NCBI RefSeq assembly: GCF_045277075.1
Contig: NZ_CP104270.1
Location: 1,524,631-1,588,630, forward strand
DNA from: Seonamhaeicola sp. MEBiC01930
GTDB lineage: Bacteria; Bacteroidota; Bacteroidia; Flavobacteriales; Flavobacteriaceae
Direction: 5' to 3'
Length of the DNA: 64,000 bases
The notes beneath the pieces are model-generated. The model did no database searches and was not told where the DNA came from. It worked only from the letters and a program-made list of their open reading frames with translations. Shown here in pieces: positions 1 to 64,000 of the stretch (the first letter of the stretch is position 1; the number at the start of each line of letters is the position of its first letter). The translations under genes were made by a program, and so were the position numbers.

Positions 1-44
1 TGTTATTCCTTTATCACATTATAACGCATAAGTACTACAAACAA

Positions 45-257
45 TTGCAAAATGACACTTGTAAAAAAACATCTAGCTTTATGCGTATTTGGAATGAAGG
101 TGCTACATTCATTCTATTTGCCGTTATTTTTTTAGTTATTTTAAAAAGTAGTATCAATTGGATTTGGGGTATAATGGGTATGCTTTTATTAGGTGTTTTA
201 ATCATGTTAGGTTTTAAAGTATATAAGCGTATTAGAGATAAAAACCCTGAGACTTAA
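45..257 (+). CDS. hypothetical small membrane protein; the ORF opens on TTG, so the real start is probably ATG at 81 (58 aa, two predicted TM helices)
   Basis: ORF track; hydrophobic stretches; TTG at 45, in-frame ATG at 81. Confidence 0.3.
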   Translation: MQNDTCKKTSSFMRIWNEGATFILFAVIFLVILKSSINWIWGIMGMLLLGVLIMLGFKVYKRIRDKNPET

Positions 258-579
258 ATTATTAGGGTGTTTCTCTTTAAGGGTTGAGCTTTCAGCGGTC
301 GCTCCTTCCTGGGTCAGGGAGCTTCAACAAATGCCTCAAACCTTAGTACACACTTGTTTTAGAAAATTTTAACAAGTGTAATTTTTATAATCCTTAGGCC
401 TCTTTGGTGTGATAATTGCTATATTTCTTCAGTTAAAACTAAATTTTGAATTCAATAATTCACAAAATTTAGCTTTACTTCAGTAATCACTTTGTTAGTC
501 CATAATAATTTTTTTCATTTGAGGGTTTTGAATATTCAAATGAAAAAATTCATGTACTTTTAATGCAACAAAATCTTAA

Positions 580-2064
580 ATGAACTTAAGAAAACTCTCT
601 TTACGTACTCGCATTTTTTTAGCAATGATATTGCTAGTATTAATGGCGTCTGTACTTATTTCAGCGGTAGCTATATATCAATATAATGAGCAAAGTTCAG
701 ATTACCATGAAGGGCGTTTAGAACGTAAGGAACAAAATATCCAAACAGATCTTAAACAGTTTTTAAATGGGCGTTATAATACTTGGGAAATTAAAACAGA
801 AAACATTCCGCTAATTTATAAAGATGAAATTTATAACATAGCCAATATTCATAAGCTTCAAATAAATTTATATGATTTAGACGGCGGACTTCTAATTTCA
901 TCAAAGGCCAATTTACAAGGCGATATTGAAGAAAACTGCATTGATGCAGAAATTATGAATAATATTTTTAATACTGTTGAGTTTAATACTGTTTTAGAAA
1001 TTTCAAGACACCGTTATGTGCATAAGCTTATAGAAAACGGAGAAACATTTCAATCATCATACACCTTTCTTTTAGATAAAAACTCTAAGCCATTAGCAAT
1101 ATTAAATCTTCCATATTTAGAAAAAGACGATTTTTTAACCAAAGAACTTCTTGAGTTTTTAAAGCGTATTGCTTTTGCCTTTGCACTGGTGCTATTAACA
1201 GCTATAGGTATTGCTTTTTTACTTTCTAAATTCATAACAAAATCATTAAAAACTATTAGTGATAAAATTATTTCTACCAGACTTGAAAAACGCAATAAAA
1301 AAATTGAGGTTGATGACACTAGCGAGGAAATCTCAATATTAGTAAACTCATACAATAGTATGATTGATGAATTGGAGGAAAGTGCAGTGCAATTAGCCAA
1401 AAGTGAGCGAGAGCAGGCATGGAGAGAAATGGCTAAGCAAGTAGCCCATGAAATTAAAAACCCTTTAACACCAATGCGTTTAACGGTGCAGAATTTTCAG
1501 CGAAAGTTTAACCCTGAAGATGAAAACATTCATTTAAAATTAGAAGAATATACTAAAACCTTAATTCAGCAAATAGATACTATGAGTTCTATTGCTTCGG
1601 CATTTTCAAATTTTGCTAAAATGCCAGCGCAACAAAATGAAACCCTTAATGTGGTTAAAATTGTAAAGCTAGCCTTAGATATTTTTAATGAAGATTATAT
1701 CGTTTTCACATCAGATTACGATGAAATAATAGCTAAATTTGATAGAACTCAGCTTATTAGAGTAGTAACTAATTTGGTTAAAAATGGTATTCAGGCCATT
1801 CCAGAAAACCAGGTACCTAGAATAGCTATTCATGTTACCTCAAAAGATAATAATGTAGTATTAACAGTTGCAGATAACGGTTCTGGAGTATCAGAAGAGA
1901 ATAAAGATAAAGTGTTTGAACCTAAATTTACTACTAAAACTAGCGGTATGGGGCTTGGGTTAGCAATGGTTAAAAATATTGTTGAAACCTATAATGGAAC
2001 CATTACATTTGAATCTATAAAAGATAAGGGTACTACATTTAAAGTTATGTTTCCAAAAGAGTAA
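580..2064 (+). CDS. sensor histidine kinase: N-terminal TM/periplasmic region, HAMP-like linker, HisKA (AHEIKNPLTPM) and HATPase_c
   Basis: H-box motif HEIKNPL; G-boxes DNGSGV and GMGLGL; TM segments. Confidence 0.85.
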   Translation: MNLRKLSLRTRIFLAMILLVLMASVLISAVAIYQYNEQSSDYHEGRLERKEQNIQTDLKQFLNGRYNTWEIKTENIPLIYKDEIYNIANIHKLQINLYDLDGGLLISSKANLQGDIEENCIDAEIMNNIFNTVEFNTVLEISRHRYVHKLIENGETFQSSYTFLLDKNSKPLAILNLPYLEKDDFLTKELLEFLKRIAFAFALVLLTAIGIAFLLSKFITKSLKTISDKIISTRLEKRNKKIEVDDTSEEISILVNSYNSMIDELEESAVQLAKSEREQAWREMAKQVAHEIKNPLTPMRLTVQNFQRKFNPEDENIHLKLEEYTKTLIQQIDTMSSIASAFSNFAKMPAQQNETLNVVKIVKLALDIFNEDYIVFTSDYDEIIAKFDRTQLIRVVTNLVKNGIQAIPENQVPRIAIHVTSKDNNVVLTVADNGSGVSEENKDKVFEPKFTTKTSGMGLGLAMVKNIVETYNGTITFESIKDKGTTFKVMFPKE

Positions 2065-2109
2065 TCTTCTTGCAGAAGTAGGAAGCTCACCATATATAAC
2101 ACATTAATT

Positions 2110-2892
2110 ATGAATTTCAATAATATTCAAACTGAATATGATAATGGCATTACTGCCATTACCATAAACCGTCCAAAAAAATTAAACGCCTTAAATCAAG
2201 AAACTATCAATGAATTGCACCATGCATTTAAGGATGCTGACTTGGATGAAAACACTAAGGTTGTTATTGTAACTGGAAGCGGTGAAAAGGCTTTTGTTGC
2301 GGGTGCTGATATTAGCGAATTTGCTGATTATAATGTTGAAGAAGGTGAGTACTTAGCAGCAAATGGGCAAAAAATACTTTTTGACTTTGTTGAAAATCTT
2401 TCTACACCTGTAATAGCAGCAGTAAATGGTTTTGCGCTAGGTGGTGGTTTAGAGTTAGCTATGGCGTGTCATTTTAGAGTAGCTAGTGATAATGCTAAAA
2501 TGGGCTTGCCAGAAGTATCACTTGGTGTTATTCCTGGTTATGGTGGTACGCAACGCTTAACGCATTTAGTCGGTAAGGGGCGTGCTATGGAATTAATTAT
2601 GACTGCTGGTATGATTGATGCCAACAGGGCTTTTAGTTATGGTTTGGTAAATCATGTTACTACACAAGAAGAGTTATTACCACTTTGTAATAAAATAGCT
2701 TTAAAAATAACCCAAAACTCTTCTGTAGCTATTTCCGGTGCTATTAAAGCGGTTAATTCAAGTTTTAAAGATGGTATTAATGGTTTTGAAGTTGAAATTA
2801 AAGAATTTGGTAGATGCTTTGGAACAGAAGATTTTGCTGAAGGTACCACCGCCTTTTTAGAAAAACGAAAAGCGGATTTTCCTGGAAGATAA
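2110..2892 (+). CDS. enoyl-CoA hydratase/isomerase (crotonase family)
   Basis: crotonase fold motifs VTGSGEKAFVAGADI and ALGGGLELAMACH. Confidence 0.85.
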   Translation: MNFNNIQTEYDNGITAITINRPKKLNALNQETINELHHAFKDADLDENTKVVIVTGSGEKAFVAGADISEFADYNVEEGEYLAANGQKILFDFVENLSTPVIAAVNGFALGGGLELAMACHFRVASDNAKMGLPEVSLGVIPGYGGTQRLTHLVGKGRAMELIMTAGMIDANRAFSYGLVNHVTTQEELLPLCNKIALKITQNSSVAISGAIKAVNSSFKDGINGFEVEIKEFGRCFGTEDFAEGTTAFLEKRKADFPGR

Positions 2893-3065
2893 TTTCAAGG
2901 TTCCATTTGACAGCTTCGTGTATAATTCCGTAGGTTAAAATCCGATTAGGATTTCCCAAGAACAAATTGAAACAAGATAAAGGCAAGGAAAACATCTTTT
3001 TTAGACAATATTATGTATTAGTAGTTTTTTATTTACTCCCTTGTAAAGAAGTGATATTTGAACTA

Positions 3066-5627
3066 CTATTTTTTCCCATGTTTTCTGTAAAGATTATCTG
3101 TGGCTTGTAATAGTTTTTTCTTTAAGTTTTTATCAAGTGTTGGATTTGAATTAATGTAGTCTTTTACCATAAGATAAGCTTCTTTAGAATTATATTGGCC
3201 AATAGTATTATTTAACCATCCTAGTGGGAAAAAAATATCTCCTGTTTGTTGAATTTCTTCAAGAATTTCCAGACTCATTTCTACAGATTTAATTCCTTCA
3301 TTTTGTTTCAGAGGATGATGAATATACCATGCTGCTGTTAATGTCCAATTTTCTTTTTCTCTGTTTTTAGGATCTTTAAATGATTTAAAAAATGCTGTTC
3401 TTATCTCAGGATCAGGATCTAACGCAGGTATTAAAAACTCAAATCGTTTTATTTTATCAGCATTGGTAAGCTCTGACTTAGATTTTGCTAATATCTCCTT
3501 TGACTTATGATGACCAAACAGTGCTAATTGTTGTCCCAAATAGGTATAATCGTCTTGGTTTAAAGTTAGATTATTTATAGTTTCTTCTTTACTCCAAATC
3601 CTATAAAGTTTTTCAATTCCAGATTTAGAATGTGCAATGGATTTATAACTATTAAAGAGCGATTTTTTGATGTTTTTGGATTCATTCTGTTGAAGTCTGT
3701 TATAGATTAGTTGTTCTAATTTAGGCAGGTGAGCGAGACGTTGTTCATGTGTGAATGAATTCCAATATAGATTAGTTAATTGCGCAGAAATTATTTTTAA
3801 AATTAGTTCATTGAGCTCTGTTTCCAGTCCTATTTTGAGATTTTCAAAAGCAATCGTATTATTAATTGTTCCATTAAGAGTGTTTTCATAAATGTTTAGA
3901 TAAGATTGCGCTCTTGAAACTTCTTCTTTTATTGAAAAGGTTTGTTTTATAACTGCATCATTAACTGGAAATACCCCATACCCATACCCATCGCTATTAT
4001 ACAAGATATACATGGGTTTTGGAGCTCCAATAGCTTGCGCTATTTCTATGCTCTTTGCATTGCTTAGCACAGGAATTGTAACAATTTTATTCGGGTATAC
4101 AAGGCTAATATCAAAAGATTGAGGCCAAAATTTTGATGAGCCATCTTCTGCATTTTGAGTAAGAATAAATTGTTTAATGTTATTGGTGTTATCAAATTGA
4201 ATATCTTCATGAAATACAGGTCTTCCAGTTGAGTTAACCCATACATCACTCCAAGTTTGTAAATCAAGATCTGTTTTTTTATCAAGAATAGTTATTAATT
4301 GATTCCAGTCGGCATTACTATTTGCATAGGTGGAAACATATTCTCTAATCCCTTCTTTAAAGTTTGTTTTCCCTATTGATAACTCTAACTGACGCATCAT
4401 AATAGGGGCTTTATTATATATAATACTTCCATAAAGTGATCCTGCATTATTAAGATTGTCCAATTCTTGCCGAATTGCATTCGCGCCTTGTGTACGATCA
4501 ACTCCATAGGCCCTTGGATAATGTGATATTAAAAATTGAAGGTCATGATTGATATCAGTGAAAACAGGATTTACAATTTTATCTGCCATAAAATTAGCGA
4601 ATACTTCTTTCATCCATACATCATTGAACCATTGCATTGTCACTAGATTTCCAAACCACATATGTGCCGTTTCATGTGCAATAAGTTTTGCTCTAGATAA
4701 TTCTTGTGAGCGAGTAGCACTTTTATCTAAAAATAAACTGGACTCTCTATATTGTATCGCACCTGTGTGTTCCATCCCTCCATACTGAAATCCTGGGATA
4801 GTTGCAAAATCAAATTTTTGAAATGGAAACTGATATTGAGTGTAGTTTTCTAAAAAATCTAAAGAAGATTGGTGCAAATTAAAAATAGCTGATGTACTTG
4901 TCTTAATTTTTTCTTCATTGGTTTCTCTATAAAGCATATTCATGGTACGATCTGTTTCTTGAGAGTTAACTGCTGTAAACTTTCCAGCTACAAAAGAGAA
5001 CAAATAGGTGCTCATTTTATTAGATTTTTCAAATTGATAAGTTATCGATTCTTTGTGGGTGCTTTTTCTAATAATTGGAGCTGCACATAGAACCTCCCAG
5101 CTTTTTGGAGCAGTAATACTAAGCCTATAATTAGCTTTGATGTTTGGTTGATCGAAACATGGAAATAATGTTCTGGCGCGGTCAGGAACTAATAATGTAT
5201 ACAGAAAATCGCTATTTCTATTTAAAGATAATTCACCAGCTATAAAATCAATTTCTATAGTGTTTAATCCCAATTGTAAAGATTCTTTAGGAATTATGAT
5301 GTGTTCTTTAATGTGAGTTATAGCAATTGGTTTTTCATTAACAATAATGTTTTTTAACGCCGATGATTGTTCTTTAAAATCTAAATAAAGTGGATGAGTA
5401 AGATGATTTATATTAGTTTCCAAAACAAGGTTAGCTACTATGGGCAGTTCTTTTTCTTTTGGAATGTTAAAAGATAAATGATAAACAACATCTTGTACCT
5501 GCGTACTTCGATAGTTTGCCAAGTCTAATGAAACTCCAGTACTGTTAAATAATAAAGGTTCTTTAGGAGTTTTTGTACAAGAAATACAATAAAGTAGCGC
5601 AAATATGTATAATAAAGATTTAGTCAA
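3066..5627 (-). CDS. M1-family zinc aminopeptidase (aminopeptidase N-like) lipoprotein
   Basis: gluzincin motif HETAHMWFGN...E; GAMEN-like GGMEH; lipoprotein signal with Cys. Confidence 0.85.
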   Translation of the reverse strand: MTKSLLYIFALLYCISCTKTPKEPLLFNSTGVSLDLANYRSTQVQDVVYHLSFNIPKEKELPIVANLVLETNINHLTHPLYLDFKEQSSALKNIIVNEKPIAITHIKEHIIIPKESLQLGLNTIEIDFIAGELSLNRNSDFLYTLLVPDRARTLFPCFDQPNIKANYRLSITAPKSWEVLCAAPIIRKSTHKESITYQFEKSNKMSTYLFSFVAGKFTAVNSQETDRTMNMLYRETNEEKIKTSTSAIFNLHQSSLDFLENYTQYQFPFQKFDFATIPGFQYGGMEHTGAIQYRESSLFLDKSATRSQELSRAKLIAHETAHMWFGNLVTMQWFNDVWMKEVFANFMADKIVNPVFTDINHDLQFLISHYPRAYGVDRTQGANAIRQELDNLNNAGSLYGSIIYNKAPIMMRQLELSIGKTNFKEGIREYVSTYANSNADWNQLITILDKKTDLDLQTWSDVWVNSTGRPVFHEDIQFDNTNNIKQFILTQNAEDGSSKFWPQSFDISLVYPNKIVTIPVLSNAKSIEIAQAIGAPKPMYILYNSDGYGYGVFPVNDAVIKQTFSIKEEVSRAQSYLNIYENTLNGTINNTIAFENLKIGLETELNELILKIISAQLTNLYWNSFTHEQRLAHLPKLEQLIYNRLQQNESKNIKKSLFNSYKSIAHSKSGIEKLYRIWSKEETINNLTLNQDDYTYLGQQLALFGHHKSKEILAKSKSELTNADKIKRFEFLIPALDPDPEIRTAFFKSFKDPKNREKENWTLTAAWYIHHPLKQNEGIKSVEMSLEILEEIQQTGDIFFPLGWLNNTIGQYNSKEAYLMVKDYINSNPTLDKNLKKKLLQATDNLYRKHGKK

Positions 5628-5836
5628 AGTGTTTTTGGATATGTAAGATTATCTTTTGCTAAGTTTAATATGAAATAATTTCAATGTTTTATATCTACTG
5701 ATTAAACGAAGGTAGCAGAAAAATGGTACAAAGTCAAATTGTTAATAACCCATAATTCCTTTAACATTTACAAGCTTAAATTCTCAGTAATTTTAAGTGG
5801 TCAGGTATACTCAAACACTTTGTAAATTTTAAAAAT

Positions 5837-6910
5837 ATGAACCCCAAATCTGTTATAAAGGGACGTGGAGCCCAGCTCAATGTCCCTAACCGTTTCTTCG
5901 ATTTAAATCACGAAATGCGTGAAGATTTCCTTGAATATTGCCAAAAAGAAGGTGAAAAAGCCGATAAAAATAAAACGCGTTATATAGAAGTATTTCCAAA
6001 AACCATAGTCAATAAAGTAACCAGTCCGGATGTGGGTATGATGTATTCTATGAATGCCTACCAAGGTTGTGAACATGGTTGTATTTACTGCTATGCTCGT
6101 AACACACATGAATATTGGGGTTATAGTGCTGGTTTAGACTTTGAACGTAGAATTTTGGTTAAAAAAGAAGCACCTATATTGTTAGAGAATCAATTAAAAA
6201 AGAAAAGTTGGCATGCACAAACTATTGTAATGTCTGGCAATACAGATTGCTACCAACCTGCAGAACAGATTTATAATATTACAAGACGATGCTTAGAGGT
6301 GTTTTTAAAATATAAACATCCGGTAGGCATTATTACAAAAAATACATTGATTTTACGTGATTTAGAGATTGTAAGAGCATTAGCAAAGGACCATTTAATT
6401 GCAGTTAATATATCAATAACATCTTTAAGTGAAAATACACGGCGTATTTTAGAGCCTAGAACAGCAACCATAAAAAAACGTTTAGAAACTGTTAAAATTT
6501 TAAGTGAAAATGGCGTTCCTGTTAACGTAATGATTGCACCTATAATTCCTTCAATAAACAGTCATGAAATTTTGGCTTTAGCCAAAGCAGCTTCAGAGCA
6601 TGGTGCTTTGTCTATTGGACACACAATAGTGAGGTTAAATGGGGCTATTGGCGAAATATTTAGAGATTGGATTAAAAAAACAATGCCAGATAGGGCAGAT
6701 AAAGTTTTACATCAAATAGAGAACTGCCACGGAGGAAGTTTAAACGATTCTAGGTATGGAAAAAGAATGCGAGGAGAGGGTAAAATAGCAGAGCAAATTA
6801 ATAATCTTGTTAAAATGGGGCAACGAAAATATTTTAAAGACAAAAAAATGCCCAAACTTAATACAACACTTCATGAGTTGCATAAAGATGGACAATTAAA
6901 ATTGTTTTAG
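5837..6910 (+). CDS. radical SAM protein, PA0069/SplB-like (COG1533)
   Basis: CxxxCxxC motif CEHGCIYC; family-typical N-terminal region. Confidence 0.8.
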   Translation: MNPKSVIKGRGAQLNVPNRFFDLNHEMREDFLEYCQKEGEKADKNKTRYIEVFPKTIVNKVTSPDVGMMYSMNAYQGCEHGCIYCYARNTHEYWGYSAGLDFERRILVKKEAPILLENQLKKKSWHAQTIVMSGNTDCYQPAEQIYNITRRCLEVFLKYKHPVGIITKNTLILRDLEIVRALAKDHLIAVNISITSLSENTRRILEPRTATIKKRLETVKILSENGVPVNVMIAPIIPSINSHEILALAKAASEHGALSIGHTIVRLNGAIGEIFRDWIKKTMPDRADKVLHQIENCHGGSLNDSRYGKRMRGEGKIAEQINNLVKMGQRKYFKDKKMPKLNTTLHELHKDGQLKLF

Positions 6911-7211
6911 TGCTATTTTAAGCTTTAAAAGCTAAAACCTTTTTGTTGGAATTAAAGATTTTTAGGTGTTTTAAATCTAAAAATTTTCTGGTTTTGTTTA
7001 AAGGTTTCTCGTTTCTAATTTGGTTGCAATGGTAGGCTTGTGAAATAAACATAATCAATAGTTTTTATAATGGGTTTATAATCATATTCAGTTCAAAAAT
7101 AAAACACTTTTAGGTTATATAAAACATTGAATTTGATAAGTTTATGTTCTAAATTAGCATGTTGTTTGAAATTTTTTTTTAAAGTTAAAATGTATTGGTA
7201 TTTAAAACAAA

Positions 7212-7240
7212 AAAGCGGGCTTAAAAGCCCGCTTCAGCAA
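7212..7240 (-). terminator. rho-independent terminator for paralog copy 1 (stem GCGGGC, loop TTAAAA, stem GCCCGC, then T-run on the minus strand)
   Basis: inverted repeat plus T-run read on the minus strand. Confidence 0.6.
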
Positions 7241-7262
7241 AACTAAATTAAATAATGGGTTA

Positions 7263-7862
7263 TTAATTGTTAATGTATTTGGTAAGTTCTTTGTTATTAA
7301 AGTTAAATACTATTTTGTAACTACCTGTCTCTAACTTAAAAACGCGTTCAATATTTTGAATACCTTTAATAGTTTCTTTATAAACTATTTCAGAAGAACT
7401 ATCATAGTAAAGTGCATGCACACTTATTTTCAAAGGTTCTAAATCTAGAGCAAGTTGAGAAATATAAATCAAACCATTTTCTTCTCTCACAAATGGTTTA
7501 TAGATTGTAGTCTCTTTTTCTTTGTTGAAGGTTACTTTGTTAGATTTAACAGTAAATGGAATAGTTTTAATTTCTATTTCCTTGTCTAGTTCAAAGAAAT
7601 AACTTCCATCAGGTAATTCGGTTAAATCAAAACCTTTTGTATAAATACCTGATTGTTTAATCATTTCCTTATATAGCGTGATACCGTGATCATCTTTAAT
7701 AGAAAGAAGGTTACCCTCTTTTACATCCTCAATTGTTAATGCAGTTGCTTTTAAATCTTTTTTAAAGTTTTTAATAGAAACTTCATTTGCGAAACCCATA
7801 ACCGTAGCTAATATGGCTACCATTAAGATTCCTTTTTTGGTGTTTGTTAATACGTTTTTCAT
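7263..7862 (-). CDS. secreted hypothetical protein, paralog copy 1 of a tandem family (199 aa, signal peptide)
   Basis: N-terminal signal MKNVLTNTKKGILMVAILATVMGFANE; about 60% identical to copies 2 and 3. Confidence 0.6.
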   Translation of the reverse strand: MKNVLTNTKKGILMVAILATVMGFANEVSIKNFKKDLKATALTIEDVKEGNLLSIKDDHGITLYKEMIKQSGIYTKGFDLTELPDGSYFFELDKEIEIKTIPFTVKSNKVTFNKEKETTIYKPFVREENGLIYISQLALDLEPLKISVHALYYDSSSEIVYKETIKGIQNIERVFKLETGSYKIVFNFNNKELTKYINN

Positions 7863-7890
7863 GATTTGGTGTTTTTAACGTTTTACATTA

Positions 7891-7898
7891 CAAATATA
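7891..7898 (-). promoter_or_regulatory. Bacteroidetes-type -7 box TAtaTTTG upstream of paralog copy 1; the same box recurs before copy 2 (8729-8736) and as TAaaTTTG before copy 3 (9568-9575)
   Basis: TAnnTTTG motif about 30 nt upstream of each ATG, inside a conserved intergenic block. Confidence 0.4.
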
Positions 7899-8061
7899 TA
7901 ATAGGAAAAAAACTTATAAAACATTGATATTCACCGATTTATATGCTAAATTATCTGTTATTTTTAGGATAACTTTAGGTTAAGTTAATAGGGTTTATGG
8001 CATGGTTAATTTCACATATATTTAAGAGATCATGCTTTTAGCCAAAATAAAGGTCAAAAAA

Positions 8062-8086
8062 AAAGTGGGCCACCACAGCCCACTTT
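8062..8086 (-). terminator. rho-independent terminator (stem GTGGGC, loop CACCACA, stem GCCCAC, plus T-run on minus) downstream of copy 2; identical copies at 8903-8927 and 9763-9790
   Basis: perfect 6-bp stem with T8 run on the minus strand; repeated three times. Confidence 0.6.
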
Positions 8087-8113
8087 ACCAACTAAACTAA
8101 ATAAGACATTAAA

Positions 8114-8701
8114 CTAGTTATTAATGTATTTTGTATATGTTTTATCATTAGAGTTAAATACAATCTTGTAGTTTCCTCTTTCTAATTTTAAAACACGTTC
8201 TATATTTTCTTTACCTTTAATGGTTTCAGTGAATAATAATTCAGAAGCACCACTACTGTATAAACCATATACATTTATTTTTAATGGCTCTAATTCTGGG
8301 GCAAGCTTGGTAATGTAAACTAAATCGTTATGTTTTTGAACAAATGGTTTAAAAATAATAGTCTCCTTATCTTTATCAAAGACTGCAATGTTAGACTTTA
8401 CATTAAACGGAATAGTTTTAATTGTTATGTCTTTATCTAATTCAAAGAAATAACTGCCATCAGGTAATTCTGTTAAATCAAACCCTTTAGTATAACTACC
8501 AGATTGTTCAATAATTTCTGTATAAAGGGTACTACCATTAATGTCTTTAATAGAAAGAAGGTTACCTTCTTTTACATTATTAATAGTTAATGCGGTAATT
8601 CTTAAATCTCTTCCGTCAATTTCATTAGCGAAACCCATAACCGTAGCTAACATGGCTACCATTAAAATTCCTTTTTTTGTGTTGTTTAATACGTTTTTCA
8701 T
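8114..8701 (-). CDS. secreted hypothetical protein, tandem paralog copy 2 (195 aa)
   Basis: about 85% identical to copy 3; signal peptide. Confidence 0.6.
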   Translation of the reverse strand: MKNVLNNTKKGILMVAMLATVMGFANEIDGRDLRITALTINNVKEGNLLSIKDINGSTLYTEIIEQSGSYTKGFDLTELPDGSYFFELDKDITIKTIPFNVKSNIAVFDKDKETIIFKPFVQKHNDLVYITKLAPELEPLKINVYGLYSSGASELLFTETIKGKENIERVLKLERGNYKIVFNSNDKTYTKYINN

Positions 8702-8951
8702 GATTTGGTGTTTTTAACGTTTTACACTACAAATATATAGTAGGGAATAAATTTATAAAACATTGATATTCACTAATATATGTGCTAAATTATCTGTTAT
8801 TTTTATGATATGTTTAGGTAAAGTTAATTGGGTTTATAGCATGGTTAATTTCACATATATTTTGAGAGATCATGGTTTTACCAAAAATAAGGGCAAAAAA
8901 AAGTGGGCCACCACAGCCCACCTTACCAACTAAACTAAATAAGACATTAAA

Positions 8952-9539
8952 CTAGTTATTAATGTATTTTGTATATGTTTTATTATTAGAGTGAAATACA
9001 ATTTTGTAGTCTCCTTTGTCTAATTTTAAAACACGCTCTATATTTTCTTTACCTTTAATAGTTTCAGTGAATAGTAATTCAGAGGCACCTCCACTATATA
9101 GGCCATATACATTTATTTTTAATGGCTCTAACTCAGGGGCAAGTTTGGTGATGTAAACTAAATCATTGTCCGTTTTAACAAAAGGCTTAAAAATAATAGT
9201 TTCCTTTTCTTTATTAAAGGTTGCAATATTTGATTTAACCGTAAATGGAATAGTTTTAATTTCTATATCCTTGATTAATTCAAAGAAATACTTTCCATCA
9301 GGTAATTCTGTTAAATCAAACCCTTTTGTATAGCTACCAGATTGTTCAATAGTTTCTGTATATATTATACTACCATTAATATCTTTAATAGATAGAAGGT
9401 TACCTTCTTTTACATTATTAATAGTTAATGCAGTAACTTTAAAATCTCTTCCGTCAATTTCATTAGCGAAACTCATAACCGTAGCTAACATGGCTACCAT
9501 TAAAATTCCTTTTTTTGTGTTGTTTAATACGTTTTTCAT
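8952..9539 (-). CDS. secreted hypothetical protein, tandem paralog copy 3 (195 aa)
   Basis: about 85% identical to copy 2; signal peptide. Confidence 0.6.
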   Translation of the reverse strand: MKNVLNNTKKGILMVAMLATVMSFANEIDGRDFKVTALTINNVKEGNLLSIKDINGSIIYTETIEQSGSYTKGFDLTELPDGKYFFELIKDIEIKTIPFTVKSNIATFNKEKETIIFKPFVKTDNDLVYITKLAPELEPLKINVYGLYSGGASELLFTETIKGKENIERVLKLDKGDYKIVFHSNNKTYTKYINN

Positions 9540-9762
9540 AATAAGCGTTTTTTAACGTTTTATACTGCAAATTTATGTTGGATTCTTAATTTACAAAACA
9601 CTGAAATTCGCCAATTTATATTCTAAATTACCTGTTAACTTATTGTTAATTTTATGTTAGGTTAAAATACCATAATATTGAGGTAATAATATATAAATTA
9701 TGGTCTATAGAATCTATTAATAAAGTAAGTAGAGTTTAAATAGTTTACAAACATTTGGGTAA

Positions 9763-9845
9763 AAAAAAGTGGGCCACCACAGCCCACTTTACCAACTAAA
9801 CTAAATAAGACATTAAACTAATTATTAATGTATTTTGTATGAATT
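9763..9845 (-). pseudogene. remnant of a fourth paralog unit: terminator copy plus the last ~6 codons (YTKYINN-stop), then unrelated sequence
   Basis: 9822-9841 ttattaatgtattttgtat matches the 3' ends of copies 2 and 3; the upstream coding part is absent. Confidence 0.4.
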
Positions 9846-10085
9846 TTTTATATTAAATTAAAAAAGGTTATTAATATTTCCTGTTTTAATTTCTTTATAT
9901 ACTTGATTAATAACTACACAGCAAAGATAAGATGGATATACAGCTGTAAAAACATCAATTTTAGCCATTTTGTATGCTATATTAACCATTAACCATATGT
10001 TAAATAACTGTTAAGTTAAAATAACATACAATAATATCAATAACATATACAATGTATGCATAATATATTGTAATTTTGTATTTAA

Positions 10086-10973
10086 ATGTTACCCGCTATG
10101 ATAACTAAGAAACCTACATTCAAGAAGTTGTCACCAACGTTTGGTAATTCCATAATGGTGAAACAACATAACGACAAATTAGATAGAGGTGAAATGTTTT
10201 GGCATTTTCACCCTGAAATTGAACTTATTTATATTAATAGAGGTCAAGGAAAGACACATATTGGTAATCACTTATCATATTTCAATAATAGCCAGTTAAT
10301 TTTGATAGGATCAAATTTACCACATAATGGATTTACCGATAGGCTAACCGCGGCTGGTGTTGAAACTACTATTCAGTTTAGCCCTGATTTTTTAGGAGAA
10401 GATTTTCTTAATAATGTACAAGAGGCATCAGCCATAGCAGCTCTATTTGAAAAGGCCAAAAGTGGTATTAAGTTTAATAGAACTGCCAAAGATGTAGTTG
10501 GTACTAAAATAGAAGAATTAGAAAGTTATACTGGATTTGATAGAGTTTTAAAACTTTTAGAAATTTTGCATTACTTGTCAAAAACTAGTGATTACACTAT
10601 TTTAAATGCCGATGGCTTTGTGTTTGAAACAGAACCGCAGGATACTGATAAAATTAAGACGGTATATAAATATGTTAACGCCAATTTTAAGGAGCATATA
10701 GCTTTAGATGATATTGCTGATAAGGTAAGTATGACAGTACCGGCGTTTTGCAGATATTTTAAAAAGACTACGGGAAAAACCTTTACACAAATGGTTAATG
10801 AAATAAGAATTGTACACGCTACCAAATTGCTTAATGAAAGTAAAATGAGTATTGCTGATGTATGCTTTGAATGTGGTTTCAATAACTTCTCTCATTTCAA
10901 TAAGCAATTTAACGAAGTAATAGGCAAGAGTGCTTCAAATTATAGAAAAGAAATAAAGCAAATTATAAGCTAA
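10086..10973 (+). CDS. AraC-family transcriptional regulator (N-terminal cupin-like sensor, C-terminal HTH_AraC)
   Basis: C-terminal motifs KLLNESKMSIADVCFECGFNNFSHFNKQF. Confidence 0.85.
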   Translation: MLPAMITKKPTFKKLSPTFGNSIMVKQHNDKLDRGEMFWHFHPEIELIYINRGQGKTHIGNHLSYFNNSQLILIGSNLPHNGFTDRLTAAGVETTIQFSPDFLGEDFLNNVQEASAIAALFEKAKSGIKFNRTAKDVVGTKIEELESYTGFDRVLKLLEILHYLSKTSDYTILNADGFVFETEPQDTDKIKTVYKYVNANFKEHIALDDIADKVSMTVPAFCRYFKKTTGKTFTQMVNEIRIVHATKLLNESKMSIADVCFECGFNNFSHFNKQFNEVIGKSASNYRKEIKQIIS

Positions 10974-11002
10974 ATAAAGCTTATTCAAAAAAAAATTAAG
11001 AA

Positions 11003-11037
11003 AGATGTTCAACAAGAGAAATGAACATCTTTTTTTA
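11003..11037 (+). terminator. rho-independent terminator after the AraC gene (stem AGATGTTCA, loop, stem TGAACATCT, then T-run)
   Basis: 9-bp inverted repeat followed by T7. Confidence 0.55.
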
Positions 11038-11103
11038 TTTTATAAAAGTTGTAAGTATTTTTAATGAAATTTGTGAATGTTTTAATCTAAAACTAATTTC
11101 TGT

Positions 11104-14079
11104 ATGAAAAATGTATTTATTATAACCTTAATAGTTTTATGCTTTTGGAAAACTAGTTTAGCGCAAGAGGTTGTAATAATTGATGCTTTTGTTTTAGAAA
11201 AAAACACCAATAAACCATTGCCATATGTTAATATAGGTTTTTTAGCTAAAAGTGTTGGAACTGTGAGTGATGAAAACGGAAAATTTCAATTAGAATACAG
11301 TGAAGATAACATAGGAGAATTAGAAGTTTTACAGTTCTCTTCTTTAGGGTATAAAACATTACAAATAAAAGCTTCTAATTTGTTTTCCAAATTAGCAACA
11401 ACTAATAAAATATTTTTAGAACCCCAAAATTTTAGTTTAGATAAAGTTATAATTACCCCAGAAGAAAGAGAGAAGAAGCAAGTAGGGGGTTTAGATTTTA
11501 ATGGCTATACAATAGGTTATTGGAAAGATGGTATTGCTTTGGGAGGAGAAATAGCAACTAAAATTAGAATAAACAAAAAGAATTCTAAATTATTAGATTT
11601 AAAATTAAGGGTGCTTGAAAATAGATCTGATAGTGTAAAGCTAAGAGTTAATGTTTATGATTCCCAAAAAAAATTACCAAATAAAAATTTATTAAATACC
11701 AATATTTTCCATATTGTAAAAAAGGGTAAACGTATTGATACTATTGATTTAAGACCTTATAACATAAAAGTGGATGACGATATTATTGTTAGTATTGAAT
11801 TGGTTGAAGTTTATGGAAATGATATTGGCTTCGTTATTGCCGGTACCGATTCTGGAACAACTTACACAAGGTATATTAGTCAAGATAATTGGAAGGTAAT
11901 CAAAGATGCTAAAATGGCATTTAAGCTAAATACTTCATTCCCTAAGAGAAAGGCTGAAATTGTGAAAAGAATTGCGCCAAAAAAAATAACTATTCTATGG
12001 GATACCTCTGCTTCTATGATGTATAATAGGGATGCATATAAAGAAATAGATTTTTTAAAAGCGTATTTTAATAAATTAAAAAATGTATCGGTAAAGGTTG
12101 TAAGATTCAGCAATGAAATAGATGATAGTAAGGTATTCGATATTAATAATGGTAATGTGGAATTACTTATAAATTATTTAAAGAATTCTTATTACGAAGG
12201 TGCTACTAACATTTCTAGTCTAGAATTAAATGATTTAGGTATAGCAGATGCTATTTTATTATTTTCAGATGGCTTTTCTACATTAGCAAATAACAATGAT
12301 GAATTAGAAAGTCCTGTTTTTTGTTTTAGTTCTTCTAAAAATGCAAATCATAATAAATTACAGAGTATTTCTTTAAAAACCGAGGGTTACTACATTAACT
12401 TATTTAATACCTCAATAACTTCTGCTTTAAAAATTTTGGAGTTTGATGTGGAAGATAGAGCAATTTACACATTGGATAATGAAGGCAAAAATGGTAATGT
12501 TTATGGTAAAGTATTTACTGATACTACTTTGATTGAAGGTGTTTCAATTAATGTAAAGGGTTCCTTTAATGAAGTTTTAACTAATAAGGAGGGGGCTTAT
12601 TCAATTTCGGCAAATTATGGAGATGTTTTGTTGGTAAATTATTTTGGAGTTGAACAGAAAGAGGTACAAGTTTCTAATAAAAAAAACATAAACATTGAAC
12701 TTGAATTTGAAGGTGAGATGTTAGACGAAGTAAATATTGAAACTATAAAAGAAAAGAGAGATTCCTTGTCGCAAATTGCTAGAAATGCTAATAGGAACGA
12801 TGGTTATTCTTCATATTTTCTTAAAGGTGATGATATCAGTCCTTCTGATATTTATTTGGCTGATGTACTGCGTAAAACTCCTGGGGTTAATGTTTCAGGG
12901 CCTTCCTTAAATCCAAAAATATGGATTAGGGATAGAAGAATTACTCCGGCCATTTTTGTTGATGGAATTGAAACTCTAAACATTTTATCTATTTCCCCAC
13001 AAAATATTGCCTCAATTTTAGTTCTTAAATCTTTTGCAGCCACTAATAGGTTTGGGTCTATCGCTGCAGGGGGAGCTATAATGATAGTTACTAAAACAGC
13101 AATAAATAGAAGTTCAAATAAATTAGAAAACAGGTATTTAAGTACAGATAATGATTATGATAGCAGTAAGTTATTAGCAAAAACAAATGCTACATATTCA
13201 AAATATATAAATGAATTAAATTCAGCTTCCTCTTTTAAAGAAGCCCTAGACATTTATAAAAAGCAAAAACATAGCTTAGATCAACCTTCTATCTCATTTT
13301 ATTTTGACGCATCAGAATATTTTGAAAGGTGGGATTCTAAAACGGCATTTAAAATTTTGACCAGCATTGCTGATATAGCTTATAATAATGCTAAAGCATT
13401 AAAAACATTAGCATATAAATTAGAAGCGTTGAATAAATATGAAGAGGCTAAATATATTTACAAAAGAATATTAAAATTAAACCCTAAAAAGGCTCAATCT
13501 TATAGAGATTTGGCTTTAATTTATCAAAATACAGGAGAATTTAATGAGGCAATGCTATTATATAAACAAATGCTTTTTGGGGTCATTGAAGGTGTTGATT
13601 TCTCTGGTTTAAAAGATGTATTGGTTAATGAGCTTAGACACTTAGTTTTATTACATAAATCTGAAGTTGTTTATAGAGATTTGCCTTCAGATATTTTGAG
13701 TATAAACTTTAAGCAAGACATGCGTTTGGTTTTTGAATGGAATAATCCATTGGCAGAGTTTGAAATTCAATTTGTAAATCCAAATAACAAGTATTTTACC
13801 TGGGAGCTTTCTGAGTTTTCAAAAAAAGAACGTTTATTAGATGGGTTAAAGAATGGGTATCATGTAGAGGAGTTTTTTATAGATGATGCAGAAAATGGCA
13901 AATGGGTAATAAATATTAAAAATCTAAAAAAAGAAGAAACCCTTACACCTTGTTATTTAAAATATACGGTGTTTAAAAACTTTGCAAAACCAAATGAAAG
14001 TAAGACTGTTAGAGTAATAAAACTATTTGAACAACATAAAGAAGCAACATTAGATGAATTTATGTATTCATCTAATTAA
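11104..14079 (+). CDS. large secreted multidomain protein: signal peptide, CarboxypepD_reg-like, vWA-like (ILWDTSASM), TonB-dependent-receptor plug-like domain with no following barrel, TPR repeats, and an unknown ~200-aa C-terminal domain
   Basis: plug motif DVLRKTPGVNV...IDG...IESIEVLK-like...GAIMIVTKT; TPR-like AKYIYKRILKLNPKKAQSYRDLALIYQNTGEFNEA; MIDAS-like DTSASM. Confidence 0.65.
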   Translation: MKNVFIITLIVLCFWKTSLAQEVVIIDAFVLEKNTNKPLPYVNIGFLAKSVGTVSDENGKFQLEYSEDNIGELEVLQFSSLGYKTLQIKASNLFSKLATTNKIFLEPQNFSLDKVIITPEEREKKQVGGLDFNGYTIGYWKDGIALGGEIATKIRINKKNSKLLDLKLRVLENRSDSVKLRVNVYDSQKKLPNKNLLNTNIFHIVKKGKRIDTIDLRPYNIKVDDDIIVSIELVEVYGNDIGFVIAGTDSGTTYTRYISQDNWKVIKDAKMAFKLNTSFPKRKAEIVKRIAPKKITILWDTSASMMYNRDAYKEIDFLKAYFNKLKNVSVKVVRFSNEIDDSKVFDINNGNVELLINYLKNSYYEGATNISSLELNDLGIADAILLFSDGFSTLANNNDELESPVFCFSSSKNANHNKLQSISLKTEGYYINLFNTSITSALKILEFDVEDRAIYTLDNEGKNGNVYGKVFTDTTLIEGVSINVKGSFNEVLTNKEGAYSISANYGDVLLVNYFGVEQKEVQVSNKKNINIELEFEGEMLDEVNIETIKEKRDSLSQIARNANRNDGYSSYFLKGDDISPSDIYLADVLRKTPGVNVSGPSLNPKIWIRDRRITPAIFVDGIETLNILSISPQNIASILVLKSFAATNRFGSIAAGGAIMIVTKTAINRSSNKLENRYLSTDNDYDSSKLLAKTNATYSKYINELNSASSFKEALDIYKKQKHSLDQPSISFYFDASEYFERWDSKTAFKILTSIADIAYNNAKALKTLAYKLEALNKYEEAKYIYKRILKLNPKKAQSYRDLALIYQNTGEFNEAMLLYKQMLFGVIEGVDFSGLKDVLVNELRHLVLLHKSEVVYRDLPSDILSINFKQDMRLVFEWNNPLAEFEIQFVNPNNKYFTWELSEFSKKERLLDGLKNGYHVEEFFIDDAENGKWVINIKNLKKEETLTPCYLKYTVFKNFAKPNESKTVRVIKLFEQHKEATLDEFMYSSN

Positions 14080-14729
14080 ACATTGCCGTTCCACTCTTCG
14101 TAAAACTGTTTTAAATACTCTTCCATAAAAACATGTCTTTTTGCTGCCAATAGCTTACCTGTTCCTGTATTCATTCGGTCTTTTAATAGAAGTAATTTTT
14201 CGTAAAAATGGTTAATTGTTGGAGCAGTTGAAGATTTATATTCTTCTTTAGACATGCTAAGATTAGGCTTAATATCTGGATTGTAAAGTTGGCGGTTCTT
14301 AAAACCACCATAATTAAAACACCTTGCTATTCCTATAGCACCAATGGCATCTAATCTATCGGCATCTTGAATAACATCTAGTTCAACAGATTTAAATTTC
14401 TGAGCTTCATTACCCCCTTTAAAGGAAATGTTTTCAATAATTTTAACAACATGTTCAATGACTACAGAATCTACATTTTGTTTAAATAAAAACTCACGTG
14501 CTATATTAGGGCCAACTGTTTCGTCTCCATTATAAAATTTACTGTCGGCAATATCATGTAATAAAGCACCCAAAGACACAATTAATATATCAACTGGTTC
14601 TTTTTTTGCAATTAATAAGGCATTTTTATAAACTCTTAAAACATGAAACCAATCATGACCTCCTTCTGCATCGGAAAGGCTTTCTTTTACAAAAGTTTTA
14701 GTTTTATTAATTAGTTCTTCTGAAGTCAT
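14076..14729 (-). CDS. HD-domain phosphohydrolase
   Basis: HD motif HVLRV...LHDIAD. Confidence 0.8.
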   Translation of the reverse strand: MTSEELINKTKTFVKESLSDAEGGHDWFHVLRVYKNALLIAKKEPVDILIVSLGALLHDIADSKFYNGDETVGPNIAREFLFKQNVDSVVIEHVVKIIENISFKGGNEAQKFKSVELDVIQDADRLDAIGAIGIARCFNYGGFKNRQLYNPDIKPNLSMSKEEYKSSTAPTINHFYEKLLLLKDRMNTGTGKLLAAKRHVFMEEYLKQFYEEWNGNV

Positions 14730-14795
14730 AAGAATATAAAAATAGAAAAGTATTTTATTTCTTGAAAACTGCTGCTATTTTAAGGTTTGAAATAA

Positions 14796-15791
14796 TTACT
14801 TAGAAACCGCTGGTTGTACCCATTTAAATTGATAAGAGTTTTCAGGAATTTTTATGCGATCAGATAAGCGATACATTCTAGCTGGAAGCTTCATAAGGTA
14901 ATCACGTGCTTTTTCTGCCTCATCTGTAAGGTTTGTAATCTTATCAATTTCCCATCTATCAATAAGTTTTTGTAAAATGTCAACATAGTCTGTAGAAGTA
15001 TAAACTCCAATACGCTGTGCAGTGTTAGAAAACTCTTCAAAAGCGGTACTTATTGCGTTTCCAGATTCTCTTAAAAAATGTGCTGGCATTGTTATTTTTT
15101 GTTTCATCATATAATGAAATGCTAACATCATTTCACTTGGGTCAACTTTAAATATACGCTCTACAAATTCTGAATATGCATGATGATGACGCATTTCATC
15201 TCCGGAAATAATCTGACACATTTTGCCTAAAGCTTTATTTCCACTTTTTCTTGCAATTTTAGCAACTCTATTATGTGAAATATAAGTAGCTAATTCTTGA
15301 AAACTAGTGTATACAAAATTTTTATAAGGGTCTCTATCTGTTCCAATATCAAAACCATCTGCAATAAGGTATTGTGTGGTTTTTTCTATTTCTTTCATAT
15401 TTACCCTTCCAGATAAATAAAGATATTTATTAAGTACGTCACCATGTCTGTTTTCTTCAGCAGTCCAGTGTTTAACCCATTTGCTCCAACCATTACCTCC
15501 ATTTTTTACTTGGTCAACACCTTCAACTTCCATTAACCAAGATTCATAAGTAGGCAGTGCCTCTTCAGTGATCATATCTCCAACTAAAACTACCCAAAAG
15601 TCATAAGGCAACTCCTTTGAGAGTTCTTGAATTTCCTTTATTTCTTCAAAAAAAGTGTCCTTTTCTGAATTTGGAAGAAAATCTGTTGGTTGCCATATAT
15701 TTTCTATTGGCAATAAATATTTATCCATTAAGGATGAAATATCTTTTTCCAAAAACTGCATAACTTCTAACCTTACATTTTTTAATGCCAT
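14796..15791 (-). CDS. acyl-ACP desaturase (soluble di-iron fatty-acid desaturase)
   Basis: di-iron motifs EENRHGD and DEMRHHHAY. Confidence 0.85.
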   Translation of the reverse strand: MALKNVRLEVMQFLEKDISSLMDKYLLPIENIWQPTDFLPNSEKDTFFEEIKEIQELSKELPYDFWVVLVGDMITEEALPTYESWLMEVEGVDQVKNGGNGWSKWVKHWTAEENRHGDVLNKYLYLSGRVNMKEIEKTTQYLIADGFDIGTDRDPYKNFVYTSFQELATYISHNRVAKIARKSGNKALGKMCQIISGDEMRHHHAYSEFVERIFKVDPSEMMLAFHYMMKQKITMPAHFLRESGNAISTAFEEFSNTAQRIGVYTSTDYVDILQKLIDRWEIDKITNLTDEAEKARDYLMKLPARMYRLSDRIKIPENSYQFKWVQPAVSK

Positions 15792-15799
15792 AATATATT

Positions 15800-16570
15800 T
15801 TAATGATGTATATCTGCTTTTATTGTAGATTCTATAGAGCTAATAAGCTCAGATTTATCTTTATAATCTTTAACTATCAATGGTTTATGAACTTTAAACT
15901 TTATATGAGTTCCTAGCCCCATGGGGAATGTACCATAACGTTGCATTTTCCAAGAATTATTTATTGAAATAGGAACTACTAAAGCTGATGGGATTTTTTT
16001 AAATAAAATCTCTAAGCCTTTAGTTTGGAAAGCCTTTGGAGCACCATTTTTACTACGTGTGCCTTCAGGGAAAATAACGGCAGCTCGTTTATTGGTTTCA
16101 ATATATTCTCCAAATTTCATAATGGCAGGTAATGACTGTCTTGGGTTTTTCCTATCAATTAAAACAGAACCACCATGACGCAAATTGTATGATACACTAG
16201 GAATGCCTTTACCCAATTCCATTTTACTTATAAATTTAGTATGATGTCTTCGCATATACCACATAATAGGTGATATATCATACATGCTCTGATGATTGGC
16301 AACAATAATTAAAGGTGTATTTAGTGGAATATTTTGCCCATTTTTAAAAGATACTCTTGTGCCTAATATTTTTGTACAATGAACCAAAAAAAACTGTAAA
16401 AAATCAACACTTTTTTTATGGGCTTTATACCCAAAAACGTTGAAACAAAACCATTGGATAGGATGAAATATAACCAGTATAATTAGAAAACAAGTGTAGT
16501 AAAGAACACTTACAGGATATGATAAAATTTTTAACATGCCCAAAAATAGCGTAATGCTAATAACAAACAA
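15800..16570 (-). CDS. 1-acyl-sn-glycerol-3-phosphate acyltransferase (PlsC family)
   Basis: HX4D motif NHQSMYD; FPEGTRS. Confidence 0.8.
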   Translation of the reverse strand: MFVISITLFLGMLKILSYPVSVLYYTCFLIILVIFHPIQWFCFNVFGYKAHKKSVDFLQFFLVHCTKILGTRVSFKNGQNIPLNTPLIIVANHQSMYDISPIMWYMRRHHTKFISKMELGKGIPSVSYNLRHGGSVLIDRKNPRQSLPAIMKFGEYIETNKRAAVIFPEGTRSKNGAPKAFQTKGLEILFKKIPSALVVPISINNSWKMQRYGTFPMGLGTHIKFKVHKPLIVKDYKDKSELISSIESTIKADIHH

Positions 16571-16620
16571 AAAAAGCCATGATTAAATCATAGCTTTTTA
16601 ATTATTTTTCAATCTTATGA

Positions 16621-17031
16621 TTAACAATGCTCATTATAAGCATCAATCAAGTTTTCTGCTATCAATTCAGCAGGTCTTCCTTCAATATGGTGGCGTTCTA
16701 ACATATGTACTAATTCGCCATTTTTAAATAAAGCCATACTTGGAGAACTTGGAGGAAACGGAATCATAAATTCTCTTGCTCTTGCTACAGCATCTTTATC
16801 AACACCCGCAAAAACGGTTACAATATTATCTGGTTTATTATCATTTTGTAAACTCATTCTTGCTCCTGGTCTTGCATTTGCCGCAGCACACCCGCAAACA
16901 GAGTTTACCACTACTAATGTAGTGCCTTCTTTAGCCAAAGCAGCTTCAACCGCTTCAGGTGTGTGTAATTCTTCAAAACCAACATTTGTTAAATCTTCAC
17001 GCATTGGTTTTACTAATTCTGCTGGATACAT
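16621..17031 (-). CDS. bacilliredoxin BrxA/BrxB family (YphP/YqiW, DUF1094)
   Basis: CGC active-site motif VVNSVCGCAAANARPG. Confidence 0.8.
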   Translation of the reverse strand: MYPAELVKPMREDLTNVGFEELHTPEAVEAALAKEGTTLVVVNSVCGCAAANARPGARMSLQNDNKPDNIVTVFAGVDKDAVARAREFMIPFPPSSPSMALFKNGELVHMLERHHIEGRPAELIAENLIDAYNEHC

Positions 17032-17203
17032 ATCTTTAAAATTTAATTTTGTGCATTAATAAAGTGCAAAGTTAATTAAAAACATGGCAATATTTATTAT
17101 GGCATTCCCTTATAATTCTTATAGTATTATAAGGTCAGGCTATCACTATTCGCTACCCAATTTTGGGTGAGCTCAAACATACCGCTCTATCCTTAATGCC
17201 AAC

Positions 17204-17575
17204 TTAATTTGGCTGTAAAGTAAATTCCATAACTTCTGGTATAACATGGCATTCATCTGCGCTTACCTCAATTGGGTCACTCACATAAGTTTGATAATTA
17301 GATGAGGTAACAGTAATAACATACATACCAGCGCGTTCACCAGCTCCATAAAAGGAATCTATACCTAAGGTTAGGGTTTCCTCGTAAGCACCATCAGTAA
17401 CCACAACAGTAACATCATCTGTAATTTTATTGAAATTGGAAGCATCAATTAAGGTGATGTTTAGTCCATATACGTATTCTAAGGTGCAAACAATACCATT
17501 CATATCGTCATCAGATTTACATCCTGTAAGGTTTAAAGCAAGTACAAAAAGTACAATAATATATTTGGGTTTCAT
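17204..17575 (-). CDS. hypothetical lipoprotein
   Basis: lipobox LTGCKSDD; no recognised domain. Confidence 0.45.
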   Translation of the reverse strand: MKPKYIIVLFVLALNLTGCKSDDDMNGIVCTLEYVYGLNITLIDASNFNKITDDVTVVVTDGAYEETLTLGIDSFYGAGERAGMYVITVTSSNYQTYVSDPIEVSADECHVIPEVMEFTLQPN

Positions 17576-17680
17576 TGTGTTTTATTTTTAGATGATAAAA
17601 ATTGTATTGGGTTGCGTAACAAAAATTAAAAACATTTAACTAACAATAGTATATTTGAACACAAATAAAGAAATTAATAC

Positions 17681-18442
17681 ATGAGTTTTTCAAAATGGAT
17701 AGGCGGAGCCTTAGGATGGTCTTTTGGTGGGCCAATAGGCGCCATTATAGGTCTTGCTATAGGAAGTGTTATTGATTCAATGAATGGTGGAGATACACTT
17801 TTAGGAGAGGGTAAACGTAAAAGAGGAACCACATATAGAAGCAGACCACAGCGCCCCCAAACACAATCGGGTGATTTTGAGGTAAGTTTACTTGTTTTGG
17901 CATCCATAGTGATAAAGGCAGATGGTGTGCAAGACCAGAGAGAGTTAGATTATGTGCGTCAGCAATTTTCCAATATGTATGGCAAAGAGCGCGCAAATCA
18001 TGCTTTCCAATTATTTAAAGGTATAAGTAAACAAAAGATTTCTAAAAGACAGGTATGTTTACAAATTAAGCAAATGATGGATCACCCTTCACGTTTGCAA
18101 TTAATGCACTTTTTATTTGGTATTGCAAAGGCAGACGGTATTGTTACACAAGATGAAGAACGTGAAATTCAAATTATGGCAGGTTATTTAGGGATTAATG
18201 CACGAGATTATGAAAGTATAAAGGCTATGTTTTATAGTAGTAGTGATAATGCTTATACTGTATTAGAACTTAAAAAAGGAGCTTCAGTAGATGATATAAA
18301 AAAAGCCTACCGTAAAATGGCCAAAAAATATCACCCGGATAGAGTAATTCACTTAGGCAAAGAACACCAAAAAGGTGCTGAAGAAAAATTTAGGCAAGTA
18401 CAAGAAGCTTATGAACATTTACAGAAGGAATTGAGGTTTTAG
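17681..18442 (+). CDS. DjlA-like co-chaperone: N-terminal Gly-zipper TM, TerB-like domain, C-terminal DnaJ J-domain
   Basis: J-domain [16 protein letters not shown] at the C-terminus; TerB-like middle region; N-terminal GxxxG membrane segment. Confidence 0.75.
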
Positions 18443-18568
18443 ATAATAAAATTGTATCTTATTACTTGTTATCCCTATAAAACCTCAAAGTGTCACTTAG
18501 GTGACATTTAAGTGGCGTGTAAAAAACAAAGGTGTTGATTTAGCTTTGTACCAACAAAAACCTAAGTA

Positions 18569-19138
18569 ATGAAAACACAATCAATTAGCGAAAACCTTCT
18601 TTATCAAAGAAAATTAAAAGGGTATACCCAAGAAGACTTATCTGATAAATCTTCGGTAGGTGTACGAACAATTCAACGTATAGAAAAAGGTGAGGTGCAA
18701 CCTCATTTACAAACTGTTAAGTTATTAGCTATTGGTCTTGATGTAAATTTAGAAGATCTCATAGTTTTAGAAAATCCTAACGAAGAAGTTCTTGAACGTA
18801 AGTGGATGTTTTTATTACATGCATCTCCATTTTTAGGTCTAATTATCCCCTTTGCAAATATTTTGTTTCCCTTATTTTTATGGATTCATAAATCTGGGGA
18901 TAACAAGACTTATGATAAGCATGGACGGGCAATATTTAATTTTCATTGCACCATTATGTTATTATTTTTTGTCTCATTATTGGCTTTTTTTCCTTTTCCA
19001 GGTTTCAACTTTTTTGGAACAGCGGCAGTGGTTTTATATGGGTTAGTAGTAAGTATAATTGGCATCCGTACTGCTTTAAGTAAAGGCACTTGTTATTACC
19101 CTTTATCAATTCCTTTTATGAAAGTTAAACTTGGTTAA
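18569..19138 (+). CDS. membrane-anchored XRE-family HTH transcriptional regulator
   Basis: N-terminal HTH YTQEDLSDKSSVGVRTIQRIEKGE; C-terminal TM helices. Confidence 0.75.
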   Translation: MKTQSISENLLYQRKLKGYTQEDLSDKSSVGVRTIQRIEKGEVQPHLQTVKLLAIGLDVNLEDLIVLENPNEEVLERKWMFLLHASPFLGLIIPFANILFPLFLWIHKSGDNKTYDKHGRAIFNFHCTIMLLFFVSLLAFFPFPGFNFFGTAAVVLYGLVVSIIGIRTALSKGTCYYPLSIPFMKVKLG

Positions 19139-19202
19139 TTTTTATCAATATTCATTAGTCATTAAAAAATACTGAACCAATTATTCTAAAACTAAAGCAA
19201 AT

Positions 19203-19240
19203 AAAAAAGCCAACTAAATACTTTAGTTGGCTTTTTTATA
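19203..19240. terminator. bidirectional rho-independent terminator (stem AGCCAACTAAA, loop TAC, stem TTTAGTTGGCT, flanked by A and T runs)
   Basis: 11-bp inverted repeat with A-run on one side and T-run on the other. Confidence 0.6.
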
Positions 19241-19256
19241 TTTTTCTAAAAGTATT

Positions 19257-19475
19257 TTAGTTAGAAAAAACTTCTTTACTAGTGTAAATTTTTGTGTCGT
19301 TACCTTTATCAAATACATACACTAATTTATCATCAGAATTCATATATACAGAAGCTAGTTTCCAACCTTCGCTTTTTGTAGCATCTAAAAGGCATTTACG
19401 AACATCAGGATTATTTAAATTTAAATTAGAATTTTTAATGGTGTCAGCGTTTGCATCAATAGAAAATGACAGCAT
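19257..19475 (-). CDS. hypothetical small protein (72 aa)
   Basis: ORF only; lies next to a terminator. Confidence 0.25.
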   Translation of the reverse strand: MLSFSIDANADTIKNSNLNLNNPDVRKCLLDATKSEGWKLASVYMNSDDKLVYVFDKGNDTKIYTSKEVFSN

Positions 19476-19549
19476 AACAACTGCTAGTAATACATGTAAT
19501 TTTTCATCATAGAAAGGGTTTTAAATTCGGCACAAATCTATGATAAAGC

Positions 19550-20587
19550 CTAAAAATCCTTGAAAATAATAGTTGATTGCTCTTTCTTAACGGTTAACTC
19601 AATAGTTCTCCCAAAAATAAGAGCTCTATTGTCTTTTTCATGACCAGAAGGCATATTAAACGCAACAGGGAAATTATAATCAGAAAGCACGTCTAAAATA
19701 AGTTGCTCTATAGAAACACCCCATTTTGTAGTGTTATTTTTTAGTTTGGTTATGTCACCAATTACAACGCCTTTGCAGTTATTAAAATAGCCGGCACGTT
19801 TTAAACTTTGAAGCATGCGGTCTATATGATATTTGTATTCGCCAATTTCCTCAATAAACAATATTTTACCAGTAGTATTAATACTTGTTGTAGACCCTAA
19901 CATGGTGTGTAGTATAGTTAAATTACCGCCCACTAACGGCGCTATAACTTCTCCAGATTTGTTATATGGAGAGCCATCTAAATTATAACTTAGTATTTCA
20001 CCAAATAGGCCTCTTTTAAAAGTGTTTATGGTTTCTTTAATTGTTTCAGGATCATCTTGAAGACTTGTACACATCATGGCGTGAATAGATTGTATACCCA
20101 AATTATGTACCTCATTATGAATAGCTGTTATATCACTATATCCAATTATCCATTTAGGATTTTTTTTAAACGAAGACCAATCCAAATTATCTAAAATTCT
20201 TACTGCACCATAACCGCCTCTTGCACACCAAATAGCTTTAATTTTTGGATTGTCTAAAGCATTTTGAAAGTCTTCACATCGTTCATCGTCAGTACCTGCA
20301 AAATGATTGTTCTGATTAAAAATATGTGTTCCAACAACAGCATATAACCCCCAGCTTTTTAATAGGGATTTGGCCTTATTAATTTCTACTATTCTATTCT
20401 TTAAAATTCCTGATGGAGCCACTATGGCAACTGTATCTCCTGTTTTTAAAAATGGTGGCTGTTTCAAAGTTTTTTGTTGTTTATAGGTGATTTCATTTTG
20501 GGCTATAGCTTGGTTTCTTCCAAAGATCAAGGAAGCACAAAACACGCATAAAATGAGTAGGTTTCTAGACATATTGTAAATGTACAT
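19550..20587 (-). CDS. LD-carboxypeptidase (peptidase S66, LdcA/MccF-like), secreted
   Basis: S66 motif IIGYSDITAIH; signal peptide. Confidence 0.8.
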   Translation of the reverse strand: MYIYNMSRNLLILCVFCASLIFGRNQAIAQNEITYKQQKTLKQPPFLKTGDTVAIVAPSGILKNRIVEINKAKSLLKSWGLYAVVGTHIFNQNNHFAGTDDERCEDFQNALDNPKIKAIWCARGGYGAVRILDNLDWSSFKKNPKWIIGYSDITAIHNEVHNLGIQSIHAMMCTSLQDDPETIKETINTFKRGLFGEILSYNLDGSPYNKSGEVIAPLVGGNLTILHTMLGSTTSINTTGKILFIEEIGEYKYHIDRMLQSLKRAGYFNNCKGVVIGDITKLKNNTTKWGVSIEQLILDVLSDYNFPVAFNMPSGHEKDNRALIFGRTIELTVKKEQSTIIFKDF

Positions 20588-20736
20588 TTTTTTTCCAAAT
20601 AGCCTTCAAATTGTGTACTTTTGCGGCTTAGTAATAGAATCAATTTACGTCATTCTGAGCTTTTATAAAAGTGTGAGAATCTTTTTAACAGATTGTTACA
20701 TGGTTTTACCTCCTCAAAATGACAAATTAAAATTTT

Positions 20737-22821
20737 ATGAGTCAACCAAAAAGATATACCGTAACAACAGCACTACCTTATACCAACGGACCAATTCATA
20801 TTGGGCATTTAGCCGGTGTGTATGTGCCTGCAGATATTTATGTGCGTTATTTGCGTTTAACAGGAAATGATGTAGCGTTTATTGGAGGGAGTGATGAACA
20901 CGGTGTTCCTATTACTATTAAAGCAAAAAATGAAGGCGTTACTCCTCAAGATATTGTAGATAAATATCATGCTATTATTAAAAAATCTTTTGAAGATTTT
21001 GGAATTACTTATGATAATTATTCGCGTACTACGGCACCAATTCATCATAAAACGGCATCTGATTTTTTTAAAAATTTACATGAAAAGGGAGAGTTTATAG
21101 AAGAAACTTCCGAACAGCTGTATGATGAGGAAGCCAACCAGTTTTTAGCTGATAGATTTGTTATTGGTACATGTCCTAAATGTGGAAATGAAGAAAGTTA
21201 TGGCGATCAATGTGAAAACTGCGGAACAAGTCATAATGCAACAGATTTAATAAATCCTAAATCTGCAATAACTGGAAATACACCAACTTTAAAACAAACA
21301 AAACATTGGTTTTTACCTTTAGATAAACACGAAGATTTTTTAAAAGAGTGGATTTTAAAAGGGCATAAAAAAGATTGGAAACCAAACGTATATGGGCAAG
21401 TAAAATCTTGGATAGACGATGGATTACGCCCAAGAGCAGTAACTAGAGATTTAGATTGGGGAATTCCTGTACCTGTTGAAGGAGGCGAGGGAAAAGTATT
21501 ATACGTGTGGTTTGATGCACCTATTGGATATATTTCTTCTACCATAGAATGGGCTCAACGCGAAGGAAAAGATTGGGAGCCATATTGGAAAGACAAAGAC
21601 ACTAAGCTGGTGCATTTTATAGGAAAGGATAATATTGTTTTTCATTGTATCATATTCCCGTCTATGCTAAAGGCAGAAGGTAGTTATATTTTACCGGAAA
21701 ACGTACCAGCAAATGAGTTTTTAAATTTAGAAGGAAATAAATTATCAACTTCAAAAAATTGGGCAGTTTGGTTGCCAGAGTATTTAGAAGATTTCCCTGG
21801 TCAGCAAGATGTATTACGCTATGCTTTAAATGCAAATGCACCAGAAACTAAGGATAACGATTTTACTTGGAAAGATTTTCAAGCCAGAAATAATAACGAG
21901 TTGGTTGCCATTTTCGGAAACTTTATTAACCGGGTTGTGGTGTTAACCAACAAATATTATGATGGAGTAGTACCAACTCCAAGTGAATTTACGCAAATAG
22001 ATGAAGAAACTTTGGCAGCGGTAAAAGCTTACCCTAATGTAATAGCAAGTTCTATTGAGCGTTACCGTTTTAGAGAAGCGGGACAAGAGTTAATGAACTT
22101 AGCTAGATTAGGTAATAAATATTTAGCTGATGAAGAGCCTTGGAAAATGATAAAGGTTGATGAAAATAGAACGCAAACTATAATGTATGTGGCACTTCAA
22201 ATAGCCGGTGCATTATCTGCATTATGTGAACCATTTTTACCATTTACCGCTGAAAAACTTAAAAACATACTTAACGTCAGTTCAAGTGATTCAACAAAGG
22301 AGATTAATATCGAGAACTCTTGGAATGACATTTCAACCAAAGACGTATTGTTACCTGCTGCTCATCAAATAGGGAAAGCAGAATTGTTGTTTTCTAAAAT
22401 TGAAGATAAAACCATTCAGGAACAATTAGATAAGCTAGAAGCAAGCCGTAAAGCTAATGAAGCAGCTAATAAAAAAGTAGAACCACAAAAGGATACTATT
22501 ACTTTTGAAGATTTCACAAAACTGGACCTTAGAGTAGGCACTATTCTTGAAGCTGAAAAAATGCCAAAAACTAAAAAACTTTTAAAGTTAAAGGTTGATA
22601 CTGGAATTGATACGCGTACCATAGTTTCAGGAATAGCAGAAAGCTTTTCAGCAGAAGAAGTTGTTGGAAAACGTGTTACTGTATTAGTGAATCTAGCTCC
22701 TAGAGCCTTAAGAGGGGTAGAAAGTCAAGGGATGATTTTGATGACGGAAACGCCCGAAGGTAAATTGGTATTTGTAAATCCTGATGATTCCTCAGTGGCA
22801 AATGGGCTTCAGATAAGTTAG
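20737..22821 (+). CDS. metG: methionine--tRNA ligase with C-terminal tRNA-binding (EMAP/Trbp111-like) domain
   Basis: HIGH-type motif [11 protein letters not shown]; KMSKS variant KLSTSKN; Zn knuckle CPKCG...CENCG. Confidence 0.95.
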
Positions 22822-22822
22822 T

Positions 22823-23146
22823 TTATCTAACAACCAATTTTTTTATCTCCACCTTATCATATTCATCAATAACTTGTAGAATATAAATACCAGTTTTAAG
22901 ATAAGATACGTCAATTTTGATGATGCTTTTATTAAACAGGTAAATTGCAGCGCGTTTACCTAAAACGTTTATAAATTCAACAGATTTAATTTTGTTGACA
23001 CCTAAAATATACAATTCGTTTTCTACAGGGTTTGGGTGACATTTAAAAACCGAATTTATTTTTGATATGGGAGTCTGAATGTTTTGTTGTGCTGATAACT
23101 CGAAGTATGATAATATAGATAACAATGCAATGAGTAAAGTTTTCAT
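22823..23146 (-). CDS. minimal T9SS cargo: signal peptide, ~25-aa linker and a type-A T9SS C-terminal sorting domain, with no passenger domain
   Basis: CTD signature KCHPNPVENELYILGVNKI...YLKTGIYILQV...KKLVV; its stop codon abuts the metG stop. Confidence 0.55.
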   Translation of the reverse strand: MKTLLIALLSILSYFELSAQQNIQTPISKINSVFKCHPNPVENELYILGVNKIKSVEFINVLGKRAAIYLFNKSIIKIDVSYLKTGIYILQVIDEYDKVEIKKLVVR

Positions 23147-23254
23147 ATGGGTATTTTAATTATGGGGTTATATAACAACGGATAATGTAGGTGTTAAATT
23201 ATACTTTGGCACATTTTAGGTGGTTTAAACTAAACATAAACAATTTATTTATCT

Positions 23255-23812
23255 TTGAAATTACTTAACTTTACTAAAAAGAAAAATATGTTATCAAAAT
23301 CAATAGAAGAAGCATTAAATAATCAAATAAGAATTGAAGCAGAGTCTTCTCAAATTTATTTAGCCATGGCGTGTTGGGCAGAGGTTAAGGGCTTAGAGGG
23401 AGTAGCTGGTTTTATGTATGCTCAGTCTGATGAAGAAAGAGAGCACATGCTTAAATTGGTGAAATTTGTAAATGAACGTGGTGGTCATGCAAAAGTTTCT
23501 GCTTTAAAGGCACCAGATGTTACTTTTATTTCCTTTAAAGATATGTTTGAATTGTTATTGAAACATGAAATGTTTGTGTCTCAAAGTATCAATGAGTTAG
23601 TGCATATTACACTTCAAAAGAGAGATTATGCCACACATAACTTCTTACAATGGTATGTGTCTGAACAAATTGAAGAAGAGGCTGTAGCACGTACTATTCT
23701 TGATAAAATAAATCTTATTGGCGATGATAAAGGTGGTTTGTATCTATTTGATAGAGACATTGAAAACCTCACTGTTAGTACCGCTGCACAAGATCCTGCC
23801 GCTGGTGCTTAA
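23255..23812 (+). CDS. ftnA: non-haem bacterial ferritin (likely real start at MLSKS, 23288)
   Basis: ferritin-like di-iron residues E...EEREH...; typical length. Confidence 0.9.
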   Translation: MKLLNFTKKKNMLSKSIEEALNNQIRIEAESSQIYLAMACWAEVKGLEGVAGFMYAQSDEEREHMLKLVKFVNERGGHAKVSALKAPDVTFISFKDMFELLLKHEMFVSQSINELVHITLQKRDYATHNFLQWYVSEQIEEEAVARTILDKINLIGDDKGGLYLFDRDIENLTVSTAAQDPAAGA

Positions 23813-23868
23813 TTTTAACATTTAATCTTATTTAGATTTAATAAAAATAAAGTATATTTGCCCGATAT

Positions 23869-24051
23869 TTGAAATTAGCTATTCAAATTTTGGGCAAAAA
23901 AAAGAATAAAAAAGCAGTAAAAAAGTTGAAAAAACTTGGGGTTATTACAACCGATAAGGTTAAAAGTAGCTGCTGTAAAAAGTTTAAAAAAGGCGAAAAC
24001 AAACGCTGTAAAAAATGCCCATGCTTCGATCTTCTTAAAAAAGTGGCATAA
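23869..24051 (+). CDS. possible small Lys/Cys-rich protein (60 aa) starting on TTG; may instead be part of the tex 5' leader
   Basis: ORF with cluster SSCCKKFKKGENKRCKKCPCF; TAtaTTTG box at 23853-23860. Confidence 0.2.
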   Translation: MKLAIQILGKKKNKKAVKKLKKLGVITTDKVKSSCCKKFKKGENKRCKKCPCFDLLKKVA

Positions 24052-24116
24052 TTTCATTTTAATTGTTTCCAAAACAAGATTCTTTTCTAAATTGCGTTTG
24101 TTTCAAATTTAAATAA

Positions 24117-26240
24117 ATGCAAATTCTCAATTATATAATTGGTCATATTCAATTACCCGAGAAATCGGTTAAAAACACCTTAGAATTACTCAAGGAAGAT
24201 TGTACCATTCCCTTTATCTCACGCTACAGAAAAGAGCGAACGGGCAATTTAGATGAGGTTCAAATTGGAGAAATAGTTAAGTTTAAAGAACAGTTTGAAG
24301 CTATAGAAAAAAGAAAAAAAGCTATTTTAAAAGCTTTAGAAGAACAAGATGTTCTTTCAGCAGAATTACAACAAAAAATAGAAACAGTTCAAGACTTAAC
24401 TAGTTTAGAAGATTTATACCTTCCGTTTAAGAAAAGCAGAAAAACAAAAGCTGAAAAAGCAAGACAAAATGGATTGGAACCATTGGCAAAAATAATTATG
24501 AGCCAAAATACCAATGATATTGAATCTGCTGGGTATAGATATGTTAAGGGTGCAATTTCATCAGTTGATGATGCCTTAGAGGGAGCTCGCCACATTATTG
24601 CAGAATGGATTAATGAGCGTACCGATATTAGGAATAATATACGGCATCAATTAGAACGTTTTGCTATGATTAATACCAAGGTTGTTAAGACTAAGGAAAC
24701 TGAAGAAAAAGCACAAAAGTTCCGAGATTATTTTGAATGGGAAGAGTCACTAAGTAGAATTCCGTCACATCGTTTATTAGCTATTTTAAGAGCCGAAAAA
24801 GAAGGCTTTATAAGAGTTAAGATTGAAATTGATAATGAAAGAGCTTTAGATAAAATTGAAAACAGAATTATTCGATCAAATAATGCATGTGCAGACCAAA
24901 TTGAATTGGCCATTAAAGATGCTTATAAGCGGTTATTATTGCCATCATTAAGTAATGAGGCGTTACAAATAGCCAAGGAAAAAGCTGATGATTCGGCAAT
25001 ATCGGTATTTGCTAAAAACCTAAAGCAATTATTATTAGGTTCTCCTTTAGGAGAAAAACGGGTTTTAGCAATAGATCCTGGTTTTAGAACGGGTTGTAAA
25101 TTAGTGTGTTTAGATGCCCAGGGACAATTACTTTACAATGAAACTATATATCCGCATCCACCAAAGAATGATAGTACTGGAGCCATGAAGAAAATAAACT
25201 CTTTAGCTGATGCTTATAAAACTGAAGCTATTGCTATTGGAAACGGAACGGCATCAAGAGAAACCGAAGCTTTAATTAGAAGAATTCGATTTAAAAATGA
25301 CATAAAAGTCTTTGTGGTAAGTGAGGCTGGTGCTAGTATTTATTCGGCATCTAAAATAGCTAGAGAAGAGTTTCCTAATTATGATGTTACCGTTCGTGGT
25401 GCTGTTTCCATTGGGCGTCGTCTGCAAGACCCTTTAGCAGAATTGGTAAAGATAGATGCTAAATCTATTGGTGTTGGTCAATATCAGCATGATGTAGACC
25501 AATCAAAGCTTCAAAAATCATTAGAATCAGTGGTTGAAAATTGTGTAAACGCAGTTGGTGTAAATATTAATACAGCTAGTAAGTCGTTATTAAGCTATGT
25601 GTCTGGTATCGGACCAAAATTGGCAGAAAATATTTTTAATCATCGTAAGGAAAATGGCCCATTCACTTCAAGGAAAGGAATTTCTAAAGTACCTCGTTTA
25701 GGTAACAAGGCTTTTGAGCAGGGAGCTGCTTTTTTAAGAATTAAAAACGCTGAAAATCCATTAGATGATTCGGCAGTACATCCTGAAAGTTATTCTGTTA
25801 TTAATAAAATGGCAAAAGATTTAGGTAAATCTATTAATAGCTTAATTGGTAATCCTGAAACACTTAAAAATATTGATCTAAATAAGTATTGTACAAATAC
25901 CATCGGTTTACCAACATTGGAAGATATAATGAAGGAGTTAGAAAAACCGGGATTAGATATTAGAGAGCAAGCCAAGGTGTTTACCTTTAATCAGAATATT
26001 AAAACAATGAATGATTTACGTGAAGGACAGTTATTACCAGGAATTGTGAATAACATTACCAACTTTGGTTGCTTTGTAGATGTTGGAATTAAAGAAAGTG
26101 GGTTGATTCATGTCTCAAACCTCTCAGATAGTTTTGTAAAAGATGTAAATGAACACGTCCATTTACACCAACAGGTTATTGTAAAAGTTTTAGATATTGA
26201 TGTAAAAAGAAAGCGTATTCAGTTAAAGCTCCATAAATAA
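24117..26240 (+). CDS. tex: Tex-like transcription accessory protein (YqgF/RuvC-like, HhH, S1 domains)
   Basis: length and domain order; C-terminal S1 GQLLPGIVNNITNFGCFVDVG. Confidence 0.9.
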   Translation: MQILNYIIGHIQLPEKSVKNTLELLKEDCTIPFISRYRKERTGNLDEVQIGEIVKFKEQFEAIEKRKKAILKALEEQDVLSAELQQKIETVQDLTSLEDLYLPFKKSRKTKAEKARQNGLEPLAKIIMSQNTNDIESAGYRYVKGAISSVDDALEGARHIIAEWINERTDIRNNIRHQLERFAMINTKVVKTKETEEKAQKFRDYFEWEESLSRIPSHRLLAILRAEKEGFIRVKIEIDNERALDKIENRIIRSNNACADQIELAIKDAYKRLLLPSLSNEALQIAKEKADDSAISVFAKNLKQLLLGSPLGEKRVLAIDPGFRTGCKLVCLDAQGQLLYNETIYPHPPKNDSTGAMKKINSLADAYKTEAIAIGNGTASRETEALIRRIRFKNDIKVFVVSEAGASIYSASKIAREEFPNYDVTVRGAVSIGRRLQDPLAELVKIDAKSIGVGQYQHDVDQSKLQKSLESVVENCVNAVGVNINTASKSLLSYVSGIGPKLAENIFNHRKENGPFTSRKGISKVPRLGNKAFEQGAAFLRIKNAENPLDDSAVHPESYSVINKMAKDLGKSINSLIGNPETLKNIDLNKYCTNTIGLPTLEDIMKELEKPGLDIREQAKVFTFNQNIKTMNDLREGQLLPGIVNNITNFGCFVDVGIKESGLIHVSNLSDSFVKDVNEHVHLHQQVIVKVLDIDVKRKRIQLKLHK

Positions 26241-26277
26241 ATTGTAATGTTATCGTGTCTTTACAGACATAGTATTC

Positions 26278-27120
26278 ATGACGCACTCATTTTCTGAATT
26301 TTCTACAAATGCGCTATTAAAGGTTGGCGATGAATCTTTATTGGCACCTTATAAATCTTCTAAACGATTAGATATTTATGTGTTTATTAGAACTTCAATA
26401 ACTAAGGCAGAGGTTGTAGTAGATAGTGTTCCAATAAGTATACCTACAAATAGTATTCTGGCGTTGACGGCAGTTCAGTATTTTCAATTTTTAAAAGGAG
26501 AAAACCTTAAAGTGTATTTCTTTAACAGAGAGTTTTATTGTATTAAAGATCATGACCAGGAAGTTGGTTGCGCGGGTTTACTATTTTTTGGAAATGTTCA
26601 AAACCCTATAATTTATTTAGACGATAAAGAGCAGTCTAAATTCAATGTATTGCATGAAGTTTTTGTTGATGAACTAGAAACCAAAGATACTATTCAAGCT
26701 GAAATGCTACGTATGCTCATGGCGCGTTTTATAATTAAAAGTACTAGGTTGTTAAAGGCTAAAGAGGAATTAAGTGATACTACCAAAAACTCTAAAACAG
26801 AATTATTGAGAGCTTTTAATGTTTTAGTAGAAGAACATTTTAGAACAGAACATAGTGTGCAATTCTATGCTAATGCTCTGTTTAAATCTCCAAAAACCTT
26901 GTCTAACAGTTTTGCCAAATTAAATACAAGTCCGTTAAAAATTATTCATGAGCGTATAGTTTTGGAAGCAAAACGCCTTTTAATATATACCGAAAAGACT
27001 TTAAAGGAAATTGCCTATGAAGTAGGTTTTGAGGATGCTTCTCATTTAAGCCGTTTGTTTAAAAAGTATACCGCCGTAACTCCGTCCGATTTCAAGAAAC
27101 AACACAAATTAGCTTCTTAG
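26278..27120 (+). CDS. AraC-family transcriptional regulator
   Basis: C-terminal HTH_18 KTLKEIAYEVGFEDASHLSRLFKK. Confidence 0.8.
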   Translation: MTHSFSEFSTNALLKVGDESLLAPYKSSKRLDIYVFIRTSITKAEVVVDSVPISIPTNSILALTAVQYFQFLKGENLKVYFFNREFYCIKDHDQEVGCAGLLFFGNVQNPIIYLDDKEQSKFNVLHEVFVDELETKDTIQAEMLRMLMARFIIKSTRLLKAKEELSDTTKNSKTELLRAFNVLVEEHFRTEHSVQFYANALFKSPKTLSNSFAKLNTSPLKIIHERIVLEAKRLLIYTEKTLKEIAYEVGFEDASHLSRLFKKYTAVTPSDFKKQHKLAS

Positions 27121-27211
27121 GGAAAAATTGACAAAACCAAAGGAAATCTGTCTATGGTTTCTAACTTGGTTAAAATTCATCTTTGTACTGTATAATTAAA
27201 ACAACAAAGTC

Positions 27212-27379
27212 ATGAATTTAAAACACATATCAATTTTCAACCTTATTGAAATATTTAGAGGAAAAAGAAGTAATCAAAATCATTTAATTATCCCAGAAAA
27301 ACATTGTGAGCACAAGCAATTGCATGATTTTTATTGTGATTCTGATGAGGCTCATAATAAGACAAAAGTTGTTCTTTAA
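27212..27379 (+). CDS. hypothetical 55-aa Cys/His-containing small protein (MNLKHISIFNLIEIFRGKRSNQNHLIIPEKHCEHKQLHDFYCDSDEAHNKTKVVL); not in the >=60-aa ORF track
   Basis: ATG at 27212 and TAA at 27377; preceded by a copy of a duplicated upstream motif. Confidence 0.3.
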   Translation: MNLKHISIFNLIEIFRGKRSNQNHLIIPEKHCEHKQLHDFYCDSDEAHNKTKVVL

Positions 27380-27497
27380 CTTTTATTGGGAAGAATTGAC
27401 TCTTCAAAGGGAAATTTAATCATGGTATAATAGGCTCTTTAGAAGCAACTTTGTACCGAACAAATAACAAATTTTTAAACATTATAAATATAAAATT

Positions 27498-28046
27498 ATG
27501 AGCACATTTAAAGTACCAACAAGAAATGAAGTAAGTGAAAACAATCAAGTAATTTTTGATAATCTTAATAAAGCATTGGGGTTTGTACCTAATTTATATG
27601 CTACTTATGCACATAGTGATACGGCCCTAGAAAATTATTTAACCTTTTCAAATGCTAAAACATCATTATCGGCTAAAGAGAAAGAAGTGGTGAATTTAGC
27701 CGTGAGTGAAGTTAATCAATGTGTGTATTGCCTATCTGCACATACTGCTATAGGAAAAATGAACGGATTTACAGATGAACAAATTTTGGAATTAAGAACG
27801 GGAGCAGCTTCATTTAATTCAAAATTAGATGCTTTAGCACGATTATCAAGAAACATCACTGAAAATAGAGGTTCTACCGATGATGAAGTTCTTGAAAACT
27901 TTTTTAATGAAGGATATTCAAGAGGCAATTTAATTGATGTGATTTCATTGGTTGGAGATAAAACCATTTCAAATTATTTACATAAAACTACACAAGTACC
28001 TGTTGATTTCCCAGAAGTACAACCTTTAGAAATTGCAGCTGTATAG
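27498..28046 (+). CDS. carboxymuconolactone decarboxylase-family (AhpD-like) peroxidase-related protein
   Basis: CMD motif NQCVYCLSAHT. Confidence 0.8.
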   Translation: MSTFKVPTRNEVSENNQVIFDNLNKALGFVPNLYATYAHSDTALENYLTFSNAKTSLSAKEKEVVNLAVSEVNQCVYCLSAHTAIGKMNGFTDEQILELRTGAASFNSKLDALARLSRNITENRGSTDDEVLENFFNEGYSRGNLIDVISLVGDKTISNYLHKTTQVPVDFPEVQPLEIAAV

Positions 28047-28083
28047 TAATAAACCAAGTATTAATTTATAATTTTAATAAACA

Positions 28084-28452
28084 ATGAAACATTTAATTTC
28101 AACATTAGTTATAGCATTCATATTTACAATTAATATAAATGCTCAAGAAGTAAAAACTATTGCTTTAGAACAAACAAAAGGAGAATTTACGCAAAAAGAG
28201 GTAACCGTAAATGAAGGTACTTATGTGTTTGCGGTGTCAAATAATCATGCTGCTATGGAAGTGGGACTGGTATTAGTGCAAAAAGGGAAAGATGCAAGTA
28301 ACCCTGATAACCATATTAAAACAGCCTATGTTACAGAAGTGGTTAAAGAAGGTGAAACACAAAAAACAAAGCCCACTAAGTTAACAAAAGGAGAGTACGT
28401 ATATTTCTGTCCTTTAAACCCCACACCACAGTACACCCTAAAAGTACAATAG
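28084..28452 (+). CDS. secreted hypothetical protein (122 aa)
   Basis: signal peptide; terminator follows at 28473-28505. Confidence 0.5.
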   Translation: MKHLISTLVIAFIFTININAQEVKTIALEQTKGEFTQKEVTVNEGTYVFAVSNNHAAMEVGLVLVQKGKDASNPDNHIKTAYVTEVVKEGETQKTKPTKLTKGEYVYFCPLNPTPQYTLKVQ

Positions 28453-28472
28453 TTATAGTTAACTCTTAATAG

Positions 28473-28505
28473 CAAAAACCCTCCATAATTATGGAGGGTT
28501 TTTTA
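28473..28505 (+). terminator. rho-independent terminator (stem AACCCTCCATAATTATGGAGGGTT, then T-run)
   Basis: long palindrome followed by T6. Confidence 0.65.
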
Positions 28506-28581
28506 TAAGAATCAGGAAATTTGACCAAACTCCAATAATGTGTTTTTATTTATCTTTAAATAATTAACTAACATATTTAAA

Positions 28582-29409
28582 ATGAAATCCACTTACATTT
28601 CTGCTTTAATTGTTTTTGTGTTTTTAATGGGATGCAAAAATGAATCGAATATTCCACCTGTTTCTACCCCGGAAACCACCGAATCATCAAAAAGAAAAAT
28701 AATAGACCTTACTCATGAGTTTTCTGAAGAAACCGTGTATTGGGTAACAGCCAAAGAATTTGAAATGGATGTAGTTGCGGAAGGACACACAGACCACGGT
28801 TACTATTATGCAGCAAATAATTTTACCACTGCGGAGCATGGAGGAACCCATATTGATGCACCTATTCATTTTGCGGAAAATAAACAGTATGTAAATGAGA
28901 TTCCTTTAGAAAATCTTATTGGTCCAGCTATAAAAGTTGATGTTTCTGAACGTGCCTTAGCTAACCCCGATTATTTGGTAAGTGTTGAAGATTTCACCAA
29001 TTGGGAAAAGGAGAATGGCATAGAAATTCCCAATGGCAGTATTGTGCTATTAGAAACAGGTTTTTCAAAATACTATCCGGACAAAAAGAAATATTTAGGC
29101 ACTGACCAGAGAGGTCCTGAAGCTGTTAAACTATTACACTTTCCTGGGTTGTCTCCTGAAGCTGCTCAGTGGTTGGTTGATAGCAGAAAAATCAATTCCA
29201 TTGGCCTTGATACACCAAGTATAGACTATGGGCAATCAAAATTATTTAAGGCACATGTAATTTTACTATCTGAAAATATACCAGCATTTGAAAACTTAAC
29301 AAATCTAGACAAGTTGCCTTCAAAAGATTTTGAAGTGGTTGCTCTTCCTATGAAAATTAAAGGCGGTAGTGGTGCTCCGCTGCGTATTGTGGCATTTGTA
29401 AATGACTAA
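28582..29409 (+). CDS. cyclase-family protein (kynurenine formamidase-like), lipoprotein
   Basis: motif HGGTHIDAPIHF; lipobox LMGCK. Confidence 0.8.
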   Translation: MKSTYISALIVFVFLMGCKNESNIPPVSTPETTESSKRKIIDLTHEFSEETVYWVTAKEFEMDVVAEGHTDHGYYYAANNFTTAEHGGTHIDAPIHFAENKQYVNEIPLENLIGPAIKVDVSERALANPDYLVSVEDFTNWEKENGIEIPNGSIVLLETGFSKYYPDKKKYLGTDQRGPEAVKLLHFPGLSPEAAQWLVDSRKINSIGLDTPSIDYGQSKLFKAHVILLSENIPAFENLTNLDKLPSKDFEVVALPMKIKGGSGAPLRIVAFVND

Positions 29410-29454
29410 GAGTTATAATGTCATTGGATTATGGATTTTAAAACCGTTATTATG

Positions 29455-30276
29455 CTAATTGAAGTTAGCATAAGAAACGCCACTTTCATTCATAAAAGTA
29501 TTACCCTTATTATTTAAATCTAATGGTTCGCCGTTAAAACTTGTTGCGGGTAATCCAAGTTCTTGATAAATACAGGCTGTAGCAGCATAATCCCAAATAC
29601 TACCTCCTCCATTACTTTTCTTTGGAAGTTTTAAAAAGCATGCAGGCCCATTTTCTAAAGCTAAAATGGCGCACATAACAGCGCCAGCACCAGAAATTTC
29701 TTTAATCTCTTTTAACCCAAAATTAGTCAATTGATTATTCAGAATATCTTTAATTTCTTCAGATTTAGGTGTGTCCTTTAGTTTTTTATCAGTGATATAG
29801 GTTAAATAATCATTTGTGTTTTTAATGGTCCATATTTTTTTGTTTTTGTAAGCACCATTAGCTTTTACAGCATGGTATAAGGTGCTTGTGCTAGGGTCAA
29901 AAACTACACCAATAATAGGAGTACCATCTCTAGAGATTAAAGCAATGGATACAGAAAATCCGGCGTGCTTATTAATAAATGCCAATGTGCCATCCATAGG
30001 GTCTACACACCAAAAGAAGTCTTTTTCAAGTCGGCTACCATCGTCTGTGGTTTCCTCAGATAATAAACCTATATCGTGTGCTTCACAAGTTGGTTTTAAA
30101 TGCGATAAAATAATGCTTTCGCATTCACGGTCTACTTTTGTTACTACTTGAGAGGCGTAAGTAGAACCTCCTTCTTTAGTCTCTACAGTTATGTTATCAT
30201 TCATATATTTCTGAATGACTTTTCCAGCTGAAGTGGCAGCTTCAATGGCAATATTTGCTAGATGTTGTAAGTCCAT
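29455..30276 (-). CDS. inositol monophosphatase family protein / 3'(2'),5'-bisphosphate nucleotidase (CysQ-like)
   Basis: IMPase motifs WCVDPMDGT and GGGSIWDYAA. Confidence 0.75.
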   Translation of the reverse strand: MDLQHLANIAIEAATSAGKVIQKYMNDNITVETKEGGSTYASQVVTKVDRECESIILSHLKPTCEAHDIGLLSEETTDDGSRLEKDFFWCVDPMDGTLAFINKHAGFSVSIALISRDGTPIIGVVFDPSTSTLYHAVKANGAYKNKKIWTIKNTNDYLTYITDKKLKDTPKSEEIKDILNNQLTNFGLKEIKEISGAGAVMCAILALENGPACFLKLPKKSNGGGSIWDYAATACIYQELGLPATSFNGEPLDLNNKGNTFMNESGVSYANFN

Positions 30277-30278
30277 AA

Positions 30279-31226
30279 TTATAGATTTTTAATGACTTCG
30301 GTAGTGATACGTTCGCTATAACTATTAATTTTCCAATGGCCGGGGCTCCAGCCTTTTAAAAACCGATGAAAATCTGCCCATGCAACACGATATAGCGGTC
30401 GCCATTCATTTTCTAGGGCTTCATTTTTTTTACCAAGTGCTTTATGCAAATAGCTAAAGTAAGTGTCTAATATTTTAGTTTCCATGCGCTCGCAATCACT
30501 TTCATAGAGGCAACTACCAATAAAATAAGCAACATCTTTTATACCACATCCACCGCCAACATATTGAAAATCTACTCCGGCAACTTGTCCGTTTTCTGAA
30601 AAACAAAAGTTTGCCAATTTTGCATCGCCATGAACAAATGTTTGAAAGTTACAGTTGTTGAGTTTATTGTCAATAGCGGCAGCAGCCTTTTTCAAGGCTT
30701 TATCTTCTAAAACCTCTAATTCTTGAGGTCTAGTTTCTAAATGCCAATAAGTGCCAACATTCCAAAGTCCGTTAGGTATTTTTCCCAAATAACTAGCATG
30801 AAATTGTGCTAACCATTCTAAACAAGTTTCTATATCTGTCCATACTACATCTTGTTTTCGTAATGGGAAACCAGCTTCATCCAAGTCCTCAAGTACTATA
30901 AGCACTTCGTCTTGATGACGCTCCATAGCAAAACACTTTGGCAAACGTGCCATACTATTTTTGCTATGCTGGTTGTACCATGTGGTTTCTACTTCATAAG
31001 ATTTTAGTTTTCTTTGATGCCCAATATCAGTATTCCATCCTCTTGGGTGATTGCTCTTTCTAGGTAATTGAACATGTTTGACAATAACGCTTTCTATAGG
31101 CGAGTTTTCTAGAGCAACACGTATAATTTTACCATAACCACTCCATAATTCTTGAATGACTTCTTTTTCCTTTAAAGATGAGGCTCCAGTTTTTTGTAGA
31201 ATTACAGATTTAAAATAATCGTTCAT
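30279..31226 (-). CDS. aminoglycoside/choline-kinase-like phosphotransferase (APH/EcKL-like)
   Basis: Brenner motif [10 protein letters not shown]; DFQ-type metal-binding motif VDFQYVG. Confidence 0.6.
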
Positions 31227-31395
31227 AGGGTTTCAAAGGTAGGGAATTGAGGAATTTTAAAATACCATTTAATTTTGATATTTAATAAGCTGTTAGCAAG
31301 TGCACACGCGTAAGCGATTGTAGCGGCATCCTTTTGCTTTTTTGTAAAGGATATAGCGAAACATTTCTGTTCATGAATTCATTAATTTGAAATAG

Positions 31396-31427
31396 AAAAT
31401 CATGAATAAAAGCGCGACCCCGCCAAA
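31396..31427 (-). terminator. rho-independent terminator for the SPFH gene (stem ACCCCGC, loop, stem GCGGGGT, then T-run on minus)
   Basis: 7-bp GC stem followed by TTTTATT on the minus strand. Confidence 0.6.
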
Positions 31428-31450
31428 AGCGGGGTTACGCCCTAAAACAC

Positions 31451-32551
31451 CTATTTACTCACAGAGAAAATATCTTTTAATTGTGTTACAATACCACCAT
31501 TACCAGAAACGGTAATCTCACCAATTTTGTCGGCAATTTTTTCAACATATTCCATCTCTTTTAGTTTGTACAGCATGTCATTCTCTTCCATCAACTTTGC
31601 CGTATTTAACAAACTACGGGTAGAAGCTGTTTCTTCACGTCTTGTAATAATGTTGGCTTGTGCACGTTTTTGAGCTACTAATACTTGGTTCATAATCTCT
31701 TTCATGTCTCCAGTTAAGATGACGTCTCTAATACCGCAGTTCAATACGCTTACACCTAATTTTTCTGCAGCTGTTTTAACATTTTCAAACACCGCTTCTG
31801 CAATGTTGTCTTTACGTTCTAACAACTCATCTAAAGTGTAAGCGCCAACGTAGGCACGTAACACCAATTGCATTGCAATGTATAATTGCTTTTCGTAGTC
31901 TTTGTTTTCTAATAAAGCTTTTTCAATATCGGTAACTTTGTACTGAGTGTAAAAGTTGATACGGATAGCCGCTTTATCTTTAGTTAACAATTCCTGACCC
32001 GCAATTTCTAATTGTAACTGACGCAAATCAGCCTTTGCAATTTTAATTGAGGTGTCGTTTCGCCAGAATCTGTAAATACCACCCGTTAAGGTTTTAGCAT
32101 AAACATCATCTACTAAAAGCACCGCTTTTTCGTAAGCAGCAACCTCAAAGGTTCTAATATACTTGCTTAATTCATAGTTGCTGAACAAAGCCTTGTCTAG
32201 CTTTTCAGTAATATAAATTTTGCTTAAGTCTAATCGTGTAAATTCACGCTCAATTAAGCCCTTCCAGTACACGTAACGTCCGGCAGTTAAAATGGTTTTA
32301 AAGTTTCCTTTTTCGTAAACTAAAACCAATTCGCTGTCCTTTACTTCAATTACGTCTAACATTGCCGCAAGCGTTTCGTCTTTTAGTAAGATTTCTAACG
32401 CTATAGGGGCTGTAAAGGCATTCTCTAAGCTATAAATAAGCGCACGTTGCTTAAAACCTAACCAATGTTTTCCTTCTGTAATTACTTTTAGGTAATCACC
32501 TTTTTTGAAAACTAAACCTACTTTTCCTGCATTAATTCTTACTCGTTTCAT
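31451..32551 (-). CDS. SPFH/band-7 (stomatin/flotillin-like) family protein
   Basis: PHB-domain similarity; coiled-coil C-terminus. Confidence 0.7.
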   Translation of the reverse strand: MKRVRINAGKVGLVFKKGDYLKVITEGKHWLGFKQRALIYSLENAFTAPIALEILLKDETLAAMLDVIEVKDSELVLVYEKGNFKTILTAGRYVYWKGLIEREFTRLDLSKIYITEKLDKALFSNYELSKYIRTFEVAAYEKAVLLVDDVYAKTLTGGIYRFWRNDTSIKIAKADLRQLQLEIAGQELLTKDKAAIRINFYTQYKVTDIEKALLENKDYEKQLYIAMQLVLRAYVGAYTLDELLERKDNIAEAVFENVKTAAEKLGVSVLNCGIRDVILTGDMKEIMNQVLVAQKRAQANIITRREETASTRSLLNTAKLMEENDMLYKLKEMEYVEKIADKIGEITVSGNGGIVTQLKDIFSVSK

Positions 32552-32671
32552 TTTTACATTTTTTAAAATTAAACATTCGCTTTTGCCCTTTTAAAGGCGG
32601 TGGCAATTCCTGTAACGGAGGGTTTACCAACTTCAATTCTCAATACGAGTACACTGAGTTTTAAAGTATAT

Positions 32672-32770
32672 TTTTGGGCGTTACCCACAAGGGGTCGGGC
32701 TTTCCGTACATAGTTTTGGTTCGATGCACGCCTCACCAAAAGCTAACCACTTCAATCCCTAACGCGATAA
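32672..32770 (-). repeat. conserved non-coding element copy A in the 5' leader of the SPFH gene; second copy at 36422-36576
   Basis: shared blocks GGGCGTTACC(C)ACAAGGG(G)TCGGGCTTTCC and CTAACCAYTTCAATMCCTAACGC in both copies. Confidence 0.55.
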
Positions 32771-33080
32771 TTCGTCTTAAAAACAGCAGATTAAAAATCA
32801 TCTGTCCAGTACGGAGATACTCATATTAATAACCATTAATAAATAGTGTTATGTGTTGGGTCATAAAAAGGACGTATCAAATCAATTAATACTTGGTTTC
32901 TAATTCTGAACACAAAACAGTAGTTATAGCTAACTATTAAAAATCAGTATGTCTAAGTACTTTCAAGATTGCTTTGGCTTTGGGAGCACCAATGCTGATT
33001 CATAATCTCACTGTTTTTGCCATTTTTATTAAGTAGTGTGACAGACTACTGTTATCAGTTTTACAAGATGATAAGCTTCA

Positions 33081-33125
33081 ACCTACATTATGAGTGTAGT
33101 GCTCTACCCACTGAGCTACGAGGCC
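33081..33125 (-). pseudogene. 5' half (positions 1-44) of a tRNA-Met(CAT) gene, lying immediately 3' of its own 3' fragment (circularly permuted order)
   Basis: minus-strand sequence GGCCTCGTAGCTCAGTGGGTAGAGCACTACACTCATAATGTAGG: acceptor, D arm and anticodon arm are perfect, then the sequence diverges. Confidence 0.55.
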
Positions 33126-33130
33126 TAAAA

Positions 33131-33163
33131 TGGTGGCCTCGACAGGATTCGAACCTGTGACCT
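33131..33163 (-). pseudogene. 3' fragment of a tRNA (variable loop, T arm, acceptor 3' strand, encoded CCA) whose acceptor strand exactly complements the tRNA-Met 5' half 5 nt downstream
   Basis: minus-strand sequence AGGTCACAGGTTCGAATCCTGTCGAGGCCACCA; no matching 5' half lies upstream. Confidence 0.55.
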
Positions 33164-33330
33164 AAATGAGACATTTTTACAGAATGTCAACTGTTCGCTA
33201 GAACCCTAATCTAGTGCGTCTGCCATTTCCGCCATATCCCCCGTTTGGGAAATAGTGGGACTCGAACCCACACGAATTGGTGGATTTTTTTGGATGAAAT
33301 CCTAACCTTCAAGTCTAGTTGAATATAAAA
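33164..33330 (-). other. tRNA-like fragments. A Leu-like 5' part (GGGGATATGGCGGAAATGGCAGACGC plus anticodon-like hairpin CTAGA-TTAGGGT-TCTAG) lies downstream of a T-arm/acceptor fragment (GTGGGTTCGAGTCCCACTATTTCC) whose acceptor strand pairs with it. This is a second permuted arrangement
   Basis: D-arm similarity to type-II tRNA-Leu; acceptor GGGGATA pairs with TATTTCC through two G-U wobbles. Confidence 0.35.
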
Positions 33331-33450
33331 CCGCAATACTTTCATGCAACGATTTATACAATAGTGCTATACCGAAACACTCAACAAGACCAGCTTGATG
33401 CTGTTTCCTGCGTAAGCAGGAATATCATTCATTCAATGAACTTAATATTG

Positions 33451-33523
33451 CGGAACAGACAGGAATCGAACCTATATCTATGCATTTTCAGTGCAGCGCA
33501 TTGACCAACTTTGCTACTGTTCC
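33451..33523 (-). tRNA. tRNA-Phe (GAA); D stem is weak
   Basis: acceptor GGAACAG/CTGTTCC; anticodon loop CTGAAAA; T arm GGTTCGATTCC. Confidence 0.6.
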
Positions 33524-33529
33524 TTTTTG

Positions 33530-33599
33530 AGCATCCATCAAGATTCGAACTTGATCTTAGAGGATATACCTCTTGTGCGAGCCATTACACTATAGATGC
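33530..33599 (-). tRNA. tRNA-like gene with an aberrant anticodon arm (5-bp stem AGAGG/CCTCT with a 5-nt loop TATAT); possible pseudogene
   Basis: good acceptor GCATCTA/TGGATGC, D arm and T arm (TCAAGTTCGAATCTTGA); no 7-nt anticodon loop. Confidence 0.35.
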
Positions 33600-33633
33600 T
33601 CCATACCAATTATCAACCATTAATTGGTGTTTT

Positions 33634-33706
33634 GGGTGACTTCGGGATTCGAACCATGTTCTTCTCATCCACAATGAGACGTTTTACCAATTAAACTAAA
33701 GACACC
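33634..33706 (-). tRNA. tRNA-His (GTG)-like with G-1; T stem and acceptor each carry mismatches, so possibly a pseudogene
   Basis: anticodon arm TCTCA-TTGTGGA-TGAGA; D arm with U8, A14, G18, G19; T stem CATGG/CCCGA does not pair. Confidence 0.4.
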
Positions 33707-33710
33707 ATTT

Positions 33711-33783
33711 TGGATAACCTGAAAGGATTTGAACCTTTACCTCAAGAGTCAAATTCTTGAATGCTGCCATTACACCACAGGTT
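33711..33783 (-). tRNA. tRNA-Gln (TTG), CCA encoded
   Basis: acceptor TAACCTG/CAGGTTA; anticodon loop ATTTGAC; T arm AAAGGTTCAAATCCTTT. Confidence 0.8.
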
Positions 33784-33790
33784 ATTTTTG

Positions 33791-33863
33791 TAAGCTTAAT
33801 AGGATTCGAACCCATACTTCAAGGTTCGTAGCCTTGAGTGCTATCCAATTACACCATAAGCTT
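33791..33863 (-). tRNA. tRNA-Arg (ACG)
   Basis: acceptor AAGCTTA/TAAGCTT; anticodon loop CTACGAA; canonical D and T arms. Confidence 0.8.
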
Positions 33864-33868
33864 ATTTG

Positions 33869-33942
33869 TACTCTACCCAAGATTCGAACTTGGACTGAAC
33901 GGAGTTTAAGACCGATGCCTCTTCCAGTTGGGCTAGTAGAGC
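33869..33942 (-). tRNA. degenerate tRNA-like gene with good acceptor and T arm but disrupted D and anticodon stems; likely a pseudogene
   Basis: T arm CCAAGTTCGAATCTTGG; acceptor GCTCTAC/GTAGAGT; anticodon region TCGGTCTTAAACTCCGT forms only 3 bp. Confidence 0.3.
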
Positions 33943-33947
33943 TTAAG

Positions 33948-34021
33948 TACAGGAAGAGAGATTCGAACTCCCAGTTTCTCGAGTCTAAGTCGAGCGCGTT
34001 TTCCCATTTCGCCATTCCTGC
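33948..34021 (-). tRNA. tRNA-Leu(TAG)-like: Leu-type D arm and TAG anticodon, discriminator A73, but the long variable arm is missing, giving a 74-nt type-I architecture
   Basis: D arm TGGCGAAATGGGAAAACGCG resembles tRNA-Leu; anticodon arm CTCGA-CTTAGAC-TCGAG; variable region only AAACT. Confidence 0.4.
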
Positions 34022-34026
34022 GTTTG

Positions 34027-34099
34027 TTGAGGTATTAGGAGTTGAACCCAAATCACCCGAGTTAAAAGCTCGGTGCTTTAACAATTAAGCTATACCTCA
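34027..34099 (-). tRNA. tRNA-Lys (TTT)
   Basis: anticodon arm CCGAG-CTTTTAA-CTCGG; T arm TTGGGTTCAACTCCTAA. Confidence 0.8.
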
Positions 34100-34105
34100 A
34101 TTTTG

Positions 34106-34177
34106 TACTCCGTAGGGGAATTGAACCCCTAATTCCACATAGAAAGTGTGGCGTCTTAACCATTTGACCAACGGAGC
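34106..34177 (-). tRNA. tRNA-Glu (TTC)
   Basis: anticodon arm CCACA-CTTTCTA-TGTGG; T arm AGGGGTTCAATTCCCCT. Confidence 0.8.
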
Positions 34178-34183
34178 AAATAT

Positions 34184-34200
34184 TTCGTCTGAGAAGTAGG
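34184..34200 (-). repeat. 17-nt direct repeat of the tRNA-Pro 3' end (TTCGTCTGAGAAGTAGG versus ...GCAGG), about 70 nt downstream of tRNA-Pro
   Basis: 16 of 17 nt identical to 34266-34282. Confidence 0.5.
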
Positions 34201-34269
34201 AATAACTTCGTTTTTCCTGCAATGTCTCAACTCGAACCAAATTCAAGTAAACTTGATTTGATTACTTCG

Positions 34270-34341
34270 TCTGAGAAGCAGGATTCGAACCTGCGACCTC
34301 CCGTGCCCAAGACGGGTAAACAACCACCGTTATCTTCCCAG
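34270..34341 (-). tRNA. tRNA-Pro (TGG)
   Basis: anticodon arm CCCGT-CTTGGGC-ACGGG; T arm GCAGGTTCGAATCCTGC. Confidence 0.75.
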
Positions 34342-34347
34342 ATTTTG

Positions 34348-34435
34348 CGGAGAGCAAAGGAATTGAACCTTCATTACCAAAACGGTAAACTCACTTAGCA
34401 GGTGAGCGCAACAAACCAATATTTGCCTACTCTCC
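34348..34435 (-). tRNA. tRNA-Ser (GCT), type II with long variable arm
   Basis: anticodon arm CTCAC-CTGCTAA-GTGAG; variable hairpin TACC-GTTTT-GGTA; T arm AAGGTTCAATTCCTT. Confidence 0.8.
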
Positions 34436-34441
34436 GGTTTG

Positions 34442-34513
34442 CGGTTCATACGAGAATCGAACTCGTTTCTCCCGAGAGACAATCGGGAAGGATAGCCATT
34501 ACCCCAATGAACC
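34442..34513 (-). tRNA. tRNA-Asp (GTC)
   Basis: anticodon arm CCCGA-TTGTCTC-TCGGG; acceptor GGTTCAT/ATGAACC. Confidence 0.8.
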
Positions 34514-34519
34514 AATTTG

Positions 34520-34591
34520 TATATCTACTAAGATTTGAACTTAGACTTAGAGTTTAGAAGACTCTCGTGCTATCCATTACACCATAGATAT
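34520..34591 (-). tRNA. tRNA-Arg (TCT)
   Basis: perfect cloverleaf; anticodon arm AGAGT-CTTCTAA-ACTCT. Confidence 0.85.
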
Positions 34592-34597
34592 GTGATG

Positions 34598-34680
34598 TGG
34601 GAATTGAAGGATTCGAACCTCCTAAGTTTAAAACAACTGTTTTACAGACAGTCCCAGCTCTCCAACGCTGACGAATTCCC
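34598..34680 (-). tRNA. tRNA-Tyr (GTA), type II
   Basis: anticodon arm ACTGT-CTGTAAA-ACAGT; 13-nt variable arm; acceptor GGGAATT/AATTCCC. Confidence 0.8.
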
Positions 34681-34697
34681 TTGAAAATCGGCAAAGG

Positions 34698-35231
34698 CTA
34701 CTTCGCCGATTTTTTAGCTTTCTTGCTTTTCTTTTTCTTCTTCTTTTTAGGTTTTATTTTTTTCTTAACACGGCTCAATTCGTTTTCTACATAGTTAATG
34801 ATGCAGTTATCAGTTGCTAGCTTAATTGATGTTTTGTAAACTTTTACAGCTGCTTTAAATTGACCTTGCTCTTCTAATAAAACCGCTTTGTAATAGTGTA
34901 AAATAGATTTGTTTACACCTTTTATAGTCAAAGCAAATGTTATCAGCTTTTCGGCTTCATCATAGTCTTCATTCCATAGTAATGTTTGAATGTAGAATGG
35001 ATAAGTTTTTGGCATTTCCATCTCATGAGCCACCGCTTCTGCATAATATTGTTTAGCTGTTTCGTAATCTTTTAATTGTTCAGCATAAACACGTCCCATT
35101 AAGCATAAGGCTTGAGCATCTTTACTGTTATATGATAAAGCGTAGTTCAATGCTTCCAAGGTTTCTTCTAACTCATATGGATAAGCATCTAAAGCTTTAA
35201 ACAAATAGTTGTTATGTAAATTATTTTCCAT
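34698..35231 (-). CDS. TPR-repeat protein with a poly-lysine C-terminal tail (KKKIKPKKKKKKKSKKAKKSAK)
   Basis: TPR-like repeats YAEQLKDYETAKQYYAEA...; tail encoded by an A/T homopolymer-rich tract. Confidence 0.65.
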   Translation of the reverse strand: MENNLHNNYLFKALDAYPYELEETLEALNYALSYNSKDAQALCLMGRVYAEQLKDYETAKQYYAEAVAHEMEMPKTYPFYIQTLLWNEDYDEAEKLITFALTIKGVNKSILHYYKAVLLEEQGQFKAAVKVYKTSIKLATDNCIINYVENELSRVKKKIKPKKKKKKKSKKAKKSAK

Positions 35232-35384
35232 TGTTTTAAATTTTAAGGCATTAGTTTTTAACCCATGTTAGGGTTAACATGCCTTGTTTTTTAAATAGTC
35301 TATAGAGACCTGTTTTAAATGCACACTAAAAAGTGGCTATTAAAACCGATTCAGACCGGTATTCTTAAATTTTAGGAATAAAAA

Positions 35385-35413
35385 AATCCGAAACAGTTTA
35401 CTTGCTTCGGATT
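35385..35413 (-). terminator. orphan rho-independent terminator (stem AATCCGAA, loop, stem TTCGGATT, then T-run on minus) inside a 690-bp gene-free region
   Basis: 8-bp stem followed by T7 on the minus strand; no annotated gene upstream within 400 bp. Confidence 0.45.
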
Positions 35414-35553
35414 CTTTTCTGGAAAATATACCTACTTAAAGCAGATGCGCAGAAAATACCGAAGCCTTGTGAGTGATTCAAAATCACTATACCTATTCCA
35501 AAAGGGTATACTATGTTGTAACATGACTTCTTTTTTTTATTAATATTTGTTTG

Positions 35554-35579
35554 TCAAACTGAGCGCAGTCGAAGTGTTC
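35554..35579 (+). repeat. short dispersed repeat GTCAAACTGAGCGCAGTCGAAGTGTT; related inverted copy inside the 42608-42687 element
   Basis: 26 of 28 nt identical to the reverse complement of 42660-42687. Confidence 0.5.
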
Positions 35580-35861
35580 TCCAAAATGCATATCAGAATA
35601 ACTATTATTTTTTTGTTGCAGTAGTTTGTTTAAAACTGCGATGCAAAGATTAGAACTATTTTTTAAATAACAAAACTTTTTTAAATATAATTACTTGATA
35701 ATCAAATAGTTAAATTGAAATTTAGATAATAGAATTCCTGTCCGCTTTTTAGCAGATACTTGAGGTTTTTGGCAAAAGTTTGTCTCCCAGTTGCTTATAC
35801 TTCAAAGGCCTATATTTTAGTTTTTAAAATCTTTATTCAATTAATTCTAAATTTTTTTCAA

Positions 35862-35895
35862 AAAAAAACGTCCAACACAAGTTGGACGTTTTAAA
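35862..35895 (-). terminator. rho-independent terminator for the TerB gene (stem ACGTCCAAC, loop ACAA, stem GTTGGACGT, then T9 on minus)
   Basis: 9-bp stem plus T-run. Confidence 0.65.
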
Positions 35896-35917
35896 TATGA
35901 TAGTTTTAAACTATTTC

Positions 35918-36349
35918 TTATCTATTCATATTCTTTATTTGGTCCACAAAATGATCTAAATCTGCTCCTTGACTAACTAAAGTAGTAGCTTTATCAATTA
36001 TGTATTTCACGTTTACTGCGTGAAAACCAAGTCCAACTGCAATTTTCTTCAACAATAACATTTCAGGTTCACCTTCAATATTATCAACATACACCATTCT
36101 TATTAAATCAAATAAACGCTCTAAACGTCTATCATAAGACACTGGCGGATTTATAGGGTGCGAATTATAATCTTTTAAAATAGCTTTATAATCTGCTTCA
36201 TTAATAGACAAATTATTTGCTAACCTATCTAAAAACGCTTTTTCTTCATCAGTAATTATGCCATCTGCCATAGCAACTCTAACTATTGACGCAAAATGAC
36301 TTTCATTACGTTTTTTAAATCCACTATCAAATAAATCTGAAATCGACAT
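35918..36349 (-). CDS. TerB-like (tellurite-resistance TerB fold) domain protein
   Basis: TerB-like helical repeats; acidic loop. Confidence 0.6.
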   Translation of the reverse strand: MSISDLFDSGFKKRNESHFASIVRVAMADGIITDEEKAFLDRLANNLSINEADYKAILKDYNSHPINPPVSYDRRLERLFDLIRMVYVDNIEGEPEMLLLKKIAVGLGFHAVNVKYIIDKATTLVSQGADLDHFVDQIKNMNR

Positions 36350-36421
36350 ATATTATTGTTTTTATCGTGCTGCAAACGTACATATTATTTTTAAGATTTT
36401 AAACCCAAATTTCAATTTTTT

Positions 36422-36576
36422 GGGCGTTACCACAAGGGTCGGGCTTTCCTCATTTTTTTTTATTTTATAAGTATTTGTGAATATGAAAATATTTCACTAC
36501 TCAATCCCTCATTCGTTGGGGATTTGAAACATGAAACCTGTGGTGAGCGCTGTCTAACCATTCAATACCTAACGCA
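36422..36576 (-). repeat. conserved non-coding element copy B in the 5' leader of the TerB gene; carries an AT-rich insertion relative to copy A
   Basis: see the 32672-32770 entry; compensatory C/G insertion in hairpin ACC(C)-ACAA-GGG(G)T. Confidence 0.55.
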
Positions 36577-36839
36577 GGGAATATTTGTTGTTTGTTTTTT
36601 TTAATTTAAGATTGTTCCGGTCTTTGGAGAAGTTCGTTTAACGGACTTGTGTATGAAACGTAGCGTGTAAAAAGACACTAACTTTTCGGGTTAACACAGA
36701 GCCGAATTTTTATATTTTGTTTTTAATTTTTCTCTTTTTAAAAGCCAAATTAAAAATTTGGCGGACTTTCTAAATATACACAAACCTTTCGGTGAAGCAC
36801 TTATTAGCTATGTTTTATACACCGTGTTGTAAAACGTTT

Positions 36840-37313
36840 TTATTCCGTTGTTATATTCACTTTTGTTCCGTCAGGTAAATCTTTAATCTGTTTTTGAATT
36901 TGACCACTTAATTCAAAATGAACTTCTATGTCAGTTAATTCAAAATTTTCAGGCTCATATTCTCCTCCTAAAACTGGCAATTTTTTATATCCATAAAGAT
37001 GTTTGTCAGTTAGCTCAAGTCCACTTTCTTTTAATTTTTTTATTAATCCAATCAAAAACCATTCATCGACTTGTTCATTATCGTTTAATTTAGTTTTAAA
37101 TTCATCAATACTATTAGCGACTATTTCAAGGATTCCTTCTCCAACATTTAGCCAATAACAAACTCCATTATTATCTACAAGAAATAAATCACCAATACTC
37201 GACATTAAAATCGGTTTTTTATCAGTTCCAATTAACCAATTCCAACTTTCAGTCAGTCGGCTTTGGTCGATATGATTAAAATCTACTTTTAAATCGTCCC
37301 AAGTAATTTTCAT
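36840..37313 (-). CDS. hypothetical cytoplasmic protein (157 aa), possibly an immunity-protein-like fold
   Basis: ORF; start overlaps the upstream gene stop by 1 nt. Confidence 0.45.
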   Translation of the reverse strand: MKITWDDLKVDFNHIDQSRLTESWNWLIGTDKKPILMSSIGDLFLVDNNGVCYWLNVGEGILEIVANSIDEFKTKLNDNEQVDEWFLIGLIKKLKESGLELTDKHLYGYKKLPVLGGEYEPENFELTDIEVHFELSGQIQKQIKDLPDGTKVNITTE

Positions 37314-37693
37314 TATTCGTATTGATTTAGTTCATATAATATATGATTTTTCATATCCACAGCAGAAACGTGAATAGTATTAAAATCTGAATTCGGAAAT
37401 CCAGCTAATTCTATGTTTTCCTTCTCCAAATCAGTTAACCAGTCCATAAATTCGTGAATGTCATATTCAACAATTTTATAGTTTTTCCAATCGTCAATTA
37501 GGAATAATTCTGCAAATTCTTTTTCAGGCCAAACAGGAATAACACTTAAATCATTTGAACCTATCATAACATATTTGTCTTCGTTATCTGCAATCAGATA
37601 AATTGTTTCAAAATCGGCTACTTTTCTCAGGAGGTAACCATACCTTTCTTTTGAGTTAAGAGCAAAAATGTTATTTATTTTCTGGTGGTTCAT
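37313..37693 (-). CDS. hypothetical protein (126 aa), DUF2750-like
   Basis: motif ERYGYLLRKVADFETIYLI...IPVWP, recalled from memory as DUF2750-like. Confidence 0.45.
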   Translation of the reverse strand: MNHQKINNIFALNSKERYGYLLRKVADFETIYLIADNEDKYVMIGSNDLSVIPVWPEKEFAELFLIDDWKNYKIVEYDIHEFMDWLTDLEKENIELAGFPNSDFNTIHVSAVDMKNHILYELNQYE

Positions 37694-37896
37694 TTAAATG
37701 TTTTACAACGTGGAGATAGACTTCCGTTTTAATGAAGTTTATCGATTGTTAAACGAAGTTCGGTAATTTTTCTGACAAAGTCAAGCTTAGTAAAGCATTG
37801 TATGAAACAAATTTTTTTTTATGAAGCGTAGAATTAATCATTCTCAAAAATAAATTTAACCCCTATATTTGCATTCGTTAAAACGACTTTCATTAA

Positions 37897-40800
37897 GTGA
37901 GTACTTCCAATCTCTCGCAGTCTTATGTACAGACTTTGCAAACGCAAAATCTGCGGTCTGCTATTGCCCATCCTCAAGCAAAAACACATTTAAAAGGATT
38001 AGTAGGATCCGCATTTTCATATGTGATTTCTAGTGTTTTTAAAGCTTCAGAAAAGCCTTTTTTATTAATATTTAATGACAAAGAAGAGGCAGCACATTAT
38101 CTAAACGATTTAGAACAAATCATAAATGATAAAGATGTGTTATTCTATCCGGGTAGTTACCGCAGACCTTATCAAATTGAGGAAACCGATAATGCCAATG
38201 TGCTGTTACGAGCAGAAGTTTTAAATAGAATAAATTCTCGAAAAAAACCAGCCATCATTGTTACCTATCCAGATGCCCTTTTTGAGAAGGTTGTAACTAG
38301 AAGGGAACTAGAGCGCAACACATTAAAAGTGTCTGTTGGCGATAATCTGTCCATAGATTTTGTAAACGAAGTTTTGTTTGAATACCAATTTAAGAGGGTT
38401 GATTTTGTAACAGAACCAGGGGAGTTTTCAGTACGTGGTGGCATTGTAGATGTGTTTTCATTTTCTCATGACGAACCTTACCGTATAGAGTTTTTTGGTG
38501 ATGAGGTAGATAGTATCAGGACTTTTGATGTGGAGTCTCAGCTTTCGGTAAACCAGATTAAAAAAATCAATGTCATACCTAATGTTGCAAATAAATTTCT
38601 TGAAGAAAGTAGACAGAGTTTCTTAAAATATATTGCACAAAAAACAGTAGTATGTTTAAAGAATGCCGATTTATGCTTTTCCAGAATAGACGATTTCTTC
38701 AATAAAGCAGAAACCGCTTTTAAAGAACTGTCTTCTGAATTAAAACATGACGCACCAGAAGAGTTGTTTAGTAATTCAGAATTGCTTAAAAAGCAATTAT
38801 TGGAATTCTCGCTAGTGGAATTTGGAACTCAAAATGTTTTTAAAAATAAAGAGTCACAAATAATAGAATATAACACTACACCACAACCATCTTTCAATAA
38901 ACAATTCAATTTATTGATAGAAGATTTAAATTCTAATCATAATAAAGGCTATATCAATTACATTGCCTGTGTTAGCGAACAGCAAGCCAAACGTTTTCAT
39001 GACATTTTTGATGATGTTGATGAGGAAGTAATCTATAAAACCATTGTGCAATCTTTGCACCAAGGGTTTGTAGACCATGACAATAAAATAGTTTGTTATA
39101 CAGACCATCAAATTTTTGAACGTTACCATAAATTCAATATTAAAAATGGTTATGCCAAAAAGCAAGCCATCACTTTAAAAGAACTTACCAATTTAGATGT
39201 TGGGGATTATGTTACCCATATAGATCATGGAATTGGTCGTTTTGGAGGTCTGCAAAAAATAGATGTTGAAGGTAAGAAACAAGAAGCTATTAAATTGATT
39301 TATGGGGAGCGAGATATTTTGTATTTAAGTATTCATTCGCTTCATAAAATAACCAAGTATAATGGTAAGGATGGTAGACCTCCAAAAATCTATAAACTTG
39401 GTAGTTCTGCTTGGAAAACCTTAAAGCAAAAAACCAAGGCCCGCGTTAAGCATATTGCTTTTAATTTAATTAAACTTTATGCCAAACGGAAAACTAAAAA
39501 AGGCTATCAATACAACCCAGATAGTTACATGCAACATGAGCTGGAGGCCTCATTTATTTATGAGGATACACCAGACCAAAGTACAGCTACGGCCGATATT
39601 AAGGCCGATATGGAAAGCGAACGCCCAATGGACCGCTTGGTTTGTGGAGATGTAGGTTTTGGAAAAACCGAGGTTGCCATAAGAGCGGCTTTTAAAGCTG
39701 TAGATAATGGAAAACAGGTAGCTGTATTGGTTCCTACAACCATATTAGCATACCAACATGCTAGGACTTTTAGAAAGCGACTTCAAGATTTTCCAGTGGT
39801 TGTAGATTACCTTAACCGTTTTAGAACAGCAAAAGAAAAACGTTTAACCTTAGAAGCCCTAGAGCAAGGAAAAGTAGATATCATAATTGGAACACATCAA
39901 CTTGTAAATAAAAATGTAAAGTTTAAAGATTTAGGACTTTTAATTGTTGATGAGGAGCAAAAGTTTGGGGTTGCCGTAAAGGAAAAACTAAAGACCATTA
40001 AAGAGAATGTTGATGTTTTAACCTTAACTGCAACACCTATACCGCGTACACTTCAATTTAGTTTAATGGCTGCCAGAGATTTATCTGTTATTACAACTCC
40101 ACCGCCAAATAGATACCCCATAGAAAGCCATGTTATTAGGTTTAACGAAGAATCTATCCGAGATGCGGTAAGTTATGAAATTCAACGAGGTGGACAGGTG
40201 TTTTTTATTCATAATAGAATTGAAAATATTAAAGAAGTTGCTGGCTTAGTACAAAGGTTGGTCCCTGATGCAAAAGTAGCCATAGGTCATGGGCAAATGG
40301 AAGGTAAAAAGTTAGAACAGCTCATGCTTTCATTTATAAACGGTGAGTTTGACGTATTAGTAAGTACCACAATTGTTGAAAGTGGTTTAGATGTACCTAA
40401 TGCTAATACTATTTTTATCAATAACGCCAATAATTTTGGCTTAAGTGATTTACATCAAATGAGGGGGCGCGTTGGTAGAAGTAATAAAAAGGCCTTTTGT
40501 TATTTCATTACACCAGAGTATTCTGCAATGACAGATGATGCACGAAAGAGAATTTCGGCATTAGAACAGTTTACAGAGTTAGGTAGCGGGTTTAATATAG
40601 CCATGAAAGATTTAGAAATTAGGGGCGCAGGAGATTTGCTTGGAGGAGAACAAAGTGGATTTATAAATGAAATAGGGTTTGATACATACCAGAAAATATT
40701 AAATGAAGCTATTGAAGAGCTTAAAGAAAATGAGTTTAAAGATTTATATAATGAATCAGATGAGGACAAAGTTTATGTAAAGGATGTTACTATTGATTCT

Positions 40801-41241
40801 GATTTTGAGTTGCTTTTTCCAGATAGTTATGTGAATAATATTGCAGAAAGATTGAGTCTTTACACCAAGCTTAATGAATTAAAAACTGAGGAAGAATTAC
40901 TTCAATTTGAAAAAGAGCTAATAGATAGATTTGGTGAATTACCAGAACAAGTGACCGATTTGTTAAACAGTGTCCAAATAAAGTGGATTGCCACTAAAAT
41001 AGGTTTTGAAAAAATCATAATGAAACAAGGAAGGTTTATTGGGTATTTTATCAGTGATCAGCAAAGTAGTTTTTATCAAAGTGGGGTGTTTACCAAGGTA
41101 TTGGGTTATGTACAATCAAACTCCAATTTGTGTAAAATGAAAGAGAAACAAACTCGACAAGGTTTACGATTATTACTTACTTTTGAAAACGTAAATTCAG
41201 TTGAAAAAGCTTTAACATTATTAAAACCTATTGTGGCTTAA
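37897..41241 (+). CDS. mfd: transcription-repair coupling factor Mfd
   Basis: UvrB-homology N-terminus; RNAP-interaction domain; DEAD/DExH helicase motifs GDVGFGKTEVA and DEEQ; TRG motif. Confidence 0.95.
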   Translation: MSTSNLSQSYVQTLQTQNLRSAIAHPQAKTHLKGLVGSAFSYVISSVFKASEKPFLLIFNDKEEAAHYLNDLEQIINDKDVLFYPGSYRRPYQIEETDNANVLLRAEVLNRINSRKKPAIIVTYPDALFEKVVTRRELERNTLKVSVGDNLSIDFVNEVLFEYQFKRVDFVTEPGEFSVRGGIVDVFSFSHDEPYRIEFFGDEVDSIRTFDVESQLSVNQIKKINVIPNVANKFLEESRQSFLKYIAQKTVVCLKNADLCFSRIDDFFNKAETAFKELSSELKHDAPEELFSNSELLKKQLLEFSLVEFGTQNVFKNKESQIIEYNTTPQPSFNKQFNLLIEDLNSNHNKGYINYIACVSEQQAKRFHDIFDDVDEEVIYKTIVQSLHQGFVDHDNKIVCYTDHQIFERYHKFNIKNGYAKKQAITLKELTNLDVGDYVTHIDHGIGRFGGLQKIDVEGKKQEAIKLIYGERDILYLSIHSLHKITKYNGKDGRPPKIYKLGSSAWKTLKQKTKARVKHIAFNLIKLYAKRKTKKGYQYNPDSYMQHELEASFIYEDTPDQSTATADIKADMESERPMDRLVCGDVGFGKTEVAIRAAFKAVDNGKQVAVLVPTTILAYQHARTFRKRLQDFPVVVDYLNRFRTAKEKRLTLEALEQGKVDIIIGTHQLVNKNVKFKDLGLLIVDEEQKFGVAVKEKLKTIKENVDVLTLTATPIPRTLQFSLMAARDLSVITTPPPNRYPIESHVIRFNEESIRDAVSYEIQRGGQVFFIHNRIENIKEVAGLVQRLVPDAKVAIGHGQMEGKKLEQLMLSFINGEFDVLVSTTIVESGLDVPNANTIFINNANNFGLSDLHQMRGRVGRSNKKAFCYFITPEYSAMTDDARKRISALEQFTELGSGFNIAMKDLEIRGAGDLLGGEQSGFINEIGFDTYQKILNEAIEELKENEFKDLYNESDEDKVYVKDVTIDSDFELLFPDSYVNNIAERLSLYTKLNELKTEEELLQFEKELIDRFGELPEQVTDLLNSVQIKWIATKIGFEKIIMKQGRFIGYFISDQQSSFYQSGVFTKVLGYVQSNSNLCKMKEKQTRQGLRLLLTFENVNSVEKALTLLKPIVA

Positions 41242-41261
41242 TTATTGTCTGAATTAAATCA

Positions 41262-42593
41262 ATGAAACATATTTTAAAATACATCTTAATTATAGTATTT
41301 CTGCCAGCAACAGTTTGGGCGCAACATACAATTAAGGGCACTTTTACACCGGCAGAAGATTATAAAGTAGTTATCTTGTATAAGGTAACTCCAACGGTTT
41401 CTGAATACATAGCAAATTCTCAAGTTAATGAAAAGGGAAGTTTTGAGATTAAGCTAGATTCTACAGTAACAAAAGGCATGTACAGATTGGTATATGCTAT
41501 ACCCCAAGAAGATTATAATTTTGATATTATATATAACGGAGAGGAAAATGTTGAGCTTACTTTCAACAGTGAAACAGGGGTGAAATTTGAATCGTCTATT
41601 GAAAATATGTTACTAGATTCATATACCAATAGTATGTCTATGGTAACACATAGTATTGGTAAATTTTTTAGTGAGCAAAGTACAGATACCTTGGCACTGG
41701 CAAAAATATTTGATACCCAAAGAGGAGCACAGACAAACTATGAAGAAGCAGCCAAAGGGCGTATGGTTTTAGAGTTTATTAAAGGTAATAAACCATATAT
41801 TCCTGAGACATTTGAAGATGTAAAAACTTATGTAAATAATTTAAAAGAACACTATTTTGATTATGTAGATTTTACAAATGAAACCTTGCAAAGTTCTAAT
41901 TTTTTAGAAGAGAAAATATTGAACTATGTGTTTGGGATGAGCATTGATTCTGAAGATGAGATTGCAAACTATAAGAATAATATAGATGTTATATGTAATG
42001 TAATGGAGTCTGCACCAAATGTTTTGAAGCGCATTTTATTAGTAAGCTTATGGCAACAAATGGCGGATTTAAATAATGAGGTTGTTGCCAACTATATTTC
42101 TGAAAAATATTTGATGGATATTGCCGTAGAATTAAATGACCAAGAACTTTTAAATGCTCTAATTAAATATGCTGATGTTTCTCTAGGAAAAACGGCGCCT
42201 GATTTCCCTATTGAAATTGAATTAGAAGGTAAAAAAACTACTAAGACATTAAGTGAGTTTGAGGGGGCGAATAACTATGTTATAGTATTTTGGAGTAGTA
42301 CTTGTTCACATTGTTTAGATGAAATTCCACTTTTGCAAAAATTTATTAAAACTAAAGAGAACATAAAAGTGATTGCAATTGGTTTAGAAGAAGAACCTAA
42401 TTTATGGATGCAGTTAATTGGTAATTCTCCTAACTTTATTCATGTTTATGGTGAAGGAAAATGGGATAATGAAATAGGGAATAGTTATGCTGTTTCAGCT
42501 ACACCTACATATTTTGTTCTGGATAAAGACAAAAAAATTATTGCCAAACCTGAAGACTTCGAAGCTTTAAAGAAAGTTTTTGACAATAATTAA
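41262..42593 (+). CDS. TlpA-like thiol-disulfide oxidoreductase (thioredoxin fold) lipoprotein with an N-terminal domain of unknown function
   Basis: C-terminal redoxin motif VFWSSTCSHCLDEIP (CxxC). Confidence 0.8.
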   Translation: MKHILKYILIIVFLPATVWAQHTIKGTFTPAEDYKVVILYKVTPTVSEYIANSQVNEKGSFEIKLDSTVTKGMYRLVYAIPQEDYNFDIIYNGEENVELTFNSETGVKFESSIENMLLDSYTNSMSMVTHSIGKFFSEQSTDTLALAKIFDTQRGAQTNYEEAAKGRMVLEFIKGNKPYIPETFEDVKTYVNNLKEHYFDYVDFTNETLQSSNFLEEKILNYVFGMSIDSEDEIANYKNNIDVICNVMESAPNVLKRILLVSLWQQMADLNNEVVANYISEKYLMDIAVELNDQELLNALIKYADVSLGKTAPDFPIEIELEGKKTTKTLSEFEGANNYVIVFWSSTCSHCLDEIPLLQKFIKTKENIKVIAIGLEEEPNLWMQLIGNSPNFIHVYGEGKWDNEIGNSYAVSATPTYFVLDKDKKIIAKPEDFEALKKVFDNN

Positions 42594-42607
42594 TCCTATC
42601 AATTATT

Positions 42608-42687
42608 GTCATTCTGAATTTATTTCAGCATCTCATCATAAATGTAAATGGATCCTGAAACAACACTTCGACTACGCTCAGTGTGAC
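42608..42687. repeat. 80-bp MITE/REP-like element with imperfect terminal inverted repeats (GTCATTCTGA ... TCAGTGTGAC)
   Basis: terminal inverted repeats; internal segment homologous to 35554-35579; partial copy GTCATTCTGAGC at 20649-20660. Confidence 0.45.
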
Positions 42688-42709
42688 AGTTCAGGGCGAC
42701 ATTATCGTG

Positions 42710-43069
42710 TCAAAAGTGATAAAAGGCGTTTTCTAAATGTTCAATATTGAATTGATTCCCTTCTTTAACTATGGCAATAATATCAAAACGAACTTCAAAG
42801 TCTAATCCATTAACGGATACATATTCATCAACAGCCTTTACTAGGTTTTTTATTTGTTTTGGCTTTACGAAATCTTGAGGATTTCCAAAATCGGTACTCG
42901 ATCGGGTTTTTACTTCAATTATAGCAAGCGTATCATCTTTTTGAGCAATAATATCAACTTCAGCCTTATCAAAACGGTAATTGCGTTCTACAATGTCATA
43001 ATTATTTTCAATAAGAAAATCAACTGCTAATTGCTCCCCTTTTTTACCAAGTTCATTGTGCTTTGCCAT
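42710..43069 (-). CDS. YraN-family (UPF0102) endonuclease
   Basis: motif DIVERNYR...EVDIIA...EVK. Confidence 0.85.
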   Translation of the reverse strand: MAKHNELGKKGEQLAVDFLIENNYDIVERNYRFDKAEVDIIAQKDDTLAIIEVKTRSSTDFGNPQDFVKPKQIKNLVKAVDEYVSVNGLDFEVRFDIIAIVKEGNQFNIEHLENAFYHF

Positions 43070-43086
43070 ATAACAAGTTACATATA

Positions 43087-44286
43087 TTACCCTCTAAACA
43101 AAAAGAAGTCATCTTTCATGTATTCTATCTTAGTATCTTCATTAGTCATGATATAATCAATGGCCTGAGAGGTGAAATTATTTCCTTTTTCAGTTAGGGA
43201 GACAACGTTATTTACAATAATAATCATATTGTTTTTTAACGCTAATTCCAACACTGTTTTGCTTCGTACTTTTTGCCAGTTTATATGTTCGTTGAGGTGG
43301 TTTACATGGCGTTCTTCTATTTCGTTATGATTTTTTAAATGAAGGAGAAAGGTTAATAAAGAAACTTCGGTTCGCTGTTGCTTTTCTCTATAAAGTACAG
43401 CAATAATACCTCTGCCTGGAGCAAATAGATAAACCATTAAAAAGATTATTCCCAACATAGTTGTGATAGAGCCTGCGATGGAAGCATCCAGCCAATGAGC
43501 AAGCCAATACCCGGAAATTGCAGAAAAAATACCAAAACCAATAGCGTATAAAAGCATTCGTTTTAGGTTGTTGGTAAGTAAATAAGCTGTTGCAGCAGGA
43601 GCAATCATCAGTGCTACAACTAAAATAGCGCCAACGGCATCAAATGCACCAACAGTTGTTACAGAAGATATGCTCATTAAACCATAATGTATTATAGCTG
43701 GAGAAAACCCAAGTGAAGCGGCCAAACCTGAATCAAATGTACTTACTTTAAGTTCTTTAAAAAAGGCAAACAATAAACCTATTGTAATTATTAGGATACT
43801 GCCAATAACCCATAAAGATTTTGGCCCCAAGTCAATACCCGAAATCAAAAACCTATCAAAAGGCGCAAATGCTAATTCACCTAATAAAACAGCATCAACA
43901 TCAAGATGTACATCATTAGCATTTTTAGCAATAAGTATAACACCAATGCTAAATAACGCAGGAAATACTAAACCAATAGCAGTATCTTCTTTTACCAATC
44001 CTGTTTTTTGAATGTACTCTACCAGAATTACAGTTATAATCCCTGTTACAGCTGCTAATAAAATAAGAAGGGGAGAGTTGAGGTCTTGTGTAATAAAAAA
44101 GCCAATTACTATGCCAGGTAAAATTGAATGACTAATGGCGTCACTTATCATGGCCATTTTTCGTAATACTAAAAATGTGCCAGGAATTGCGCAAGCAATG
44201 GCTGCTAAACTAGCAATGAGTTGAATTTCTATTTGCGCACTACTCATTAGTATTCTCTTGTTGATTGTACAAATTGGAAGCTGCAT
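43087..44286 (-). CDS. metal ABC transporter permease (ZnuB/MntB-like) with a ~100-aa C-terminal winged-helix-like extension; likely start at MSSAQ (44247)
   Basis: eight TM helices of ABC-3 type; C-terminal extension after the last TM. Confidence 0.8.
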   Translation of the reverse strand: MQLPICTINKRILMSSAQIEIQLIASLAAIACAIPGTFLVLRKMAMISDAISHSILPGIVIGFFITQDLNSPLLILLAAVTGIITVILVEYIQKTGLVKEDTAIGLVFPALFSIGVILIAKNANDVHLDVDAVLLGELAFAPFDRFLISGIDLGPKSLWVIGSILIITIGLLFAFFKELKVSTFDSGLAASLGFSPAIIHYGLMSISSVTTVGAFDAVGAILVVALMIAPAATAYLLTNNLKRMLLYAIGFGIFSAISGYWLAHWLDASIAGSITTMLGIIFLMVYLFAPGRGIIAVLYREKQQRTEVSLLTFLLHLKNHNEIEERHVNHLNEHINWQKVRSKTVLELALKNNMIIIVNNVVSLTEKGNNFTSQAIDYIMTNEDTKIEYMKDDFFLFRG

Positions 44287-45367
44287 TAAAGCCCTCTTCA
44301 GTTAAACTCCACATGTTTCCGTCTAGGGTAACATAGTTTTTATGAACTAATTTTTGAAGTGTTGCTTTGGTGAATCCTTGGAAATTGTTCAATATTTTTA
44401 CAGTATGCGGATGTGAAATATTTTCATGTGTTTCAGCAATATGATACATAAAGGCTAAAGTTTTGTTCAACTTTAGGTCTCTTCGATTTTTTATAAACCT
44501 GATTTGTTTAAATAAAAGCCCTCTACTTGGTGAAAATATGAACGAGACCAATACGAAAACACTTGCAATAATTACAATAACAGGACCTGTTGATAGGTTG
44601 TTTTGTGTGGCACTTACCGCTGTTCCAAAAACACCAGATAATGCACCAAATATTGCTGCCAGAAACACCATTTTACCTAAACTATTAGTCCATTGTCTTG
44701 CGGCTGCAGCAGGAGCTAGTAACATGGCACTCATTAATACAACGCCTACTGTTTGCAACCCCAAAACAATAGCAAGGACAATGAATGATGTTATTAAAAC
44801 ATCTATAGTTTTGGTGTTGAAACCTAAGGTTTTAGTAAAATCGGCATCAAATAATAGCATTTTAAATTCTTTCCAGAATAGTAGTAAGATTATTAAACAT
44901 ATTCCGGTAACAATTGCCATCATCCAAACATCACTTTCTAGTAAAGTTGCGGCTTGACCAAATAGGTATTTATCTAAACCAGCCTGATTAGCATTAGGTT
45001 GTTTTTGAATAAAGGTTAAAAGCAACATTCCGAACCCAAAGAATAATGATAATATTAGGCCTAAGGCGGTGTCTGACTTTAAATGTGTTTTAGTAATTAT
45101 TCCTCTAATCCAAAACGTACCAATAAGTCCACTAATAAGGGCTCCTAATAGTAAAACATTACTATCTTTTGTTCCTGTAATTAAAAAAGCTATAGCTATA
45201 CCAGGTAAGGCGGCATGTGAAATAGCATCGCCTAACAAACTTTGTTTTCTTAGTACAGCAAAACTACCAAGCATACCAGTTACGGCACCAAGAATTGCGG
45301 TTCCTAAAGTAATCGTTCTAAGTGTGTAATCAGTAAATACTAGTTTTATGTATTCTGTTATATCCAT
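44240..45367 (-). CDS. metal ABC transporter permease (ZnuB/MntB-like) with a ~100-aa C-terminal winged-helix-like extension
   Basis: ABC-3 permease fold; extension LNKTLAFMYHIAETHENISH...VTLDGNMWSLTEEG. Confidence 0.8.
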   Translation of the reverse strand: MDITEYIKLVFTDYTLRTITLGTAILGAVTGMLGSFAVLRKQSLLGDAISHAALPGIAIAFLITGTKDSNVLLLGALISGLIGTFWIRGIITKTHLKSDTALGLILSLFFGFGMLLLTFIQKQPNANQAGLDKYLFGQAATLLESDVWMMAIVTGICLIILLLFWKEFKMLLFDADFTKTLGFNTKTIDVLITSFIVLAIVLGLQTVGVVLMSAMLLAPAAAARQWTNSLGKMVFLAAIFGALSGVFGTAVSATQNNLSTGPVIVIIASVFVLVSFIFSPSRGLLFKQIRFIKNRRDLKLNKTLAFMYHIAETHENISHPHTVKILNNFQGFTKATLQKLVHKNYVTLDGNMWSLTEEGFNAASNLYNQQENTNE

Positions 45368-45370
45368 TTG

Positions 45371-46108
45371 TTATTCCTGAATACTTACTTTATAATTTAT
45401 ACCATAAGTTTTGGTTAAATTGTCATCATTAAAGATGTCTTTTACCGGACCAGTTGCAATCTTCTTTACATTTAAAAAAGTTACCCAATCAAAATATTCA
45501 GGCACCGTTTGTAAATCATGATGTACTACAATTACAGTTTTTCCAGCTTTTCTGAGTTCTTTTAAAATGTTAATAATGGCGATTTCGGTGGTTGCATCCA
45601 CACCTTGAAAAGGTTCATCCATAAAATATATAGACGCATTTTGTACTAAAGCCCTGGCTAAGAAAATGCGTTGTTGCTGCCCTCCAGACAATTGACTTAT
45701 TTGCCTGTTTTTAAATGGGAGCATGCCAACTTTTTCAAGAGCCTCTAAAGCTAGTTTTTTCTCTTTTTGTTTAGGTCTTTTTATCCAACCTAAGGCTCCA
45801 TAAGTCCCCATCATTACCACATCTAAAGCTGTGGTTGGAAAATCCCAGTCTACACTACCTTTTTGGGGAACGTAAGCCACTAATTGTCGTTGCTTTTCAT
45901 AGGGTTTATCGTAAATACTAACGCTTCCAGCAATGGGTTTTAAGATACCTAAAATAGATTTTATAAGCGTTGATTTTCCAGCGCCATTTGGTCCAACAAT
46001 AGCCATAAGAACACCTTCAGGAATTTCTAAATCAATATCCCAGAGAACAGGTTTGTAATTATACGCTACGGTTAAATCGTCTACTTTTACAGCTATCTTT
46101 TGTGCCAT
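45371..46108 (-). CDS. metal ABC transporter ATP-binding protein (ZnuC-like)
   Basis: Walker [10 protein letters not shown]; signature LSGGQQQR; Walker B IYFMDEP. Confidence 0.9.
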
Positions 46109-47013
46109 TATTTTAATGCATTAACAATAGTATTTACGTTGTATTCATACATGCCAATGTATGTTCCTTCATCAGTTCCTTCATCTCCTAGAGCATCTGA
46201 ATATAAAGTTCCTCCAATGGTAACTTCGTGATCCTTTGATTTTACAGCAGCCTGAAGTGCCTCAATAGTTCGTTTTGGTACCGAGCTTTCTACAAAAATA
46301 GCGTTTACTTTATTTTCAATAATAAATTTTGCTAGGTTTTGAACATCTTGAACACCTGCTTCTGTTGCAGTTGATAATCCTTGCAATCCAACTACCTGAA
46401 AATCAAAAGATTTTCCAAAATAATTAAAAGCATCATGAGCTGTAACTAAAATACGTTGCTCCTTTGGTAAAGTTTCAATTGAAGTTTCAACAGTTTGCTT
46501 TAAAGTTTCTAATTTATCTAAATATATTTTTCCATTGGTTATAAAAAGTTCTTTTTTCTCTGGAACTTCTTGAGAAAGCGTTTTAACTACATATTCTGTG
46601 ACTTTCTTCCAATAGTCAATATCAAACCAAATGTGTGGATCATAATTTGATGCAAAATAATCCGATCCAATCAAGGTGTTTTTATCTAAAACATCTGAAA
46701 TAGCAACTGTTTTTTTATTTTTCATTTTTTCAAAAACTTCAACCAGTTTGCCTTCTAAATGTAAACCGTTATAAAAAATAACATCGGCATTAACTAGTTT
46801 TGTAACATCACCTTCACTGGCTTTATATAAATGCGGATCTACTCCGCTACCCATTAAGCCTTTTAAATTAATGTGGTTGCCGCCAATGTGTTGTGCCAAA
46901 TCAGTAATCATGGTTGTAGTTGTAACCACATTAAGTTTTGAGGTGTCTTTTTTTTCGTTTTTACAATTGAAAAATAGGCTTAAAGCGATTAAAAATAGGA
47001 ATGGTCTTTTCAT
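46108..47013 (-). CDS. metal ABC transporter substrate-binding lipoprotein (TroA/ZnuA cluster-9)
   Basis: family similarity; metal-binding His/Asp positions; lipoprotein signal. Confidence 0.85.
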
Positions 47014-47027
47014 TTTTTATTCGTCAT

Positions 47028-49310
47028 TTAGTTTAATGTGAATCTTAATCCGAAAAACAAACGTCGTTCTTGATTTGGAGCGTAAACATATGAAGGGTCA
47101 AAGGTTAAAGCATATGGGTTATCTGCTGTAGCGATAACATTTCCATTAGGATCAAAATCTACATTTTTATCAAAAGGGTCATTAGCTCTTGCTATGATAA
47201 ACGGATTACCTTTATTAGGGGTCCAATTTAACAGGTTTTTTACTCCAGCATACAATTCTAAATTGGTTAATCCGGTAAAGGTGAATTGAATGTTTTGAAT
47301 ACTCCATGTTGGCGAATATTCGCTTCTAGGATCTAAATCGCCTAGTGTTGGTAAGCGCATTGGACCGTAAACATTGCCAGTGTAATCTACCGTTAAATTA
47401 GTTGGGTAATGCTTATATGATACTGACCAAACCCCTGTGAAACGTTCGGTTAAAATTTGTCTTGTTTTTATACCATTTTCGTTTTGAGATACTTCTTGAA
47501 AGGTAGCACCAACTGAGGCGTTGATTCCACTGCCCAAAACAGCATCAATATTTAAACTAAAACCTTTTGATGTTGAATTACCATCTAAATTATCATAAAT
47601 GATCTGGTTTGGATTACTGTCATAATCTGGAATAATGGCGTTGGTAAAATACGTGTACCATGCCGAGGTATCAAACGTATAAATTTGTCCTTTTTTAGTA
47701 TATAGTTTTTTTAAGTAATTAATATTTACATTATAGGATTGTTCTGGATTTAAAGTTTCTTCAATAATTACATCTCTTGAACCTGTTAAGGCAGCATGGT
47801 CTTCAGTAAACAAATTCACAACTCTAAAACCTGTACCTGCATTTAGCCTTATAATATCATCTTTGGAAGGTTTAAATCTGTAAGCTATTCTAGGTGTAAA
47901 AATAGAGCCATGTCTATCATCATAATCATACCTAGCACCTAACAGTATATGTTGTTTTTCTGAAAGTTTTATTTCATCTTGAACAAAGATTGAAGGAATT
48001 ACAATTTTATCGGCTTCAGTAGTTGCCGTGGTATTATCGTTATAAAAGTTATAGCGAGCAGCTAAGCCGAACAGTAAATCATGGTTTTTAATGGGCTTAT
48101 CCCAAATTAACTGACCAAATCCTATACGTTGTTTGGCTAAATATTCTGTGTTACCATACACCGAATTTTGATCATGATCCGAATATGAAAATTGAAAATT
48201 CACTTTTTCATTTATTGGTAGTTGATAATTCCCAATTAGCTCATATCGAGTTGTGTAAATGCTTTCGCCATAAATATCATCTCCACCTCTAAAACTTGGT
48301 TTCCATTGCATTTCACCTCCCCATCTATCTTCATAAAAAAAGCGTCCAGCTAAAGAGAATAGCCTATTGTTGTTTCGTTTAAAATCCCATTTTTGAAATA
48401 CAGAAATGCGGTCTTGCAAGGTAACATCGGTAAAATTATCTTTATTATCATCAATAGGGTTGGAGTAATTATAGTAATTAATGCCTGTAATTAAATTTGT
48501 GTTATCTCCTATTCTAGATTTAAAGCCAATATCAAGATTAAGTTCCCCCCAATCGCTTATAAAACTATCAGCAAAAACTAAAGGAGCATTTTCGGGTAAT
48601 TTTGTAATTACATTTATTAAGCCGCCCACAGCTTCACTTCCATAAAGTGAGGATGCAGGACCTTTAACCACTTCAATTTGTTCTATTAAAGAGTTAGGGA
48701 TACCAGATAAGCCATAAACTGTAGATAGACCGCTAACAATTGGCATACCATCAATGAGAACTAGTGTATATGGACCTTCTAATCCGTTGATATGTATATC
48801 ACCCGTATTACAAACATTACAATTAAGCTGGGGTCTTACGCCGTTTACATTTTGTAAAGCTTCAAATACATTTGGCGTTGGGTTCTTTTTTAAAAAGGCA
48901 GGTGAATATACTTCAACAGGTACAGGGCTTTCTAGTCTAGAAACAGCTTTTAAAGTACCGGTAATTATAATTTCGTCTAAACTTAAAGCTCCTTCTAATT
49001 CTAGTTTAATAATTGTTACGTTCCCCTCAACTGTAATTTGCTTTTCAACATTTTTAAAACCAGTGAAAGATGCCACTATGGTATAATTACCTGGTACTAC
49101 ATCTTCAATGGTATAAAAGCCATTCTCATTTGTTGTAGTTCCTATTGAGGTGCCTTTTAAATATACATTAACAAAAGGGAGTGCTTCATTATTTGAAGTG
49201 ACTTTGCCTGAAATTTTTTGGGCATGTATATTTGATATTCCGAACATACCAAGGAATAGAAATAGTTTAATTGTTTTCATTAACGTAGATAATACTAGTA
49301 AAATCCTCAT
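47028..49310 (-). CDS. TonB-dependent outer-membrane receptor (CarboxypepD_reg N-terminal domain, plug, 22-strand barrel)
   Basis: plug and barrel motifs; C-terminal aromatic FGLRFTLN; signal peptide. Confidence 0.85.
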   Translation of the reverse strand: MRILLVLSTLMKTIKLFLFLGMFGISNIHAQKISGKVTSNNEALPFVNVYLKGTSIGTTTNENGFYTIEDVVPGNYTIVASFTGFKNVEKQITVEGNVTIIKLELEGALSLDEIIITGTLKAVSRLESPVPVEVYSPAFLKKNPTPNVFEALQNVNGVRPQLNCNVCNTGDIHINGLEGPYTLVLIDGMPIVSGLSTVYGLSGIPNSLIEQIEVVKGPASSLYGSEAVGGLINVITKLPENAPLVFADSFISDWGELNLDIGFKSRIGDNTNLITGINYYNYSNPIDDNKDNFTDVTLQDRISVFQKWDFKRNNNRLFSLAGRFFYEDRWGGEMQWKPSFRGGDDIYGESIYTTRYELIGNYQLPINEKVNFQFSYSDHDQNSVYGNTEYLAKQRIGFGQLIWDKPIKNHDLLFGLAARYNFYNDNTTATTEADKIVIPSIFVQDEIKLSEKQHILLGARYDYDDRHGSIFTPRIAYRFKPSKDDIIRLNAGTGFRVVNLFTEDHAALTGSRDVIIEETLNPEQSYNVNINYLKKLYTKKGQIYTFDTSAWYTYFTNAIIPDYDSNPNQIIYDNLDGNSTSKGFSLNIDAVLGSGINASVGATFQEVSQNENGIKTRQILTERFTGVWSVSYKHYPTNLTVDYTGNVYGPMRLPTLGDLDPRSEYSPTWSIQNIQFTFTGLTNLELYAGVKNLLNWTPNKGNPFIIARANDPFDKNVDFDPNGNVIATADNPYALTFDPSYVYAPNQERRLFFGLRFTLN

Positions 49311-49926
49311 TTAATAATATGGTATTATTATTTATAAGGATTTGGGTCATTTTGTTTTTATTGAATTGTTTTGAAATTACTAAGGTGTTGCCATACTTTA
49401 AACCATTAAGTGCACAGAAATCAAAGAATTCTTTATCATCACTCATTAGTCTTGATATGGTATATGTTTTACCTTCTACAGCCTTTGCTAAAGATATTGA
49501 GGTGTCTTTAGTGGTAATTTCTCCTTTTGAATTTGGAATAGGGTCACCATGAGGGTCAAACTTTGGGTTTCCCAGATATTCACTTATTTTATCTGCTAGG
49601 AAATCGGAGGTTTGATGCTCTAATAATTCTGCTTCTCTATGAATATCATGCATACCCATATCAAACATTTTAAATAAAAGTGCTTCCCAAAGACGATGTT
49701 TTCGAATTACCGAAAGTGCCATTTTAGTGCCTTTTTCGGTTAATTTTAAGGGTTGGTATTTTTCGTATTGCAATAAATCTTTAGTGGCCAATTTTTTAGC
49801 CATATCAGTTGCTGCTGCATTAGATATACCTAATTCTTTAGCAATGATGCCTGGTTTGGTATCATTATTATCCCGTTTACCGTTTTTGTAAATAGCTTTT
49901 ACAAAGTTTTCTATAGCTACAGACAT
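49267..49926 (-). CDS. DtxR/MntR-family metal-dependent transcriptional repressor with a C-terminal FeoA/SH3-like domain
   Basis: DtxR HTH and metal-site residues (HRLWEALL...EHQTS...); C-terminal SH3-like domain. Confidence 0.8.
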   Translation of the reverse strand: MSVAIENFVKAIYKNGKRDNNDTKPGIIAKELGISNAAATDMAKKLATKDLLQYEKYQPLKLTEKGTKMALSVIRKHRLWEALLFKMFDMGMHDIHREAELLEHQTSDFLADKISEYLGNPKFDPHGDPIPNSKGEITTKDTSISLAKAVEGKTYTISRLMSDDKEFFDFCALNGLKYGNTLVISKQFNKNKMTQILINNNTILLNEDFTSIIYVNENN

Positions 49927-50009
49927 TCGTTTTGCTTTAATTTATTTTTAAGCTTACTTAAAAATTTTTTCAAATGTAGTTAAAAAATAAAAAAAAGCAA
50001 TAAAAAATC

Positions 50010-50045
50010 CCTTGAAGTTAATTCTACAAGGGATTGTAAAAAGAT
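50010..50045 (-). terminator. rho-independent terminator (stem AATCCCTT, loop, stem AAGGGATT, then T-run on minus)
   Basis: 8-bp stem followed by T-run. Confidence 0.55.
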
Positions 50046-50055
50046 GTATTTTGAT

Positions 50056-50937
50056 TTATTTAAAGTTAACTTGTTTTTTTATGAACTTAGGAAACTTTTT
50101 TATTGGAGTTAGAGTAAGTTGTTTATAATAACATTCTGCGGCTTCAGACTGTATTTGTATTTCACCTTCATCTAAAATAGTTCCATCATGTTTTTTGGCA
50201 TTTTCAACTACCATAACAATTTCCCCATTTACAATATGTACGGCATTGTTGCCTATTACATAAATTTCGAGGTGATTCCATTCACCATGAGGTTTATCGT
50301 GTTCTGAAGATGCTTGAATATAGCCTTTTCCTATGGAGTATACTTCAGAATTAGAGTCGAACTTTTTTTCATTGGTAAAATCGCCTCTAATATCAGCAGT
50401 TGGTGAGCCAACTTTAGGTATAGCTGAATTACCACCTAAAGGAATAAAATCGCCTAAATCACTTTCTTGTACTTGATATTCTAAACAGGTTTTCCAGGTG
50501 TTCCAAAACCGACCATGTTCACCATAACAATGATATAAAATACCGCTGTCTCTTTTTTTGTCTAATCTTGGTTCCCATTTTTTATCACCCCATTTAAACA
50601 TCACACTTAAATGATAGTTTTTATAGGATTGTTTAGAAGAGATACATCCGAAAATTTCTCCTGAAATTTTTAAAACAGGCTCACCATTTTCTTCAATCAT
50701 AGAAAACACATTTTTTAGGTTGTTATTTAAACCAATTGGTGCCCCAGAATTCATTTTGTCTGATTGATAAGTTCCTTCCGGAAGTCCAGTAACAGAAGAG
50801 TGTGGAATGCTTAACCAAATATCAAAATTGGTAAGGCCTTTGTCAAGTAGTTCAATGGTTTTTCCTTTTTTTTGAGAAAATCCGTTAATGCTGATAAGTG
50901 ATAAAAGCGTAATTAGAAGTAATTGATTAGTTTTCAT
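50056..50937 (-). CDS. secreted DUF1080-family (3-keto-disaccharide-hydrolase-like, LamG/beta-jelly-roll) protein
   Basis: signal peptide; family-like C-terminal region. Confidence 0.55.
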
Positions 50938-51146
50938 TTGTTTAGTATGGTTTGTACCAAATATATGAAAATAAATAAGCTTTAATTACAATCACAACCG
51001 CCTTCATTACATGTTTTCTCAGATTTGATTTTTTTCTTAAATATGAATTTTCTAAACAAAAAAACTATGGCTAGAAAAGCCGTTGAAAATACAAGTATAT
51101 TTTGGATGGTGCTATTCATTTTGAATTAGTAGATGCTATTAATTGT

Positions 51147-53249
51147 TTATTTTAAAAATTGAAAAGCAATTAAAGCAACAATATATGCAAAAGCACTCAT
51201 AAATACTAGTTGAATCATAGGCCATTTCCAACTATTAGTTTCTCGTTTTGCAACAGCTAATGTACTCATACACTGCATTGCAAAAGCATAGAAAAGTAAA
51301 AGAGAAATTCCTGAAGCTAGAGTAAATACTTTTGTGCCATCAGTATGAACCTCAGCAGCCATCTTAGTTTTTATTGTTTCTTCATCTTCATTATCATTTG
51401 CACTACCAACACTATATATAGTGGCTAATGTGCCTACAAACACTTCTCGAGCTGCAAATGAAGTTACTAAACCAATTCCTATTTTCCAGTCATAACCTAA
51501 GGGACGTATTACAGGTTCTATAGTTTTACCCACAATACCTATGTAACTATGTTCTAGTTTATATGCTGCAATTTTGTCATCTAATTCTTTTTCTGAAGCT
51601 AAAGTATATTCAGTTTTAATGATTTCTTCAGCATTATTAAAATTTTCCCCAGGCCCATATGAAGCCAAAACCCATAAAATTATTGAAATTGCAAGTATGA
51701 TTTTACCAGCTTCAAACACAAAGGTTTTTGTTTTTTCAATAACAGTTATAGCTACGTTCTTAAATAATGGAATTTTATAACTAGGCATTTCTATTACAAA
51801 ATACGTTTTGCTTTTAATCTTAAGTATTTTGTTTAAAACATAGGCTGATAAAATAGCAGTTAAAAAGCCAATTATGTAAAGCCCCATTAGAGTTAGGGCT
51901 TTATACCCGAGTCCTAAAAAAGTCCCTTCGGGAATAACTAGAGCAATAATTATAACATAAACAGGTAATCTAGCTGAACATGTAGTAAAGGGCGTTACTA
52001 ATATGGTAATGAGACGTTCTTTCCAGTTTTCTATGTTTCTAGCAGCCATAATAGCTGGGACCGCACAGGCATTTCCTGATATTAAAGGCACCACACTCTT
52101 TCCGCTTAGTCCAAAACGACGCATTACCTTGTCCATTAAAAATACTACCCGACTCATATAGCCACTCTCTTCAAGCAAGGCAATAAATAAAAACAGAAAA
52201 GCAATGGGTGGAATAAATACCATAACACCACCAATACCTGCAATAATTCCGTCTGACAATAAATTGGTAAAGACTCCAGAAGGTAAGGTGTTTTTCACCC
52301 AACCTGTAAGAGATGCAAATGCTTCATCAATTAAATCGGTTGGATAGGTTGCCCAATCATATACCGCTTGAAACATTAAGAATAATATGGTAAAGAATAT
52401 AATATATCCCCAAACTTTGTGAGTTAAAATTCTATCTAACTTAATGCGTAAATCTGTGGCATTTTCTAAGTTTACAATAAGCCCTTTTTTAAGCACATTA
52501 TTAATAAACTGATAGCGTTTTATAGTTTCTTTTTGCTGTAAACGTTTTAAATCGGCATCACTTTTAGTCTTAAAATCGTTGATGTCTTTAAAATCTTTAC
52601 GCTCAATTTTTCCAAAATTTACATCTTGTGTAATAACAAGCCAAAGTTTGTAAAGCAATTGGTTTGGAAATACTTTTTTTAAATTTTCAAAATACTTATT
52701 ATCAATAGTATTTATATCTAAACATGGCTTAGAATTAAGTGAACTGTAGTTAGTAATAAGGTCTTTTAATTTATCTATGCCTTCGTTTTTACGAGTACTA
52801 ATTACAGCAATTTTGGTGTTTAAATGTTCTTCTAGATGCTCTATGTCTAAGGAAATTCCTTTTTTACGCATTCTATCCGCCATGTTTATAACCAATAGTG
52901 TTGGAATTTCTAAATCCTTTATTTGGGTAAATAGAAGTAGATTTCTTTTTAAATTTTCCACATCAGTTACAACTACAGCAACATCAGGAAAATCTTTATC
53001 GTTTTTATTTAATAGAAGTTCTATTACAACACTTTCATCAAGTGAAGATGCATTTAAACTATATGTTCCCGGTAAATCAATTATGTCAGCTTTAAGACCT
53101 CTACTTAATTTGCATACGCCTTGTTTCTTATCCACTGTAATCCCAGGGTAATTACCTACTTTCTGATTTAAACCAGTTAATGCATTAAATACAGAGGTTT
53201 TTCCGGTATTGGGGTTTCCAATTAAGGCTACATTAATTTGCTTACTCAT
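51147..53249 (-). CDS. feoB: ferrous iron transporter FeoB (N-terminal G protein plus membrane domain)
   Basis: G1 motif GNPNTGKTS; G3 DLPG; G4 NMAD; polytopic membrane domain. Confidence 0.9.
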   Translation of the reverse strand: MSKQINVALIGNPNTGKTSVFNALTGLNQKVGNYPGITVDKKQGVCKLSRGLKADIIDLPGTYSLNASSLDESVVIELLLNKNDKDFPDVAVVVTDVENLKRNLLLFTQIKDLEIPTLLVINMADRMRKKGISLDIEHLEEHLNTKIAVISTRKNEGIDKLKDLITNYSSLNSKPCLDINTIDNKYFENLKKVFPNQLLYKLWLVITQDVNFGKIERKDFKDINDFKTKSDADLKRLQQKETIKRYQFINNVLKKGLIVNLENATDLRIKLDRILTHKVWGYIIFFTILFLMFQAVYDWATYPTDLIDEAFASLTGWVKNTLPSGVFTNLLSDGIIAGIGGVMVFIPPIAFLFLFIALLEESGYMSRVVFLMDKVMRRFGLSGKSVVPLISGNACAVPAIMAARNIENWKERLITILVTPFTTCSARLPVYVIIIALVIPEGTFLGLGYKALTLMGLYIIGFLTAILSAYVLNKILKIKSKTYFVIEMPSYKIPLFKNVAITVIEKTKTFVFEAGKIILAISIILWVLASYGPGENFNNAEEIIKTEYTLASEKELDDKIAAYKLEHSYIGIVGKTIEPVIRPLGYDWKIGIGLVTSFAAREVFVGTLATIYSVGSANDNEDEETIKTKMAAEVHTDGTKVFTLASGISLLLFYAFAMQCMSTLAVAKRETNSWKWPMIQLVFMSAFAYIVALIAFQFLK

Positions 53250-53478
53250 CTGCTATCTTTTCAATTAAAATATGAATAGCAGTTTCTTTTCTAATAGCTA
53301 CATATGAGCCATTAATATTTAAATACATTGGATCTGAGAAAGGGGCTACCTGAACCAGTTCAACTTCATTACCTGGTAAACATCCCATTTCTAAAAGCTT
53401 TAGAGGAATTTCATTTGATGATACGTTGGTAATTAATCCACGTTCACCACGTTTAAGATTTGCTAATGTATGTTCCAA
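53242..53478 (-). CDS. feoA: FeoA (SH3-like ferrous iron transport protein A)
   Basis: 78-aa SH3-like protein; overlaps feoB start by 8 nt. Confidence 0.8.
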   Translation of the reverse strand: MEHTLANLKRGERGLITNVSSNEIPLKLLEMGCLPGNEVELVQVAPFSDPMYLNINGSYVAIRKETAIHILIEKIADE

Positions 53479-53737
53479 GCTTATTTAGATTGATTTTAAA
53501 GAAGCAAAAATAGTATAAAAGTTTATAAGTAAAAAGTTAATTAAAAGAGTTTTAATTATGGTATTGGCATAACTTTTTTAGCAAATTTCTTAACGGAAAA
53601 ACAACAAAAAGATAGTATATTGGGTTAAAATGGGAGTATTTTTGTAAAAAATGTTAATATAGCATATAATTTGACCAAAATGATTGTTTTTTAAGGTGTG
53701 TTAGTGCCGTAAATTTGCCTGTATAAATAAATATATT

Positions 53738-53848
53738 ATGAAAACAAGTAATCGAAAAGTGGTAGTTGAAACTAAAGTAGGAACAATTACTAAGAATTTT
53801 AGCAATGCAAGTTCAGTTGTTTGGAATTTAAAGAGAAGATACAGATAA
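53738..53848 (+). CDS. hypothetical 36-aa basic protein (MKTSNRKVVVETKVGTITKNFSNASSVVWNLKRRYR) with its own promoter box and terminator
   Basis: TAaaTTTG at 53710-53717 about 20 nt before the ATG; terminator at 53872-53900. Confidence 0.35.
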   Translation: MKTSNRKVVVETKVGTITKNFSNASSVVWNLKRRYR

Positions 53849-53871
53849 GTAGTATTTGTATAAAATATAAT

Positions 53872-53900
53872 AAAAAGCTCTTTTTAAAAGAGCTTTTTTT
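53872..53900. terminator. bidirectional terminator (stem AAGCTCTTTT, loop AAAAGAGCTT, flanked by A-run and T-run)
   Basis: palindrome with flanking A5 and T7. Confidence 0.6.
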
Positions 53901-53910
53901 ATGCCTTCTA

Positions 53911-54585
53911 CTATTGTAAATATTCTTCTTTTAAGATAGAAATATCTTCAAGTAATTGCTTTATTTCCTCTGGGTTAGTGCCATCATAAAACCCTCTAAT
54001 TTGCCTTTTTTTATCTATTAGCATAAAATTTTCGGTATGAACCATATCAAATGGTCCGCCATCCCCTTGGTCTTTTACAGCCAAATAACTTTGTCTAGCT
54101 AATCTATAAATCTGTTTTTTATCACCAGTTACTAAATTCCACTTACTATCAATCACACCTTTATTTACAGCATATTTTTTTAATTGGGCTACAGTATCAA
54201 TTTCTGGGGTTACCGAGTGAGATAATAGCATAACTTCATCGTCATTTAAAATTTCTTTTTGAACATCAGCCATATTTTTGGTCATAATAGGGCAAATGGT
54301 TCTACAAGTGGTAAAAAAGAAATCTGCAACATAGATTTTGTTTTCGTAATTTTTTTGGGTAACCGTATCGCCATTTTGATTTACTAGCGAAAAATCTGCT
54401 ATTTTATGGTATTTCTTTTTGTATTGAATGGTGCTGTCCACCAATTCTGTACTAACCATATTTGGTTGATATACAGGTAATGGTTGATAAACATTTAAGG
54501 TGTTATAGATTAATGCAATAATTATTACTGAAATTGCAGTAAATACAATAGCAAACTTTTTATATTCTTTAAAGAAAGACAGCAT
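53911..54585 (-). CDS. SCO1/SenC-family thioredoxin-like copper chaperone
   Basis: CxxxC motif FFFTTCRTICP; conserved His; N-terminal TM anchor. Confidence 0.8.
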   Translation of the reverse strand: MLSFFKEYKKFAIVFTAISVIIIALIYNTLNVYQPLPVYQPNMVSTELVDSTIQYKKKYHKIADFSLVNQNGDTVTQKNYENKIYVADFFFTTCRTICPIMTKNMADVQKEILNDDEVMLLSHSVTPEIDTVAQLKKYAVNKGVIDSKWNLVTGDKKQIYRLARQSYLAVKDQGDGGPFDMVHTENFMLIDKKRQIRGFYDGTNPEEIKQLLEDISILKEEYLQ

Positions 54586-54737
54586 GTAAGCAGATATTTG
54601 AAGTGCAAAAATAGTGTAAACAAAACTTAATTAAAATTTAAATTCTTGTTAAAACCTAGCTCATAACTTATTTATCTTTTTATAATTGGTTTAAAAGCTT
54701 ACTTTTGTGCGGTTATCAAAATTTTGATTGAAGACAT

Positions 54738-56084
54738 ATGGAGTTTGTTATAAAAATATCTCAGTTTTTATTGAGTCTTTCACTGTTAATTGTATTACAT
54801 GAGTTGGGGCATTTTGTTCCGGCAAAAGCTTTTAAAACTAGGGTAGAAAAATTCTATTTATTTTTTGATGTGAAATTTTCATTATTCAAAAAGAAAATAG
54901 GTGATACTGTATACGGAATTGGATGGTTGCCATTAGGCGGTTATGTGAAAATTTCGGGTATGATAGATGAAAGCATGGATACGGAGCAAATGGCCAAAGA
55001 ACCACAACCATGGGAGTTTAGGTCTAAACCTGCATGGCAGCGTTTAATTATTATGCTTGGTGGTGTTACTGTTAATTTTGTTTTGGCTATCCTTATTTAT
55101 ATAGGAATGAGTTATTTCTATGGTGATCAGTTTTTACCTAATGAAAATATTAAAGATGGTCTTTTAATAGAAAGCACTGTGGCAAATAAGGCAGGTCTGT
55201 TAACAGGGGATAAAATTCTAAAGGTAGATGATTTTAAAATTCAGAATTATTCTGAAATTTCAGAAAAGGTTCTTTTTGGTAAAAACATTACAATTGAAAG
55301 AGATGGGGCACAATCTACAGTTACATTACCTGAAGATTTCTTATCACAATTAATAGATTCAAAAGAAAAAAGGTTTATTAATTTAAGAGAGCCTTTTATT
55401 ATTGTTGAGGTTCCAGATACTTCTTTTAATAAAAATAGTGGATTAAGAAAGGGAGATATGGTTGTTGCAATAAATGACCATAAAACTAGGTATGCAGATG
55501 AAGTAAAACTTGAATTAGAAAGATTTAAAGGGCAGGAAGTTAAAGCTAAAGTCATAAGAGATAATTCTGAATTAAATGTTCCATTAAAGATAAGTGAAGA
55601 AGCTAAGTTAGGCTTAGTTTATGCAGTTAGTTCAACGCCTAAAACCTTAGAAGCTCTTGGGTATTATAATTTTGATACCAAAAAATATGGCTTTTTAGAA
55701 TCTTTTCCAGTGGGCTTAACAAAAGCGAAAGATAAGTTGGTATCTTATTGGGAACAGCTAGGAGCTATATTTACGCCAAGTACTGGAGCTTATAAAGGTG
55801 TTGGTGGTTTTAAAGCTATATTTGATATTTTTCCAAATGTTTGGAGCTGGCAGGCCTTTTGGGGAATCACAGCCTTTTTGTCTATTATGTTAGCTGTTTT
55901 AAATTTATTACCAATACCTGCATTAGATGGTGGTCATGTTATGTTTTTACTCTATGAAATGATATCTGGAAGAAAACCTGGTGATAAGTTTATGGAGTAT
56001 GCACAAATGGTTGGTTTCTTTATTTTAATAGCTTTAGTTTTATTTGCTAACGGTAATGATATTTATAAGGCAATTTTTGATTAA
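54738..56084 (+). CDS. rseP: RIP metalloprotease RseP (site-2 protease) with PDZ domain
   Basis: HELGH zinc motif; LDGG motif; PDZ; four TM helices. Confidence 0.9.
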   Translation: MEFVIKISQFLLSLSLLIVLHELGHFVPAKAFKTRVEKFYLFFDVKFSLFKKKIGDTVYGIGWLPLGGYVKISGMIDESMDTEQMAKEPQPWEFRSKPAWQRLIIMLGGVTVNFVLAILIYIGMSYFYGDQFLPNENIKDGLLIESTVANKAGLLTGDKILKVDDFKIQNYSEISEKVLFGKNITIERDGAQSTVTLPEDFLSQLIDSKEKRFINLREPFIIVEVPDTSFNKNSGLRKGDMVVAINDHKTRYADEVKLELERFKGQEVKAKVIRDNSELNVPLKISEEAKLGLVYAVSSTPKTLEALGYYNFDTKKYGFLESFPVGLTKAKDKLVSYWEQLGAIFTPSTGAYKGVGGFKAIFDIFPNVWSWQAFWGITAFLSIMLAVLNLLPIPALDGGHVMFLLYEMISGRKPGDKFMEYAQMVGFFILIALVLFANGNDIYKAIFD

Positions 56085-56123
56085 TTTTTTTCAAAATTAC
56101 ATTGCAGTAATTAAAAATATATA

Positions 56124-56131
56124 TATATTTG
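56124..56131 (+). promoter_or_regulatory. Bacteroidetes -7 box TATATTTG about 25 nt upstream of tRNA-Asn
   Basis: TAnnTTTG motif inside a (TA)n run. Confidence 0.4.
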
Positions 56132-56156
56132 CGCTCGCAAAAGCGAAACATAACCT

Positions 56157-56230
56157 TCCTCAGTAGCTCAGTTGGTTAGAGCATCTGACTGTTAATCAGA
56201 GGGTCGTTGGTTCGAGCCCAACCTGAGGAG
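56157..56230 (+). tRNA. tRNA-Asn (GTT)
   Basis: acceptor TCCTCAG/CTGAGGA; D arm AGCTCAGTTGGTTAGAGC; anticodon loop CTGTTAA; T arm GTTGGTTCGAGCCCAAC. Confidence 0.9.
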
Positions 56231-56235
56231 CGTTT

Positions 56236-56272
56236 AAAGAAAAAGCCTTTACAGAAATGTAAAGGCTTTTTT
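56236..56272. terminator. bidirectional terminator (stem AAAGCCTTTAC, loop, stem TAAAGGCTTT, then T-run)
   Basis: 10-bp stem followed by T6. Confidence 0.6.
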
Positions 56273-56300
56273 CATACTTTATTTTACCTTAAAATATAGA

Positions 56301-58208
56301 TTATAAAACATTATCCATGATTTCTTGAACAACTTCTGGATTTAGGAGCGTACTGGTGTCACCTAAATTACTAGTATCTTTATGAGCAATTTTTCGTAAA
56401 ATACGTCTCATTATCTTTCCAGAACGCGTTTTAGGTAATCCGCTCGTAAATTGAATTTTATCTAATTTGGCAATAGGGCCAATATGCTCCGTAATAATTT
56501 GATTAATCTCTTTTCTTAAGTTATCATGATTTCTGCTTTCACCTGTATCTTTTAAAATAACATAACCATAAAGCGCATTTCCTTTTACATCATGTGGGAA
56601 ACCAACAATAGCAGATTCAGCTACAGCTGGATGTTCATTAACAGCATCTTCAATAGGTGCAGTTCCTAGGTTATGACCAGAAACAATAATTACATCATCA
56701 ACTCTACCTGTTATTCTATAATACCCAACCTCGTCTCTTAATGCTCCATCTCCTGTAAAATATTTATTCTCAAAGGCAGAAAAGTAAGTATCTTTATATC
56801 GTTGATGATTTCCCCATATGGTTCTTGCCATACTTGGCCATGGAAATTTTACGCATAACCGTCCATCTACTTGATTTCCTTTAATTTCTTGCCCATTTTC
56901 ATCCATTAAAGCTGGTTGAATACCAATAAAAGGTAAAGTGGCATATGTTGGTTTTGTTGGAGTTACGAAAGGTATTGGTGAAATCATTATACCTCCAGTT
57001 TCCGTTTGCCACCATGTATCTACTATTGGGCTTTTCTTTTTACCTACATTATCATTGTACCAATGCCATGCTTCTTCATTGATCGGCTCTCCTACAGAAC
57101 CTAATGTTTTTAATGATGATAAATCATATTTTTCTACTAGCTCTGAACCTTGTTTTGCTAAGGCTCGAATGGCTGTAGGTGCGGTATAAAATTGATTGAT
57201 TTTGTGTTTTTCAACAATTTCCCAAAAACGTCCAAAGTCTGGGTAACTAGGTACGCCTTCAAACATTACTGTTGTAGCTCCATTAGCTAGCGGGCCATAA
57301 ACAATATAACTGTGTCCAGTTATCCATCCAATATCTGCGGTACACCAGTAAATATCATCTTCTCTATATTGAAATACGTTTTTAAATGTATAAGCCGTAT
57401 ATACCATATAACCAGCCGTAGTATGAACCATACCTTTTGGCATACCTGTGGAACCTGAAGTATATAATATAAATAAAGGATCTTCTGCCCTCATGATTTC
57501 TGCTTTACATTCTGAAGAAGCATCGTCTAATAAAGGCTTTAACCATTTATCTCGACCATCTTCCATATGAATATCGGAATGAATTCGTTTTGCTACTAAA
57601 ACGGTTTCAATACACGGACAATCATTTAAAGCTTCATCTACAATACCTTTTAGATCGATTGTTTTAGCTCCTCTATAAGATCCATCACTGGTTATAACCA
57701 TTTTACATTCTGAATCATTAATTCTTGTAGATAGTGCTGTGGCAGAAAAACCTGCAAATACAACAGAATGAATGGCACCTATTCTGGCACATGCCAATAC
57801 AGAAACTGCTAATTCAGGTATCATGGGTAAGTAAATGCACACCCGGTCTCCCTTTTTTATACCTTGAGATTTAAGAACGTTAGCAAATTTATTAACACGT
57901 TCAGATAATTGATTATAAGTAATATACTCCGCTTCTTCATTAGGGTCATTCGGTTCAAATAAAATTGCTGTTTTATCACCTCTGGTTGCTAAATGCCTGT
58001 TAATACAATTCTCAGTAATATTCAATTCAGCACCTTCAAACCATTTTATTTCAGGTTTAGAAAAATCCCAATTCAGCACCTTATCCCATTTTTTTTGCCA
58101 CATAAAATGTTCTTCGGCAATTTCTTCCCAAAAATTTTCTGGTTCTCTAACAGATTTTCTGTAAACTTGGTAATATTCCTCTAAGTGTTTTATGTGGTAA
58201 TTACTCAT
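56301..58208 (-). CDS. acs: acetyl-CoA synthetase (AMP-forming)
   Basis: AMP-binding motifs YTSGSTGMPKG and TGD; C-terminal catalytic Lys in LPKTRSGKIMRR. Confidence 0.95.
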   Translation of the reverse strand: MSNYHIKHLEEYYQVYRKSVREPENFWEEIAEEHFMWQKKWDKVLNWDFSKPEIKWFEGAELNITENCINRHLATRGDKTAILFEPNDPNEEAEYITYNQLSERVNKFANVLKSQGIKKGDRVCIYLPMIPELAVSVLACARIGAIHSVVFAGFSATALSTRINDSECKMVITSDGSYRGAKTIDLKGIVDEALNDCPCIETVLVAKRIHSDIHMEDGRDKWLKPLLDDASSECKAEIMRAEDPLFILYTSGSTGMPKGMVHTTAGYMVYTAYTFKNVFQYREDDIYWCTADIGWITGHSYIVYGPLANGATTVMFEGVPSYPDFGRFWEIVEKHKINQFYTAPTAIRALAKQGSELVEKYDLSSLKTLGSVGEPINEEAWHWYNDNVGKKKSPIVDTWWQTETGGIMISPIPFVTPTKPTYATLPFIGIQPALMDENGQEIKGNQVDGRLCVKFPWPSMARTIWGNHQRYKDTYFSAFENKYFTGDGALRDEVGYYRITGRVDDVIIVSGHNLGTAPIEDAVNEHPAVAESAIVGFPHDVKGNALYGYVILKDTGESRNHDNLRKEINQIITEHIGPIAKLDKIQFTSGLPKTRSGKIMRRILRKIAHKDTSNLGDTSTLLNPEVVQEIMDNVL

Positions 58209-58329
58209 GATTAATAATTAAAATTAATGTCTAATTTAGTTGCCTTCTAAAATAAATAATTTAATGAATCCCTGCTAAGTTTTTCTACATATAACAGGCC
58301 ATTATAGACGAAGAATTGTGTATTGCGTA

Positions 58330-60063
58330 TTAATGATTAACAGCGTCTCCAGCTCCACTTGGAATTCTAATGTTTTCAACAATCTCCTGAACATCTTCTG
58401 GAGGTGCAGGTGTAAATTTCATTATAGTAATGGAAACTATGAAATTTAATATCATGGCTACCGTTCCAAAACCTTCAGGTGAAATTCCAAACCACCATTC
58501 ACTTTTATCAGGAATGGTTTCATCAAACCATCCCAATTTGTATTTTATCATATAGAGAAGCATTGAAATTATACCAACTACCATTCCTGCAATAGCCCCT
58601 TCTTTATTCATGCGTTTATAGAAGATTCCTAAAATAATAGCTGGAAAGAAAGAAGCTGCTGCTAATCCAAAAGCTAGGGCAACTACTGCTGCTACAAAAC
58701 CAGGCGGGTGAATTCCATAATAACCGGCTACTACTACAGCACCTACTGCAGATAAACGTGCAGCTACTAATTCTCCTTTTTCCGAAATAGATGGTTTAAA
58801 TACTTTTTTAATTAAATCATGAGAAACCGAAGCAGAAATAACCAATAATAATCCTGCTGCTGTAGACAATGCAGCCGCTAAACCACCTGCCGCAACCAAG
58901 GCTATGACCCAATTTGGCAATTTGGCAATTTCCGGATTCGCAAGTACCATGATATCTCTATCAATGGTAAGTTCATTCTCTTCTTTATTTGCTAAGTATT
59001 GAATATTACCATCTTCATTCTTGTCTTTAAAACTAATAAGACCTGTTGTTTCCCATTTTTTAAACCATTCCGGCATATTGGCATAGGGTTTATTAGAAAC
59101 AGTTTCAATCATATTAGTTCTAGCAAAAACAGCAACCGCCGGTGCAGTTGTATATAGTATAACAATAAGTAATAAGGCAATACCAGCAGATTTTCGGGCA
59201 TCCTTTACACGTTTTACAGTGAAAAACCGAACGATTACGTGTGGCAATCCTGCTGTACCTACCATGAGCGCCAAAGTAATAGCAAAAACATCAATGGTTG
59301 ATTTTGAGCCTTCAGTATATTCGGAAAAACCTAATTCAGTACTTAGTCCATCTAATTTATCCAATAAATATCCTGAACCATCAACTAATTCTCCTCCAAA
59401 CCCAAATTGTGGAATAGGGTTCCCTGTCATTTGAAAGGATATAAAAATGGCTGGTACCATAAATGCAAAAATGAGCACGCAATATTGTGCCACTTGAGTA
59501 TATGTGATGCCTTTCATGCCTCCTAAAACAGCATAAAATAATACAATAAGCATTCCTATAATAACTCCAGTATTTATATCCACTTCTAAAAACCTGGAGA
59601 AAACAATGCCAACACCACGCATTTGACCTGCAACATAAGTAAAGGACACAATAAGTGCGCAAAAAACAGCAACAATTCGTGCTGTTTTTGAGTAATATCG
59701 ATCACCAATAAAATCAGGTACAGTAAACTTTCCAAACTTTCTTAAATAAGGTGCTAATAACAGGGCTAGCAATACATATCCGCCAGTCCATCCCATCAAA
59801 TAAACCGCGCCATCATATCCTGCAAAAGAAATTATACCAGCCATAGAAATAAAGGATGCAGCACTCATCCAATCCGCCGCTGTCGCCATTCCGTTGGCCC
59901 ATGGCGATACGCCTCCTCCAGCAACATAAAAATCTTTTGTGGAACTAGCTCTAGACCAAATAGCAATACCTATATATAAAGTAAAGGTTATTCCAACTAA
60001 AATATAGGTCCAATTTTGAACACTAATGCCCTCTACTAATAAGAAGCTATTCATCATAACCAT
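58330..60063 (-). CDS. actP: sodium:solute symporter family cation/acetate symporter (ActP-like)
   Basis: SSF fold with 13-14 TM helices; adjacent to acs and a DUF4212 small subunit. Confidence 0.8.
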   Translation of the reverse strand: MVMMNSFLLVEGISVQNWTYILVGITFTLYIGIAIWSRASSTKDFYVAGGGVSPWANGMATAADWMSAASFISMAGIISFAGYDGAVYLMGWTGGYVLLALLLAPYLRKFGKFTVPDFIGDRYYSKTARIVAVFCALIVSFTYVAGQMRGVGIVFSRFLEVDINTGVIIGMLIVLFYAVLGGMKGITYTQVAQYCVLIFAFMVPAIFISFQMTGNPIPQFGFGGELVDGSGYLLDKLDGLSTELGFSEYTEGSKSTIDVFAITLALMVGTAGLPHVIVRFFTVKRVKDARKSAGIALLLIVILYTTAPAVAVFARTNMIETVSNKPYANMPEWFKKWETTGLISFKDKNEDGNIQYLANKEENELTIDRDIMVLANPEIAKLPNWVIALVAAGGLAAALSTAAGLLLVISASVSHDLIKKVFKPSISEKGELVAARLSAVGAVVVAGYYGIHPPGFVAAVVALAFGLAAASFFPAIILGIFYKRMNKEGAIAGMVVGIISMLLYMIKYKLGWFDETIPDKSEWWFGISPEGFGTVAMILNFIVSITIMKFTPAPPEDVQEIVENIRIPSGAGDAVNH

Positions 60064-60304
60064 ATTTTTTATCTAGTTTATTCATGAGGCGAACGTAAAC
60101 AAAAATTAATACTACAAAAACATACATTGCTCCTTGTTGTGCAAACCAAAACCCCAGTTTGAAACCGCCAAGTTTTATATTGTTTAATTGGTCTTTAAAT
60201 AAGACACCAGCGCCGTAGGATACTAAAAACCATATGGTTAATAAAATAATAAGATACCTAATGTTTTCTTTCCAATAGGCTTTTTGGTTAGTTTTGTTGG
60301 TCAT
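60047..60304 (-). CDS. DUF4212 small membrane protein (symporter-associated small subunit)
   Basis: 85 aa with two TM helices; conserved partner of SSF symporters; overlaps actP start. Confidence 0.75.
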   Translation of the reverse strand: MTNKTNQKAYWKENIRYLIILLTIWFLVSYGAGVLFKDQLNNIKLGGFKLGFWFAQQGAMYVFVVLIFVYVRLMNKLDKKYGYDE

Positions 60305-60453
60305 GATAAAAAAATTACGGTCTCTAAGATATGAAACGTAATTCTAATACTCTTACTCCGCAGATTATTAAATTAGCCACTGAAACTATTTAATTGGTTA
60401 TTTCAAGCAATAACTAAAGGCAATAGTTACAGTATTTTATAAAATGAGGTTAT

Positions 60454-60930
60454 TTAAACCTTTTTAATAACATTTGTAACAATGCCCCAAATTATAAACT
60501 CATTATCTGGTGTTACTTTAATTATAGGATAGTTAGGATTTTCTGGTTGTAACCATATTTCGTCTTGGTCTACTCTTAAGCGTTTTACTGTAAACTCGCC
60601 ATCTAAAAAACAAACAGCTATTTTGTTATTTTCAGGTTCTAGGCTTCTATCTATAACTAATAAATCATTATCATCTAATCCGGCACCAATCATAGATTGA
60701 CCACTTACACGGGCAAAAAAAGTAGCTTCTTTATTTTTTATTAACTCATTGTCTAAAGATAACCGCTGTTCTTGAATATCTTCTTTAGGCGAGGGAAATC
60801 CTGCCGAAATACCAGTGTCAAAATACAAGGCACCAAGAGAATCTTGAGAGTCTTCTGGAGAAAAGAAAGTTAAAGATTCTGTTTGGAGCTTAATCATATT
60901 ACTGCGTTTTAGTTCAAATGGCAAGGGCAA
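60454..60930 (-). CDS. S24 LexA/UmuD-like autoproteolytic peptidase domain protein with no N-terminal DNA-binding domain (UmuD-like)
   Basis: Ser-Lys dyad motifs SGQSM and TVKRL; no HTH; no adjacent umuC. Confidence 0.7.
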   Translation of the reverse strand: MPLPFELKRSNMIKLQTESLTFFSPEDSQDSLGALYFDTGISAGFPSPKEDIQEQRLSLDNELIKNKEATFFARVSGQSMIGAGLDDNDLLVIDRSLEPENNKIAVCFLDGEFTVKRLRVDQDEIWLQPENPNYPIIKVTPDNEFIIWGIVTNVIKKV

Positions 60931-60984
60931 ATAAAATAACCTTCTAAAGATACAGATTATTTGTATGTCTTTTGAGTTAAGAGA

Positions 60985-61527
60985 TTAAATTTCCAAAATA
61001 ACCAGATCTAAACTTTTATCTCCTTGAGAAAAGTTTTTTAAAAGCTTAAAATCAACAGCTTTGTGGGCATTAGTAGAACGCATATTTTTTACATCTATTA
61101 ATGTTATAATAGAGTCAAACTGATTTTGAAGAGTTTCCTTCATGAAATTGTAGAGCCCCCTGAAAACGCCCTGACCTCTATAATTTTTATCTACACAAAT
61201 TTGCCCCATGACAATATAATTCAGGTTTGTTTTAACTAGGGTATCTATTTGCTGAAACATGGGTTTTAATAGCTCTACATCTTCTCTAAACTCTTTTGTC
61301 ATGGAAAGGGCATACCCAATAACTTGGTTGTAATGTTTGGCAATAATATGAGCACAGACATTATTCATAGCTTGTAATACTATAAAGCTGTGGTGAACAG
61401 TTACAAAACCTTCTTTTTGTTTTTCTTTTTCCGATATGTAGGTGAGTAAGTTAAGTTTTTGAAGTTCTAAAATTTGATGTAATTCTTCATCATTTGAAGC
61501 TCGGGTGTATGTAATTTCAGAATGCAA
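60985..61527 (-). CDS. GNAT-family N-acetyltransferase
   Basis: acetyl-CoA-binding motif QICVDKNYRGQGVFRGLYN. Confidence 0.8.
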   Translation of the reverse strand: MHSEITYTRASNDEELHQILELQKLNLLTYISEKEKQKEGFVTVHHSFIVLQAMNNVCAHIIAKHYNQVIGYALSMTKEFREDVELLKPMFQQIDTLVKTNLNYIVMGQICVDKNYRGQGVFRGLYNFMKETLQNQFDSIITLIDVKNMRSTNAHKAVDFKLLKNFSQGDKSLDLVILEI

Positions 61528-61577
61528 TATTGATATTTAAATAATTTAAATAAAGGTACCGATTTTATACATTTGTT

Positions 61578-62126
61578 TTGATGATAAAACCTGACTTAAT
61601 AATAAGAGAACCAAATAAGCCCTTAATTAATAGAGTTCTAGTGTCACTTATTTATGCCACTTTTTTTACTTATATAGTATATTTATTTCAATACAAAGAA
61701 ATATTGAGGCATCCAGAGAAGTCTAATATTTTGGTTTTTTTAATAGTTCTACTCCTAATTATATTTTTATCAACATTTATGGTCATTGCTTCACACAGTA
61801 TTCATATAAGTACTATTGATAAAAAAATACAACACCAATATAGAGTAGGGGTTTTTAGGTACAGAGAAGTGTGGCAGGATTTAAATGACCTTGAGTATAT
61901 TTCGGTATTTAGAAGAGATGATAATTATTTGGTTAATTTATGGTATGAAGATAATGGAATATTAAACTTGATGGTTTTGAAAGATGATAAACAGTCTATT
62001 GAAAAAGGACTTTTTATTGCAGAAAAATTAAATATAGACCTATTAGATGCTAGAGAAAAAGGAAACCATAGATGGATTGACAAAAAAGCCACAAAAGAAA
62101 CAGGAGAAATTATTTATATAAGCTAA
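61578..62126 (+). CDS. hypothetical membrane protein
   Basis: two TM helices; no recognised domain. Confidence 0.4.
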   Translation: MMIKPDLIIREPNKPLINRVLVSLIYATFFTYIVYLFQYKEILRHPEKSNILVFLIVLLLIIFLSTFMVIASHSIHISTIDKKIQHQYRVGVFRYREVWQDLNDLEYISVFRRDDNYLVNLWYEDNGILNLMVLKDDKQSIEKGLFIAEKLNIDLLDAREKGNHRWIDKKATKETGEIIYIS

Positions 62127-62572
62127 AATAGTTCCAGTTTTTTAGTAATGTTATGCCCCATACGTTTATAGGTCACTTTGGTGCCATTTGCGCAAAAATG
62201 GTAGGTTCCTGCAGATTTATTTTCTGATACAGATAATAGTATTACATCTTCAAAATTACATTCTAAATCTTTAGCTACTTTCTTTTTAATATGTGTAATT
62301 GTGGCTCGCCCTTTTTTTAATTGATTCTGAATTTTGTTATCCAATTTAGGTTCTTCAAAGTTGGCAGTTATTTTACATGAATTAGTTTTAGCAAGTGTTG
62401 TATGATTAACTTCATTGGTAATAGCTTTTGGAACTTCTAAATCTATATATTCCCAAGTAAAGTCTGCTTTTAGTAATACACGCCTGCCATCATCTGTTTT
62501 AACAATATGATTGTTTTGCGAGAATGCTGATAATGACACAAATACTAAGGTTATAACTAAGAAAGACTTCAT
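62123..62572 (-). CDS. hypothetical secreted protein
   Basis: signal peptide; no recognised domain. Confidence 0.45.
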   Translation of the reverse strand: MKSFLVITLVFVSLSAFSQNNHIVKTDDGRRVLLKADFTWEYIDLEVPKAITNEVNHTTLAKTNSCKITANFEEPKLDNKIQNQLKKGRATITHIKKKVAKDLECNFEDVILLSVSENKSAGTYHFCANGTKVTYKRMGHNITKKLELF

Positions 62573-62617
62573 AATTAAAAAAGAATAAAAATTGATTTAT
62601 TTCAAAAATACAATTTA

Positions 62618-62833
62618 TTAACTTTCTATTTCAGAAGTATATTCTAAAATATCGGCAGGTTGACACTCTAATGCTAAACAAATAGCTTCTAAGGTAGAAA
62701 ACCTAATGGCTTTAGCTTTTCCAGATTTTAATATAGATAAATTTGCCGTAGTTATGCCAATTATTTCAGCCAACTCTTTACTTTTCATTTTACGTTTGGC
62801 CAGCATTATATCTAAGTTTACAATTATTGGCAT
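62618..62833 (-). CDS. XRE-family (Cro/C1-type) HTH transcriptional regulator, 71 aa
   Basis: HTH MKSKELAEIIGITTANLSILKSG. Confidence 0.8.
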   Translation of the reverse strand: MPIIVNLDIMLAKRKMKSKELAEIIGITTANLSILKSGKAKAIRFSTLEAICLALECQPADILEYTSEIES

Positions 62834-62835
62834 AA

Positions 62836-63360
62836 TTATATGGTTAATTTGTTTTCTTCTTCAGCATCCTTAGCTCTTTTAAATATTTCAGCTAGTAAAT
62901 AAAAAGCTAAACCTGCAGGAATTAAAAATGTAAATTCTCCTTTAAGCTGATTGAAAAAGCTGAGGTCTGATTCGCCTATAGCAGCCATTATTGATTTTAA
63001 AACTAAAACGTTAATAGTGTACCAAATGAATATATTTCCAATTTTTTTGAAGGACTTTATGTTTTTTTCACTAAAGTAGCTCCCTTTATCAATTTCTTTA
63101 AGAATTGATAAGAAATATGTAAACCCATAAATGAGGTAGCCTCTCCAGAAAAATAGACCTATATTAAGGATATGTATACTCCATTGAATAGCATTTTCTG
63201 TTCTAAACCAAGGCTCATTCTTATCAGCAGTTTTAGCCCAATTTTCAAATTCTTTAAATTGAGTAAAATCAAATTCTCGAACATCATTGAGTAAAACTGA
63301 AATTGATGAGAGTAATATTGCCCAAGTTATTATGGTTAAAATTCGTGTATTATCTTTCAT
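62836..63360 (-). CDS. DUF2975-like membrane protein, the usual partner of small XRE regulators
   Basis: 4-TM topology; C-terminus EEENKLTI; gene order with the XRE regulator. Confidence 0.55.
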   Translation of the reverse strand: MKDNTRILTIITWAILLSSISVLLNDVREFDFTQFKEFENWAKTADKNEPWFRTENAIQWSIHILNIGLFFWRGYLIYGFTYFLSILKEIDKGSYFSEKNIKSFKKIGNIFIWYTINVLVLKSIMAAIGESDLSFFNQLKGEFTFLIPAGLAFYLLAEIFKRAKDAEEENKLTI

Positions 63361-63363
63361 AAT

Positions 63364-63915
63364 TTAAATTGTTAAATCGTTTTCTTCTTGTATGTGTTTT
63401 CCCTTTTTCAAAACATCCAAGTATAGATATAATAAAAAGGCTATCACCAAATGTGCTAAAACAATAAAATAGTCATCCTCTAAGCGAATTCTCACACCTC
63501 GTATTAGAAATGAGGCGGTAAAAACTATAATATAAATTAAAGGCACCAAATTTAATATCAAGAAAAAGTGTAATCGTTTTAATGGCTTTGTTTCAAATAT
63601 CTTTTTTTCAATAAATACTTTCAGGAAATTTTTAAAGGCGTAAAAATAAATGGCATAATACAACATGGCAGACCACATAATAAGAATAGAATAATTAAAT
63701 GGTACACCTATACGCAAACCTAGTATAGGTACATTGATTTTTGAATGGTTTTCAAAAACTTCTACAAACGGAATTTGTATTCCAAATTTATATTCGAAAT
63801 AAGAAAGTATTGAAAATAACATTACAAAAAACAAAAAAAATGTAATGCTATAATATAATATCAAGGATGTAAAGTATGCTGATTTTTTCATTTTATTATC
63901 GTTTAACGATAACAA
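63364..63915 (-). CDS. DUF2975-like membrane protein, tandem paralog
   Basis: 4-TM topology; shared C-terminal motif EENDLTI. Confidence 0.5.
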   Translation of the reverse strand: MLSLNDNKMKKSAYFTSLILYYSITFFLFFVMLFSILSYFEYKFGIQIPFVEVFENHSKINVPILGLRIGVPFNYSILIMWSAMLYYAIYFYAFKNFLKVFIEKKIFETKPLKRLHFFLILNLVPLIYIIVFTASFLIRGVRIRLEDDYFIVLAHLVIAFLLYLYLDVLKKGKHIQEENDLTI

Positions 63916-64000
63916 AAATATATAAAATTATCGAAAAACAATAATTATTTTTTAAAATATTTTAATCGTGGAATAACAAAAGCATTAATTATATTTGTTT

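Follow-up and report, generated by a model that had tools for sequence, protein, structure and literature searches.

The 64-kb stretch of DNA analysed here (the window) carries two minus-strand genes, one coding for an SPFH/Band_7 protein (slipin; 31451..32551) and the other for a TerB-like protein (35918..36349), each preceded by the same short block. The question raised by this locus is whether the block is a cis-regulatory leader shared by two stress genes, as had been proposed from the letters alone (the sequence-only reading), or an element of another kind. The gene names given by that reading are clear for SPFH (Pfam PF01145, E = 5e-28), whereas the TerB match is only partial (Pfam PF05099, residues 22-57, E = 3e-8). 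The SPFH protein is 91% identical to the slipin of Seonamhaeicola marinus, and an exact-protein look-up had neither the SPFH nor the TerB protein of the window on record. Both blocks were found where they had been placed, the first as TTTTGGGCGTTACCCACAAGGGGTCGGGCTTTCC ... CTAACCACTTCAATCCCTAACGC at 32672-32765 (copy A) and the second as TTTTTTGGGCGTTACCACAAGGGTCGGGCTTTCC ... CTAACCATTCAATACCTAACGC at 36417-36575 (copy B), with a left block GGGCGTTACC(C)ACAAGGG(G)TCGGGCTTTCC and a right block CTAACCA(C)TTCAAT(C/A)CCTAACGC in common. This match is far beyond chance: the 11-mer TCGGGCTTTCC has two sites in the window, those of copies A and B, where 0.35 would be expected, and a covariance model of related elements (R1) recovers copy A with E = 1e-22 and copy B with E = 5.5e-8. 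The element is GC-rich (0.48, against 0.25-0.32 in the adjoining intergenic DNA), as had been remarked. The hairpin is indeed one base pair shorter in copy B (ACC-CTTGT-GGT, against ACCC-CTTGT-GGGT in copy A, minus strand); because of this difference in hairpin length one combined left-half pattern did not match both copies, and the long and short variants both recur in other genomes (L079, L102). The longer middle of copy B is also real, with about 66 nt of extra sequence (111 against 45 in the model) rather than the 60 or so first estimated. It holds a second, degenerate left (5') half, GAGGGATTGAGTAG, so that copy B is a composite or rearranged copy.

Blocks A and B are copies of Flavo-1 (RF01705), a known folded multi-copy intergenic repeat of Bacteroidota, mostly of Flavobacteriia, so that the finding is mostly an ordinary one, a known repeat and not a new riboswitch. 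Few of the families that Rfam files as small RNAs are more abundant than Flavo-1, to which, to our knowledge, no function has been assigned since 2010. The Rfam model, which has 76 positions, matches copy A on the minus strand over positions 1-76 (core at 32689-32770) with 37.7 bits (E = 1.4e-5 in a 4.7-kb search), below the curated gathering cut-off of 42 bits, and gave only noise and no match on copy B. However, eight of ten sister elements with the architecture of copy A exceed the cut-off (43-65 bits). Since RF01705 detects these relatives, copy A is a diverged, sub-threshold member of the family, and the sequence-only reading, which had suggested Flavo-1 without being able to confirm it, was right on this point. 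With respect to the RNA sense of the element, the left block is the 3' part and the right block the 5' part. Copy A has both invariant internal-loop sequences, GAUUGAAG and CGGAAAGC, exactly, while the loops of copy B read AUUGAA-UGG and GGAAAGCCCGA. The elements of the window share with published Flavo-1 (Weinberg et al. 2010, PMC2864571) these two loops, the covarying P1-P4 hairpin with a tip of variable length, the taxonomic range (Bacteroidota and some spirochaetes), and the many copies per genome with no gene association. The same authors rated Flavo-1 as a likely RNA that is not cis-regulatory (Weinberg et al. 2010, PMC2864571), and Rfam files it as Gene; sRNA.

A scan for the two invariant core strings alone, with one genome per species, returned at least 120 loci, nearly all in Bacteroidota, with a few in Treponema and about nine chance matches among the matches listed. 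Two forms can be told apart. Class I, which makes up about 70% of sampled elements (about 77 among the matches listed), reads 5'-GCGUKARG, core, CCCGA, a variable hairpin, NAACGCCC and AAA, and the copies of the window are of this type. Class II (about 34 among the matches listed) is without the hairpin, and its flanks, YUAGCCCC before the core and GGGA-AANAGCUCC after it, are those of the Rfam consensus. With RF01705, class I elements reach 43-65 bits, against 47-82 bits for class II. About ten of the at least 120 loci listed belong to Foetidibacter luteolus (L020, L035, L040, L041, L073, L083, L099, L108, L113 and L120); these copies have longer 5' flanks in common and 3' hairpins that are nearly identical, a pattern suggestive of a recent burst or of a larger composite repeat unit.

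A structural alignment of 67 class I elements from other genomes supports five helices, with 94.5% paired cells against 33-51% when the partners are slid, a covariation score of 0.464 against at most 0.115 in controls, and two-sided changes in 249 cells (0 of 500 shuffles as high). The conserved structure, the closing helix GCGTTA/TAACGC and the small internal hairpin that had been predicted are therefore all real, both helices covarying across the 67 elements. Pairs of the closing helix include CG 52 / GC 12 / UA 3 and UA 37 / GC 24 / AU 4, and whole-helix variants such as GGGUGA/CACCCC, GUGCAA/UGCAC and GCAUUA/AAUGC were observed; the 3' hairpin (CG 43 / GC 13 / UA 5 / AU 1) and P1 (GC 49 / AU 12 / CG 3) covary as well, and among the covarying stems the GAUAGAAG/CGGAUAGC subfamily has a U-A pair swapped to A-U. 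The rows of this alignment were picked by a perfect 5-mer complement, which is a selection bias on the closing helix; nevertheless about 73 of the roughly 77 class-I-like matches listed, which were picked on the core alone, have at the expected place a closing helix of 5 bp or more without mismatch, so that this bias is small. On the minus strand the element is thus organised as a closing helix of 5-6 bp (GCGUUA/UAACGC), a long imperfect hairpin whose base has two invariant purine-rich internal loops (GAUUGAAG opposite CGGAAAGC), a short 3' hairpin of variable sequence and a CCCAAA tail, together forming a three-way junction. The published Flavo-1 consensus structure ends at P1 and has neither the closing helix nor the 3' hairpin; these, with the tail, are absent from the Rfam model, and the published flanks (UAGCC ... 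AGCUCC) are those of the other form, without hairpin. The three-way-junction extension is therefore a new addition to the published motif, and the larger architecture missing from that model is the one found in most sampled copies. In copy A (32670..32771, minus strand) the covariation-supported closing helix pairs 32678-32683 with 32760-32765, and the 3' hairpin lies at 32683-32695. The minimum-energy fold of copy A gives the same architecture, whereas its stability is not significant with respect to shuffled sequences (z = -0.16), and the structural case rests on covariation and not on energy.

When the window was searched with R1 (the class I covariance model) with filters off, five copies were found, one intact and four interrupted or degenerate; three of them had escaped the sequence-only reading, which listed two. 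Copy A is the intact, extended one (85.6 bits, E = 1e-22). Copy B (36416..36581, minus strand; 34.9 bits) is composite and degenerate, keeping both ends and the 3' hairpin around its 111-nt centre. Copy C (31302..31448, 38.7 bits, E = 4e-9) lies on the opposite (plus) strand with its end 2 nt from the SPFH stop codon. Its conserved loop CGGAAAGC is split by a 47-nt AT-rich insertion, and RF01705 matches it only in part (29.5 bits, 31319-31361). Copy D (17094..17205, minus strand; 33.7 bits, E = 1e-7) is degenerate, belongs to the GAUAGAAG/CGGAUAGC-like subfamily and has a GCAUU/AAUGC closing helix. A relic at 259..357 (minus strand) with a GTGT.../...ACAC closing helix and CTGAAAGCTCAA is a probable fifth copy of marginal score (12.7 bits, E = 0.14). 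Decay has thus reached most local copies, B, C and D being interrupted or degenerate.

The contexts of these five copies are varied and on both strands, and the same holds beyond the window. Among 113 elements from about 100 genomes, the start-facing genes are on the same strand in 48 cases and on the opposite strand in 44, and the end-facing genes in 46 and 50 cases, so that orientation relative to the neighbouring genes is random. The 91 start-facing neighbours fall into 129 Pfam families with two members at most in each, neither Band_7 nor TerB being among them. The likewise absent preference for gene or strand was reported for Flavo-1 in F. psychrophilum (PMC9723704). The element is also abundant: 12 further, unseeded copies were found in 732 kb of seeded loci from other genomes, and 96 of the 239 rows of the published alignment come from a single 2.86-Mb F. 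psychrophilum genome and 35 from F. johnsoniae. Riboswitch-like and other cis-regulatory leaders have a conserved sense fold upstream of a gene, as does the element at SPFH in several genera, whereas Flavo-1 has no consistent gene class, orientation or position, and most orthologues are without it. The idea of a leader common to the two genes is therefore not supported and most likely wrong.

The TerB locus points in the same direction. The gene lies downstream of copy B in a Flavobacteriaceae chromosome, close to Mfd (37897-41241), and in the one orthologous locus examined, that of S. marinus (L121), the Mfd-TerB spacer measures 145 bp and is without the element. With respect to S. marinus, the window gained about 1.45 kb between Mfd and TerB, an insertion (36416-37693) made of a DUF2750 gene (37313-37693), a Tdi1-like immunity gene (36840-37313) and copy B. 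At its two junctions the insertion has AT-rich strings that resemble each other, AAATTTGTTTCA and AAATTTGGGTTTAA, perhaps by chance. Between copy B and the TerB start codon lies a promoter-like box, TACGTTTG (36373..36380, minus strand), kept in S. marinus as TAGGTTTG within conserved TerB-proximal sequence and having the form TA(C/G)GTTTG. The Bacteroidetes -7 promoter consensus is TAnnTTTG, and the box is by this resemblance a putative TerB promoter. Since it is conserved and downstream of copy B, the latter is probably outside the TerB transcript. One Flavo-1 subfamily itself carries TATGTTTG, which fits the same consensus, in copy D (17094-17205, minus strand) and in L144 and L148, about 182 nt upstream of SPFH; in L148 a TTG 17 nt upstream of TATGTTTG is supplied by the T-rich flank. 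Some copies of Flavo-1 might in this way create promoters. On the other side of the TerB-like gene, a 690-nt AT-rich non-coding stretch (35232-35917) separates it from a TPR gene, and at its edge lies a weak match to the Bacteroidetes sRNA FopS (35221-35293, plus strand; 27 bits against a cut-off of 56).

We consider that Flavo-1 is probably a REP- or MITE-like dispersed intergenic repeat of roughly 100 nt whose neighbouring genes are incidental. The small mobile repeat that the sequence-only reading had offered as its second choice is thus the better one, although mobility itself is deduced from the distribution and not demonstrated: neither a transposase nor long terminal inverted repeats were found, and around 72 elements there is no direct repeat that could be a target-site duplication, only a Y-rich 5' flank and a CC(A/T)AA tail. 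The terminal inverted repeat (the closing helix) measures only 5-8 bp, whereas MITEs have target-site duplications and terminal inverted repeats of at least about 10-15 bp. Viral contigs gave only seven matches, plasmids gave no match to copy A, and nothing specific was found in the literature on REP or MITE versions of Flavo-1 in Bacteroidetes. Under this explanation selection on the fold would come from its recognition, as a folded single strand, by a trans-acting factor that probably reads the invariant loops during copying or maintenance. Only foldable copies would then be propagated or maintained, and individual copies would afterwards be free to decay. The position beside SPFH and TerB would be a by-product of insertion into AT-rich spacers and not a sign of shared regulation, and any effect on a neighbouring gene, for example through a stable stem-loop in a read-through transcript, would be local and incidental.

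REP/REPIN sequences are high-copy intergenic palindromes of Proteobacteria, GTAG/CGTC-tagged and mobilised by RAYT transposases, which are Y1 transposases. Flavo-1 resembles them by its high copy number, intergenic position, palindromic and covarying stems, lack of a gene-specific role, subfamilies within a genome and decaying copies. However, it has no visible GTAG or CGTC tag and no associated transposase gene was identified; its length of about 100 nt, its asymmetric conserved loops and its three-way junction set it apart from a REP, which is a simple 20-40-nt palindrome or a doublet of one. The Correia elements of Neisseria, the pneumococcal BOX and bcr1 of Bacillus cereus are closer in size, being dispersed folded repeats of about 100-150 nt, present or absent between relatives as Flavo-1 is, some copies having promoter-like sequence (as with TATGTTTG in copy D and L144/L148). 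Flavo-1 differs from these by its terminal inverted repeat of only 5-8 bp and by the absence of a detected target-site duplication, and we know of no parent insertion sequence.

The level at which the fold is selected was approached through wobble pairs. Across 73 class I elements, the 1533 cells of the consensus pairs contain 7 G-U pairs and 18 A-C mismatches. The folds of minimum energy have a G-U fraction of 5.6% for the sense (annotated) strand and 8.0% for the antisense, the same measure giving 11.6% and 4% for the tRNAs of the window. Selection at the RNA level on the annotated strand is not shown by these results, which agree with a fold kept as DNA, or on the two strands alike; G-U pairs being nearly absent, unlike in the tRNAs, DNA would be indicated no less than RNA. 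In 84 of the 113 elements the sense strand has the better fold of the two, by about 2 kcal/mol, a difference attributed to the purine-rich loops of that strand; together with the asymmetry of the conserved loops it is compatible with a strand-specific RNA. Taken with the lack of strand or gene preference, the avoidance of G-U speaks against a regulatory RNA and for a repeat on which selection acts either as folded DNA or as a mobile unit, and pipelines that annotate Flavo-1 copies as sRNA genes or leaders are probably misleading.

It is possible, though less likely, that Flavo-1 represents, in Bacteroidota, a new sort of mobile element that is non-autonomous and is copied while folded as a single strand, and not a small RNA. 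An enzyme would recognise the three-way junction with its invariant purine-rich loops, the stems made of Watson-Crick pairs only would reflect selection at the DNA level, and repeated insertion would occur at preferred AT-rich sites, for example just upstream of the SPFH leader. A bias of orientation with respect to GC skew is typical of single-strand-DNA transposons; no significant bias relative to local GC skew, used as a proxy for replication direction, was observed (t = 1.7).

The SPFH locus is where a local role has to be weighed. The gene is flanked by inverted Flavo-1 copies, copy A upstream in sense and copy C downstream in antisense; a metagenomic relative (L154) likewise has an antisense copy at 1065-1166, right behind the SPFH stop codon, and the gene order directly downstream of SPFH varies among relatives. 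Between copy A and the start codon, outside Flavo-1, lies a structured leader of the gene's own (32552..32669, minus strand). This leader of about 115 nt is kept in at least 12 orthologous loci, whether these carry Flavo-1 or not, and its helices (ACUUY/UUGAAG; a variable hairpin with the loop (G)AACUCGU; GGYAA/UURCC enclosing CCNUCCGUUACAGG) covary and are rich in G-U pairs (for example AU 7 / GU 5 at one pair). It has no match in Rfam at E up to 10. The conserved leader of SPFH is this block and not Flavo-1, and it is a candidate for an undescribed cis-regulatory RNA. An ECF-type promoter seen in it (AACTT-N16-CGT) was down-weighted because the same bases form covarying, G-U-containing RNA helices; no canonical promoter box for SPFH was found.

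Just upstream of this leader, Flavo-1 is present in 8 of about 31 related loci, always in sense and never in antisense: the window, L121 (with a large insert), L122 (cut by a contig end), L123 (70.5 bits), L184, L144, L148 and L150. Flaviramulus sp. BrNp1-15 (CP092099) carries an intact element at the equivalent position. The other loci, about 23, are empty and retain the leader, filled sites (the window, L123) and empty ones (L124, L125, L126) occurring side by side among relatives. The presence of the element is patchy on the SPFH tree, and there are at least two junction types, that of the window group and that of L144/L148, whose variable stems share nothing. A full-sensitivity search of 14 SPFH loci (96 kb) found only two copies, both upstream of SPFH. 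The association exceeds the background density and could mean a local function, but the site could also be a preferred target, or the insertion an old one since lost many times. It is the one support that the leader idea keeps, and this recurrent copy offers a concrete locus for testing a local effect.

That copy A lies in the 5' UTR of SPFH and acts in cis on it, the TerB copy being a decayed relative, is nevertheless unlikely. It could be a structured module upstream of the SPFH leader, or could shield the gene from the upstream tRNA/sRNA transcript. The sense orientation in all eight filled loci and the place of the sole two copies in 96 kb agree with such a role. So does the fact that the outer helix of the leader, ACUUY/UUGAAG, begins a few bases past the element, so that transcription would have to start at or upstream of the 3' end of the element. 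Several structured 5' regions also overlap Flavo-1 matches (Guerin et al., PMC9723704). However, about three quarters of the orthologous loci lack the element and yet keep the leader, the variable parts are wholly different between lineages with two junction types, and there is no orientation or gene preference in the family as a whole. Copy B lacks conservation and has a conserved promoter-like box downstream of it, and G-U pairs are scarce in the element, unlike in the adjacent SPFH leader.

Slightly less probable still are stem-loops that serve the host in 3' regions, as E. coli REP sequences do, stabilising the upstream mRNA or aiding termination in either orientation. In both orientations the median distance from an element is shorter to gene ends (33-72 nt) than to gene starts (101-178 nt), copy C and the copy of L154 follow SPFH stop codons closely, and stems made of Watson-Crick pairs only fold on both strands. 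Against this, spacers at gene ends are short anyway, so that the proximity may be passive, and a plain stem-loop needs no invariant asymmetric loops. The stability of copy A is unremarkable (z = -0.16), and, unlike the GC-rich hairpin of an intrinsic terminator, the structure is followed by an A-rich flank and no U-run on either strand.

It is improbable that Flavo-1 copies are genes for trans-acting small RNAs, as Rfam files them, with promoters of their own and many expressed paralogues: the Rfam class, the rating of Weinberg et al. 2010, the conserved fold, the asymmetric loops and the better folding of the sense strand speak for such RNAs, whereas no conserved promoter or terminator flanks the element, whose tail is A-rich on both strands, there is no G-U excess on the annotated strand, most copies of the window are disrupted, and in the transcriptome of F. 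psychrophilum matches are sense or antisense to transcribed regions and many are untranscribed (PMC9723704). Integron attC sites, invertible-promoter repeats and self-cleaving ribozymes were rejected as comparisons because the order of the conserved GTT/AAC triplets, the repeat length and the core sequences seem not to fit.

Some further features lie upstream of copy A. A conserved non-coding block at 32772-32900 (minus strand), common to L123 and L124, ends in a terminator-like hairpin (32780-32805, CAGATgatttttaATCTGctgttttt) and could correspond to a small RNA or to the 3' end of a tRNA-array transcript. The tight array of 14 tRNA genes (33450-34680, minus strand) lies between the TPR gene and SPFH; two of its 'Leu' tRNAs measure 75 nt and lack a long variable arm, and one Tyr tRNA has the anticodon AUA. 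Relatives differ in the array at this locus: Hanstruepera marina has 12 tRNAs, Flaviramulus sp. has 3 and Seonamhaeicola marinus has none. Beside the array, a sub-threshold match to YrlA (Y RNA-like; 33073-33185, minus strand; 36.7 bits against a cut-off of 69) overlaps a weak tRNA-like match at 33073-33125.

Follow-up and report, generated by a model that had tools for sequence, protein, structure and literature searches.

[quoted passage not shown] In these RNAs the T arm precedes the D arm, a loop closes an acceptor stem of variable length, the elbow nucleotides are conserved, and the anticodon stem is built by the 5' and 3' flanks (RF02553; PMC4201824; 10.1101/312249). A dimeric-tRNA origin has been proposed for them, and the version with a 7-bp acceptor, found in M. 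smegmatis, is cut by RNase P and receives an added CCA (PMC4201824). An initial annotation of the DNA studied here held that a permuted tRNA topology was not described in bacteria, a statement that the description of YrlA makes outdated (10.1101/312249). [quoted passage not shown] A permuted module of acceptor and T arm is also present in the bacterial two-piece (permuted) tmRNA. GOLLD RNA (RF02032) carries tRNAs embedded in its linker. It lies beside or inside tRNA arrays, and its structured 5' and 3' domains flank the tRNA-shaped elements.

We analysed a 64,000-nt stretch of the chromosome of the flavobacterium Seonamhaeicola sp. MEBiC01930 (the window), in which two tRNA-like units, A and B, follow an array of tRNA genes on the same strand. 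We consider it probable that both are closed-acceptor tRNA mimics forming the central part of a structured noncoding RNA of about 620 nt, placed at the 3' end of the tRNA-array locus immediately downstream of the array. The locus is laid out as follows.

34680-33450, minus strand: array of 14 tRNA genes, spaced by 4-5 nt and lacking an encoded CCA (ARAGORN, Rfam)
33422-33399, minus strand: hairpin TTCCTGC-TTAC-GCAGGAA (33422-33405) and a short spacer, between tRNA-Phe and the RNA (direct reading)
~33399-32779, minus strand: structured RNA of ~620 nt with units A and B at its centre (conserved domains in alignments A1-A4)
33399-33272, minus strand: 5' domain (alignment A3)
33271-33164, minus strand: unit A, Leu-like (direct reading, alignment A2)
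33163-33083, minus strand: unit B, Met-like (direct reading and the ARAGORN call on the rejoined unit)
33076-33032, minus strand: two hairpins after unit B (helices 1 and 2 of the alignment A4 consensus)
33076-33053, minus strand: invariant 24-mer GCTTATCATCTTGTAAAACTGATA, holding one of these hairpins (exact in 28 species representatives)
33050-33032, minus strand: covarying hairpin AGTAGT-CTGTCAC-ACTACT (alignment)
33017-32779, minus strand: 3' domain (alignment A4)
32770-32689, minus strand: Flavo-1 motif, a separate element downstream of the RNA and before the slipin gene (37.7 bits; gathering score 42)

Unit B reads directly as the following parts.

33163-33159, minus strand: variable loop AGGTC
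33158-33142, minus strand: T arm ACAGG/TTCGAAT/CCTGT
33141-33135, minus strand: acceptor 3' strand CGAGGCC
33134, minus strand: A73, followed by CCA at 33133-33131
33130-33126, minus strand: acceptor loop TTTTA
33125-33119, minus strand: acceptor 5' strand GGCCTCG
33116-33101, minus strand: D arm, preceded by TA
33099-33083, minus strand: anticodon arm CTACA/CTCATAA/TGTAG, with a CAU anticodon

This reading agrees with the initial annotation, which had described a minus-strand tRNA 3' part ending in CCA, then TTTTA, then the 5' part of a tRNA-Met(CAT), with complementary acceptor strands in 3'-before-5' order; all 7 of 7 acceptor pairs form. The tRNA origin of the pieces is likewise borne out. 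In native order neither unit is called a tRNA by ARAGORN, and rejoining the pieces of unit B produces a canonical tRNA-Met(CAT), as had been stated, with a length of 76 nt in place of the 77 nt given. Both halves lack a partner in the normal position, as the initial annotation had also stated; a chimera of the Leu 5' part and the Met 3' part leaves the GGGGATA/CGAGGCC acceptor unpaired and reaches only 23 bits with the tRNA model, with mismatches flagged.

Unit A repeats the order of the Met pair, again as first described, and its parts, by direct reading, are these.

33271-33255, minus strand: T arm GTGGG/TTCGAGT/CCCAC
33254-33248, minus strand: acceptor 3' strand TATTTCC
33247-33242, minus strand: acceptor loop CAAACG
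33241-33235, minus strand: acceptor 5' strand GGGGATA
33232-33216, minus strand: D arm of Leu type
33214-33198, minus strand: anticodon-like hairpin CTAGA/TTAGGGT/TCTAG
within 33197-33164, minus strand: variable-arm-like hairpin

Its acceptor has 7 pairs, two of them G-U, and the rejoined unit gives no tRNA call by ARAGORN. The Leu-like version of unit A is common to the window and four related loci (L001, L024, L030, L036), with an anticodon loop that varies among TTAGGGT, TTTCGGC, TTTCGGT, and TTTTGGT. A pattern scan of the whole window found no closed units besides A and B.

Synteny was compared across related Flavobacteriaceae at loci collected via slipin homologues, an exact-protein look-up of the window slipin having given no match. 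The same two units occupy one orthologous site, in the order TPR gene, tRNA array, element, slipin gene, in 30 other genomes, and they are found in the same place in 16 marine metagenome contigs. Both units are thus present in 31 of 31 genomes, spanning more than 10 genera, and in every metagenome contig that reaches far enough; carriers that can be cultivated include Winogradskyella, Hanstruepera marina, Seonamhaeicola marinus, and Flaviramulus sp. BrNp1-15. The neighbouring genes (TPR, TerB-like, slipin, kinase-like, and inositol monophosphatase) are the same in relatives. A phage origin was considered and rejected: the window is ordinary Flavobacteriaceae chromosome, and two conserved motifs were unmatched in 2.9 million viral contigs. 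Within Flavobacteriaceae the ~620-nt RNA is passed on vertically and stays at a single place in the chromosome. It persists in L001, which has lost the array, and in L002, which has only 3 of its tRNAs left.

Acceptor pairing reaches at least 5 of 7 positions in all 62 units of the family, and 7 of 7 in 32 of them, whereas at 135 true tandem tRNA junctions of related arrays the adjoining acceptor strands pair mostly at 2-4 of 7 positions; the pairing in the units is therefore not due to chance. In the alignment of unit B (A1), 95.9% of cells are paired and 7 of 7 acceptor pairs have changed on both sides, while in that of unit A (A2) 96.1% of cells are paired and 16 of 21 pairs have changed on both sides. 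None of 500 shuffles reached the observed value for either alignment, and slid controls gave 25-37% paired for unit B and 41-51% for unit A, although the shuffle controls overstate significance because the aligned sequences are related. Across its orthologues unit B shows no change at U8, A14, A21, C61-C62, one G of the D loop, or the GGTTCGA core of the T arm, and the nucleotides from which a tRNA elbow is built are among those without change.

This covariation bears on the proposal that the two units are a decaying, functionless remnant, left by a deletion or a site-specific recombination scar in a former tRNA tandem. Decay does occur nearby, in that the array holds a real remnant, a 13-nt tRNA-Pro 3' end repeated 82 nt downstream, and array content turns over quickly, with 0 to 14 tRNAs in relatives. 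The units themselves, however, keep one syntenic site across 31 genomes (more than 10 genera), and each of their helices has compensatory changes; this covariation contradicts decay. We found neither an integrase nor a recombinase in a domain scan of 30 window ORFs that included all those of at least 400 aa, and no match in viral contigs. We regard a decaying remnant as extremely improbable, and both the att scar and the simple deletion remnant raised in the initial annotation fall with it. The tandem duplication followed by deletion that it also raised is plausible as an origin, in the form of a tandem tRNA pair that shed its outer halves.

The features that a decoding tRNA would need are much less constant. 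The anticodon position of unit B holds CAT, CAA, TTT, GTT, TAA, or GTA among orthologues, or is replaced by a 5-nt loop; ACCA is missing from most orthologues; and the acceptor loop ranges from 2 to 24 nt among orthologous units. In 26 of 30 relatives unit A has no anticodon hairpin, and the anticodon stem is made there by the 5' and 3' flanks. As judged from these alignments, the fold is shown to be under selection and the decoding features are not. Units A and B are tRNA-shaped domains and not a broken or reassembled tRNA-Met gene.

A true circularly permuted tRNA gene would require ligation or circularisation across 43/44 and opening at the acceptor to give a normal tRNA-Met. The halves do follow the same order as in the permuted tRNA genes of algae and archaea, and of the two rejoined units B is canonical while A draws no tRNA call. 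Those genes differ from the units in having a terminal bulge-helix-bulge, which is absent here: in predicted folds the immediate flanks of unit B show neither this nor any other pairing, and the RNAalifold consensus of alignment A4, which starts beside unit B, has no bulge-helix-bulge pairing. The identity of the tRNA varies among orthologues here, with anticodons that change, acceptor loops as short as 2-5 nt, and a unit A that could not yield a tRNA in most species, and a larger conserved fold surrounds the units. The 30 window ORFs scanned, with all those of at least 400 aa among them, contained no domain of RtcB or of another RNA ligase, and to our knowledge no splicing endonuclease has been reported in bacteria. 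A permuted gene, and with it the permuted or split tRNA-Met spliced to a decoding tRNA that the initial annotation entertained, is accordingly highly improbable, and most likely the units do not encode a tRNA that decodes.

Apart from tRNA itself, the best Rfam match is YrlA. Its model (RF02553) matches unit B over the full length with 36.7 bits (E = 1.7e-6) and reaches 38.0 bits in L003, both below the gathering score of 69. A tRNA-like domain of YrlA type is present: the T arm comes before the D arm, the acceptor stem is closed, and the elbow nucleotides are conserved. In most relatives unit A also has exactly the flank-built anticodon stem of YrlA. YrlA differs in carrying one unit in an RNA of ~100 nt, where two tandem units occur here in ~620 nt, and in having its break in the anticodon loop, whereas unit B is broken at the variable loop (43/44) and has its own anticodon hairpin. 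These similarities might mean that the units are a bona fide Y RNA, binding a Ro60 orthologue, Rsr, encoded elsewhere in the genome. Against this, the outer helices that carry the Ro site are unpaired in the RF02553 match; the Ro-binding motif GNCGAAN0-1G, which in YrlA lies close to the 5' end in a stem built from the ends of the RNA, does not occur in 33425-32779 and is missing from 31 of 32 loci; and no rsr gene, which for YrlA lies on the same strand at a distance of up to about 4 kb, and no TROVE domain was found among the 30 ORFs scanned or beside the RNA in relatives. The ~620-nt RNA is also roughly six times as large as a Y RNA. A Y RNA in this sense is very unlikely. The two-piece tmRNA model (RF04321) matches in part, over the T arm, acceptor, CCA, linker, and acceptor, with 18.5 bits against a gathering score of 47; unlike that RNA, the units have a full D arm and anticodon arm, and no tmRNA was called by ARAGORN.

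The two units sit between structured domains that are conserved with them. The 5' domain has a 10-bp closing helix, TCAAGCTGGT with ACTAGACTTGA, around two hairpins, followed by a GGTT...ACC hairpin whose loop is able to pair with an A-rich downstream segment (GGATTT/AAATCC). This pseudoknot-like pairing covaries by eye, as GACTGTT/AATAGTC, GGATTT/AAATCC, and GGTTTTT/AAAAACC. In alignment A3 (29 loci, RNAalifold) the 5' domain has 28 predicted pairs, long invariant stretches, and many conserved G-U pairs, which are compatible with the minus strand alone. The 3' domain is closed by a long-range helix of 20 bp, 33017-32997 with ~32802-32780, that ends in a U run, and this run is probably the 3' end of the RNA. 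Alignment A4 (22 loci) has 95.2% of cells paired and 18 pairs changed on both sides, with 0 of 500 shuffles reaching the observed value and slid controls at 33-49%, figures to be read with the structure having been predicted on the same alignment. The hairpin between tRNA-Phe and the RNA is shared by nine of the related loci (L004, L007, L011, L015-L017, L019, L026, L031), being kept in most relatives in which no GOLLD-like RNA intervenes. The Flavo-1 motif occurs in only some relatives and is missing at this position in many A4 loci.

No Rfam family matched the ~620-nt RNA. We also considered whether the flanks contain the halves of a permuted group I intron or of another ribozyme and rejected this, as no intron or ribozyme family was hit at E <= 10. 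The Bacteroidetes -7 box TAnnTTTG is absent from the minus strand between 36373 and 31241, a sigma-70 scan also gave no transcript start, and a terminator scan found no standard terminator; these results count against our reading. Our literature search found no account of this RNA, and none of tRNA-like units in permuted order from Flavobacteriaceae or GOLLD.

A GOLLD-like RNA lies directly upstream of the ~620-nt RNA in seven relatives (L003, L006, L008, L009, L021, L029, L030), with a closed tRNA-like unit in its linker, the third such unit at the locus. In L003 it scores 122.6 bits, below the gathering score of 150, and ends about 10 nt before the 5' domain; in the window the GOLLD model gives no match at E <= 10 within 32000-35500. 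The GOLLD-like RNA is thus optional at a locus where the ~620-nt RNA is constant, and GOLLD proper embeds ordinary tRNAs where the units here are permuted and closed. Given this neighbour, a genomic niche like that of GOLLD and ROOL (PMC12286853, PMC12990946), and the shared layout of a 5' domain, tRNA-like units, and a 3' domain, the ~620-nt RNA might by analogy be a further self-assembling ornate RNA associated with tRNA arrays, with the units as linker cargo between assembling domains. Neither its sequence nor the models relate it to GOLLD or ROOL, however, and it is chromosomal with no match in viral contigs, which leaves this reading as a tentative suggestion that we think improbable.

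Taking units A and B as closed-acceptor tRNA mimics within the ~620-nt RNA, we expect the T arm, acceptor hairpin, and D arm of each to form a tRNA L shape with an elbow, the chain entering at the T arm and leaving after the D or anticodon arm. The units would have arisen from tandem tRNA pairs of the array, the 3' half of one tRNA joined to the 5' half of the next, an origin also proposed for YrlA (10.1101/312249) and for algal permuted tRNA genes (PMC3978253). The RNA would share a transcript with the array, from which tRNA processing would free it. Its units may offer their tRNA elbows to an enzyme, another protein, or an RNA that recognises tRNAs, or may serve as stable architectural blocks, and in this they would parallel the tRNAs carried in the GOLLD linker. 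Units with a 7-bp acceptor and a loop of sufficient length, unit B (7 bp, 9-nt loop) included, may in addition be nicked by RNase P, as is M. smegmatis YrlA. Of these roles we favour elbow display to a partner that binds tRNA, perhaps combined with an opening of the 7-bp units by RNase P.

Elbow display alone leaves unexplained the elongator tRNA-Met features and ACCA retained in a subgroup of seven genomes (the window, L001, L007, L023, L024, L028, L030). Unit B in this Met-like subgroup keeps all elongator tRNA-Met features, among them the CAU loop, the 7-bp acceptor, A73, and ACCA; beyond ACCA, the acceptor loop differs (TTTTA, TTTA, TTTTTG, AAAATTG, AAATTA). On this basis, unit B of the subgroup might be a split tRNA-Met mimic, in which RNase P would cut between A33126 and G33125, the trailer would be trimmed to ACCA (3' end at 33131), and a two-piece L-shaped domain tethered to the large RNA would be charged by MetRS or act as a decoy for a tRNA-Met-directed factor. 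In line with this, the housekeeping tRNA-Asn, the one ordinary tRNA gene of this genome in the window, has no encoded CCA, rejoined unit B is a canonical tRNA-Met, and M. smegmatis YrlA offers a precedent for RNase P cleavage and a CCA end (PMC4201824). Close relatives speak against it, having ACTA with CAA (L021, L029) or ACTA with CAT (L036), as do the majority of orthologues, which have no CCA, short loops, and other anticodons; several hundred nucleotides would moreover stay attached at the variable-loop position. A split mimic is unlikely on balance, and we would call it decidedly unlikely that an RNase P-opened unit B with a free ACCA forms a two-piece, tRNA-Met-shaped domain on a large bacterial RNA that MetRS charges or that acts as a decoy for a tRNA-Met-directed nuclease or other factor. 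If true, the opened unit B would be a chromosomal counterpart of the aminoacylatable tRNA-like structures of viruses, made from a permuted tRNA.

Through YrlA, closed tRNA mimics of permuted topology had until now been associated with Ro/Rsr biology, and here they occur as a tandem pair with no Ro signature inside a large, strongly structured RNA. The ACCA-bearing 7-bp units and the short closed units would be natural intermediates for the conversion of a tRNA dimer into a mimic. The ~620-nt RNA would represent a new and widespread marine RNA family, missing from RNA family libraries, in the genomic niche of GOLLD and ROOL, and it suggests that RNAs associated with tRNA arrays generally use tRNA-shaped modules as building blocks or carry them as cargo.

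Units A (33271-33164) and B (33163-33083), the two back-to-front tRNA-like units on the minus strand, lie in an ordinary Flavobacteriaceae chromosome with MetRS, Tex, Mfd, FeoB, TonB-dependent receptors and similar genes, whose slipin shares 91% identity with the Seonamhaeicola marinus protein. The minus-strand order is a TerB-like gene, a TPR gene, a 14-tRNA array, the units region, a Flavo-1 motif and the slipin gene, and the order TerB-like-TPR-array-RNA-slipin is common to Seonamhaeicola, Flaviramulus and Hanstruepera.

Features of the units region and its flanks (unit parts by sequence reading)
34698-35231, minus: TPR gene
33271-33255, minus: unit A, T arm GTGGG-TTCGAGT-CCCAC
33254-33248, minus: unit A, TATTTCC
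33247-33242, minus: unit A, loop CAAACG
33241-33235, minus: unit A, GGGGATA, then a Leu-type D arm
33214-33198, minus: unit A, hairpin CTAGA-TTAGGGT-TCTAG
down to 33164, minus: unit A, variable-arm-like hairpin
33163-33159, minus: unit B, AGGTC
33158-33142, minus: unit B, T arm ACAGG-TTCGAAT-CCTGT
33141-33135, minus: unit B, acceptor 3' strand CGAGGCC
33134-33131, minus: unit B, A, then CCA
33130-33126, minus: unit B, acceptor loop TTTTA
33125-33119, minus: unit B, acceptor 5' strand GGCCTCG
33116-33101, minus: unit B, D arm GCTC-AGTGGGTA-GAGC, preceded by TA
33099-33083, minus: unit B, anticodon arm CTACA-CTCATAA-TGTAG, preceded by A
32689-32770, minus: Flavo-1 motif, sub-threshold (37.7 bits, gathering score 42)
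31451-32551, minus: slipin gene

Unit A is directly upstream of unit B. On direct reading the initial annotation described the tRNA-Met halves accurately except for their length: rejoined in silico, the parts of unit B give a canonical tRNA-Met(CAT) of 76 nt in ARAGORN, not 77. ARAGORN makes no call for the native order or for rejoined unit A, and none across units A and B; its 14 tRNA calls fall at 33450-34680. Acceptor pairing extends over at least 5 positions in 62/62 family units and over 7/7 positions in 32 of these, against 2-4 of 7 positions for most of 135 genuine tandem tRNA junctions in the related arrays. A pattern scan of the whole 64-kb window returned units A and B as its only closed units, and closed units are not a by-product of tandem tRNAs.

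Two further features lie inside the array. The 13-nt 3' end of tRNA-Pro, CTTCTCAGACGAA (34278-34266, minus), recurs at 34196-34184, and the 69 nt separating the copies include a T-loop-like GGTTCGAGT; this extra sequence, in the stretch 34184-34278, resembles a duplicate tRNA that has decayed, or an insertion, within the array, and fills the 91 nt that separate tRNA-Pro from tRNA-Glu. The 71-nt "tRNA-Tyr(ATA)" called by ARAGORN at 33529-33599 (minus) has an irregular anticodon region, AGAGG-TATAT-CCTCT, and is not reported by the Rfam tRNA model; conserved in Flaviramulus (L002 3988-4059), it probably belongs to the array as a non-standard member and is not noise.

The fold of each unit was assessed on alignments with homologous loci from other Flavobacteriaceae genomes (L001, L002 and so on). 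In unit B (alignment A1, 31 sequences; T arm, acceptor, D arm and anticodon hairpin) 95.9% of cells are paired and 12 of 21 pairs show changes on both sides, with slid registers at 25-37%; in unit A (alignment A2; closing stem, T arm, acceptor and D arm) the values are 96.1% and 16 of 21, with slid registers at 41-51%. Shuffles attained this in 0/500 cases for either unit, figures that are not probabilities because the aligned sequences are related. All 7 acceptor pairs of unit B have changed on both sides, through variants such as CGAGGCC/GGCCTCG, CAAAGTC/GACTTTG, CTAGATT/AATCTAG, AACGGT/ACCGTT and CAAGAT/ATCTTG, and the invariant residues (U8, A9, A14, a D-loop G, A21, the T-arm GGTTCGA core and C61-C62) are those that build the tRNA L shape. 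Chance or mere ancestry is nonetheless an inadequate explanation of the pairing, in view of the slid registers and of how many distinct pair types occur.

The units do not stand alone. Upstream of unit A, 33399-33272 is nearly invariant across genera (alignment A3) and is predicted to fold as a three-way junction with a pseudoknot-like hairpin. On the 3' side of unit B, two hairpins precede a domain of ~240 nt; the 20-bp long-range helix that closes this domain (33017-32997 pairing with ~32802-32780) has a U run at its end. Alignment A4, covering this 3' part, shows pairing in 95.2% of cells and both-side changes at 18 pairs, against 33-49% in slid registers and with 0/500 shuffles attaining as much; these figures are favored by the structure having been predicted on the alignment tested. 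Many conserved G-U pairs are compatible with the minus strand only. Together these parts make up a conserved structured RNA of about 620 nt, at ~33399-32779. Outside the units it has no match in Rfam 15, and the units give YrlA-like and tRNA-like matches only; literature searches gave no description of the RNA. Only some relatives have a Flavo-1 motif between the large RNA and the slipin gene, and in related loci further copies lie elsewhere, on either strand; the motif is an independent repeated element. Scanning the region gave neither a sigma-70-type promoter nor a simple terminator, and the minus strand has no Bacteroidetes -7 box at 36373-31241; co-transcription with the tRNA array is thus inferred from spacing rather than a result.

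The 24-mer GCTTATCATCTTGTAAAACTGATA, which lies just 3' of unit B, recurs without a mismatch in 28 species representatives, once in each genome, among Winogradskyella, Jejuia, Hanstruepera, Hyunsoonleella, Psychroserpens, Mangrovimonas, Subsaxibacter, Wocania and unnamed Flavobacteriaceae. The 5'-domain motif occurs in 16 marine metagenome contigs, and neither sequence has a match in the viral contig collection. The large RNA is kept where the array is lost (L001) or cut to three tRNAs (L002). In 31/31 genomes, and likewise in each metagenome contig reaching far enough, the units number exactly two and keep their order and position. This constancy, with a fold under structural selection, speaks against the suggestion that the arrangement is a recombination or deletion scar, while the tandem-tRNA history proposed with it survives as a plausible origin from a tRNA dimer. 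What is vertically inherited as one locus is two tRNA-shaped domains with closed acceptors, under structural selection, with conserved structured flanks.

Identity is not conserved. The unit B anticodon is CAT in the window, L001, L007, L019, L023, L024, L028, L030 and L036, CAA in L006, L021, L022 and L029, and TTT, GTT, TAA or GTA in the remaining loci; one metagenome variant group has a 5-nt loop in this hairpin. Unit A is without an anticodon hairpin in 26/30 relatives, in which the anticodon stem consists of covarying flanks, 5' (T)CTAT and 3' ATAG(A). Leu-like unit A with its own hairpin is a minority form (window, L001, L024, L030, L036), and its loop varies (TTAGGGT, TTTCGGC, TTTCGGT, TTTTGGT). 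Acceptor loops range from 2 to 24 nt, at times with an extra hairpin inside. Such variation would be intolerable for a decoding tRNA and tolerable for a shape mimic. As a separate observation, long (~20-nt) unit A acceptor loops share an internal ATACC(A/G) (L008, L009, L016, L019, L021, L029, L031), complementary to GGTAT in the invariant 5'-domain hairpin loop TCGGTAT (window 33372-33366), which suggests a possible contact between the two loops; one species, L023 (ATGCC), is an exception.

Apart from unit A of L004, the only copies with ACCA after the acceptor are seven Met-like unit Bs. In the Met-like subgroup ACCA persists while the rest of the acceptor loop changes, and in unit B it is unusual for this genome, since neither the array tRNAs nor the housekeeping tRNA-Asn, the window's one ordinary tRNA gene (56124-56240, plus; Bacteroidetes -7 box TATATTTG 26 nt upstream), encode CCA. 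This leaves room for a split, possibly chargeable, tRNA-Met-like domain in this subgroup, a reading we consider improbable.

The gene order of the units is that of algal and archaeal permuted tRNA genes, which need a bulge-helix-bulge motif and splicing endonuclease and each encode one fixed tRNA (PMC3978253). Neither holds for units A and B, whose anticodon and identity vary between orthologues; the initial annotation's permuted-gene reading is not supported. Its remark that it was aware of no description in bacteria is outdated: YrlA RNAs, likened to circularly permuted tRNAs and probably of dimeric tRNA origin, have their T arm 5' of the D arm and an acceptor stem closed by a loop (PMC4201824; 10.1101/312249), so this topology was already known. 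YrlA is the best non-tRNA match of the unit region (full-length model, 36.7 bits, E = 1.7e-6). Unlike YrlA proper, the match is below the gathering score of 69 and leaves the model's Ro-binding helices unpaired; the Ro motif GNCGAAN0-1G is absent from the window large RNA, and no TROVE/rsr was found in 30 window ORFs scanned (including all of at least 400 aa) or beside the element in relatives. We rejected membership of the Y RNA family, since tRNA-like domain topology is the only defining feature present. Units A and B are YrlA-like closed tRNA mimics, doubled, Ro-independent and within a large RNA.

The large RNA shares its genomic niche with GOLLD RNAs, which lie near tRNA arrays and at times carry tRNAs in a linker (PMC12286853, PMC12990946). 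GOLLD has no match in the window; a GOLLD-like RNA lies between array and large RNA in L003 (3737-4240; RF02032, 122.6 bits, below the gathering score of 150), L006, L008, L009, L021, L029 and L030, and its single-stranded linker carries a third closed, permuted tRNA-like unit (L003 ~3815-3890; starts L008:786, L021:2790). Matching closed units also occur upstream in L016 (2750), L023 (6719) and L029 (1381), and several third units have ACCA/ACCG-type sequence after the acceptor.

Other elements accompany the array in relatives. An RNA-like one of ~240 nt, at L005 2253-2492 (minus) between tRNA-Phe and the 5' domain, starts TACCTCTT and ends with T arm GCCAG-TTCGAAT-CTGGT and AAGAGGTA; similar elements occur in L004, L016, L018, L023, L025, L027, L028 and many metagenome loci. 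Unannotated and without an Rfam match, it reads as a large insert closed by an acceptor stem and a T arm, an arrangement that recalls the tRNA-like domain of tmRNA. The adjacent tRNA-Phe(GAA) (L005 2493-2619, minus) has a 55-nt insert in its anticodon loop. The insert's central ~29 nt recur in reverse complement, with one mismatch, in a tRNA-Glu-like anticodon loop of another species; the loci concerned are this one and L022 4160-4285. The insert may be a small mobile insert or intron-like element targeting array tRNAs.

Array spacers are 5-6 nt in two-thirds of junctions and the units' post-acceptor linker is of the same order, which points to derivation of the units from tandem tRNAs of the array. 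The large RNA could then be freed from the array transcript by tRNA processing. In M. smegmatis YrlA, whose acceptor has 7 bp, RNase P cleavage is followed by CCA addition (PMC4201824; 10.1101/312249), and by analogy units with 7-bp acceptors and sufficiently long loops, including window unit B, are plausible substrates. This does not extend to orthologues whose stems have 5 bp and whose loops have 2-5 nt, and therefore cleavage cannot be the common function. The units may offer tRNA elbows to a partner that recognizes tRNA shape, or stabilize the large RNA. YrlA-type topology was already known; what is new in these Flavobacteriaceae is a closed mimic that is doubled, Ro-independent and housed in an undescribed RNA of ~620 nt.

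Follow-up and report, generated by a model that had tools for sequence, protein, structure and literature searches.

The window (the whole 64-kb stretch of DNA that was analysed) is an ordinary Flavobacteriaceae chromosome, and it carries an array of exactly 14 tRNA genes, arranged head-to-tail on the minus strand between positions 33450 and 34680 (ARAGORN), upstream of a slipin gene. The reading that we favour, with a probability of roughly 0.55, is that the array would be a reserve tRNA operon, dispensable and with rapid gene turnover, that rescues translation after tRNA damage, within a Band-7/RNA-repair locus. By sequence comparison, the array is the rapidly evolving portion of a chromosomal locus that is conserved in the Flavobacteriaceae and in more distant relatives. 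The elements of the locus are given below in order of transcription; Rfam values are bits against the tRNA model, for which the gathering score is 29.

34698-35231, minus strand: gene for a 177-aa TPR-repeat protein whose C-terminal tail is rich in Lys (Pfam TPR families)
34597-34680, minus strand: tRNA-Tyr(GTA), long variable region, A73; usual first array member (ARAGORN)
34519-34591, minus strand: tRNA-Arg(TCT), acceptor stem of A and U only; same slot filled in locus L147 (ARAGORN; Rfam 66.1)
34441-34513, minus strand: tRNA-Asp(GTC), G73 (ARAGORN; Rfam 51.3)
34347-34435, minus strand: tRNA-Ser(GCT), long variable arm, G73 (ARAGORN; Rfam 37.3)
34269-34341, minus strand: tRNA-Pro(TGG), C1-G72 and A73, weak D arm (ARAGORN; Rfam 32.8)
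34178-34268, minus strand: 91-nt gap with decayed-tRNA remnants: a T-loop-like GGTTCGAGT plus the tRNA-Pro 3' end and its trailer in a second copy (sequence)
34105-34177, minus strand: tRNA-Glu(TTC), G1.U72, A73 (ARAGORN; Rfam 63.0)
34026-34099, minus strand: tRNA-Lys(TTT), A73 (ARAGORN; Rfam 66.3)
33947-34021, minus strand: tRNA-Leu(TAG), 5-nt variable region, G1.U72, A73 (Rfam 65.1)
33868-33942, minus strand: tRNA-Leu(TAA), short variable region, two U.U anticodon-stem mismatches (Rfam 45.8)
33790-33863, minus strand: tRNA-Arg(ACG), A73 (ARAGORN; Rfam 61.9)
33711-33784, minus strand: tRNA-Gln(TTG), U1-A72 (ARAGORN; Rfam 59.6)
33634-33706, minus strand: tRNA-His(GTG), G-1 encoded, C73 (Rfam 46.7, with alignment)
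33600-33633, minus strand: 34-nt spacer with a 7-bp palindromic hairpin, CCAATTA...TAATTGG (sequence)
33529-33599, minus strand: odd tRNA-like gene, called Tyr-ATA by ARAGORN, with no Rfam tRNA match
33450-33523, minus strand: tRNA-Phe(GAA), usual last array member (Rfam 68.1)
33073-33402, minus strand: conserved structured non-coding RNA (DNA conservation, RNAalifold, pair counts)
32552-33072, minus strand: remaining long non-coding stretch upstream of slipin (blastn blocks conserved within Flavobacteriaceae)
31451-32551, minus strand: slipin (Band-7/SPFH) gene, 366 aa, the anchor of the locus (Pfam Band_7, 5.3e-28)

The packed minus-strand genes reported in the first-pass annotation were borne out by 14 ARAGORN calls and by matches to the Rfam tRNA model, whose E-values, as low as 4.5e-14, lie far beyond chance; as a baseline, 80 unrelated 23-kb Flavobacteriaceae loci held 2 tRNAs in total. 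The 14 genes occupy 1.23 kb, at a density of 11 per kb. The earlier claim of 4-7 nt spacing held for 11 of the 13 spacers (4-5 nt by ARAGORN coordinates) and failed for the two long ones listed above. The spacers carry a conserved N73-C-AAA trailer, and CCA is not encoded in 13 of the 14 genes. The sole Rfam match of tRNA-Tyr(GTA) was to the tRNA-Sec model, at 33.5 bits versus a cut-off of 47; this gene has 19 orthologs in the same position of other loci, with an invariant anticodon loop, CTGTAAA. In the 91-nt gap the only significant match was one of 15 nt to Pro 3' ends. The direct repeat of the tRNA-Pro 3' end, which had been likened to an integrase att site, is real (TCCTACTTCTCAGACGAA versus TCCTGCTTCTCAGACGAA), but it is an internal remnant of a decayed tRNA copy and not a flanking att sequence.

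The four members singled out beforehand as aberrant all match their description by ARAGORN, Rfam and alignments. The odd gene at 33529-33599 has a 5-nt anticodon loop, TATAT, closed by GG/CC, and normal acceptor, D and T arms; loci L087 and L090 carry the identical loop, and three double changes show covariation of their acceptor stem, while the L091 copy is interrupted by a D-loop insertion. Its assignment as a suppressor or Ile-TAT tRNA was rejected, as all copies have a 5-nt, G-C-closed loop. In tRNA-His, just two Watson-Crick pairs are left in the T stem of the window copy versus three in the family consensus (CAGGG/CCCGA); the anomaly is also present in L102, L120, L145, L159, L160 and L164, and the window copy has an additional G51-to-T change. 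The collapsed D and anticodon stems seen at 33868-33942 belong to tRNA-Leu(TAA), which has a 3-bp D stem and the two U.U mismatches, unlike its orthologs, whose stems are intact. The fourth member, tRNA-Leu(TAG), indeed lacks a long variable arm. The odd shapes are lineage traits rather than random decay; other genera also keep the defective T stem of tRNA-His and the tRNA with the 5-nt loop. The window copies of Leu(TAA) and His and the Pro-Glu remnant are partly degenerate, which we ascribe to fast gene turnover.

The discriminators of the array genes are specific to the tRNA family. No exception was found for Asp G73 (17/17), Pro C1-G72 with A73 (14/14), His C73 (7/7), Cys U73 (3/3), Tyr A73 (19/19) and Lys A73 (8/8); Ser and Asn each have G73 in 6/7 genes, and Leu has A73 in 18/20 (TAG) and 10/10 (TAA). 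Glu carries A73, position 73 of Gln is variable, and tRNA-Phe has G73 in the window copy versus A73 in 12 of 14 orthologs. The A73 of Glu, the variable N73 of Gln and the G73 of the window Phe, together with the 5-nt-loop member and the His T stem, fit poorly with efficient decoding.

The long variable arm, a hallmark of class II tRNA-Leu, is absent from both window Leu genes. The variable region is 5 nt in both and in the aligned copies (24 array genes and 2 phage genes in total), and 20 orthologs of 74-75 nt were found among the array Leu-TAG genes. The cloverleaf of this short-arm family is well maintained (98.8% of cells paired, with compensatory double changes in 17 of 20 pairs), and A73, A15, U48 and G18G19 are invariant in the alignment. 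For E. coli LeuRS the determinants A73, A15-U48 and G18G19 suffice and the long arm is dispensable (PMC9976931). The window Leu-TAG is 84% identical to that of the T5-like Vibrio phage VspSw_1, in which Leu-TAG is likewise followed directly by Leu-TAA. When viral contigs were searched for one exact Leu-TAG pattern, the matches were confined to the Vibrio phage already known and a single Leu gene with a normal long arm, and tRNA sharing between arrays and phages is limited to single types, the short-arm Leu. In the comparison with phages called for in the first-pass annotation, blastn of the whole region returned single-tRNA matches only, at 73-83% identity. A phage origin was not accepted on such matches, which have no bacterial tRNA baseline; the structurally derived short-arm Leu is the exception. 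We propose that the unusual shapes (short-arm Leu, weak His T stem, A/U-rich stems) are in part common to phage tRNAs under the same selection.

The conservation of the locus was examined in a slipin-anchored survey of 53 loci for which 3.5 kb or more of upstream DNA was available. A same-strand array of 1-18 tRNAs was present in 34 of the 53, followed in all by the conserved RNA, with the core order Tyr, Asp, (Ser/Cys/Pro), Glu, Lys, Leu-TAG, Leu-TAA, Arg-ACG, Gln, (His), (odd), Phe. The slipin homologs share 76-91% identity across Flavobacteriaceae genera, and many lineages retain arrays of 7-18 genes together with slipins that share 57-88% identity with the window protein. TPR homologs lie upstream of the array or the non-coding RNA in Flavobacteriaceae loci (49-74% identity), and their basic tail is conserved: 10 of 14 loci have 13-18 K/R among the final 30 residues. 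The complete layout of TPR gene, tRNAs, conserved RNA and slipin recurs in Flaviramulus (L087). When synteny was anchored on mfd, the array was found in 0 of 80 loci; a strain-specific insertion, suggested by that anchoring, was rejected, as slipin anchoring shows that the array travels with the slipin and TPR genes and not with mfd.

Position and order are thus conserved across relatives while content varies from 0 to 18 genes, and the array is not an identical core tRNA set of the family, the outcome that would have spoken against the first-pass annotation; its picture of a dense array of well-formed and odd tRNAs with fast-changing content is supported. Loci L085 (Seonamhaeicola marinus), L101, L104, L106, L109 and L115 have no tRNAs at all between an intact TPR gene and an intact conserved RNA and slipin. 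L090 and L091, whose flanks are 98% identical, differ by a 274-nt block and three split genes. In related arrays five genes are split by insertions of 24-55 nt, 43 of 156 spacers exceed 60 nt, and among 47 gaps of 61-699 nt examined, 5 held tRNA genes split by insertions; the T-loop mini-insertion motif of these arrays is absent from the window. The array tRNAs are probably redundant, as judged from relatives lacking the array and not from this strain.

The end of the array lies 899 nt upstream of slipin, and the space between them holds the conserved RNA. This RNA comprises a 5' multi-stem domain (about 33402-33281) followed by chained, circularly permuted tRNA-like modules. Module 1 consists of a T arm (33271-33255), an acceptor hairpin (33254-33235), and then a D arm, an anticodon-like arm and a variable hairpin; module 2 consists of a T arm (about 33158-33142), the acceptor hairpin CGAGGCC-ACCATTTTA-GGCCTCG (33141-33119), a D arm, and an anticodon-like arm that has a CAT loop and extends to about 33083. 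The RNA was found in 47 loci by motif search and shows 70-82% DNA conservation in nearly all slipin loci. By RNAalifold and pair counts its structure is 96.2% paired, with compensatory changes in 33 of 58 pairs, and 0 of 500 shuffles did as well; the anticodon-like triplet varies freely between loci. The "permuted halves" that had been taken as a sign of recent rearrangement are instead part of this deeply conserved structured RNA. It has no entry in Rfam 15, where its best match, to YrlA, is sub-threshold (36.7 versus a cut-off of 69). A Flavo-1 motif in the adjoining stretch (32689-32770) also scored below threshold (37.7 versus 42; 53.4 for the L087 copy), and was rejected as a specific partner, being a dispersed motif that occurs in both orientations (PMC9723704).

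A link to RNA repair is provided by the relatives. Homologs of the RNA ligase RtcB are present in 19 slipin loci and the nucleotidyltransferase RlaP in 6; in L100 the RtcB gene precedes the TPR gene and the array, L159 carries RlaP, and the gene order in L123 is slipin-RtcB-DUF5677-RlaP. Neither RtcB nor RlaP was found in the 64-kb window by tblastn, or by Pfam among most ORFs of at least 110 aa, and no Ro gene was found in the window. RtcB-linked slipins (L123-L136, among others) align over their full length with the window slipin, at 57-61% identity, and have the same upstream RNA; by this comparison the window slipin would belong to the RtcB-linked clade. An SPFH gene also lies inside the rtc locus of P. 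aeruginosa (PMC13086221), and under translational stress Anabaena induces both rtcB and a long tRNA array (PMC8421152).

Under the favoured reading of a reserve operon, the array would be transcribed as a single precursor, probably by read-through from the TPR gene, because the gap between the TPR stop codon and the first tRNA is just 17 nt and contains no Bacteroidetes -7 box. Indeed, no such box (TAnnTTTG) was found on the minus strand of 32552-36372, and sigma-70-type promoter matches in the same region were at chance level. The precursor would be cut at the very short spacers into single tRNAs, to which CCA would then be added enzymatically. Host synthetases would be expected to charge them because of the family-specific identity elements. 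When anticodon nucleases or similar toxins cut or deplete housekeeping tRNAs, or possibly under other translational stress, these spare isodecoders may sustain translation, with slipin, the tRNA-like RNA and, where present, RtcB as putative partners. The arrays are rich in Asp, Leu, Tyr, Pro, Phe, Arg, Gln, Glu, Lys, His and Asn; Ala, Thr and Met are in none of the arrays immediately upstream of slipin, and Gly and Val appear once each. Most of the enriched families are targets of known anticodon nucleases, a bias that could merely mirror the commonest codons of an AT-rich genome.

One possible alternative, to which we give distinctly less weight, is that the array members are not used in translation and that, with the permuted RNA, they act as cofactors, scaffolds or decoys for Band-7 and repair enzymes, as Y RNAs do with Ro60, for example by presenting or mimicking damaged tRNAs or by soaking up tRNA-cutting toxins. 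As summarised in bioRxiv 10.1101/312249, this is the role that the discoverers of b7a-tRNA proposed for it. The neighbouring RNA clearly mimics tRNA, with an anticodon-like triplet that is free to vary, the 5-nt-loop member cannot decode and yet is conserved, and pairs 49-65 and 50-64 are missing from the T stem of His. These T-stem pairs matter for EF-Tu binding. However, anticodons and synthetase identity elements, which a pure scaffold or decoy would not need, are kept in each family, and with 0-18 genes beside an invariant RNA and slipin there is no evident fixed stoichiometric partner. An additional scenario, more speculative still and put forward tentatively, is that of a hitherto unrecognised ribonucleoprotein hub for tRNA damage, in which the chained tRNA-like RNA, with its swapped domains, would dock on oligomeric slipin with the Lys-tailed TPR protein and hold broken tRNAs or present them for RtcB-type repair, the array would supply toxin-resistant isodecoders from the gene pool that phage tRNAs also draw on, and the dispensable tRNA genes would be a tolerated landing pad for T-loop-targeting mini insertion elements.

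The remnants, the mismatched Leu-TAA and His stems of the window, the gene-splitting insertions and the total loss in some lineages could also be expected of a decaying relic, an old tRNA cluster eroding without present selection. This is unlikely, since stems are maintained by compensatory changes across distant lineages, anticodons and discriminators are conserved, and large arrays persist. Slightly less probable again is an ordinary housekeeping tRNA operon that lies upstream of slipin by chance. Its conserved position, mostly good cloverleaves and retained identity elements would suit such an operon, but the six tRNA-free Flavobacteriaceae loci, the different gene content of near-identical relatives and the tolerance of split and degenerate genes speak against it, as do scores of 33-51 bits for Pro, Ser, His, Leu-TAA and Asp, far below typical tRNA values (71.6 for the Asn gene elsewhere in the window). 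Finally, a recently integrated, horizontally acquired tRNA island of phage or element origin, with the Pro repeat as its att scar, is largely refuted: the short-arm Leu and the Leu-TAG/Leu-TAA pair are common to T5-like and other phages, the nearest genomes available for comparison (Seonamhaeicola sp. NFXS20 and S. marinus) lack the array and the interval from tex to the terB-like gene is a variable hotspot, but a Pfam scan of most window ORFs of at least 110 aa showed no integrase, transposase or phage genes, the TPR-array-RNA-slipin slot and core order recur in many genera, no viral contig among those searched holds the slipin or the conserved RNA, and the repeat is internal to the array and not at its borders, so that the mobile origin and recent landing suggested by the first-pass annotation found no support.

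What the in vivo substrate of bacterial RtcB is and why RtcB travels with Band-7 proteins and tRNA-like RNAs are questions that date from the 2016 prediction of Burroughs and Aravind, and no experiments on the Band-7 branch were found in the literature searched. The locus described here provides a concrete, widely distributed system in which to test them in culturable marine Flavobacteriaceae, where natural variants combine 0-18 spare tRNAs with an invariant slipin and an equally invariant tRNA-mimic RNA that covariation supports. The short-arm tRNA-Leu type connects chromosomal spare-tRNA arrays with phage tRNA clusters and supports the idea that both answer tRNA-targeting toxins; for phage tRNA arrays, PMC12803027 describes a presumed role in countering tRNA-targeting defences. 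In annotation, array tRNAs should count neither as core set nor as mobile-element markers.

Several known systems resemble the locus in part. The tRNA clusters of T5-like Demerecviridae, Felix O1-like, Gordonia and crAss-like phages have, like the array, very short spacers, short-variable-arm tRNA-Leu of 74-77 nt, and the Leu-TAG/Leu-TAA pair in the same order (75-84% identity). Unlike them, the array locus is chromosomal and without phage genes, and the aligned VspSw_1 copies encode CCA while the array Leu genes do not. Long tRNA arrays (L-arrays) are reported to spread by horizontal transfer, often lie beside homing endonucleases and are sporadic in Bacteroidetes (Santamaria-Gomez 2021, PMC8421152). 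The window array is similarly supernumerary (inferred from relatives without the array), co-oriented and spaced tightly enough for co-transcription; it is, however, shorter, and in place of the scattered distribution left by horizontal transfer it has a fixed chromosomal slot by slipin and the conserved RNA, with a core order shared across many genera. For tRNA array units (Tran et al. 2016, PMC4758250; Morgado and Vicente 2018, PMC5966550) the definition is at least 20 tRNA genes at a minimum of 2 per kb, and most of these units are carried on mobile elements, in Firmicutes, Acidithiobacillus and mycobacteria. By that definition the window array is dense enough, and it is likewise non-core, but its 14 genes are too few. 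The mobility genes of an element integrated at a tRNA att site were absent among the window ORFs scanned with Pfam, and in place of flanking repeats there is only the repeat inside the array.

The permuted RNA shares with the YrlA/Y RNA tRNA-like domain (RF02553) the topology of closing stem, T arm, loop-closed acceptor stem and D arm. It differs in having no Ro60-binding helix, the outer helices of the model being unmatched, and in adding 5' domains and two or more chained modules; the partner of YrlA is Ro60, that of the neighbouring RNA slipin, and no TROVE-domain (Ro60) ORF was found among the window ORFs scanned with Pfam. [quoted passage not shown] Here too a Band-7/SPFH gene adjoins tRNA and tRNA-like genes, the loci of relatives show a link with RtcB and RlaP, and a YrlA-like permuted tRNA mimic stands beside the Band-7 gene, a possibility that the 2016 work, so far as it is quoted, had noted. 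The locus matches that secondary description as a Flavobacteriaceae form of the system, although it is uncertain from the quoted text whether b7a-tRNA corresponds to array members or to the permuted modules. Unlike the quoted system, with its one tRNA-like gene, the window has a 14-gene array (0-18 in relatives), although arrays may be mentioned elsewhere in the 2016 work; the array tRNAs are conserved in anticodon and identity, and a separate multi-module permuted RNA and a TPR partner are present.

The best explanation for the tRNA array is that it forms the variable, spare-tRNA part of a conserved RNA-repair locus centred on a Band-7/slipin gene, not a mobile island or a rearrangement. The features concerned are:

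26241-35917, variable hotspot from tex to a terB-like gene
31451-32551, slipin (Band-7/SPFH) gene
33073-33402, minus strand, conserved non-coding RNA
33450-34680, minus strand, array of 14 tRNA genes
33529-33599, within the array, odd tRNA gene ('Tyr-ATA' in ARAGORN)
33868-33942, within the array, tRNA-Leu-TAA
33947-34021, within the array, tRNA-Leu-TAG
34178-34268, within the array, gap between Pro and Glu holding the remnant of a decayed tRNA
34184-34201, within that gap, repeat of the tRNA-Pro 3' end
34698-35231, minus strand, TPR gene

All 14 genes were called by ARAGORN and 12 of them reach the gathering score of the Rfam tRNA model (29 bits; see table), and the dense minus-strand array described in the first-pass annotation is real. 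Array Tyr-GTA matched only the Rfam tRNA-Sec model, below threshold, and the odd gene had no Rfam tRNA match. A canonical tRNA-Asn was called at 56157, far from the array. The spacers, earlier described as 4-7 nt long, measure 4-5 nt at 11 of the 13 junctions, the other two being 34 and 91 nt. CCA is unencoded in 13 of the 14 genes. The unusual members noted from the sequence were found again: the odd gene has a 5-nt anticodon loop (TATAT), the defective T stem of His retains two Watson-Crick pairs, Leu-TAA combines two U.U mismatches in its anticodon stem with a 3-bp D stem, and Leu-TAG has a variable region of 5 nt. The repeat of the tRNA-Pro 3' end is also real.

Slipin, encoded downstream of the array, is a conserved Flavobacteriaceae protein (91% identity between the window and Seonamhaeicola marinus). 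A slipin-based metagenome scan added 80 loci, and 53 loci, including the window, S. marinus and Flaviramulus, offered at least 3.5 kb upstream of slipin. Same-strand tRNAs, 1-18 each, are present in 34 of these 53 loci (at least three in 27) and end 0.6-2.9 kb ahead of slipin. In Flavobacteriaceae the TPR gene lies immediately upstream of the array, whose core order is Tyr, Asp, (Ser/Cys/Pro), Glu, (Val), Lys, Leu-TAG, Leu-TAA, Arg-ACG, Gln, (His), (odd), Phe. The gap in Flaviramulus sp. BrNp1-15 contains Tyr-GTA, an odd 'ATA' tRNA of identical type and Phe-GAA, matching the window array at its first position and its last two; S. marinus, which lacks tRNAs there, has the order mfd, terB-like gene, TPR gene, 1.2 kb of non-coding DNA and slipin. 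In six Flavobacteriaceae loci the TPR gene, the conserved RNA and slipin are all present without a single tRNA; those genomes must therefore encode these tRNAs elsewhere. As slot and core order recur across loci, array position and order are inherited and content is not. The array is not a core tRNA set kept unchanged across relatives.

Several further observations were made at these loci. The C-terminus of the TPR protein is Lys-rich (e.g. KKKIKPKKKKKKKSKKAKKSAK) in the window and in L085, L087, L095, L097, L100, L101, L106, L109 and L115, a composition suggesting that it may bind RNA or ribosomes. An RNaseH-like (PF04308) gene lies between array and conserved RNA in L102 (2417-2902) and L120 (3257-3739), and just downstream of slipin in L154 (6151-6236) ARAGORN calls a tRNA-like gene with the stop-reading anticodon TTA.

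Table. tRNA families of the arrays: Rfam tRNA score of the window gene (bits), count across arrays for each of the commonest anticodons, and identity element with its frequency (–, no entry).
Family	Bits	Count	Identity element
Phe	68.1	14	A73, 12/14
Lys	66.3	8	A73, 8/8
Arg-TCT	66.1	–	–
Leu-TAG	65.1	21	A73, 18/20
Glu	63.0	9	A73 (deviates)
Arg-ACG	61.9	13	A73, 10/12
Gln	59.6	13	N73 varies (deviates)
Asp	51.3	24	G73, 17/17
His	46.7	8	C73, G-1 encoded, 7/7
Leu-TAA	45.8	10	A73, 10/10
Ser	37.3	–	G73, 6/7
Pro	32.8	15	C1-G72 + A73, 14/14
Tyr	–	19	A73, 19/19
Asn	–	7	G73, 6/7
Cys	–	–	U73, 3/3

Ala, Thr and Met are missing from the arrays just upstream of slipin, which between them hold a single Gly and a single Val. 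Colicin E5 cuts Tyr, His, Asn and Asp tRNAs, colicin D cuts Arg tRNA, PrrC and PARIS cut Lys tRNA, and nucleases of the gamma-toxin type cut Glu, Gln and Lys tRNAs. Array composition consists largely of families cut by known anticodon nucleases, a match that is only suggestive because the same set reads the common codons of an AT-rich genome.

Some members depart from the standard cloverleaf in a conserved manner. The His T-stem defect (CAGGG/CCCGA, A50.G64) characterises the family, recurring in six other loci, and the window gene adds one mismatch to it. In the odd tRNA the GG-TATAT-CC loop is invariant and the acceptor stem carries three double changes between genera, a pattern that marks it as a conserved, presumably non-decoding member. 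Leu-TAA, His and the Pro-Glu remnant of the window are partly degenerate compared with their own families. The main rival explanation of the array is that its RNAs act as cofactors or decoys. Within each family, Glu and Gln excepted, the discriminator conforms to bacterial identity rules, and for this reason most array members would be expected to be charged. Among the short-arm Leu tRNAs (24 array genes and two phage genes), agreement with the cloverleaf is 98.8%, with double changes at 17 of 20 pairs and a covariation score of 0.72 versus 0.18 for shuffles; G1.U72 occurs in 22/24, and A73, A15, U48 and G18G19 are invariant. The determinants for E. coli LeuRS are A73, the A15-U48 pair and G18G19, the long arm being dispensable (PMC9976931). 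We prefer the reading that the array tRNAs would form a stress reserve of chargeable tRNAs. A C directly after the discriminator, followed by an A-rich run (N73-C-AAA), is seen in 181 of 193 array tRNAs (window and L087-L166), a conserved trailer with a possible role in directing 3' processing.

The arrays also change by insertion. Five array genes are split by hairpin insertions of 24-55 nt, three of them at a common T-loop position, after TTC(G)AA, with the start ATGCnnnGCATTCA. A 274-nt block and insertions splitting Leu-TAA, Ser and the odd gene distinguish L090 from L091, which otherwise agree at 98% identity. Sites of split genes and of insertion gain or loss are L091 2936-3076, 3432-3550 and 3710-3805, L103 3188-3309, L097 3522-3648 and L090 3591-3726; such gains or losses separate arrays that are 97-98% identical. 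A stricter motif including the T-loop junction occurred inside arrays only, in 4 of 180 fetched loci, and the T-loop insertion motif is absent from the window. The insertions resemble mini insertion elements of one family that targets tRNA T-loop DNA, and since such hits are tolerated they point to the array genes being non-essential.

The conserved RNA was found by motif search upstream of slipin in 47 loci. In nearly all slipin loci its DNA (window 33399-33254) retains 69-82% identity, even where slipin is only 57-59% identical. As folded by RNAalifold from 27 diverse sequences, it has a multi-stem 5' domain, a hairpin with the conserved loop TTTTCCAAAAAA, and a tRNA-like module in which a 5-bp stem encloses a T arm, a hairpin-closed acceptor stem (three of its pairs with 18, 12 and 9 double changes) and a D arm; next come a second T arm, a further acceptor hairpin that also covaries, a D arm and an anticodon-like arm with a freely variable 'anticodon'. 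Cells are paired at 96.2%, with compensatory change at 33 of 58 pairs; none of 500 shuffles equalled this pairing, and slid controls reached ~42%. In the window RNA the units are chained, each acceptor strand being paired with that of the adjoining unit (TATTTCCC-AAAC-GGGGGATA and CGAGGCC-ACCATTTTA-GGCCTCG), the middle unit resembling the 5' half of a long-arm, phage-type Leu. The permuted halves noted next to the array belong to this deeply conserved, covarying RNA. It reached no Rfam 15 family threshold; the only match, a sub-threshold one, was to YrlA (36.7 versus a cut-off of 69), with whose tRNA-like domain it has its topology in common, the Ro-binding helices being unmatched. Its 5'-domain motif is absent from viral contigs. 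A sub-threshold Flavo-1 motif was seen at 32689-32770.

In VspSw_1, a T5-like Vibrio phage, Leu-TAG and Leu-TAA are likewise short-armed and stand in the order of the array (84% identity in Leu-TAG); annotated short-arm tRNA-Leu also occurs in T5-like, Felix O1-like, Gordonia and crAss-like phages, and the short-arm Leu D-arm motif in 13 viral contigs, mostly with several tRNA genes. Neither slipin nor the conserved RNA was found in viral contigs. The pool of tRNA types is shared with phages, but the locus itself is cellular. The window (G+C ~31%) has the gene content of an ordinary chromosome (MetRS, Tex, Mfd, FeoB, ZnuABC, TonB-dependent receptors and others; Mfd shares 93% identity with its counterpart in Seonamhaeicola sp. 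NFXS20). Among the ORFs scanned with Pfam, most of those of at least 110 aa, there is no integrase, transposase, phage, RtcB or Ro gene. The proposal of a mobile origin or a recent rearrangement is set aside, as these ORFs include no integrase, transposase or phage gene and slot and order are inherited. The array was seen in 0 of 80 mfd-anchored loci, which turned out to reflect broken synteny and not its absence from those genomes.

Tex and the terB-like gene, the limits of the hotspot, are adjacent in Algibacter and Flaviramulus relatives, with mfd following directly; in the window they are separated by an AraC regulator, CMD, cupredoxin, cyclase, inositol monophosphatase, EcKL kinase and the slipin locus. 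The variable hotspot also takes in 36450-37836, with a Tdi1_C (T6SS immunity-like) and DUF2750 gene pair between the terB-like gene and mfd. Three tandem ORFs of 195-199 aa without Pfam match, possibly paralogs, lie at 7263-9539 (minus strand). A 47-bp GC-rich palindrome, GGCGTAACCCCGCTTTTGGCGGGGTCGCGC, directly follows slipin in the window (31409-31453) and the TPR gene in Seonamhaeicola sp. NFXS20 (L001 6706-6752); it is probably a dispersed repeat or terminator. One Flavobacteriaceae MAG has a lone array-type tRNA-Tyr (L009 3211-3291) that lies ~1.1 kb upstream of mfd and may be a one-gene form of the array locus.

Among relatives, tblastn placed RtcB homologs in 19 slipin loci, often directly after slipin, and RlaP in six. 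Pfam identifies RlaP ('RNA repair pathway') in L159 and, in L100, an RtcB gene that precedes the TPR gene and array. The order in L123 is slipin-RtcB-DUF5677-RlaP; there (8788-11070) a DUF559 endonuclease-like ORF seems to interrupt RlaP, and another RlaP-like gene lies downstream. In support of the link to RNA repair, TPR genes are listed among the accessories of RtcB systems (Burroughs and Aravind 2019), the Lys-rich tail of the TPR protein is conserved, and the P. aeruginosa rtc locus contains an SPFH gene (PMC13086221). The slipin/RtcB/RlaP loci match the system predicted by Burroughs and Aravind (2016), for whom, as quoted in bioRxiv 10.1101/312249, YrlA sometimes adjoins the Band-7 gene and the prediction lacks experimental validation. 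The class of system was predicted in 2016; as far as can be checked, the present loci extend it by multi-gene arrays with their dynamics and phage-type members, by the detailed multi-module permuted RNA, and by the T-loop mini-insertions. The proposed stress reserve would parallel the Anabaena tRNA array, which translational stress induces along with rtcB (PMC8421152).
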